Virus record (IMG/VR): IMGVR_UViG_3300009661_000071
Span: 1 to 32,071 of that record
Length of the DNA: 32,071 nucleotides
Direction: 5' to 3' (one strand)
Source: a virus
Taxonomy: Duplodnaviria; Caudoviricetes
Part shown: one piece after another, positions 1 to 32,071 of the stretch
Position numbering within the stretch: position 1 is the stretch's first letter
Layout of the letters: the number at the start of each line of letters is the position of its first letter
Notes under the pieces: generated by a model
Database searches by the model: none
Told to the model about the DNA's origin: nothing
The model's input: the letters and a program-made list of their open reading frames with translations, nothing else
Program-made: the position numbers and the translations under genes

Positions 1-144
1 TTAGTCGCTGTCTAAACCTAGTTTGCTGGCAAGCCGGTGAACTGCGTACGTCGTCATAAATTCTGCAACGCCTTCTGAGAACTCCGGCCAATGGTTACTT
101 AGAAACCATGCAATGGCTTCCTTTTCTTCGTCTGATAATTCCAT
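1..144 (-). CDS. Small hypothetical protein, 47 aa (MELSDEEKEAIAWFLSNHWPEFSEGVAEFMTTYAVHRLASKLGLDSD)
   Basis: Translated by hand: ATG at 144-142, TAA at 3-1, preceded by AAAGGGGAATGC (SD-like); below the ORF track length cut-off. Confidence 0.6.
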   Translation of the reverse strand: MELSDEEKEAIAWFLSNHWPEFSEGVAEFMTTYAVHRLASKLGLDSD

Positions 145-599
145 GCATTCCCCTTTAATCTGCTGGGGTAATGGTTTGTCATATCTCCCTACAATTCCAA
201 TTGTTATTACAGATCAATCACGTGCCTATCGATCGTTGAAACCGATCGATAAGTTATGACGGAATTCCCCCGGACAATGGCGAAGTGAAAACTGATTCGG
301 TGAGAATGGTACGGGTGCAGGTGCGATCCGTTTGCGATCCAATGCGCACCGTTTTGCAAAAATTAAAAACACTAATGATTTCCCGCATCCCTTGCGGCGC
401 AAGGCTTTCGAGGGATTTACTCATTTTTAATTTCTGCGTACGTCCATCAGTTTGATCGTGACGAAAAGCAAAGAGATCCAAATAAAAACAATCACTTAAT
501 CAGATGGTTAGCAGGCCGCGACCTGCTGAGTTTTGCAAAACGCTGCAAAAGCTTGCGCAGTGTGCAAACGCAGCTCATGCGTAGAACCCCAGACACCGC

Positions 600-695
600 G
601 CGGGCTGGCGGGGTGGTTTGCTCAAAATTTCTTTTGCAAATTTTTTGCGATCCAAATCGTGCAGGCGGGTGCGGTGTAGCGCCGTTTCCGTCTAG
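600..695. other. Putative cos (packaging) region
   Basis: G-rich GGGCTGGCGGGG (602-613) and GCAGGCGGGTGCGGTGTAGCGCC (661-683) resemble P2-family cos ends; the position after the last tail gene matches HP1-like phages; TTTGCAAA palindromes nearby. Confidence 0.45.
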
Positions 696-750
696 TATGC
701 GCTTCCGTGTGCGGGTTTCTGCTGCGGCTGTGGGGCGTGGCTGGACGAAC

Positions 751-779
751 GAAAAGAAGGCCGAACAGTGTCGGCCTTT
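751..779 (-). terminator. Rho-independent terminator of the late tail operon
   Basis: AAGGCCGA-N6-TCGGCCTT hairpin (757-778) followed on the - strand by CTTTTCGTT, about 55 bp after the 835 stop. Confidence 0.75.
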
Positions 780-834
780 GGGTACTGCGTTCAATGGTGG
801 GCGTTACAGATCGTTTTACACGATGATGGGAAAA

Positions 835-2535
835 TCAGGCTATCAGTGGGGCGTACTTCTTGCGCAGCGTATCGGTTTTACCGGCGATCGTAGTGAACTG
901 TGCAGCCTGTTGACTTGCGCCGGTGCTAGGGTGGGTATGGGTGGCGACAAGCTTCGCCAGTTCGTTGACGACCGTCAGCGTATCGGTCAGCAAGGTGAGG
1001 ACGTTGATTTCGTCGGTACCCAGTTTGACCACGGGCGCAATCAGCTGTTGTGCCTGGGCTACGCTGCGGCGTATGCCGGTGATTTTCTCGGTGAGGGTTC
1101 CCCCGACCGACATCGAAGCATTGCCGGTGATGTTGTCGTCCAGATTGCCCCCGACCGCGCGGTTGGCATCTTTACCGCATGACAGGGTCATATTACCCGA
1201 TGTGCCGATGCTGTAATCCCCCTCGCTGACATGAACAACGGCACCCGCCAGAAGTGTGGCCGTACCCAGTACGATGGTTTTATCCGTGGCCTGGACGGTG
1301 GTTTCGCGGGCTACCAGCGTGCGGGTTTCATCGTCGGCTGTGATTATCCGACTCATGGAGATTTCGCGGATGGTCTGGTCTGTCTGGCGTTCCCAGTCAC
1401 CGGCGACGGTCACGCGCTGCGATACGCCGTCACGCTGTTGTTGCAGCTGTTCACCTGGCTTAACCGATGGCAGGTTTTGCCCCTGCGGCATACTTTGGCG
1501 CACGAACGGCTTGTCCGGGCGGCCATCGGTAAAGCCCACTTCCACCAGCGTGCCGGGAGGCGGAAATTGAAACATCCCGGATTCGCTTCCGGCCATCGGT
1601 ACCGGTAGCGGCACGGCGGGATAAACCGGCGTATCGACTGCGGGGTTACCGTCTGCGTCAAGCAGCTGCAAATCGACGGCGTAGCGAGGGCGGAATGGGT
1701 CGGCAATATTTCCACTGCTGACGTCTTCACTCGGCGCCTCTACCCTGGCGAATTTTGGCAGATGCAGCCCGGAGGCGAGTTCCGGGAACGCGCCTTCTAC
1801 CTGGCGTTGTACAGGCGTTTTTTGCAATGCCTGGCCGGTGGCTTTGTTGCGTGGTTGCCAGAAAATCGCCATATCGTCGTTATCAAGACGCACCTGATTC
1901 AGCCGCTGGCCGTTCACCTCGGCGCCGGGGCGTAAACTTTGGATCATGGGAACGGTCATGGAGTTGCCGCCCGCCGTTGCCTTGCTAAATTCACCGGGAA
2001 TTTCTACCGGCTTACCCGCAAACATACTGTGCTGGGCTGCGCCAACAAAGACGGCGCCGTCCGGCAGCTGGTACCAGAGGTAATCCGTGATGGAGAACGC
2101 ACGGCCCAGATTTGCAAAAAGCTGGTACCCGGTGCCGCTGTGGGTGAAGTGGGGGATCGGCTTATCGGCATAGGCGGCGCCTGTCGGCGGTGCAACCGTT
2201 AACCCGCTCTGTTCACTAATCCAATCAGTAATCTGTCGAAGGGTCGGATGCTGGAATGAGCACGGCCACGGCTTATCAAAAATACCGATGAGTTCACGGA
2301 CGAAAAGTCTTTGCGTGCCGTTCTCTGCGGGCTGCGACCTGACGACGTAACCGGTAAACCAGCGCAGGACAAGCCCGTCGTAGCCAATGTCTAAGCGCAC
2401 CATTTTGCCGGTGTAATCATTATCAGTTTGGGCCGTGATAAATCCCCGACCGCACGCATTTATCTCGAGCATCAGAGTGACGTCGACCAGGTGCACGGTA
2501 TCACTGGAAAGGTACAGGCGTTTTATTGGTTTCAT
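835..2535 (-). CDS. Baseplate hub/spike protein (gpD-like hub fused to gpV-like spike; last tail gene of HP1-like phages)
   Basis: 566 aa; last gene of the tail operon; OB-fold-like FPPPGTLVEVGFTDGRPDKPFV segment, Ser/Thr/Gly-rich beta-helix-like repeats, C-terminal HTH(P) metal-binding motif. Confidence 0.75.
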   Translation of the reverse strand: MKPIKRLYLSSDTVHLVDVTLMLEINACGRGFITAQTDNDYTGKMVRLDIGYDGLVLRWFTGYVVRSQPAENGTQRLFVRELIGIFDKPWPCSFQHPTLRQITDWISEQSGLTVAPPTGAAYADKPIPHFTHSGTGYQLFANLGRAFSITDYLWYQLPDGAVFVGAAQHSMFAGKPVEIPGEFSKATAGGNSMTVPMIQSLRPGAEVNGQRLNQVRLDNDDMAIFWQPRNKATGQALQKTPVQRQVEGAFPELASGLHLPKFARVEAPSEDVSSGNIADPFRPRYAVDLQLLDADGNPAVDTPVYPAVPLPVPMAGSESGMFQFPPPGTLVEVGFTDGRPDKPFVRQSMPQGQNLPSVKPGEQLQQQRDGVSQRVTVAGDWERQTDQTIREISMSRIITADDETRTLVARETTVQATDKTIVLGTATLLAGAVVHVSEGDYSIGTSGNMTLSCGKDANRAVGGNLDDNITGNASMSVGGTLTEKITGIRRSVAQAQQLIAPVVKLGTDEINVLTLLTDTLTVVNELAKLVATHTHPSTGASQQAAQFTTIAGKTDTLRKKYAPLIA

Positions 2536-2542
2536 GGCTCAG

Positions 2543-3085
2543 TTATCCCAGGGCATCATTCACAGGTTTTAAAACTTTCTGTTCAAACCAACTCATTTTG
2601 TCTTTGTCTTCATCGGCGGATGCCGAACCGTTCGCCCCTTCTGCGCCGGTTTGCTTCGTGCTGGCCGTGGCGTTCGCCTTTCGTGCCTGGCGTTTTTCCG
2701 GGACGCTGCCTTTTTCGCGCAGGGTGAAACTGACCTGCCAGGCGAGAATGTCTTCCTGCGGTGTGGCATCAATCTGGCCGGTGAATGTGCCTTCGCGAAA
2801 GTTGATGGCCGTCGCCGTTTCGTTGGCGATTCGGTACGTTTTGAGGGCGCCGCTGGATTCGGTCGCCGAGGCAATTTGAAAAAGTCGCTGTAACACGGTC
2901 TGATTGTCGAAGGTGATCAGACCGGAGACGCGCAGCTCTTTGGCTTTAATACCTTGTTCGGCATTGGCCGTGCTGGACGTCTGCCCCGACTGGTCTTTTT
3001 CCTGAAACTGCATCGACGGCGAAACCAGCATGTTTTGCATCGCAATGCCTTCCCCATCAAGGGCGAGTAGCGCGGTCTGGCTCAT
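2543..3085 (-). CDS. Tail/baseplate-associated protein (HP1-like conserved)
   Basis: 180 aa; overlaps the upstream gene; synteny with HP1-like tail ends. Confidence 0.65.
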   Translation of the reverse strand: MSQTALLALDGEGIAMQNMLVSPSMQFQEKDQSGQTSSTANAEQGIKAKELRVSGLITFDNQTVLQRLFQIASATESSGALKTYRIANETATAINFREGTFTGQIDATPQEDILAWQVSFTLREKGSVPEKRQARKANATASTKQTGAEGANGSASADEDKDKMSWFEQKVLKPVNDALG

Positions 3086-3782
3086 GTAACATTTTCTCCA
3101 AATCGGCCAGGGAATCCCCGGTGAACATCATGGCGGCGGTATGCACGGCGGTAGTGAGCGGAATGTTTTTTAATATCTCGACGGCGCCGGTGTTGTGATT
3201 TCCGCTATGGGTAAAGGCCCACACTTTCGCGCTGGCTCCTTTGAGTTCTTCCAGTCCCTGACTCACGGCGGATAACAATCCAGCGCGGGCCTGGACAAAA
3301 CCGGCCAGCTGTTGTTTCAATCCTGCTGTACTGCTGGTAACGGCGGCGGCCAGCTGCGCGGCGGCGACGCGCTGGGCGTTCACGGCGGCTCTGTTCGTCG
3401 GTACAGAAAGAGGCGCAGCGGCGGGCAGGGCGTTGGCTACTTTGGCAGGCAGCTGCATTTTTACGGCGCTTAACTCGGCAGCGGCTTTCGCCATTCTGCT
3501 GACCTGGGTAAATGCGGGCGCAGGAAAAACGGTGGCGAGACTGCTTAGTCCCTGCATAAATGCGTCATGCGTATTCTCGGCAATCATCAGGACGATCACA
3601 TCGCCATTGCCCCCGCTGGATGCCAGTTTTTTTGCGAGGTAGCCCAGCGCATTGGCCGGGCTGAGATAACCGCCTGAGTCTGCCGATTGCCCCAGTCCAT
3701 AAACCCACGGGTGCGCGGGTACCACGGCGCAGGACAGCGCAGCCATATCATCGGCTATCTGGATAATCGACTCTCGCCACAT
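3057..3782 (-). CDS. Conserved phage tail-region protein
   Basis: 241 aa; TAATG coupling with the tail fibre assembly gene; VHPW-like motif (PAHPWVYG) typical of this HP1-like gene. Confidence 0.65.
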   Translation of the reverse strand: MWRESIIQIADDMAALSCAVVPAHPWVYGLGQSADSGGYLSPANALGYLAKKLASSGGNGDVIVLMIAENTHDAFMQGLSSLATVFPAPAFTQVSRMAKAAAELSAVKMQLPAKVANALPAAAPLSVPTNRAAVNAQRVAAAQLAAAVTSSTAGLKQQLAGFVQARAGLLSAVSQGLEELKGASAKVWAFTHSGNHNTGAVEILKNIPLTTAVHTAAMMFTGDSLADLEKMLHEPDRATRP

Positions 3783-4300
3783 TACTGCGGTGCCTCCGGC
3801 CAGGTAATATCCGGTGCGGTCGATAAATCCAGACGGTTAAGGGCGACACGGTATTTTTTCCAGGCTTTCAGCGTCGCCAGTTCGTCGTCTGTGACATCGT
3901 CAACGTCGACGGCATCTTGTAACGGTGCAATAGCGATTGCGGCTTGTGCCAGCAATGCACTTTTATGCTGCTCCGCTACATCAGTTGCCACCGGCTCAAA
4001 CTTAATAAATTTACCGCCCTGATAGCTGTAGGTCTGCTCCGCGATATCAGACGGCAATTTTTTTGCCGAAATCTCATAAACGCTGACGCCTTCGGATAGC
4101 GTCATAAAGTTTGGATCTGCCGACCAGGTGTTGATTAATCCATCCCGTCCCACCGCGATAAAGGGGTTTTTACCTTTCCAGTTTTCATCGCGCACGGTGT
4201 ACCAGTCATTACCGTCTTCATCTTCGAAATAGAGAACCGGGAGCGGTAAGCTTTCTTCTAATACCTGTTTGGAAATTCTGATGTTTTTAAATGTGATCAT
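3782..4300 (-). CDS. Tail fibre assembly chaperone (Tfa family)
   Basis: C-terminal IAPLQDAVD...[28 protein letters not shown] is the Tfa signature; directly follows the fibre gene. Confidence 0.9.
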
Positions 4301-4301
4301 G

Positions 4302-6860
4302 TTAATTACCTACTTGTCGCCATCCGCCGCTGGCCGTTCTGACCATTAAAGCGCGGTAATATTTTCCCATTGTTCGGGCGTCCCCTAAATCGACGCGGTT
4401 TTTTATCCCTGTCATGAAACAGCCTGTCGGTGCTTCCCAATCGGCCTGTGCAACAAAGGAACCGTTCTCCAGTGCCTGACTGCCGCGCTGTACGTCGTAG
4501 ACATAGCGGTTATCACCGTAGGCATAAATATCATTACGTAAATCGCTATTCGCCCAATTGCGAGTTCCCGAAATTTCGTTTTGCAGCTGCTCTCTGGTGG
4601 GCAGGACAACAACGCCATTGGTGATTGAGTGACGTATATAAGGATCATTTGCATTGCCCGAAACAAAACCAACCGTAGTGGACGTATCACGGTAGATATA
4701 CCGGCCATCAGATTCCGTTTTGGTATATGAATCTCTTTGTGGTGGCGGAAATTTAGTGGTGTAAACCTCCCCCATGTCGGAGGCATCCACCTGAATTTTG
4801 ACCTTCGCCCCCGTCCAGCCGATATAGACTTTATTAGTCTGCATACCTACACCGCCGCCTTGCTGAACGGCGGCAAAATTCCCGACAAGTGCCAGCCCAA
4901 CATCAGCAGATGTTGGTTTATTTGCCTGACCGTACATTTCATTCCAGGCAGACCAGGGGCCATCTGTGCCGTTCCATGCTCCGGTGGCGTATCGGGTGAA
5001 CTGCCGCCCGTTACTGTTAAAGGCAATTTGCTGCGTGGCATTCGGCCCCCAGGTAACGAAAATAACCCCGACAAAACCATTCATCGGATAGCCTTTTTCC
5101 GTCGTTGCTGCCGCAACGCCTGGCACGCCGTAATGCCCAAACATGGCACTGCCGCGAAGCGTGTTTGGTGAATCCGTCGCCGTTAAGTTTTCGCGAATTT
5201 TAAACGCCTTGGCGATTTCATCGGCCAACGCTTTTTCACTGGCGGCGCTTTGCGCTGCCGTCCATGCTCCTACGTCTGCGGCTGTCGGTTTATTGTTCGC
5301 GCTGTAGGTTGGCACCCAGTCTTTCCATGGACCATCTACGCCGTTCCAGTCACCGGACAATCCGCGATTCCAGATATTGCCGGTGAAAGTCACGTACATC
5401 TGCTGGCATCCGTAGGCGCTCGGCGTCACATACAGCGTCCCGGCAATAGCCTGCGGATAATGCAGCGCGGCGTTCGCGTTCACATTTTTAGGCTGCGAAT
5501 AAATCGCCGTGCCTGAAATGCCGCTGGCAAAACCCAGCGTATTGATATCGGTGGTTGTCAAAATAGCCGTGGGTACGTTGACGGAATTGACCGCGCTTAT
5601 TTGCACCCACTCACGCCATGGTCCATCGCTGCCATTCCAGGAGGCGTTCAGGGCACGCGTCCACACCATCCCGGTATTTTGTACGGTGTAACGCTGCAAA
5701 ACTCCGCCCGTCCAGGAGGCGGGGATCACCTCCAACACTCCCGCCGCCTGCGAACCTGCCGGATAGCCATTCGCTAGCGTGGCATTTGCGCCCGTGCTTT
5801 GTACATAAACACCAATATTTGCCAGATTCAGTGTGTTGATATTTGTCGTACCCAGCACGGCGGATGCTACAGGCAGCGCCCCGACGTCTGCGGCAGTCAG
5901 GTCAAAATCATCCGATAGGGCTTTCTTATTGATTTTGCGAGTTTTCGGCACGCCGTTTAAATTATTCAGCGCTATGGCTGGATCAGCGATATCGGTGAGG
6001 TTTTTATCCCTGCGCAGATATTGGCTGCTGCCCTTTGGACGTAAGTCTGTGATAACGCCGTTCGCGTCAATACTCGCCAGGGCAAAGACATAGTGCGCGA
6101 TGCCGTTGGTGGTGTAGTCGGCAAGCGTGGCCGCGACGGTGAATTTAATGTCCGTTTTAAACGCGCTGGTCAGCGTGCCCTGGTAGCTGACGTCTGCCCA
6201 GACTTTGGTCGGCTTTGCCGACACGGCAACGTTTTGATTTGCCGCCAGCGCCGCGCGAAGCCCTCCTATGTACCCTAAACCCTTGGTCACAAAATACTGG
6301 GTGCCGGTTTTTGCCACTAAAAAGCCGTTATCGAAAAACGCACCGGCGCCGTAAATATCCAGCGCGTTCAGGCGATCGGCTTCATCCATCCCGGCCAGGC
6401 GGGCGGTAAAATCAATCTGCCACGTCTCTGCCGGGGTGGTGATGCTCGTCGCTGTCTGTGCGCCGCTGTATTCCATCAGCATTGAGCGCACCAGGACGTT
6501 GCCCTGTTGGCCGCTGGCATTTTTGACTTTGCGCTGCGTCGGGGCGTGAATAATCATGGCGAGCGTGCCGCTGGCCTTATTAATCAGCCCAATCCAGTTG
6601 AAATCGAAATCCCCCACGTCGGCGCCCAGCGTGACCGAATACACCACGGCATTCGTATTGACTACGCCGGTTTTGCCCACTGTCTGACGATAAACAATCT
6701 TATCGGCGGCGGGGATGCCTTCGGTGTTGCTGATAGGTTTTGTAACGTCCAGACCAGGCACGTTCGCAAAAATAAATTCGTCGAGCGTGACGGCTTTGTT
6801 ATCGACCGCTTGCTGCGCTTTCCACTGGGTAAACGCTTTGGTAATGACCGCTTGTGACAT
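4302..6860 (-). CDS. Tail fibre protein
   Basis: 852 aa; N-terminal baseplate anchor ([25 protein letters not shown]), KPTAADVGA repeats, three knob-like repeats ending WNGxDGPWxxW. Confidence 0.93.
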
Positions 6861-6869
6861 GTTGTTCCC

Positions 6870-7460
6870 CTACAAACTCGCGCTATACGTTGCGCTTAAT
6901 TCGGTGTTGATGTCGCCCAGGCTGGCCGGGTAACAAATATATTCACCCTGATACCAACCGATGTTGATATGCAGGGGCAGCGAGGTGATCACCTCAAACT
7001 GATAGCGTCGGCAGGTGCGGCCATATTTGCGGATAATCTCTAAAAGGAGATCGCTGTTATCCGCAACCTGGCTATCAGTCACCCGCACGACGATGACGTC
7101 CCAGTCCAGCCCGTCCTGACGCTCCAGCAATTCGACATAGCCAATGCCCAGACGGCTGAATATTGCGATAAACCCGGCAATCTCCCCGGCGTCTTGAGCA
7201 TTGATAAAGGCGTAATTCACACGCTTGCGGTAGAGGCTCAACGGCTCTCCGTTAAACCGGGTGATGTCGCGTTCCCAGGCAAGCAGGTTTAACAGCGGTT
7301 CGGCACAGGTGAGCGGATCAAACTGTTTGAGCGGCCAGGTTACCCACTCGTAAACCTGTGACCAAAAGCGGACGCTTGCCCGGAGTAATTTCGCGGGTTC
7401 GCCTGCATCCATCCATGACGGCAGTTTCAGGCTTTTAAGCTGGGTCAGGAAATCAGTCAT
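6870..7460 (-). CDS. Baseplate/tail protein, P2 gpI-like
   Basis: LLNLLAWERDITRF, YGRTCRRY motifs; lies between baseplate J and the fibre gene. Confidence 0.85.
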   Translation of the reverse strand: MTDFLTQLKSLKLPSWMDAGEPAKLLRASVRFWSQVYEWVTWPLKQFDPLTCAEPLLNLLAWERDITRFNGEPLSLYRKRVNYAFINAQDAGEIAGFIAIFSRLGIGYVELLERQDGLDWDVIVVRVTDSQVADNSDLLLEIIRKYGRTCRRYQFEVITSLPLHINIGWYQGEYICYPASLGDINTELSATYSASL

Positions 7461-8637
7461 TGCGGATCTCCACGGTCAGCCCGGCCAGACGCGGGACGGA
7501 AAGTTCGCTGATAATGTCGGCCAGTGAAAAACTCAGCGAGTCGATAACCGGAAACGTTTTATGTAATTCGCGGCCCAGATTGGAAAAGGAGAAGCGAGCG
7601 TAAGGCCAGGTCTTTTTGACCTCATAGTTGGCATTTTCCCGAAAGGCGCAGCGGATCAAGTTGGTCACGCCGGATTGCAGTTCGGCCAGTTCTTCCGAAG
7701 TCATGTTCTCTTTACTCAGCACATACACCGTCACGGCCAGCGTGTGCGTGGTGTCAGGCATGGCGAAACACTGCAAATCATCGCCGTGGCCGTGGTGGCC
7801 CTGGCTGTTAATGTAGTCATTCACCGCGTCGATAAAGGGCTGCGACGTCTCGCCGCTGTCGAGCAGCAAATAGGCGTTGGCGGTACCGGGGCCGCGCGGG
7901 GCATCGTGCAAAAAGAAAATGCGGTCCACGCTCAGGCCCACCACGCTGGCAATCATGCTGCGGTAAATGGCGTCCGTGTGGTAGTTGCCCACCAGGTTAA
8001 ACTGGTTGCGGGTTCGGTCGCGTAGCTCGTCGTCGGTTTCTTCATCGGCGCCCGGCGTGGTCAGCCAGTCATCTTCATTGACCACGCTGGCGATACCGGC
8101 CACGGCGATCGGCAAAATGCGGTAATAGCCCGGTGCGAGGTTGTAACCCGTTCCGTTACCCGTGGCGGTGACGTCGATTAAGCCGCTTTCAACACCGGCT
8201 GGCAGGGTAACGTCGCGGTTCACACTCAACCCATACACCACGCCGTTGATGCGCTCCGTCTGGATAAGTGTTCCCGCGTTAATGGTCACGGCATTGGCGG
8301 CGGTGGTTTTGTAAAAACGGATGACGCCCGCCGCCGCGCTGGCCGGTTTGGCTTCGATGTTCACCGCCCAGGCGAGAAGGCGCAGCATCGGGCCGGTGGC
8401 CGTCGCGACAAACATATTGGTTAACACGACCTGGACTAACACGTCTTTCAGCCACAGCACCGGCGTGCTGACGATTTTTTGAATAAGCCGCCAGAACGGG
8501 GACATGCGCGACGTATTGGTCACATAATTTTCATCTTTTACGATGGCTTTAAATGCCGTGTCGATTTCGGCTTCGGTGGTCGGCATCCCGCTGTCGCGCA
8601 ATACCTGCTCAAAATCAACGGTCGGTTTCTCAGTCAT
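7453..8637 (-). CDS. Baseplate J/gp47 family protein
   Basis: 394 aa; PGADEETDDELRDR and PRGPGTANAY motifs. Confidence 0.92.
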   Translation of the reverse strand: MTEKPTVDFEQVLRDSGMPTTEAEIDTAFKAIVKDENYVTNTSRMSPFWRLIQKIVSTPVLWLKDVLVQVVLTNMFVATATGPMLRLLAWAVNIEAKPASAAAGVIRFYKTTAANAVTINAGTLIQTERINGVVYGLSVNRDVTLPAGVESGLIDVTATGNGTGYNLAPGYYRILPIAVAGIASVVNEDDWLTTPGADEETDDELRDRTRNQFNLVGNYHTDAIYRSMIASVVGLSVDRIFFLHDAPRGPGTANAYLLLDSGETSQPFIDAVNDYINSQGHHGHGDDLQCFAMPDTTHTLAVTVYVLSKENMTSEELAELQSGVTNLIRCAFRENANYEVKKTWPYARFSFSNLGRELHKTFPVIDSLSFSLADIISELSVPRLAGLTVEIRND

Positions 8638-8965
8638 AGTTCATTCCCTGGCTAACCTGGCCGAAATCGTAGGTTTCGGCAGTGATGTAAAGGCGCGACA
8701 AGCTTTCTTCGGTGATCACAATCGTGCCGGGTATCAGGCGGGTGTCACTTTCTACCAGCAAGGTCAGCTGCGTGAGGACGTCGCCGCGCATGGTCGGGCT
8801 GCGTTCGCCTATCAGTTTGGCGGTGATGCCGCTTTCTAAGATGCTGTGAATAATGTCCTGGCCGATGCTGACGCGGTTGTTGCACAGCTGCGGCTCGTTG
8901 CCGCTGTCGAGCGTGAAATCCCGGCCAGTAATCAGCAAATCAATGTAAATCGGGGCGTCGCTCAT
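8630..8965 (-). CDS. Baseplate wedge protein (DUF2590/gpW-like)
   Basis: YIDLLI...SIGQDIIHSILESG...LVESDTRLIPGT; start re-assigned to the ATG at 8965, which overlaps the tape-measure stop. Confidence 0.8.
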   Translation of the reverse strand: MSDAPIYIDLLITGRDFTLDSGNEPQLCNNRVSIGQDIIHSILESGITAKLIGERSPTMRGDVLTQLTLLVESDTRLIPGTIVITEESLSRLYITAETYDFGQVSQGMNYD

Positions 8966-11259
8966 CCTGCGTTCATCTCCTGCCATTCGGCCAGTTGGCC
9001 GGGGGTAATGCCGTTCGGCGCGTTGATGTAGGTATCACCCCACGTTTTGCGGCTGTCGACGACGGTTTTGCTGTCGGATTTAACCTGGCTCATCAGCCCT
9101 TCGCGCGGGACGACCGAACCGACTTTGTTCCCGGATAATAGGTTTTCACCCCCGGCCAGCTTGGGCGGCCTGGCTCTGTCTGCGGTGGCCGCCACCAGCG
9201 CAGGGGCGGGCAGTTCTGTGGGAAGCGGGGCCGACATCAGCGACGGCGCACGGACTGCCGGGACATTCACCTGCGGCAGCGTTGACACTTGCGGCGGCAA
9301 ATTTACTGCGGCAGACGGGACGGCCACCGGCTGCGGTGGCAGGCTGATACCCGGTGAGGGGACGGCGACCACTTGTGCGGGTACCTTCGCGTTCGTTGCC
9401 GGTGTCTCGACGGTTTTCAGGTCGATATTGACGCCGGGGATTTTGTTTAGCTTTTCGACTATCCAGTTATAAGTCGATGCAAAGGTATTTTTAAGCACGT
9501 CAAACAGCTTGTTGAAGACGCTGCCGATGGCCTCGGAAAACCCTTCGAACGCGGCGACCGGGGACAGGCCGGTAAAGAATTGCACTACGGCGTCCCAGCC
9601 CTGGGCGATGGCATCCCACACGACGGCAAAGACCTGGCCGACTTTTTCGGCTGTCTCCATCACCCAGGCAAATGCGGCGGTTTCCATCACGGCGGCTTTC
9701 AGCTCATCCCAGTGCGTGACCACGTACCAGATACCCACGGCCAGCGCGGCCAGTGCGGCAATGATTAAGGTGATCGGGCTGGTCAAAATCTGCATCGCCA
9801 CCCCGGCGAACATCGTCGCGGCGCCGTAAATGCGCATAGCAATGGCCCCGGCTTTCAGGACGGCATTCCAGGCAAACAGGGCCACGCGGCAGACGCCCGT
9901 CCAGACCGCCAGTAATTTGGACTGGATCCACAGACCGGCCAGACCGATACGGGTAGTAATCAGGGAGGGGCGCAGTAAATTCAGCGTCCAGGTGAGCGCC
10001 TTCCAGGCGAGGCCCAGCACTTTGGCGATACCAGTCAGCCCCATCATGGTGAAGCCAAACACGCCCATCACGATGTTTGCAGCGGCGCCGACCAGGCCAA
10101 AGGACAACACGGCAAGCGTGATGTAACCCAGCCAGCGGGCGATGTTCGGGAACATATCCAGCCAGCGGGCAAACTTCGCGCCCACGTCGGCCACGCGGTT
10201 AATCAGCGGGGTGAGGATAGGGAGTAAGGTGTTACCAATGGCGACGCGAATCGCATAAAAAGACGCGGTGATCCGCTCCCAGGGTTTCGCCATTTTGGCG
10301 GCCATTTCTTCGGCCCGCTTCATGCCGTCATTGCGGCCCAGTGCGCTGATGCTCTTATTGAGAATGTTTTGCTGGCCGTACAGTTTTTTAATCACGTCGG
10401 CCCCGCCGCCGAACGCGGCGTCTAACGCCTGCTGGGCCTTGACGTTGCCTTCAATGCTCTGGCCGTATTTGTCTTGCAGCTTTTGCAGGATGTCGCCCAT
10501 TGGCAGCATCTTGCCGGTGGCGTCGACAAAGCTCATGCCCAGCTTTTCGGCAGCGGCGGGCGCACTGCGGAGGAACTGCTCATAAATACCGCTGGATTCG
10601 GTGCCCAGCGTGCGCGACAAGGTGCCCAGCACGGCGAACTGTTCGTCCATACTGACGCCAAAGTCAGCCCCGGCGTTTTTGGTGCCTTCGATAAGCTCCT
10701 GCATGGTCTGCATTTTTACGCCAAAGTTTTGCACCATGTAGGCGGTTTTCCCCGCCAGTTCTTCGGCAAAACGCACGTGTCCCAGGCTGGACAGGTCACT
10801 GTTAAAACGCGCGGCCATCGCGCTGATGTATTCCCCGGCTTCCTCGCCGCTGGCTTTAACCCCTGCGGCCAGCGTGTTGGCGGCCAGCGTCACGCGCGGC
10901 AAGTCCTGGTCAGCAAGCCCGGCCATTGCGCCTTTGATCGCATAGCTTGAATTGACCACGTCGACCGCGCTTTTGCCGTAGCGGATACTGAATTTCAGCG
11001 CCGAGCTGGACAGCTTATCGAGCGTGTCTTGTGCCACGCCTTTGGTACCAATCTCCGAAAGCGCCGCATTCATTTCATACGCCGGGCCGACAACGCCCTG
11101 GATAGACTGAGCGACCGCCCAGACGGCGGCGGCCCCGATACCGATTTTTTGAAATGACGCCTGCGATTTTTCGGCGAAGCCGGTCAGCGACGCCTGCGCG
11201 GTTTTTAACGGTCGCGTCAGTTTGTCGATTAGGCTCAATGTAAAATCTAAATGGCTCAT
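8962..11259 (-). CDS. Tail tape measure protein
   Basis: 765 aa, Ala-rich; N-terminal LDFTLSLIDKLTRPL; hydrophobic mid region with spaced Trp/Phe. Confidence 0.93.
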   Translation of the reverse strand: MSHLDFTLSLIDKLTRPLKTAQASLTGFAEKSQASFQKIGIGAAAVWAVAQSIQGVVGPAYEMNAALSEIGTKGVAQDTLDKLSSSALKFSIRYGKSAVDVVNSSYAIKGAMAGLADQDLPRVTLAANTLAAGVKASGEEAGEYISAMAARFNSDLSSLGHVRFAEELAGKTAYMVQNFGVKMQTMQELIEGTKNAGADFGVSMDEQFAVLGTLSRTLGTESSGIYEQFLRSAPAAAEKLGMSFVDATGKMLPMGDILQKLQDKYGQSIEGNVKAQQALDAAFGGGADVIKKLYGQQNILNKSISALGRNDGMKRAEEMAAKMAKPWERITASFYAIRVAIGNTLLPILTPLINRVADVGAKFARWLDMFPNIARWLGYITLAVLSFGLVGAAANIVMGVFGFTMMGLTGIAKVLGLAWKALTWTLNLLRPSLITTRIGLAGLWIQSKLLAVWTGVCRVALFAWNAVLKAGAIAMRIYGAATMFAGVAMQILTSPITLIIAALAALAVGIWYVVTHWDELKAAVMETAAFAWVMETAEKVGQVFAVVWDAIAQGWDAVVQFFTGLSPVAAFEGFSEAIGSVFNKLFDVLKNTFASTYNWIVEKLNKIPGVNIDLKTVETPATNAKVPAQVVAVPSPGISLPPQPVAVPSAAVNLPPQVSTLPQVNVPAVRAPSLMSAPLPTELPAPALVAATADRARPPKLAGGENLLSGNKVGSVVPREGLMSQVKSDSKTVVDSRKTWGDTYINAPNGITPGQLAEWQEMNAG

Positions 11260-11260
11260 C

Positions 11261-11458
11261 TCAATTTCCGTTTAAGGCTATCGCGATCCCCTCCGCCGTT
11301 TTATAGGCTTTGGTCTGCGCGAAATACTCGTCAAGCCACAACGCGCGGGCGAGACTTTCTTCGGTATCGTCTTCGTGGGGCAGGTAATAGCGGCGCAGCG
11401 TCAGGTACTGTTCCAGCGCATTGGCGCGGATGGCCGCTACCCGCGCCTTTAGTTTTTT
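11261..11458 (-). CDS. -1 frameshift extension of the tail assembly chaperone (G-T / E-E' analogue)
   Basis: Open -1 frame with no ATG: KKLKARVAAIRANALEQYLTLRRYYLPHEDDTEESLARALWLDEYFAQTKAYKTAEGIAIALNGN*; stops 1 bp before the tape-measure ATG. Confidence 0.8.
   Translation of the reverse strand, partial: KKLKARVAAIRANALEQYLTLRRYYLPHEDDTEESLARALWLDEYFAQTKAYKTAEGIAIALNGN
11423..11458 (-). promoter_or_regulatory. Programmed -1 frameshift signal (A AAA AAC plus 3' hairpin)
   Basis: X XXY YYZ heptamer at 11458-11452 immediately before the TAA; GGCGCGG...CCGCGCC stem (11447-11423) 4 nt downstream. Confidence 0.8.
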
Positions 11459-11724
11459 ATTTCAATCTCAACCTGCGGCGAGTAAATCGAATTCACCTTA
11501 TCGGCGATTTGCAGCTCAACGCCCGGATAGTCGTCAAGCAGCTGCGTGAGCGCGGCCTTTGAGTCCGGCGACACGATGCGGCCCAGATAGGTGACCATGG
11601 GCGCCATTTTGTTGGTCTGGGTGACTTCATTCATCAGGCCATTAAACGCGGTCTTGTTTGGCTCAAAGGTCAACTGGACACCGGCCACGGTCATGGTGAT
11701 GGTTTTATTTTTTGGGATGCTCAT
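11449..11724 (-). CDS. Tail assembly chaperone
   Basis: 91 aa, upstream of the tape measure gene; ends in the slippery sequence (EIKN*). Confidence 0.85.
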   Translation of the reverse strand: MSIPKNKTITMTVAGVQLTFEPNKTAFNGLMNEVTQTNKMAPMVTYLGRIVSPDSKAALTQLLDDYPGVELQIADKVNSIYSPQVEIEIKN

Positions 11725-12017
11725 TGTTCTAATTCCTTACGTTCTCGGATGATGCCCACCAGGGCGTTATGTCGTGCGGCGCAGTCGGTATACAGCTGAA
11801 AATACCGTGTCAGCGCCGCGTTAAAATCAGTGCCGGTTTTGCCCGCCAGTCGGGGCAGGTTGACCGGGCACAGGGTCAGCTGATTTTCCTGATAGGGTTC
11901 GCTCGGCGCGTTCAACGCCCTGGTTGAACACCCGGACAGACTCATCAGTAGCGCAGACGTTGCTAAACACCGGCTTAATAATTTCCGTGCGGATTTCCCG
12001 CTCGGTGTGGATTTCAT
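11721..12017 (-). CDS. Outer-membrane spanin (Rz1-like lipoprotein)
   Basis: Basic N-region, hydrophobic stretch and lipobox LSGC; CPVNLP and YTDCAARHNALV motifs; overlaps the i-spanin 3' half in another frame. Confidence 0.85.
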   Translation of the reverse strand: MKSTPSGKSARKLLSRCLATSALLMSLSGCSTRALNAPSEPYQENQLTLCPVNLPRLAGKTGTDFNAALTRYFQLYTDCAARHNALVGIIRERKELEQ

Positions 12018-12210
12018 TGGCTTTTAGCTCCGCTAATTTGGCTTCCAGTACCTGCCCGGATTGCCGGGTCGCTTCGGTGACAATCACGCGGGTTTTCTCC
12101 GCCGACTGACTGGCCGCCAGCTCTAACTTTGCGTTGTGCCAGCCGTGGGCAATCCAGCCGATATAAAACACGGCGGCGAAAACGAGCATTTGCCCCCACA
12201 GCGCACGCAC
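11827..12210 (-). CDS. Inner-membrane spanin (Rz-like)
   Basis: N-terminal TM segment, coiled-coil, C-terminal Cys; follows the endolysin gene. Confidence 0.82.
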   Translation of the reverse strand: MRALWGQMLVFAAVFYIGWIAHGWHNAKLELAASQSAEKTRVIVTEATRQSGQVLEAKLAELKANEIHTEREIRTEIIKPVFSNVCATDESVRVFNQGVERAERTLSGKSADPVPGQPAPTGGQNRH

Positions 12211-12551
12211 TAGCGCACCCCGTTATGTTCAAGGCTGAAATGGTTGCCGTCCGGGTTTGACCTGAAGCGACCGCCCCAGCTCCCGCCCAGGCTTTCCCAA
12301 TACTCGCCCAGCGGCGAGAATGCGCGGCTGTCGGTCTGCCAGACGTCGCCGATAAACAGATTAAAATCCACGGCCAGACGCAGGGTGTGCAGGCTGTTGG
12401 CGATACCGGCGCCGCTTTTGGCGTTCAGCTTTGCCTGTTCCGGCGTGCGGTAGGCTTCGCCGAACGTCAGGGCGTAGCCGTTGGCATCGGCCCAGGCGAT
12501 CAACTTGCCCACCATGCGGGTGAACTGCTGTTGTTTTTGGCTCAGTGTCAT
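12210..12551 (-). CDS. Endolysin, M15 family zinc peptidase
   Basis: GEAYRTPEQA, SLHTLRLAVD (SxH...AxD), WGG and DGNHFS motifs. Confidence 0.9.
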   Translation of the reverse strand: MTLSQKQQQFTRMVGKLIAWADANGYALTFGEAYRTPEQAKLNAKSGAGIANSLHTLRLAVDFNLFIGDVWQTDSRAFSPLGEYWESLGGSWGGRFRSNPDGNHFSLEHNGVR

Positions 12552-12850
12552 GGGTTCTCGCCCCTCTTTTTAGCCAGCCGGTGGTCTAGCCAGCGTTTGA
12601 AATACTCTTCGATGATCGCGCTGCCCAAAATCCCCAGACCGCACGCGATGCCGATCACCGCCAGTTCAGGCATGTTTTCAAATTGCAGCAGTGCAATCCC
12701 GGCGATCGGTGCGACCGCCGACCCTAAAATTATCCGGCCCAGCAAGGTGCGCACCGTAATGCGCTCATTGCTGACCATGAGTTGCCCCAGACCAATGACC
12801 GCGCCAATTAACAGCAGCTTGGTCAGGAGTGAGGTTTCACCGTTTGGCAT
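12548..12850 (-). CDS. Holin
   Basis: 100 aa with three hydrophobic segments and a basic C-terminus; directly upstream of the endolysin gene. Confidence 0.88.
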   Translation of the reverse strand: MPNGETSLLTKLLLIGAVIGLGQLMVSNERITVRTLLGRIILGSAVAPIAGIALLQFENMPELAVIGIACGLGILGSAIIEEYFKRWLDHRLAKKRGENP

Positions 12851-12854
12851 TGCG

Positions 12855-13310
12855 TTATCCTTTCAAGTCGCGCGTGTCGCGGGCTGACAGATAAGGCACG
12901 CCGTCGATCGCGACAAAGTCCGGGCTGGTGACCATGAATTTGATTTTCTTCGTGGTCTTGCTGGCCTCAGACGGGGCGATGTTGACCAGGTCGGACAGCG
13001 TAGGGACGCAGCCAAACACCTCGATTTTTTCCTCTTCGTCGCCCGCGTTGGCGTAGAACAAGAAGTCTTTTTCCGCGATGTCACGCCACGAGCCCGCCGC
13101 ACGTGCCACGGCGGTGAATTTCTTGAAGTTCAGGGAGTCGACTTCGATTTCGACGTCTGCCGTGACTGAACCTTTGACGTGGCCGTTGGGTACGCCGCGC
13201 GTTTGCACGGCGGTGCTGTTGTCGGTGATGGTCACCGTAGCGTTTTCGACGTGGATCATGACGCTGTCATAGTTCACGTCGAACGAACCGCCGCTAATGC
13301 GTTCTGTCAT
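12855..13310 (-). CDS. Tail tube protein (HP1-type, DUF2597-like)
   Basis: RISGGSFD...TRGVPNG...VTSPDFVAIDGVPYL; follows the sheath gene. Confidence 0.85.
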   Translation of the reverse strand: MTERISGGSFDVNYDSVMIHVENATVTITDNSTAVQTRGVPNGHVKGSVTADVEIEVDSLNFKKFTAVARAAGSWRDIAEKDFLFYANAGDEEEKIEVFGCVPTLSDLVNIAPSEASKTTKKIKFMVTSPDFVAIDGVPYLSARDTRDLKG

Positions 13311-13313
13311 GGG

Positions 13314-14456
13314 TTAGCTCTCCAGTGAGGTGTCGAGTTCGATACTCACGCCGATTTCTTTCGCGCTTTCGTACGGTCGCACCACGATAAAAATTTGCAC
13401 CTTGACGCTACTCGACCAGGTGATGCTGATGTCTCCGTCTTTCGGCGGTTTGACTTCGCCCGGAAACTCCACCCCGTTGATTTGGGTGGTGATCGCCATA
13501 TCGCGCAGCGGCTTGCCAAAGTACGTCACGTGGGCGGCGATGCTGCCCGGCGTGCTGTTGAGCGAACGGTCGGCGATTTTCGGGATAGCCCGCAAACGCA
13601 CCTTGCGAGACGTTTTATCGACGATGCGCACGTTTTCAATGGTCTGGTAGTCGCCGCCTTCCACGTCCAGCGTGCGACCGTCCGACCAGTAAATGCCGTC
13701 GAAATCGTGGTACCACATCGGCACGCTGAACCGGTTGGCTTCCAGCGCTTGCAGCACGGCCAAATCAATCTCTACGCCGGTGCCGTCTTTGGGCAGGCTG
13801 TCGCTGCCGAGCGCGGTCACCGCACCCGTCGCCACGCGGGCGGGGCTGTCGGCGATGGTCACCGAATGGTTGCACAGGCGACCAGCAAGAACGCCGGGTT
13901 CACTCCCCCACAAGCGCGGTACCAGCTGGACACCGGGAGAGGCGATCCCTTCTTGCAGCAAGGCCATGCGGGTGAGGTAGTCGGCCCACGTTTCAGCAGA
14001 CTGCGGCCCGCCCACGGACAGCGCGAACCACACGAAACGCCCGTATTTGGCTTGCAGGGTGGATCGCATTTCCGTAGCCCGGTTGATGGTGGCCGGTGTT
14101 TCGGTATCGAATGCCAGGACAACGCCTTCGACCGATGCCACGTTCTGCCCGGCCTGAATGGCGGCCATCCAGTCGGCATCCGGCGTGTAGTCTTCTGCCT
14201 CGGTATCGGGTGCCGCCAGTACGTGAACGAAGGCGAACCAGTTTTGACCGGCGTTGTTCGCAGCGGCGGCAACCAGGGATTTCAGCAGGCTGGCGTTATC
14301 GCCCAGGGCTTTATCCAGATCGCTGCCGGTGTTTAACGCCTGGGTTTTCCCGACGTTGGTTGTGCCGTAGCCGACATACAGGACGACGCGCTCGACGTCG
14401 GTCGTGGTGCCGTTGAAGCGGTTAATCTGACTGACGTTGACATTAGGCCAGGTCAT
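13314..14456 (-). CDS. Tail sheath protein (HP1-type, DUF2586-like)
   Basis: MTWPNVNV, AGQNW, GVLAGRLC, ADSPARVATG, FPGEVKPP motifs. Confidence 0.88.
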   Translation of the reverse strand: MTWPNVNVSQINRFNGTTTDVERVVLYVGYGTTNVGKTQALNTGSDLDKALGDNASLLKSLVAAAANNAGQNWFAFVHVLAAPDTEAEDYTPDADWMAAIQAGQNVASVEGVVLAFDTETPATINRATEMRSTLQAKYGRFVWFALSVGGPQSAETWADYLTRMALLQEGIASPGVQLVPRLWGSEPGVLAGRLCNHSVTIADSPARVATGAVTALGSDSLPKDGTGVEIDLAVLQALEANRFSVPMWYHDFDGIYWSDGRTLDVEGGDYQTIENVRIVDKTSRKVRLRAIPKIADRSLNSTPGSIAAHVTYFGKPLRDMAITTQINGVEFPGEVKPPKDGDISITWSSSVKVQIFIVVRPYESAKEIGVSIELDTSLES

Positions 14457-14461
14457 GATGG

Positions 14462-15157
14462 TTACTCCGTGATGTCCTGCGCGTTGACGTCCCAGCCGAA
14501 GCCGATCGCCTGCAATTGCCGCGCAAGTATTTTGTTGAATTCATCGTTGCTTACGCCTAAAAACACGCGGCCAGGTAAATCAATCGTCCAGGTGCGTTTT
14601 GACGGTGTGCCCCGTAATTTTTTAATCAGCAGCCCCGCCTGGGCCATGCTCATGGTTTCCATGATTTTCTTGCTGGATGGCTTCACCCAGCGTTTTCCCT
14701 GGCGAACTTTGTAGCCCAGCGCGCGCAGCTTTTTAGCCTGTCGCGGCAGCGCGGGCCGGTTGGCCTGCGGTTTTCGCGGGGCCTTATCGGCGCTCATGGT
14801 GGTACGGGTGCCGTTTTGCTGCGCCGCACCGACCACGCCCGCCGCAATGGGCTTCGTCCCGTTGCGGTAATTCCCGCCCTTGAGGTAAATCCTGACGCCC
14901 TGAATTTCGGGCATTTCACGCACGGCCAGCAGTTTAGGCAGGCCGCGCAGCATCTTGCCCTTGCCGCGTTTTCGCGGTGACCAGGGCGTACCGTCCGGGT
15001 TCGCCTGATTCCGCTGGTTGCGTTTGGCCGCCACGATGATGCCGAGTTTGGCGATACGCCATAAAAGGCGCTGGCGTTTCTTCGGCGGTAAATCAGCGGC
15101 GGCCAGTGCCGCACGCAGGTTTTGCAGCTGACGTTTATTCAGTTCACCGCGGATCAC
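14462..15157 (-). CDS. Virion morphogenesis / tail completion protein (gpS-like)
   Basis: Very basic; NQANPDGTPWSPRK and LPGRVFLG motifs. Confidence 0.85.
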   Translation of the reverse strand: MIRGELNKRQLQNLRAALAAADLPPKKRQRLLWRIAKLGIIVAAKRNQRNQANPDGTPWSPRKRGKGKMLRGLPKLLAVREMPEIQGVRIYLKGGNYRNGTKPIAAGVVGAAQQNGTRTTMSADKAPRKPQANRPALPRQAKKLRALGYKVRQGKRWVKPSSKKIMETMSMAQAGLLIKKLRGTPSKRTWTIDLPGRVFLGVSNDEFNKILARQLQAIGFGWDVNAQDITE

Positions 15158-15630
15158 GATTCACCCGCGTGCTGCGTCACTATCTCGGCCTCTGTCGCTG
15201 TCCAGACTTCGGCGCCGACCAGCTCCCAGCGCTCACCCTTGAACGGTATCGCTCCGGTGTTGCTGGGTTTGATGATGATCGGGTCAGCCAGGGCGACCAC
15301 GATGTCCAAAATGCACGAACCTTCATCGTCAAACTCAGGGTCGACCGTGGGGTCGGGAAGATTTAACTGTCCGTGCAGTTCGTTGGCGTACTCATCAATC
15401 CACGCCAACACCAGGGCATACACCACGCCGGGCGAAAAACGCCGGTAAGGGAAGTTGTCCCAGGATAAATGCGCGTTGTATCGCAATATCCCGATGCGCC
15501 TTTGCCCCAGTCCCAGCGCTTTGGCGTTGCGGCTGATCTCGCAATCGTCCATCGCGCTTTCAAACATCTGCATGGCTTCCGGGGGCAGGTTCGCGGTAAT
15601 GAATGCGGTCAGGCTCTCCAACTGGCTCAT
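15154..15630 (-). CDS. Tail completion protein (gpR-like)
   Basis: 158 aa between the gpL- and gpS-like genes; ATGA overlaps with both neighbours. Confidence 0.75.
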   Translation of the reverse strand: MSQLESLTAFITANLPPEAMQMFESAMDDCEISRNAKALGLGQRRIGILRYNAHLSWDNFPYRRFSPGVVYALVLAWIDEYANELHGQLNLPDPTVDPEFDDEGSCILDIVVALADPIIIKPSNTGAIPFKGERWELVGAEVWTATEAEIVTQHAGES

Positions 15631-16100
15631 ATCAGATGCACCCCGACGCGCGGCAGCTGCAACATGTTGCGCATGACGTAAGCCGCCTCGGCCAGCAGGT
15701 TGGCGCGGGTGTCGGTGCTTTCCTGTCCCGGATGCGATTCACGGCGCCCGATGGTGGCGAACTCCCCCAGCAAATCAGCTTTCGCCCTGGCATAGACGGC
15801 CTTTTTGTACTGCGCCGTCAGCTGATTTTCATCGCCCAGCGTTGCACCGGGCACGTCCTTAGCTTTCGTGTTTCCCTTGCCTGTCCAGTAGGTGACCACG
15901 TCGCCCAGCGTGTCGTTGACCTCAGCAATGGCGGCCAGTACTGCCACGCCTGCAATCTCTGGCGGCAGGTCGGCGGGCAGGGTGCGCGATTTCTGAAACT
16001 CGGCGAGGTTCAAATCGGGCCAGAAGGCCACGCCGTTGGTGATCGTGTCGTTCTGATACGTCACCGGCGTGCCGCTGATGCTGAAACTTGGGGCGCTCAT
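15627..16100 (-). CDS. Head completion/stabilisation protein (gpL-like)
   Basis: NGVAFWPDL, YKKAVYARAKADL motifs; start re-assigned to the ATG at 16100 (SD GAGG). Confidence 0.88.
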   Translation of the reverse strand: MSAPSFSISGTPVTYQNDTITNGVAFWPDLNLAEFQKSRTLPADLPPEIAGVAVLAAIAEVNDTLGDVVTYWTGKGNTKAKDVPGATLGDENQLTAQYKKAVYARAKADLLGEFATIGRRESHPGQESTDTRANLLAEAAYVMRNMLQLPRVGVHLI

Positions 16101-16205
16101 CGGGTACACCTCTAAAAATGTGAGAAGCGGGCTAACGGTTTCCACGGCCAAAAAGCTTTACGGGCTTTATGCCTCCACCGCGCCCGCCCCGGCTAGCGGT
16201 AGTCG

Positions 16206-16910
16206 TTACTGCGCGACCAGGCTGTTAATGCGGGCCTGAATTTTTTCGCGCATGGTTTTTACACCGGCGTTTCGGTTGTACTTTTCCGCCTGGGCGAGCA
16301 GGGCGTCGGCCTGTTCCAGCGTGTCGACGTCCTCCACGGCGGTGGCTCGCGGCTTGCCGTTCTCGTCGCGCAGCATGTACAGCCCGGCGAACTTGAACCA
16401 TTTGGCGTTGATGTCTTCATGCAACCGCCACTTGTCGCGGATGTTGTTAAACGTCCGGGTGAAGTAGGGTTCCAGGCTGTGACCGGCTTCCGCCTCGGTG
16501 ATGGCCCATTCCATGACGGTATCGGCCACGAACGCCGGTAAGGTGCTTTTGAAGTTTTCAGGCATGGCCTGACCTTCGGCGATGGCCGCGTCTGCCCAGT
16601 CGAGCGCCTTTTCCATTTCCCCGGTGTCAAACAGCCAGATCACGCAGTACACCAGGGCCGGATTTGCATAACTCTTATCACCGGCGAGGTAGGCTTCTAC
16701 GGTCGGCAACCAACGCGGCAGCAGGTGATCGCGCTTGAACTCGACGCGGTCTTCGGTGCGCGGCAGGCTGCGCAGCTGCGTGACGTCGCTTTGCAGTTCC
16801 AGCTTTTGCAGGTGGAAACTGACCGGAGAGGCGGTGAGCGCTTCGCGGTTGTCCAGCGCTTTGGCGGCCTTAACCTGGGCTCGGTGGCGTTGACACGGGG
16901 ACATGGCCAT
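16206..16910 (-). CDS. Terminase small/endonuclease subunit (gpM-like)
   Basis: MSPCQRHR start, IWLFDTG, AKWFKFAG, NAGVKT motifs; follows the capsid gene. Confidence 0.9.
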   Translation of the reverse strand: MAMSPCQRHRAQVKAAKALDNREALTASPVSFHLQKLELQSDVTQLRSLPRTEDRVEFKRDHLLPRWLPTVEAYLAGDKSYANPALVYCVIWLFDTGEMEKALDWADAAIAEGQAMPENFKSTLPAFVADTVMEWAITEAEAGHSLEPYFTRTFNNIRDKWRLHEDINAKWFKFAGLYMLRDENGKPRATAVEDVDTLEQADALLAQAEKYNRNAGVKTMREKIQARINSLVAQ

Positions 16911-16912
16911 AT

Positions 16913-17950
16913 TTATTCGCCTTCGTTTGGTTTGTTGGTAGCCGCTGGTTCGGTTGTGCCAGTCGCTAACGTCAGTTTGTCGTAAGCGGCATACAGTTCA
17001 TCGTGCTCAACCGCATAACCTTCCATGCGCAGATAGCTGTTTTCAAAGCGCTTGCGGTCATCGTTCCACTCGGCTTTACGCTTACGGGTACCTGCTTGTG
17101 TGTAGATATGCAGGTTGTCCAGGGTAGTGACGGCTAAACGACCTTCCGGCATAAACGGTGGCGTATAGGCAACGCGGCCAGCAATCTGACGGTTGATTAA
17201 TTGCGCGGCCACTTTCTCGGTCGGGCGATCAACCATGTTCATCATGGTGGTGGCGTCAGCGCCGATAAGGTCAGCAGATACCAGAACAACCAGACGCGGA
17301 TCATTGCGGTAAGGCTCATAAATACTGGTATGCACTAAGTCTGTGACCGCTGCGTCGAGGCCCATAAAATCAGCGTTCGGGCCACCAATGGTGATGTCAC
17401 CGGTGATGATTTGCGCGGGTGCTCGGTCTTTTACAAGTTGGTGCCAACCGACGTTGACGTCCTCACCGTTAGGATTTTTATCGGGGTCGGTATCGTCAGC
17501 GGCGCTGATACCGTTGAAGGCGACGCGCAACATGTCGAGCGCAAAGGATTCATTACTGAACGCCTGAATGCGCTGGAAGAACTCGTCTTCGCTGCCGGAA
17601 TTGGCCCAGATAACCAGCAGGGAATAAGGCAGGTATGAGCCTGAATCTGTTTCAACCAGCTTGTAATCGTTGCCATCAACGCCCATCGGGCGTGTGAAGC
17701 GGCCATCTTTTTTACGACCGGTATAAATGCCGGGTTTACCGGTGCTGACAACCTGGCCGTTGACCTGGTCGACGTCCATCACGTTGACCAGGCGTAAGAA
17801 TTCCGACTGTTGCAACAGTGCGTCACGAAGCTGGGTTTCCTTCGGTGGCGTCAGGGAAAAATAACGGGAGGTGCTGTGTTGGCCGTTAGCTTTTGCCAGC
17901 CCTGCGGCGTACTTATGAAGCATCGCCTCGGCTTTGGGGGTTAAACGCAT
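16913..17950 (-). CDS. Major capsid protein, P2 family (gpN-like)
   Basis: ALDMLRVAFNG, NPNGEDVNVGW, TTLDNLHIYTQ motifs. Confidence 0.95.
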   Translation of the reverse strand: MRLTPKAEAMLHKYAAGLAKANGQHSTSRYFSLTPPKETQLRDALLQQSEFLRLVNVMDVDQVNGQVVSTGKPGIYTGRKKDGRFTRPMGVDGNDYKLVETDSGSYLPYSLLVIWANSGSEDEFFQRIQAFSNESFALDMLRVAFNGISAADDTDPDKNPNGEDVNVGWHQLVKDRAPAQIITGDITIGGPNADFMGLDAAVTDLVHTSIYEPYRNDPRLVVLVSADLIGADATTMMNMVDRPTEKVAAQLINRQIAGRVAYTPPFMPEGRLAVTTLDNLHIYTQAGTRKRKAEWNDDRKRFENSYLRMEGYAVEHDELYAAYDKLTLATGTTEPAATNKPNEGE

Positions 17951-17978
17951 AATTTATATTTCCTAAAAAACGAGCGAA

Positions 17979-19070
17979 TTAGACGAAATCAAACGGTTTA
18001 TTACTGCCACCCGGCGCACTGCCAGGGCGTCGCGTCCCGTCGTTTTCCTTCGCTGATAACCTAGTCATGACGTCGGTCAGCTGCGCGGAGAACTGGGTAA
18101 ACACGTCGGTCGGCGTTTGGGCTTTATCTGCTTTACGGCGTTGTGCGCTGAACTGGCGACGCTCACGGCGGGATGCTTTTACCGGTTTGACGTTAAACGC
18201 CTTCATGGCTTTCACCAGATTGGCTTTCGCAACGGTAAATTCTGCCGCTTTGACTTCGTCTTCCGGGTTCTCGGCAACGTCTTGGGCCAGTTCTGCAACC
18301 TGTTCGGCGGCATCCGCGATATTTTCGGCAACGTCGGCGACTTCGTCGGCGGCCAGTTCCGGTGTATCTGCGTCGGTGTTTTCACCTTCGGCAGCTGCCT
18401 GGCCGTCTTGCATCATTTTGAGCATTTGTTCTAAGAGGGCTTTTAACTCATCCATCTTTTGTTCCTCGCCCTCGGTGGGCTTGTTGGTTTCAGTGTCGGT
18501 ATTGGGTTCTGGCGTTGGCGTAAACTCTTTGCGGGAGGAAAATAACTTCGCCCATAAAGAGGATTCTTTCTTTTCAGCCTTATTATTTTTTAACGTGCCG
18601 AGGCTGAACGTTTCTAAACTTCCGCGCGCGGCATCTTTTTCTTCGCCCGCTAAAATGAACTTTAATTTTTCCGTTCCCAGACTGGCGGGAATATCTGTTA
18701 CAGCAAGGCCGAATAAATATTCTTTACCGCTGCCCGCGAAATCAGAAATAAACTCAGCGGAGGTAAATAGCTTTTGCCCCATCCGGTTGGCATCAATTAA
18801 AAACTGATTTGGAATGAGCTGGGCGTAAAGCTTGGTGACGTCGCCTTCGGTTTCCACTTTCAGCGCGTCCACCTCGCCCAGGTTGCAGGTGAATTCGCGT
18901 TCGCCTAAATCATACTGAGGGTGGTGCGGCCAAATCATGGCGGTGTAAGTGTTACGGGTGTAAGTTTCTGCCGCATCATTCAGCCATTGCGCTTCAATGA
19001 CGCGACCGTCTACAGCCTGGCCCGACGTGGCAATGCAAAGCCATTCAGTACGGTAATTAGGTTGCGGCAT
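17979..19070 (-). CDS. Capsid scaffolding protein/protease (gpO-like)
   Basis: IATSGQAVDGR, QKLFTSAE, YLFGLAVTDIPASLGTE motifs; acidic C-terminal scaffold. Confidence 0.93.
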   Translation of the reverse strand: MPQPNYRTEWLCIATSGQAVDGRVIEAQWLNDAAETYTRNTYTAMIWPHHPQYDLGEREFTCNLGEVDALKVETEGDVTKLYAQLIPNQFLIDANRMGQKLFTSAEFISDFAGSGKEYLFGLAVTDIPASLGTEKLKFILAGEEKDAARGSLETFSLGTLKNNKAEKKESSLWAKLFSSRKEFTPTPEPNTDTETNKPTEGEEQKMDELKALLEQMLKMMQDGQAAAEGENTDADTPELAADEVADVAENIADAAEQVAELAQDVAENPEDEVKAAEFTVAKANLVKAMKAFNVKPVKASRRERRQFSAQRRKADKAQTPTDVFTQFSAQLTDVMTRLSAKENDGTRRPGSAPGGSNKPFDFV

Positions 19071-19246
19071 AACTGACCTTAATAATTAATGAATTTATCA
19101 GACGGTATTCTGTGGAGGGCAGTATTACGAATTGAGGGATAACGCGCACCCACTTTATTTCGGGTGCATTCGGATATAAGGCGTTAACCTACTATTGCCG
19201 ATATTTAATGATGAATTGCTTTGTTTTATCCCGTCATAATAGCCGC
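19071..19246. promoter_or_regulatory. Divergent late promoter region (O and P operons)
   Basis: AT-rich divergent intergenic region; candidate -10 elements AATACT (- strand, 19126-19121) and CATAAT (+ strand, 19235-19240), without good -35 elements, as expected for Ogr-activated promoters. Confidence 0.55.
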
Positions 19247-21055
19247 ATGGCTAAATATTCAGATGAAATAAAAGAGGCCGCCCGCGCTTTATATATTAAA
19301 CGCTGGCAGCCGAAAGATATCGCGCAGGAATTAAACCTCCCGCCGCGTACCATTTACCATTGGGCGGACGTCGGCCAGTGGGCATCCCTGCTGCCGGTCG
19401 AATCCGTCGAGCATGTGATCGCCCGGCGCATTGACCAGCTGACGCGCCGGGAGAAAAAAACCTCCCTGGAACTGGAAGAACTCCGCGACCTGGTCGCCCA
19501 GCACGTCAAGCTGATGGCCCAGCACAATAAGCACGCCGAGAAGATGGCCGAGATTAAAGCCAAAAGCACGGCGAGCTATGAGGGCGGACACGGCCCGGAT
19601 GGTGAACCAGAAGAGGGGCGCAAACGCCGCTATAAGAAAAACGACGTGTCCGGCATCACGGCGGAAATGCTCGACGAGTGGGCGCGTGAACATCTGTTCG
19701 ACTACCAGATGCATTGCCGTGAGCACAAGGATGAAGACTGGCGGTTTATCCTGAAAAGCCGCCAGGTAGGCATGACCTACTATTTTGCCTGGGAAGCCTT
19801 CGAAGACGCGGTCATCAGTGGCGACAATCAGGTCTTTTTCTCGGCCTCTCGCGCACAGTCCGAAATCTTCCGCGAATACATCGTCCAGATTGCACAGCAA
19901 CATTTCGGCGTGACGCTGACCGGGAAAAATATCCGACTCAGCAACGGCGCCGTTCTGCGGTTTTTGTCTACCAATGCCAGCACGGCGCAGGGCTTTAACG
20001 GCCACCTGTACGGTGACGAGGTGTTTTGGATCCCGAAATTCACCCGCCTGCACGAAGTGGCGTCAGCCATGGCGACGCATAACAAATTTCGCACGACCTA
20101 TTTTTCAACACCCAGCGCGAAGACTCACCAGGCCTATACCGTGTGGACGGGGGAGGCGTGGAGCGAGGACGACCCGAAACGCAAAGGTAAGGTCTTTCCC
20201 AAAGAGAAGGCATTGCGAGAAGCGGGCATCCGCTGCCCGGATGAAATCTGGCGTTACATCATCACCATGGAAGACGCCATCGAAGGCGGACTCGCCGCCC
20301 TGGTCGACATTGAGCGCCTGCGCAATAAATACAATCCGACCGCCTTCGCCATGCTTTACATGTGCCAGTTCGTCGACAGTAAGGACGCAGTGTTCAAGCT
20401 GGCCGCCCTGGTGGCGTGTGAAGTGGATGCGGGAACCTGGGGAGATTACGACACGACCGCCGCCCGGCCATTTGGAAACCGTGAGGTTTGGGCCGGTTTT
20501 GACCCGTCGCGGTCGGGGGACAATTCCACCTTTGTGATAGTGGCCCCGCCGATACACGACGGCGAGCGCTTCCGCGTTCTCGCCATTTACCAATGGCAGG
20601 GGCTTAATTTCAGCTGGCAGGCCGAGCAGATCAAACAGCTGATGCGCCGATTTAACATCACCTATATCGGCATCGATACGACCGGCATCGGTAAAGGGGT
20701 GTATGACCTGGTGACGAAGTTTGCGCCGCGTGAAGCCAACGCCATTTTGTACAGCGTCGAGAGTAAAAACCGTCTGGTGATGAAGATGATCGACGTGGTG
20801 GAGCGTAAGCGCATCGAGTGGGCCAAAGATGCCCAGGACGAAACGAATAATGAACGCGCCGAAATCCCGGCCAGTTTCATGGCTATACGTCGGACGACAA
20901 CGGCCAGCGGCAACGCGCTGACGTTCGTCGCCGAACGCTCGGACGCCACCGGACACGCGGACGTGTTCTTCGCCATTTCTCACGCCGTGATAAATGAACC
21001 AATCGACTACGAATTTGACCGCCCGTCTACCTGGGCCTTTGGACAAGCAGCATGA
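19247..21055 (+). CDS. Terminase large (ATPase) subunit (gpP-like)
   Basis: N-terminal HTH, LKSRQVGMT Walker A, LYGDEVFW Walker B, GFDPSRSGD nuclease, GHADVFFA; start re-assigned to MAKYS. Confidence 0.95.
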   Translation: MAKYSDEIKEAARALYIKRWQPKDIAQELNLPPRTIYHWADVGQWASLLPVESVEHVIARRIDQLTRREKKTSLELEELRDLVAQHVKLMAQHNKHAEKMAEIKAKSTASYEGGHGPDGEPEEGRKRRYKKNDVSGITAEMLDEWAREHLFDYQMHCREHKDEDWRFILKSRQVGMTYYFAWEAFEDAVISGDNQVFFSASRAQSEIFREYIVQIAQQHFGVTLTGKNIRLSNGAVLRFLSTNASTAQGFNGHLYGDEVFWIPKFTRLHEVASAMATHNKFRTTYFSTPSAKTHQAYTVWTGEAWSEDDPKRKGKVFPKEKALREAGIRCPDEIWRYIITMEDAIEGGLAALVDIERLRNKYNPTAFAMLYMCQFVDSKDAVFKLAALVACEVDAGTWGDYDTTAARPFGNREVWAGFDPSRSGDNSTFVIVAPPIHDGERFRVLAIYQWQGLNFSWQAEQIKQLMRRFNITYIGIDTTGIGKGVYDLVTKFAPREANAILYSVESKNRLVMKMIDVVERKRIEWAKDAQDETNNERAEIPASFMAIRRTTTASGNALTFVAERSDATGHADVFFAISHAVINEPIDYEFDRPSTWAFGQAA

Positions 21056-22119
21056 CAACGAAACAGCGTAAGCAAAAAAAACAGCACGGCGCCGCAGTTG
21101 CGCGACCGAAAACATTTTCCCCGATGGCTGGTAAGGGCAGCGTTATCACCTTCGGCGAACCGGAACCCATTCTCACGACGGGCACGGATTACCTGAATAT
21201 CTGGTATGACAATGCCTATGATCATTGGAGTTTGCCAATTGACCGTATGGCCCTAGCACAGCTGCCGAACCTTAACGGCCAGCACGGCGGCGTGCTGTAT
21301 GCACGGCGTAACATGGTGGCCGGTGGCTATCTGGGGGGCGGGTTGTCCAGTGACCAGGTCGAACAAATGGCTTTCGACTACCTGACCTTCGGGGACGTGG
21401 CCGTTTTGAAAATTCGTAACGTATTTGGGGAGGTGATCGACCTGCTTCCGCTGCCGTCGCTGTATCTGCGTTGCCGAAAAACGGGGGAGTTTGCTGTATT
21501 GCAGGAGGGGCCACCGCTGGTATACGAGCCGCGCGACGTGGTGTTCTTCAAAATGTATGACCCACGCCAACAGGTTTACGGATTGCCGGACTACATCGGC
21601 GGCATCCATTCTGTGTTACTCAACAGTGAGGCGACGATTTTCAGGCGTCGTTACTACAACAACGGCGCACATATGGGCTTTATTCTCTATGCCAATGACC
21701 CGAACATCACCGGCGAAGTGGAAGCCGAAATCAAAACTAAGATTGAGCAGTCCAAAGGGCTGGGCAATTTTCGCAATATGTTTATCAACATTCCGAAAGG
21801 TGATCCGGACGGGGTGAAGCTTTTGCCGGTCGGCGAGGTTAGCGCGAAAGACGAGTTTGCGAATATTAAAGGGATTACCGCACAGGACGTTTTTACTGCC
21901 CACCGATTCCCGGCTGGTCTGGCCGGTATTATCCCGACAAACGGCGCCGTTATGGGGAACCCGGAAACGGCCCGCGAAACCTATCGCAAGGACGAGGTGA
22001 TCCCGCTTCAACGTAAGTTTATGAACGGCATCAACACCGACCGGGAAATCCCTCCACATTTACACCTGAGATTCGACGTCGATATTCCGGTAATTAGCCC
22101 GGATAAGGGCGAAAAATGA
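21052..22119 (+). CDS. Portal protein (gpQ/PBSX family)
   Basis: YGLPDY, RRRYYNNGAHMGFI, GLGNFRNMF, AHRFPAGLAGIIP motifs. Confidence 0.95.
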   Translation: MTTKQRKQKKQHGAAVARPKTFSPMAGKGSVITFGEPEPILTTGTDYLNIWYDNAYDHWSLPIDRMALAQLPNLNGQHGGVLYARRNMVAGGYLGGGLSSDQVEQMAFDYLTFGDVAVLKIRNVFGEVIDLLPLPSLYLRCRKTGEFAVLQEGPPLVYEPRDVVFFKMYDPRQQVYGLPDYIGGIHSVLLNSEATIFRRRYYNNGAHMGFILYANDPNITGEVEAEIKTKIEQSKGLGNFRNMFINIPKGDPDGVKLLPVGEVSAKDEFANIKGITAQDVFTAHRFPAGLAGIIPTNGAVMGNPETARETYRKDEVIPLQRKFMNGINTDREIPPHLHLRFDVDIPVISPDKGEK

Positions 22120-22175
22120 GCGCAGATAAGTTAAAATCAGGCTCATTATTGGCACTGGCGTGCGGGGGTGGAATC

Positions 22176-22445
22176 ATGCGCATCTTTAAAATTAATTGTC
22201 CTGAGTGTGGATCACCGGCCACCATTCGTAAATCTGACTGGAAAGATAAGAAACTGGCGGATTTATACTGCGGCTGTTCAGAAGTTGAATGCGGCCATAC
22301 GTTCGTTTTTAACGCGACGTTCTCACACTCACTGAGTCCCAGCGGGCTAACTGGCAACAAGTTGGTGAAATTCCTGATTGAACAGCTTAAGCCAGATGAA
22401 AAACAATTAGCTCTGGGTTTATTACAAAATCACCTTGAAAATTAA
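22176..22445 (+). CDS. ogr: Ogr/Delta-family C4 zinc-finger late transcription activator
   Basis: CPECG...LYCGCSEVECGHTF...HSLSPS; start re-assigned to the ATG at 22176 after GGGGGTGG. Confidence 0.9.
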   Translation: MRIFKINCPECGSPATIRKSDWKDKKLADLYCGCSEVECGHTFVFNATFSHSLSPSGLTGNKLVKFLIEQLKPDEKQLALGLLQNHLEN

Positions 22446-22456
22446 AAGGAAGTAAT

Positions 22457-24406
22457 ATGGTTATCTGGTCTAAAAATATCATTTCAACAGATAAGTCTTT
22501 GGTTAGAACATGCGCAACAAAACTTACTGAATTGTTTATTTCTGCTGGTTTTACTAAAGCAGCAAGTATTGTCGCACAATTGAAAACTCAAAGCCTTGCT
22601 GAAAGTTACGAAAATAAAGTCATTTCCAGAATTATGACATTCAAGACTTTAAACGGAGATGGTCGGGATATAAGCTTAAATGATATTTATGTTCCGTTGA
22701 GTATAAGCAATCGTGTTCGTGGTCAAGAAATATTGATCACTGATGGAACTACTTTGAAAGTAGATGGTTGCCTTTCTATAACTGGTAGTGCAGGTCAGGG
22801 CAAAACAACTATAATGAGAAAGTTGTTTATCGAGGAAATGATTGCAGCCGATAGATTTCCTTTTTTTATTACTTTGAGGGATTGTGATTACGATAAAAAC
22901 CTTAGCTGCATCGATTTGGTGATGGAACATTTATTGAGTTATGGGGTTTGTTGTGAGCCTTCAGGTGTTAAAGAATTACTGGCTTCTGGCAGGGGAGTTT
23001 TTTATTTTGATGGTTTTGATGAGGTGGATATCTCAAGGCGATTAAAGGTTTTAAAGCTAATAACTGACTCATATTACATTTACTCATGCTCATCTATTAT
23101 AACGACGCGGCCTGATACTGAGTTATCTAAGACCTCTGGAGTTGAAGATTATTATGTGGATAAATTAAGTCTTAAAACCGTAAAGTCGATAGTCCATAAA
23201 GTAGTGCCTGAAGTTTCTTTCGCAAATACAATTATTGACACTATCGAAAAGAATGCTTTTTTAAGTGAAACAATAAATACTCCAATACTAACTAGTATTT
23301 TTATATTAACTTACCTGTCATTCACTGATGAGCCAAGATCCATTACTGATTTTTACGGTGTATTATTTTTATCGTTAATGTATAAGCATGATAAAAATAA
23401 AAACTTTACTAGGAATAAATTAACTAATTTATCCAATAACAAACTAGAAACCTGCTTCTCAATATTTAGCTATTTGAGTTTTATTAAAGGTTGCAACTCA
23501 TTTAATGAGGTTTCATTAAGAGATTTTTTTCACCAAGCTACATCTTTTATCAGTAAAGAAGATATTTCTGAGTTAATAATGGATGATGTTGTTAATGGAA
23601 CAAATATAGTTGTTATGGATGGTTATGACCGCTATGTATACATTCATCGTTCAATCCAAGAGTTTTTTACAGCTAAAGCTATTGTAACCTTCGATGAAGC
23701 AACTAAGGAAAAGTTTTATAATAATATTTTAGAAGATAAAACGAAGGCTCGTTTTTTTGAGCAGGTACTTAAAATGCTCTCATCTATAGATGATAAGAAT
23801 TTTGCAAGATTTTATCTTTTGCCAAAACTTAAATCACTAAACTTATTAAGTGATGATGGTTACATTAAAACTTTTAAAGGGCCTGATTTCCGAAAAATAA
23901 TAGAATCTACTGCTATTGCTATAGCAATAGATAATGGGGTTTACAGTATAGGTATGATGACTAATACAGACGATAATCTACCCGATTATCTATTAGATTT
24001 AGAGGGTATACACCAAACAATAACTTACAGCACTGATGACTTTCAGACATCTTTAATTAACCTTTTAGATGATGACATACAAAGTTTAATAAATGGATAC
24101 ATGAAGAATCGTCAAATTTCTTTAGATGAATTTAATAATAATCATGTAATGAACTTCTCAAGTGATAATCCAGACGCATTTGATACTCAAGCAGGGATAG
24201 AAATGATCGGTCAAAATGACTCTAGAATAGCATCTTATTTTGATGGCGGTATAGTTACTCAGGAATTTGAAGATGAATTCGCAAGGAGGGTTAATGGCCA
24301 ACTTAATGCCATAAACATCTTCCTAGATGATAATATTTATAAATACAATCATGGTAACTTATCAATGATACACATGCTTGATCCATTGGGTGGTGATGGT
24401 TACTAA
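22457..24406 (+). CDS. NACHT-domain (STAND) NTPase, bacterial NLR-related; putative anti-phage protein
   Basis: LNDIYVPL pre-NACHT motif, Walker A GSAGQGKT, Walker B VFYFDGFDE, sensor IITTRP, NTPIL, winged-helix HRSIQEFFTA; AT-rich; SD AAGGA. Confidence 0.9.
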   Translation: MVIWSKNIISTDKSLVRTCATKLTELFISAGFTKAASIVAQLKTQSLAESYENKVISRIMTFKTLNGDGRDISLNDIYVPLSISNRVRGQEILITDGTTLKVDGCLSITGSAGQGKTTIMRKLFIEEMIAADRFPFFITLRDCDYDKNLSCIDLVMEHLLSYGVCCEPSGVKELLASGRGVFYFDGFDEVDISRRLKVLKLITDSYYIYSCSSIITTRPDTELSKTSGVEDYYVDKLSLKTVKSIVHKVVPEVSFANTIIDTIEKNAFLSETINTPILTSIFILTYLSFTDEPRSITDFYGVLFLSLMYKHDKNKNFTRNKLTNLSNNKLETCFSIFSYLSFIKGCNSFNEVSLRDFFHQATSFISKEDISELIMDDVVNGTNIVVMDGYDRYVYIHRSIQEFFTAKAIVTFDEATKEKFYNNILEDKTKARFFEQVLKMLSSIDDKNFARFYLLPKLKSLNLLSDDGYIKTFKGPDFRKIIESTAIAIAIDNGVYSIGMMTNTDDNLPDYLLDLEGIHQTITYSTDDFQTSLINLLDDDIQSLINGYMKNRQISLDEFNNNHVMNFSSDNPDAFDTQAGIEMIGQNDSRIASYFDGGIVTQEFEDEFARRVNGQLNAINIFLDDNIYKYNHGNLSMIHMLDPLGGDGY

Positions 24407-24447
24407 TAACTCCCTGCGACCATTTTAAACTCTCTCTTAACATGTTC

Positions 24448-24470
24448 GCCCCGCCAAGTACGGGGCTTTA
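24448..24470 (+). terminator. Hairpin between the convergent cassette genes (probable terminator)
   Basis: GCCCCG-N7-CGGGGC followed by TTTA; short U-tract. Confidence 0.5.
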
Positions 24471-24497
24471 AAGAAAGATATAGATTTTAGTTTTTTG

Positions 24498-25334
24498 TTA
24501 GGCGGGGTTGGAAGGTCTTAATTTTTCAATTATTTTACTCTGTGCCCCGAAGCATTCAATTGGCAAAAATAAACAATGCTTTTTGTGAATCATTTTATTA
24601 AAAGGGATATTGTCTAATAGTTTGTACTTTTGAATGTACTTTATAAAGGGTTTTCCATGTTCAGATAAGCAATTATACATAAGAAGTAAGAGTTCGTAGT
24701 CTGAAATTTGCGCTCTTACTATCCCTGAGTACTTGATTTTATCAGTCATCGAAATGTTTGAATCATCAATATATTTAAAGATATTATATAAAAATCTAAA
24801 GTAATGACCTAAATCCTGTTGTTTGGATTCATAAAAAGTGTCAAATGCTCGACCGAGTTGTTGAATATATAGCGGTGTATCAGAAAAAACCGCATATTCG
24901 GCCACGCTATTACTAGAGCATTCATTAGAAAAAGGTCCTTTGTAAAAATAAGAAAAAACATCTCTACCAGTATGTATTATAATATTTTTCTGTTCACCTC
25001 TTGAGACCCTTACATCCATATCCTTGATGAGGCTTTGGAGCAGATTCAGCATTTGAAAAAGATTGTTTTCGAATTTTTGGGTGTTGAGGAATTCGTCTTG
25101 TTTAGCAGAGTCAGACTTTAGTTTTTTTAAAGATTCATTTTGTGAGTGAACGGTAAATACTACGCCTATAAATGCGAATGCTGAAAAAACAGATGTAATA
25201 ACGCCCCAAGAGTCTCCAAACTGACCCAACTCCTCTCTTGACCAACCAGTAAACGGGCCTTCGAGATACGAACTGGCCAAACAGTATAAAATTAATGCTA
25301 AGAATGTCACAAAGCACAATAAAAATTTCATCAT
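24498..25334 (-). CDS. Putative phage abortive infection protein (putAbiC/PF16872-like), two N-terminal TM segments
   Basis: LGQFGDSWG, FENNLFQML, GRDVF, LGHYFRFLYNIFKYID, KYSGIVRAQISDYELLLLMYNCL motifs recalled for this family; AT-rich. Confidence 0.8.
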   Translation of the reverse strand: MMKFLLCFVTFLALILYCLASSYLEGPFTGWSREELGQFGDSWGVITSVFSAFAFIGVVFTVHSQNESLKKLKSDSAKQDEFLNTQKFENNLFQMLNLLQSLIKDMDVRVSRGEQKNIIIHTGRDVFSYFYKGPFSNECSSNSVAEYAVFSDTPLYIQQLGRAFDTFYESKQQDLGHYFRFLYNIFKYIDDSNISMTDKIKYSGIVRAQISDYELLLLMYNCLSEHGKPFIKYIQKYKLLDNIPFNKMIHKKHCLFLPIECFGAQSKIIEKLRPSNPA

Positions 25335-25508
25335 TAACAGTTCCTGACCAAAAGCTCATTTTACACACGCATCAGTTCGCTTATCTAATGCTAAAAATAT
25401 TATTTTGAGTACAAAGTTGGAATGTTTATTACTGCTTAACTAGACGGGAAGTCGTTGCGTTGTTCTTCATCATAGTAACATAGTCTATGAGAAGCCAAAT
25501 ATTCGCTT

Positions 25509-27776
25509 TCAACTACTGATGGCTAGCCCAGGTGATGTTGGTTGGTTTCGAATCATATCCTTCATCTTGCTACGCCCATCATCAATGATTACATCAAAAC
25601 CCGCACTATCCATGAGAGAGTTAGGGTTATTAATTATCTGATTTTCGATGGGATCTCCTTCACTCGTAGAGTTATTGACAGAACTCCAAGGGACGGCGGG
25701 GCCGTCCGGTAAGGTCAAAACCTCCTGGGTTTCGCGTATATCTTCGGCGGGTTGCGTCTTGAGTTTGGCGACAATCGTCCATGTTTTAAGACGGGTACAA
25801 ACGCGGGAATCCTCGCCCAGACGCGGCGAGAAAATACCGAAAATCTTCTCTACGATTTCGCCGTAAGCATTCGGCTTGTCAGCGTCGTGGTAAGCCAGGC
25901 GCACAGCGTAACTTTCGCGGGGAATGAGCACGCCGCCCTGTCTCATGATGTAGGTAGCAAAACAACCTGCATCCGCCGCCGCCATTACCGCGTCCATTTC
26001 AGGGTCAGATAACAGGCGCTGGCCGCGCTTATACCCGCGCGACTTAATCAGTTCAGCTTGCAGCGCATTATTCAGTTTGCGCAGTTCCCGCCATACCGTG
26101 ACCGGTGGTGTGCCGATTGGCTGGTACTGACGGATGCGGTGACGGGATGCCCAGGCCATTGCCAGGCGTGCAGTTTCTTTCAGTGGCTTGCCGGTTTCAT
26201 GGTCTTTTTCGCCGTCCAGTGCGTAACCGTCGATATTCTTCGAAATGTATTTCGCTATATAAGCGGTTGCGCTGCCTTTCTTAGGGTCTAAGCGTTTGGC
26301 CGTAAAGCGGGCGCCGGTGCGTTTACCCAGTTCGGCGCGGTCTTCTTTGACGGCATAACCGCGCATGATGCTGGTGATCGTGTTGCGTTCTTCTGGGCGC
26401 ATAAACAGCAAAAGATGCCAATGCGGTGTTTCGTCGTGGTGTGGCTCGGCCACACGGAAACCGTAAATCCGCAAGCCTTCCCGCCCCAGCTTCGAACCGA
26501 TGCGGCTCCAAAGATTGGTAAGGTATTTTTGCGCCTGCTTAACGTCGCTGTGATTCCATTTCGGGTTAGCGTGGCCGCTGGCATTCGTGGCGTGGTATTT
26601 CGACGGGCAGGTGATGGTATAAAAAACGCCGACGTCGCCACGTGACTGGGCGACAAATTCTATGCCTTTCATGCGGGCCATAAGTTCGTGACGACGGATC
26701 GCCGGATTACTGATACTGGCATCGACCATTGATTCCAGAGATACGCGGTTCCCTTCGTCGTCCTCCAGTTCGTGTGATTTAAAAAACTCACGGTTTTTCC
26801 TGCGTTGCTCCAGCCAGTCGGCCAGCGCGTCGCGGCTGATGTAGGGCGTGGCCCTTTTGTGAACATTGCCCATAGCGCGGAGTTGGTTTTCCCTCCAGTC
26901 GCCACGCAGCCGCCACAATTGGCGCTCCCACCAGTCTGGGTTAATCATGCGAGCCATAGCTGACACGAAAACAGCACGGTCAAGCGGTTCAGGCGGCAGT
27001 TCAGGCGGATTGAATAACGGGCTGATTACCTTCCAGAACGGTGGCCGCACGCGCAACGCGTGAACCTCCACGGCCATATGACGATAAATAAATAACAGTT
27101 CAGCGTCAGGAAGGGCGGCGGCGTTACCACCGCGTTCGTCTATGGCCGTCGTGAACATTTCATTCAGACGCCCGGCGATTTCGTTACCCAGCGTTTTGAC
27201 TCTGGATTTAGAGAACTCAGCCAGGTGGCAATATGACGGGCGGTAATACGCGATGAATTCGGAGTCGTGGCCGGTGCTGACGCCGTGGTATTTACGGACG
27301 GCCTCCAGGCGCAACAATGCATTCTTGATGGTGCCCATCAAAAACGCATTGGTGTGCTTAGTCCCGCGATTATTGCGAAGCCAGGCTATTTTTTTTTCAA
27401 AGGAGGCGCGGATAAAAAACGGCTGTTCATGGAAACGTGCTTCGACACCTTCAGGTGATTTTGACCATGTAGACTGTTCGCGCTCATATGCGCTTCGCTC
27501 GGCAGCTGCGCGGGCTTGAAGCAGATCGCGCAATACCGTGCTGATTTCGTCAAATTCTTGTACGCCTTTTTTTTCCAGGCGTTTGAGGTGAGCAACAACG
27601 GCGGGATGCTGTTCAACAGGCAAGGTGGCAATAACCGGCGATGGTACTTTGTCTACGCCAATCGCTTTTAAAGGGGCATTCCACGTATAAACCCCAGCGA
27701 ATGTGTCAGCATTGCCGGGGTATACAGGTGGTGGACTGGGGGCCGTGCGGCCCCTGTCGTTAGTTTTATTGTTAAT
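25509..27776 (-). CDS. A: Rolling-circle replication initiator, P2 gpA family
   Basis: FYTITCPSKYH, HUH motif EPHHDETPHWH, catalytic AYIAKYISKNIDG; frame open 51 codons upstream of the track start (27623) to an ATT at 27776; start uncertain. Confidence 0.93.
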   Translation of the reverse strand: MNNKTNDRGRTAPSPPPVYPGNADTFAGVYTWNAPLKAIGVDKVPSPVIATLPVEQHPAVVAHLKRLEKKGVQEFDEISTVLRDLLQARAAAERSAYEREQSTWSKSPEGVEARFHEQPFFIRASFEKKIAWLRNNRGTKHTNAFLMGTIKNALLRLEAVRKYHGVSTGHDSEFIAYYRPSYCHLAEFSKSRVKTLGNEIAGRLNEMFTTAIDERGGNAAALPDAELLFIYRHMAVEVHALRVRPPFWKVISPLFNPPELPPEPLDRAVFVSAMARMINPDWWERQLWRLRGDWRENQLRAMGNVHKRATPYISRDALADWLEQRRKNREFFKSHELEDDEGNRVSLESMVDASISNPAIRRHELMARMKGIEFVAQSRGDVGVFYTITCPSKYHATNASGHANPKWNHSDVKQAQKYLTNLWSRIGSKLGREGLRIYGFRVAEPHHDETPHWHLLLFMRPEERNTITSIMRGYAVKEDRAELGKRTGARFTAKRLDPKKGSATAYIAKYISKNIDGYALDGEKDHETGKPLKETARLAMAWASRHRIRQYQPIGTPPVTVWRELRKLNNALQAELIKSRGYKRGQRLLSDPEMDAVMAAADAGCFATYIMRQGGVLIPRESYAVRLAYHDADKPNAYGEIVEKIFGIFSPRLGEDSRVCTRLKTWTIVAKLKTQPAEDIRETQEVLTLPDGPAVPWSSVNNSTSEGDPIENQIINNPNSLMDSAGFDVIIDDGRSKMKDMIRNQPTSPGLAISS
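25668..25697 (-). other. Replication origin (gpA nick site) inside gene A
   Basis: - strand GCCGTCCCTTGGAGTTCTGTCAATAACTCT closely matches the P2/186 ori (CCTCG^GAGT(C/T)CTGTCAATAAC). Confidence 0.8.
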
Positions 27777-27853
27777 AGTGTATCCTCAGATTCGCTGATT
27801 TTTGGATGCAGAAAGCCTGACGCGTGAGCGCCTATATAAAAAAATCGGTTGGT

Positions 27854-28174
27854 TTAAATATCTAGAATTCGGTCAGACGCCGAAATGTAATTAGGTAGTG
27901 CGTGCCCCCATTTGGACAGGCTATTCATTGAGTCGATTATCATTTCCCGCTGATATTCGCTGAAATCTTCGAAAGGTTTTCCGATATCAGACGGGGTAAA
28001 TAGTTTGGCTTTCCGGCGGTTTGATAACGTCAGCACAACAAATTTAAAATCATCACTTGCCGTATTGAACCGACGCAATGCAATATTTTCATGACGTTTA
28101 AAAAGTTTGCGGGCCGTTATCTGGAATTCTTTAAACGGTAACGGGGCAACATGCTGATTATTTGAAGCCTGCAT
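27854..28174 (-). CDS. Early-operon conserved protein (possibly DUF5347-like)
   Basis: 106 aa from the ATG at 28174 with SD GGAGG; KPFEDFSEYQREMIIDSMN motif; lies between the fil-like gene and A. Confidence 0.6.
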   Translation of the reverse strand: MQASNNQHVAPLPFKEFQITARKLFKRHENIALRRFNTASDDFKFVVLTLSNRRKAKLFTPSDIGKPFEDFSEYQREMIIDSMNSLSKWGHALPNYISASDRILDI

Positions 28175-28192
28175 AAATCCTCCTGCCATAAA

Positions 28193-28417
28193 CTACGCGA
28201 AAATACCCATCAACCGGGCGAACCAACGACGTTTATTTTGAGGGCGGGACATGAAAGGTAGACGCCGGCCGATTACGAATTGCACATCTGTAGCTTTAGG
28301 CTGGAAGAAACGACCGTCTGGGGTTTCAATCCATCCGCGCTGGTGAGCACGATGCGTAACTTGCTGGCCTTTGGTCAGCATATTAGCCAGGGAAGGGCAC
28401 TGGATTAGTTCCATCAT
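28193..28417 (-). CDS. Fil-like (DUF2724-type) early protein
   Basis: PSLANML...GWIETPDGRFFQP resembles the phage 186 Fil family; TAATG coupling to the upstream gene. Confidence 0.65.
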   Translation of the reverse strand: MMELIQCPSLANMLTKGQQVTHRAHQRGWIETPDGRFFQPKATDVQFVIGRRLPFMSRPQNKRRWFARLMGIFA

Positions 28418-28671
28418 TAAGCCTCGTCGAAAATAACGGTGAAAGGTTCGGGCATTCTGTGTGACTTGCTCCAAAGTTCCGCTGTTGCACTCAGTGTTAC
28501 GGCCTCTGCGCTGCCTGCGTAAGCGGCGGCTGCGGCAATGTCACGCAGCTTTTCACAGGCCCAGTAGATTTCGCTTTCTGAGTGTGCCGGTGCTTTTACG
28601 GTCGCAACTAACTGGCGACGTTCGTACATGTTCAGAACTTTGTTACCAGCTGCGAGAAATGGGGTACGCAT
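28417..28671 (-). CDS. Hypothetical early protein (84 aa)
   Basis: ATG at 28671 with SD GGAG; translationally coupled to the next gene. Confidence 0.65.
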   Translation of the reverse strand: MRTPFLAAGNKVLNMYERRQLVATVKAPAHSESEIYWACEKLRDIAAAAAYAGSAEAVTLSATAELWSKSHRMPEPFTVIFDEA

Positions 28672-28808
28672 ATTGATCTCCATCAATTTTAAAAGATGCC
28701 GAGATATAGCCTGCACCCGGCACGTTTTCCCTGTGATAACATAGGCATGCCTGTGAAACTTTCGAGAGCAGAGCAGGCACAACATTTACCAACAGAAAAG
28801 GAATATCT

Positions 28809-29060
28809 ATGGATAGCCAACAAATGAGGGAATTCCTCAACACAGCTGAAGAATCCCGCAAAAAGCATTCGACAGGTGACAGGCTTTTCGCACTTGAAGT
28901 TATGGTTTGCGCAATTGGCGCCTCACTTGAAGGCAGCAGCAGAGAGAGTTTTTTGAAAACTATGAATTCTTTCTCTACGACTCTTGATCCAATGAAAGAC
29001 TCTACGGTCAAAGCAATTGCAGATCTGAATGTTTTAAGCTCAGATTTTATCGACCTGTAA
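28809..29060 (+). CDS. Hypothetical protein (83 aa), oriented against the early operon
   Basis: SD AAGGA 5 nt before the ATG; extended -10-like TGATAACAT at 28734-28742; fills a gap on the - strand. Confidence 0.65.
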   Translation: MDSQQMREFLNTAEESRKKHSTGDRLFALEVMVCAIGASLEGSSRESFLKTMNSFSTTLDPMKDSTVKAIADLNVLSSDFIDL

Positions 29061-29507
29061 ACCTTTCCAATTAACATTTAGACCGGAAATAAACTCCTCT
29101 AATTGTTGCTTAATAACAGCCTCTTTTTCGAGGCTGTTCATTCCCCAAGTATCAATCGTGTAATGAATGTTTCCCGCATGGGCACCATGAAAATAGAGTT
29201 TTTGGCAATTGGGGATTTTATTATCAGTTTGTTTTGTATTATCCATTTTTATCTCCGAGGATATTTTATTTGAATCTGCTGGTGTCTTTGTTAGTCGGAA
29301 TTTATTTAACCGCATTGAATTCATATGCAACAAACCATCAATGTACCCAGTCGCCTGGGCCTGCGCGTCGAATAACCCGAAAGATTGCTCGCCGAGTGTG
29401 ACCTCATAACGGGCAATCTTGCTGATAACCGTTTTCGGGCGGCGGGTAATGATGAAGCCGCGATAAATGGATGAATGGCGGCTTAGTTCTTGAATTGAAT
29501 AGTGCAT
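29040..29507 (-). CDS. Early protein, N-terminal half DUF4761-like; possibly two fused ORFs
   Basis: ELSRHSSIYRGFII...ATGYID motif directly after cox; in-frame internal ATG at 29246 with SD GGAG. Confidence 0.6.
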   Translation of the reverse strand: MHYSIQELSRHSSIYRGFIITRRPKTVISKIARYEVTLGEQSFGLFDAQAQATGYIDGLLHMNSMRLNKFRLTKTPADSNKISSEIKMDNTKQTDNKIPNCQKLYFHGAHAGNIHYTIDTWGMNSLEKEAVIKQQLEEFISGLNVNWKGLQVDKI

Positions 29508-29510
29508 CGC

Positions 29511-29852
29511 TTAAACCGCGCATGTATTCAGTGATGAAACGCCGAGATCGCTTGCAAAACTTTCAGCTTTTTTTATCCATTGCTTACGCCATTCGTGACG
29601 CTCAGGCGGCCGCTGATTAGTCGCTTCAAAAACCATTTCTTCCCACTCATTCCAGAGGATAAGTAATCGCCTGGTGCTGCCTGGGTGTTCACCTGAAGCC
29701 CCAATGATTTCACGCTCTGTCACCAGTGGTAATTGGCGGCGGTCAATCATGTGCCTTACCGCTGATTCAGTTTTACCCGTACGACGGGCAAATTCAGCTG
29801 CTGTAACGGGGTCAGGGATCTTAAACAACTTCCTCAATTCTGCTTCATTCAT
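29511..29852 (-). CDS. cox: Cox/Apl-family repressor and excisionase
   Basis: DPVTAAEFARRTGKTESAVRHMIDRRQLP winged HTH; divergent from C; start re-assigned to 29852 (SD GGGAG). Confidence 0.88.
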   Translation of the reverse strand: MNEAELRKLFKIPDPVTAAEFARRTGKTESAVRHMIDRRQLPLVTEREIIGASGEHPGSTRRLLILWNEWEEMVFEATNQRPPERHEWRKQWIKKAESFASDLGVSSLNTCAV

Positions 29853-29946
29853 ATGATATTCTCCCAAGTTGGGGTATTACTCAAAAGTATACCCCTTTAC
29901 GTGACTGATATTGGCAATAATGCCCCCAACATTTGAGAAATGCAAT
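29853..29946. promoter_or_regulatory. Lysis-lysogeny switch: early promoter Pe and candidate operators
   Basis: - strand TTGCAT (29945-29940)-N17-CATTAT (29922-29917); 16-bp imperfect inverted pair at 29859-29874 and 29924-29939. Confidence 0.6.
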
Positions 29947-30249
29947 ATGAAAATCACAATTGGTGAGAAGCTGAAAATTATGAGAGAAAGCGAAAGGATA
30001 ACCAGTAGGGTGGAAGCTGCTGAAATGCTTGGTATTCCTAGTAATGCCTTGTGGCGTTATGAGGAGGATAAAACAATTCCTAACGCTCAGGTAGTGACTG
30101 ATATCCTCAATCACCCTCTGTTTGAAAAGTACACGCTGTGGTTTATGACCGGTAAGATTGCTCCGGAATCCGGACAAATCGCACCGGCTCTCGCACACTT
30201 TGGGCAAGACAAAACAGAATCATCTGCTTCCGTAAGGAAAATTGGCTAA
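29947..30249 (+). CDS. Immunity repressor, P2 C-like XRE HTH
   Basis: IGEKLKIMRESE...HTH...FEKYTLWFMTG...PESGQIAPAL; 100 aa, no peptidase domain. Confidence 0.88.
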   Translation: MKITIGEKLKIMRESERITSRVEAAEMLGIPSNALWRYEEDKTIPNAQVVTDILNHPLFEKYTLWFMTGKIAPESGQIAPALAHFGQDKTESSASVRKIG

Positions 30250-30315
30250 GCATATATAGAGATTATGTTCGCCTTACAGGTAAACGTATGGTGTGCAGAA
30301 CCGGAGGGCGAAATC

Positions 30316-31335
30316 ATGTCGATTAAAACGCTCAACGGTGGACGTTACAAAGTGGATTTACGACCTCAAGGAACCGCAGGACGGCGCGTTCAGAGGGTTT
30401 TTGATAAAAAAGCCGATGCCGTGGCTTTTGAAAAATACGTGCTGGCGAATTTCCATAATAAGGAATGGATGGCAAAACCTACAGATGCTAGGCGTTTATC
30501 TGACCTTATCGAACCTTGGTGGGAATTCCACGGTCGCAATTTGGGGTTCGGCCAAAAACGGAAAAGGGCGTTACAGCGTCTTGCGAGCGGGATGGGAGAT
30601 CCATTGGTGATTAAGCTTGATAAAAATCTGCTGCTCAAATACCGCTCCGAAAGGCTTTTTCAGGGCGTTAAGGCATCCACCATCAATAGAGATATGACAG
30701 TGTTGAGTGGGATGTTTAATGTTCTGATAGAGGCTGGCAATTTTCACGGTGAGCATCCAATGAGGTCCATCAAGCCCATCAAGGAAAAGAACGTAGAAAT
30801 GACCTACCTGACTTCAGAAGAAATCAGCAGGTTACTCGACGCGCTAAAAGATGACTCTGACGCTTATCGCTTAACAATCCTGTGTCTCAGTACGGGCGCG
30901 CGATGGGGTGAAGCCACTAAGCTTAAGGCTGAAAATATTATGAATTGCAGAGTTACCTTTATCGAAACCAAGAACGGCCATAAGCGGACGGTGCCTGTTT
31001 CTTCTTTGGTTCAGGAGACTGTTAAAAATGCTAAGAAAGGGCCGCTATTTGGCGTGACCTATGCCAAGTATCGTGAAATGCTGCGTGCGATCAAACCTGA
31101 TTTGCCGAGAGGGCAATCAGTGCACGTACTTAGGCATACCTTTGCAGCGCATTTTATGATGAACGGAGGGAATATAATTTCACTCCAAAGGATATTAGGG
31201 CATGCCAGCATTCAGCAAACTATGACTTATGCGCATCTTGCTCCAGACTACTTACAGGATGCTACGGCGTTAAATCCCTTGCGCGGAGGCATCCACATTT
31301 CATCCACTTTATCGGGTTTTGACGGCGAACCCTGA
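30316..31335 (+). CDS. int: Phage integrase (tyrosine recombinase)
   Basis: STGARWGE, TKNG, HVLRHTFA, LGH...TMTYAHL catalytic motifs; start re-assigned to the ATG at 30316 (SD GGAGG). Confidence 0.96.
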   Translation: MSIKTLNGGRYKVDLRPQGTAGRRVQRVFDKKADAVAFEKYVLANFHNKEWMAKPTDARRLSDLIEPWWEFHGRNLGFGQKRKRALQRLASGMGDPLVIKLDKNLLLKYRSERLFQGVKASTINRDMTVLSGMFNVLIEAGNFHGEHPMRSIKPIKEKNVEMTYLTSEEISRLLDALKDDSDAYRLTILCLSTGARWGEATKLKAENIMNCRVTFIETKNGHKRTVPVSSLVQETVKNAKKGPLFGVTYAKYREMLRAIKPDLPRGQSVHVLRHTFAAHFMMNGGNIISLQRILGHASIQQTMTYAHLAPDYLQDATALNPLRGGIHISSTLSGFDGEP

Positions 31336-31420
31336 AACCCCATAATTGGATAACTGTATGAATTTAAGCGTAATCGCTTATTCTAGCTGGTAAGATTAGG
31401 CCCGTAAATCAGGCCTTTAA
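31290..31420. other. Putative int-proximal attachment region
   Basis: Tandem CATCCACATTT/CATCCACTTT (31290-31310), like P2 arm sites; IHF-like TAACTGTATGAAT (31351-31363); short inverted repeats at 31365-31380 and 31398-31416; core not confirmable without the second copy. Confidence 0.5.
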
Positions 31421-31434
31421 ATCTGGAGGTTAAA

Positions 31435-32071
31435 GTGAAAATAAAAAAAACACTCAGCTTATTAGCTGGCCCAACAATTTTAATCCTTGCCCTACTGCCA
31501 CTACGTAGTTTTTCGAGTGAATACATTCATTCTCACTATCATAAACATAGTAAACACAATAACAACTCACCATCAATGAATGGCGACGCTAATGGTGGTA
31601 AAGGTGGTGATGGCGGTAGTGGTAATAATTCTTCCGGAGGTCGAGGTGGAGACGGTGGTGTCAATGGAGGCAATGGTGGTAACGGAGAAAATGGTGGTAA
31701 CAAAAATAATTCACCTGGAAGAAATGGGGTTGATGGACACAATGGCATTAATGGTCAGAACGGTTCTGATAAAACTTATCCCATAGATTATAAACTAGAC
31801 CAAAAGCCACCCAATAATTCAGGAATGATTTTTACTGCTGATGGTGGGAATGGTGTGAATGGTGGCAACGGGGGTAACGGTCCGAATGGCGGGAATGGAG
31901 GAAATGGAGGAAATGGAGGAAATGGAGGAAATGCAGGGAGCGGAGATGGATCTAATGGAGGAAATGGGGGGAACGGCGGACAGAATGGAGCCAATGGGGG
32001 AAATGGCGGAGACGGTGGTAGCGGTTCTAACTCATCAGGGGGAGATGGCGGGGATGGGGGTAACGGACAAA
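31435..32071 (+). CDS. Secreted glycine-rich (GGN/GGD repeat) protein, 3' end beyond window
   Basis: Translated by hand: GTG start with SD TGGAGG; signal-peptide-like MKIKKTLSLLAGPTILILALLPLRSFS; His-rich patch; then GGx repeats; no stop in 212 codons. Confidence 0.85.
   Translation, partial: MKIKKTLSLLAGPTILILALLPLRSFSSEYIHSHYHKHSKHNNNSPSMNGDANGGKGGDGGSGNNSSGGRGGDGGVNGGNGGNGENGGNKNNSPGRNGVDGHNGINGQNGSDKTYPIDYKLDQKPPNNSGMIFTADGGNGVNGGNGGNGPNGGNGGNGGNGGNGGNAGSGDGSNGGNGGNGGQNGANGGNGGDGGSGSNSSGGDGGDGGNGQ
31894..31929 (+). repeat. Perfect 9-bp tandem repeat (AATGGAGGA)x4 encoding (NGG)4
   Basis: Read directly from the sequence. Confidence 0.9.

Follow-up and report, generated by a model that had tools for sequence, protein, structure and literature searches.

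Why does a P2-family prophage carry, facing each other in one AT-rich block, a gene for a bacterial NACHT ATPase and a gene for an AbiC-type membrane protein? Either the two act as one split system, with a sensor signalling to a membrane effector, or they are two defences that happen to share a site. We addressed this in a window of 32,071 nucleotides, the whole stretch of the virus record IMGVR_UViG_3300009661_000071 analysed here. Pfam matches identified the window as a P2-family prophage with an HP1-like tail module and with ogr placed after the portal gene, and its nearest named phages by DNA were Salmonella SW5, SW3 and SI7 and Cronobacter ESSI-2. The features relevant to the question are as follows.

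22116..22445, plus strand: Ogr/Delta late activator, the left flank, after the portal gene (PF04606, E 5e-16)
22415..25664, both strands: swappable AT-rich cassette of ~3.25 kb in the portal/ogr–gene A hotspot (GC 33%; junctions from 58 sibling loci)
22457..24406, plus strand: bNACHT-like, NLR-related ATPase of 649 aa (PF05729, E 1.1e-9)
24448..24466, between the converging 3' ends: GC-rich hairpin of 6–7 bp (folding z-scores)
24498..25334, minus strand: AbiC/AbiP-group membrane protein of 278 aa (PF16872, E 2.7e-23)
25469..25498, minus strand: weak candidate promoter-like site upstream of the AbiC-type gene (promoter scan)
25665..25700, minus strand: P2-type rolling-circle origin within the gene A 3' end (aligns with the nick site annotated in P2)

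The block 22400–25668 has a GC content of 33.3%, compared with 54.3% in the rest of the window, and GC3 is 0.26 in the NACHT gene, 0.33 in the AbiC-type gene and 0.63 in the portal gene. Its borders were placed using sibling loci gathered through the ogr protein (58 loci, 53 of which reach gene A and 5 of which end before it). Similarity to sibling phages stops at 22399–22430 on the left, with 25 matches ending at 22416, and resumes at 25665/6 on the right (45 matches), while contigs of relatives skip or replace 22400–25656/25665. Because of these junctions, the limits of 22400..25668 that the initial annotation had given to an AT-rich block of about 3.2 kb between ogr and the origin proved correct to ~20 bases, and the two intact convergent genes that it read there were confirmed as ORFs. 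Both junctions fall close to or within flanking genes. The last 10–15 codons of ogr, whose true start is likely the ATG at 22176, lie within the swapped DNA, and the NACHT start codon follows 11 nt beyond the ogr stop. The right flank is the 3' end of the replication gene A (PF05840), where the junction lies ~22 nt beyond the nick-equivalent position (~25687) and where, from the junction counts, the final ~50 codons are supplied by the cassette side.

This slot, in which AT-rich inserts vary from phage to phage between portal and gene A, is the gpA–gpQ hotspot described by Rousset et al. and Moura de Sousa et al. Among the siblings the gap ranges from 13 to 3,594 nt and its gene content is very different. 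Neither cassette gene was present in any of the 51 sibling loci with both flanks, a set that includes two loci from a single contig and several near-identical ones; two further loci are identical copies of the window. PADLOC models, including PD-T4-2-like, SoFic, Thoeris B, KAP NTPase and methylase, were matched by 13 of 32 cargo representatives hand-picked out of 55, and the slot also holds Dam-like methylases and a pair of Hcp and Tlde1 genes. The unrelated sibling cargo, the PADLOC matches and the published slot all support the earlier reading of the locus as a P2 anti-phage hotspot. In P2-like phages gpA–gpQ is a documented defence hotspot (Rousset 2022, PMC9122126), with inserts reported to average 3.2 kb, often to hold more than one system and to be exchanged rapidly (PMC9122126; Moura de Sousa 2026, PMC13586616), and parts of different systems in P2 and P4 hotspots are reported to combine into working chimeras (PMC13586616). 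putAbiC is on record as cargo at this hotspot: the published E. coli P2 table contains at least 57 putAbiC entries and, among the entries listed, no NACHT, and the P4 table contains 87 NACHT entries and no putAbiC (Rousset 2022, PMC9122126).

The identification of the first gene as a NACHT gene was confirmed by a PF05729 match above the cut-off (Pfam matches were to NTPase families only), by Walker A GSAGQGKT (K116), Walker B DGFDE (185–189) and R218, all invariant across 24 aligned sequences, and by an AlphaFold model (pLDDT 83.7) whose fold matched NLRC4/NOD2 at E 2e-12. The protein has the Walker A (GxxGxGKT), Walker B (D[GAS]hDE), HD1 and winged helix of a STAND NTPase. An N-terminal extension (~1–45), modelled as two to three helices with residues 1–12 at pLDDT <50, precedes a NACHT module with HD1/WHD reaching to ~445 and a compact C-terminal domain (446–649), and hydropathy analysis found no hydrophobic segments. 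Like the bNACHT01-like proteins of clade 14, it carries neither an enzymatic or adaptor effector domain nor a sensor made of tandem repeats, and the short, SNaCT-like C-terminal domain diverges faster than the NACHT module (family mean identity of 17% for residues 446–649 versus 43–48% for 101–445). The SNaCT Pfam models did not match the window NACHT, the Atlas giving a weak lead (TM 0.53, in a cluster with 11% SNaCT5), and neither did the PADLOC models.

Over 430–480 residues the window NACHT is 29% identical to bNACHT01, 34% to bNACHT12 and 27% to bNACHT23 (WP_015632533.1, WP_021519735.1 and WP_000433597.1, respectively; plasmid records taken from the published accession list). Phylogenetic analysis placed it within a 27-member subclade (FastTree support 1.0) that appears as sister to the bNACHT01/12/23 group. 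Support for this placement was 0.92 and 0.79 in two trees, both midpoint-rooted, which comprised 122 and 119 core sequences and none from other published NACHT clades. Among retrievable sequences this subclade contains no experimentally tested member. The best non-identical NACHT loci showed ≤41% identity, with no intermediate relatives in the collections searched. A 639-aa protein (L176) was considered as bNACHT11 and rejected, since it agreed with the published residues at no position.

Short NACHT proteins of this kind are reported to act alone. bNACHT01, from a clade without fused effectors, protects as a lone gene and requires its Walker A lysine K115 (Kibby et al., 10.1101/2022.07.19.500537), which aligns with K116 of the window protein. 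bNACHT11 is reported to bind phage proteins through its C-terminal domain, to form a heptamer with ATP and to kill by plasmolysis via a 45-residue N-terminal extension with the consensus MDPIT, in which D2A and P3A each abolish defence (Robbins et al., 10.1101/2024.12.17.629029); a related MEPIS motif has also been reported (10.1101/2024.11.07.622273). The initial annotation had called the window NACHT effector-less. This holds insofar as no effector domain was recognised in it, but it does not imply a missing partner, because bNACHT11 kills through its own N-terminal extension of ~45 residues. The window protein begins with MVIWSK and carries neither D2 nor P3, departing from both MDPIT and MEPIS, and the hydrophobicity of its first 18 residues is 0.05, compared with 0.20–0.56 in six relatives. 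An acid at positions 2–3 is missing in 20 of the 27 subclade members versus 3 of 34 bNACHT01-side sequences with a clear start, a contrast that is in truth slightly sharper, since bNACHT23 was scored from an internal Met and its annotated start reads MEPLT. Since so many members of the subclade share the absence, the missing acid looks like a family variant rather than decay.

The second gene had been described as encoding a putAbiC-like protein with two transmembrane segments, and this description was likewise sustained. The protein matches PF16872 (82.7 bits, cut-off 22) and, in the PADLOC check that had been proposed earlier, the AbiP (E 6.1e-14) and AbiC (E 4.6e-9) models. Transmembrane helices at 4–22 and 44–62, taken from hydropathy and helical in the model, provide the N-terminal anchor of the AbiC/AbiP group; they are followed by a long helix to residue 105 and a helical putAbiC domain at 171–247, in a mostly helical model with pLDDT 88.1. 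Searches with this model returned nothing at E ≤0.001 in Foldseek and only generic helical hairpins in VIA-align (Z ≤7.6), and no sequence relatives were found in the PDB. A search of main texts in the literature for PF16872 or putAbiC found no papers. The putAbiC family comprises 15,301 representatives (E ≤0.001), of which the best 150 are all 193–344 aa long and therefore unfused; a search for longer or fused members found none, which is weak evidence. One Atlas cluster joins putAbiC to a small P-loop domain (AAA_17/18) and is a lead only. AbiC, with two transmembrane helices, is reportedly grouped with AbiP, which has one, each being a single-gene defence, and AbiP is described as binding nucleic acids and as being triggered by a phage tail protein (review PMC13064643).

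If the two genes formed an obligate system, their relatives should be linked across the families. However, in all 80 GTDB loci inspected, the best of 108, the NACHT gene had no putAbiC gene next to it, and the same held for all 39 non-identical viral NACHT loci. Conversely, none of the 33 non-identical viral loci built around putAbiC contained a NACHT gene. These counts are not independent, as several of the phages are near-identical. At least 1.5 kb was available on both sides for 82 of 120 NACHT loci and at least 2.2 kb downstream for 30 of 41 AbiC loci. The proposed split system therefore failed a broad test of co-occurrence, with the partner in 0/119 NACHT and 0/33 AbiC loci, and linkage was confined to one narrow lineage. 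The recurring neighbours in the NACHT loci were phage core genes. Lone NACHT relatives occupy a portal–gene A gap of 2.3–2.5 kb, with no AbiC-sized room, in six loci (L084, L085, L092–094 and L097), two of which, L084 and L085, are members of the same subclade as the window NACHT and likewise carry neither D2 nor P3; AbiC relatives are located before Q antiterminators or beside integrases. A 19-bit putAbiC-like fragment 9 kb from the NACHT gene in L107 was not counted as linkage. Genomes bearing putAbiC numbered 7, 2 and 3 in samples of 401, 151 and 151, with loci extending 1.5 kb on each side.

Within the narrow lineage the pair does recur. A single 4,833-nt contig in run X14 spans the complete cassette, both genes included, at ~95% identity, and the NACHT relative P0001 (94%) and the AbiC relative P0035 (98%) have a common longest contig of 9,756 nt. 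A more divergent couple, P0003 (NACHT, 45%) and P0037 (AbiC, 60%), shares a source with two contigs, the longest of 3,583 nt; only these two coincidences occurred among 34 × 119 values, against ~0.06 expected by chance. In run X15, joints of equal depth (19.8) link patches in cassette order: the end of ogr, NACHT 23084–23121 and 23318–23355, and AbiC 24769–24811 and 25108 onward. From the shared depth we infer a single contig with one divergent copy of the pair, which is probably P0003 together with P0037. P0003 begins with MDVLIP and retains D2, so pairing and motif loss do not go hand in hand. Run X19 had NACHT pieces covered at a depth of ~4 and no cover over the AbiC gene, which is no evidence of absence. 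Searches for intermediate relatives returned only the window's own copies for P0036, nothing in viral contigs for P0003 and no match in E. coli genomes. The two genes thus seem to have moved as a pair within a single small lineage. This linkage speaks for co-inheritance and not for coupling, because recombination in the flanks moves any block whole. A complex prediction for the two proteins with alignments scored 0.00 twice, a model result that speaks neither for nor against binding. The literature and the Rousset and Moura de Sousa supplements, preprint supplements lying outside the search, yielded no paper on this NACHT and putAbiC pair.

The hairpin said to separate the two genes is present at 24448–24466. 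Its folding z-scores are −2.1 (plus) and −2.7 (minus) for a 45-nt piece and −1.4/−1.7 for the whole 111-nt gap. It can be called a hairpin but not a terminator, because no U-tract is long enough for the terminator scan, which did not list it; a role as bidirectional intrinsic terminator is unsupported. RNA contigs continue across it. The promoter scan returned 17 sites, which is not significant against the 14.5 expected by chance, and the terminator scan was also at chance level.

Six metatranscriptome runs, all from soil, of one year and possibly of one campaign, and chosen for holding the cassette, carry 80–98% of its words. In 3 of 3 metatranscriptomes examined, a single contig extends from 22155–22177 to 25462, 25504 or 25517, and in the DNA run the contig continues beyond the cassette on both sides. 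The late genes (12100–22089) appear in RNA as short pieces at depth 0–3, versus 11–36 on the cassette, while depth in the DNA run is flat at 10–17; the repressor and integrase genes are also covered in the RNA runs. These data hint at transcription of the cassette in the lysogen from both sides, with ogr and the NACHT gene read from the left and the AbiC-type gene from the opposite end. They amount to no more than a hint, because the runs were selected for the cassette and the contigs give neither strand nor level.

We consider it probable that the two genes of the cassette act separately, each as an abortive-infection defence of the lysogen against other phages; independent function, which the initial annotation had held to be at least as likely as coupling, is the better supported of its two options. 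It seems improbable that the genes are coupled, with the NACHT protein sensing and oligomerising and the AbiC-type membrane protein acting as effector, or with each boosting the other, in an arrangement that arose in a small lineage. Such coupling would fit the recurrence of the pair at 95% DNA identity and probably at 45%/60% protein identity, the parallel identity ranks of the closest relatives (94/59/45% for NACHT and 98/69/60% for AbiC), the weakly hydrophobic N-terminus without D2/P3, the working chimeras reported from hotspots (PMC13586616) and, as a lead, the putAbiC–P-loop fusion cluster. However, the partner is absent from all 119 NACHT and 33 AbiC loci outside the lineage, the probable divergent partner P0003 keeps D2, stand-alone members of the subclade (L084, L085 and L087) have no D2/P3 either, and convergent genes cannot share one sense transcript. 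P0002 (59% NACHT, on a 3,504-nt contig) and P0036 (69% AbiC) have no matching partner row, which is mere absence from a table. The more specific proposal of a split NLR system from a prophage hotspot, in which a clade-14-type sensor minus MDPIT would signal to the AbiC-type protein, is similarly doubtful; what room it keeps comes from the missing D2/P3 of the window NACHT and from the recurrence of the pair within a narrow lineage.

It is also rather unlikely that only one gene is active, the AbiC-type protein working while the NACHT, its N-terminal effector decayed, persists as a passenger or as a decoy for phage inhibitors. The absent D2/P3, the low N-terminal hydrophobicity and the poorly modelled first 12 residues could be read in this way, but the reading frame is undamaged and none of the listed invariant NACHT residues is missing. 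Compared with P0002, moreover, the NACHT core is 63–75% identical and the ends 41–44%, the pattern of a constrained ATPase; the acid is likewise missing in most of the subclade, and defence pseudogenes in P2 phages are reported to be rare (PMC13586616). Least probable of all, in our assessment, is lysogenic-conversion cargo with a role outside defence, in stress or membrane physiology. The methylases and the Hcp and Tlde1 pair held by the slot are compatible with such a role, as is the fact that putAbiC members beyond Lactococcus are named by homology only, but for both genes the relatives that have been characterised are anti-phage proteins, and the slot itself is documented as a hotspot for defence genes.

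If the genes are indeed two independent defences, each may work as its relatives do. By analogy with characterised bNACHT proteins, the NACHT would rest in an ADP-bound state. Binding of a phage protein to its variable C-terminal domain would lead it to exchange ADP for ATP and assemble into a wheel-like oligomer, and its clustered N-terminal helices could kill the cell, as in the plasmolysis caused by bNACHT11, here with a variant N-terminus that has neither D2 nor P3. In the AbiC-type protein, the two helices would provide an anchor in the inner membrane; a phage protein would act as the trigger, and the AbiC-type protein may then arrest infection on its own, perhaps through nucleic-acid binding as in lactococcal AbiP. 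Anti-phage activity of both proteins is put forward here from their relatives. The prophage's own proteins would presumably be tolerated, and the genes would co-travel as parts of one block, the DNA between ogr and the origin being shifted whole by recombination at these two places.

As separate genes, the pair adds two candidates of known kinds. What is new, as judged from sequence, is a NACHT subclade without the D2/P3 motif and with no tested member among the retrievable sequences. Members of it that stand alone in defence slots bear on whether MDPIT/MEPIS is truly required, the alternative being that a variant N-terminus achieves killing in the same way. With the AbiC-type gene, the unsolved AbiC/P mechanism would extend to a Gram-negative host. 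If the genes were coupled, they would be a natural case of a hotspot merging two unrelated defences into one system; and, were the split system true, a decades-old AbiC/P family would gain a sensor and a bacterial NLR would have swapped its built-in effector for a separate one.

Compared with known systems, the window NACHT resembles bNACHT01, bNACHT12 and bNACHT23 in length class, short N-terminal extension, Walker A lysine (115/116), DGFDE motif and short, fast-diverging C-terminal domain, but it belongs to the sister subclade and starts with MVIWSK instead of MDII, MDLV or MEPL. With bNACHT11, compared by reported positions, it shares the spacing of K115/R214 (K116/R218 in the window) and the absence of an enzymatic effector domain, but not the MDPIT motif with its D2 and P3. 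The AbiC-type protein resembles lactococcal AbiC/AbiP in its profile matches and, as in AbiC, in two N-terminal transmembrane helices followed by a helical extra-membrane domain, whereas it is distant in sequence, comes from a Gram-negative prophage and adjoins a NACHT gene. Finally, the cassette occupies the same position as the gpA–gpQ hotspot inserts and is similar in size, although the window has an HP1/ESSI-2-like layout with ogr after the portal gene, and its arrangement of NACHT with putAbiC is absent among the entries listed in the published P2 table.

Of about 50 sibling matches, 41 place the hotspot's right junction, in the origin region (25665-25700 of the window), at one identical position. 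This junction lies roughly 22 nt beyond the equivalent of the origin nick, so that the final codons of gene A are exchanged with every cassette, and this border may be set by the nickase. Loose ends at 25581 and 28081, common to the RNA and DNA runs, point to the presence in the same runs of another related prophage with other cargo.

Two further regions of the window carry the following ORFs:

28417-28785, minus strand, AT-richer early-region ORF
28643-29077, minus strand, AT-richer early-region ORF
31435-32071, continuing in L157 (18979-19707; the locus extending the right end of the window), plus strand, 242-aa ORF immediately following the integrase

Searches of Pfam and PHROG gave no match for either early-region ORF, and both lie under RNA contigs, which carry neither strand nor level, in all three metatranscriptomes examined. 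This part of the window (28600-29120) possibly holds a further accessory gene expressed in the lysogen. The 242-aa ORF begins with a signal-peptide-like N terminus and has extended Gly-Asn-Gly repeats; downstream of it are a 134-aa Gly-rich ORF and a 247-aa ORF that, judged from one motif, is putatively lysozyme-like. The same two databases returned zero matches for this post-integrase region, and metatranscriptomic RNA contigs cover 31035-31923.

In one sibling phage (L087 and L221, which are a single contig), a NACHT gene of the window's subclade (L087 9950-11839; 38%, start MGTLSV) immediately follows the integrase, and the ogr slot holds other genes.

The nearest relatives of the putAbiC protein in lambdoid phages (L124-L129 and L133-L135) are encoded just 5' of the Q antiterminator or a similar regulator, often preceded by an HNH-type gene, and this site is a second recurring putAbiC slot. 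In a 74-member ESM Atlas cluster, mainly from Bacteroidota, retrieved for the window protein (24498-25334), putAbiC is joined to AAA_17/AAA_18 P-loop domains. In another sibling phage (L194 8530-9585), the ogr slot has as cargo an Hcp gene and a Tlde1-domain gene, a pair resembling a type VI secretion effector pair.
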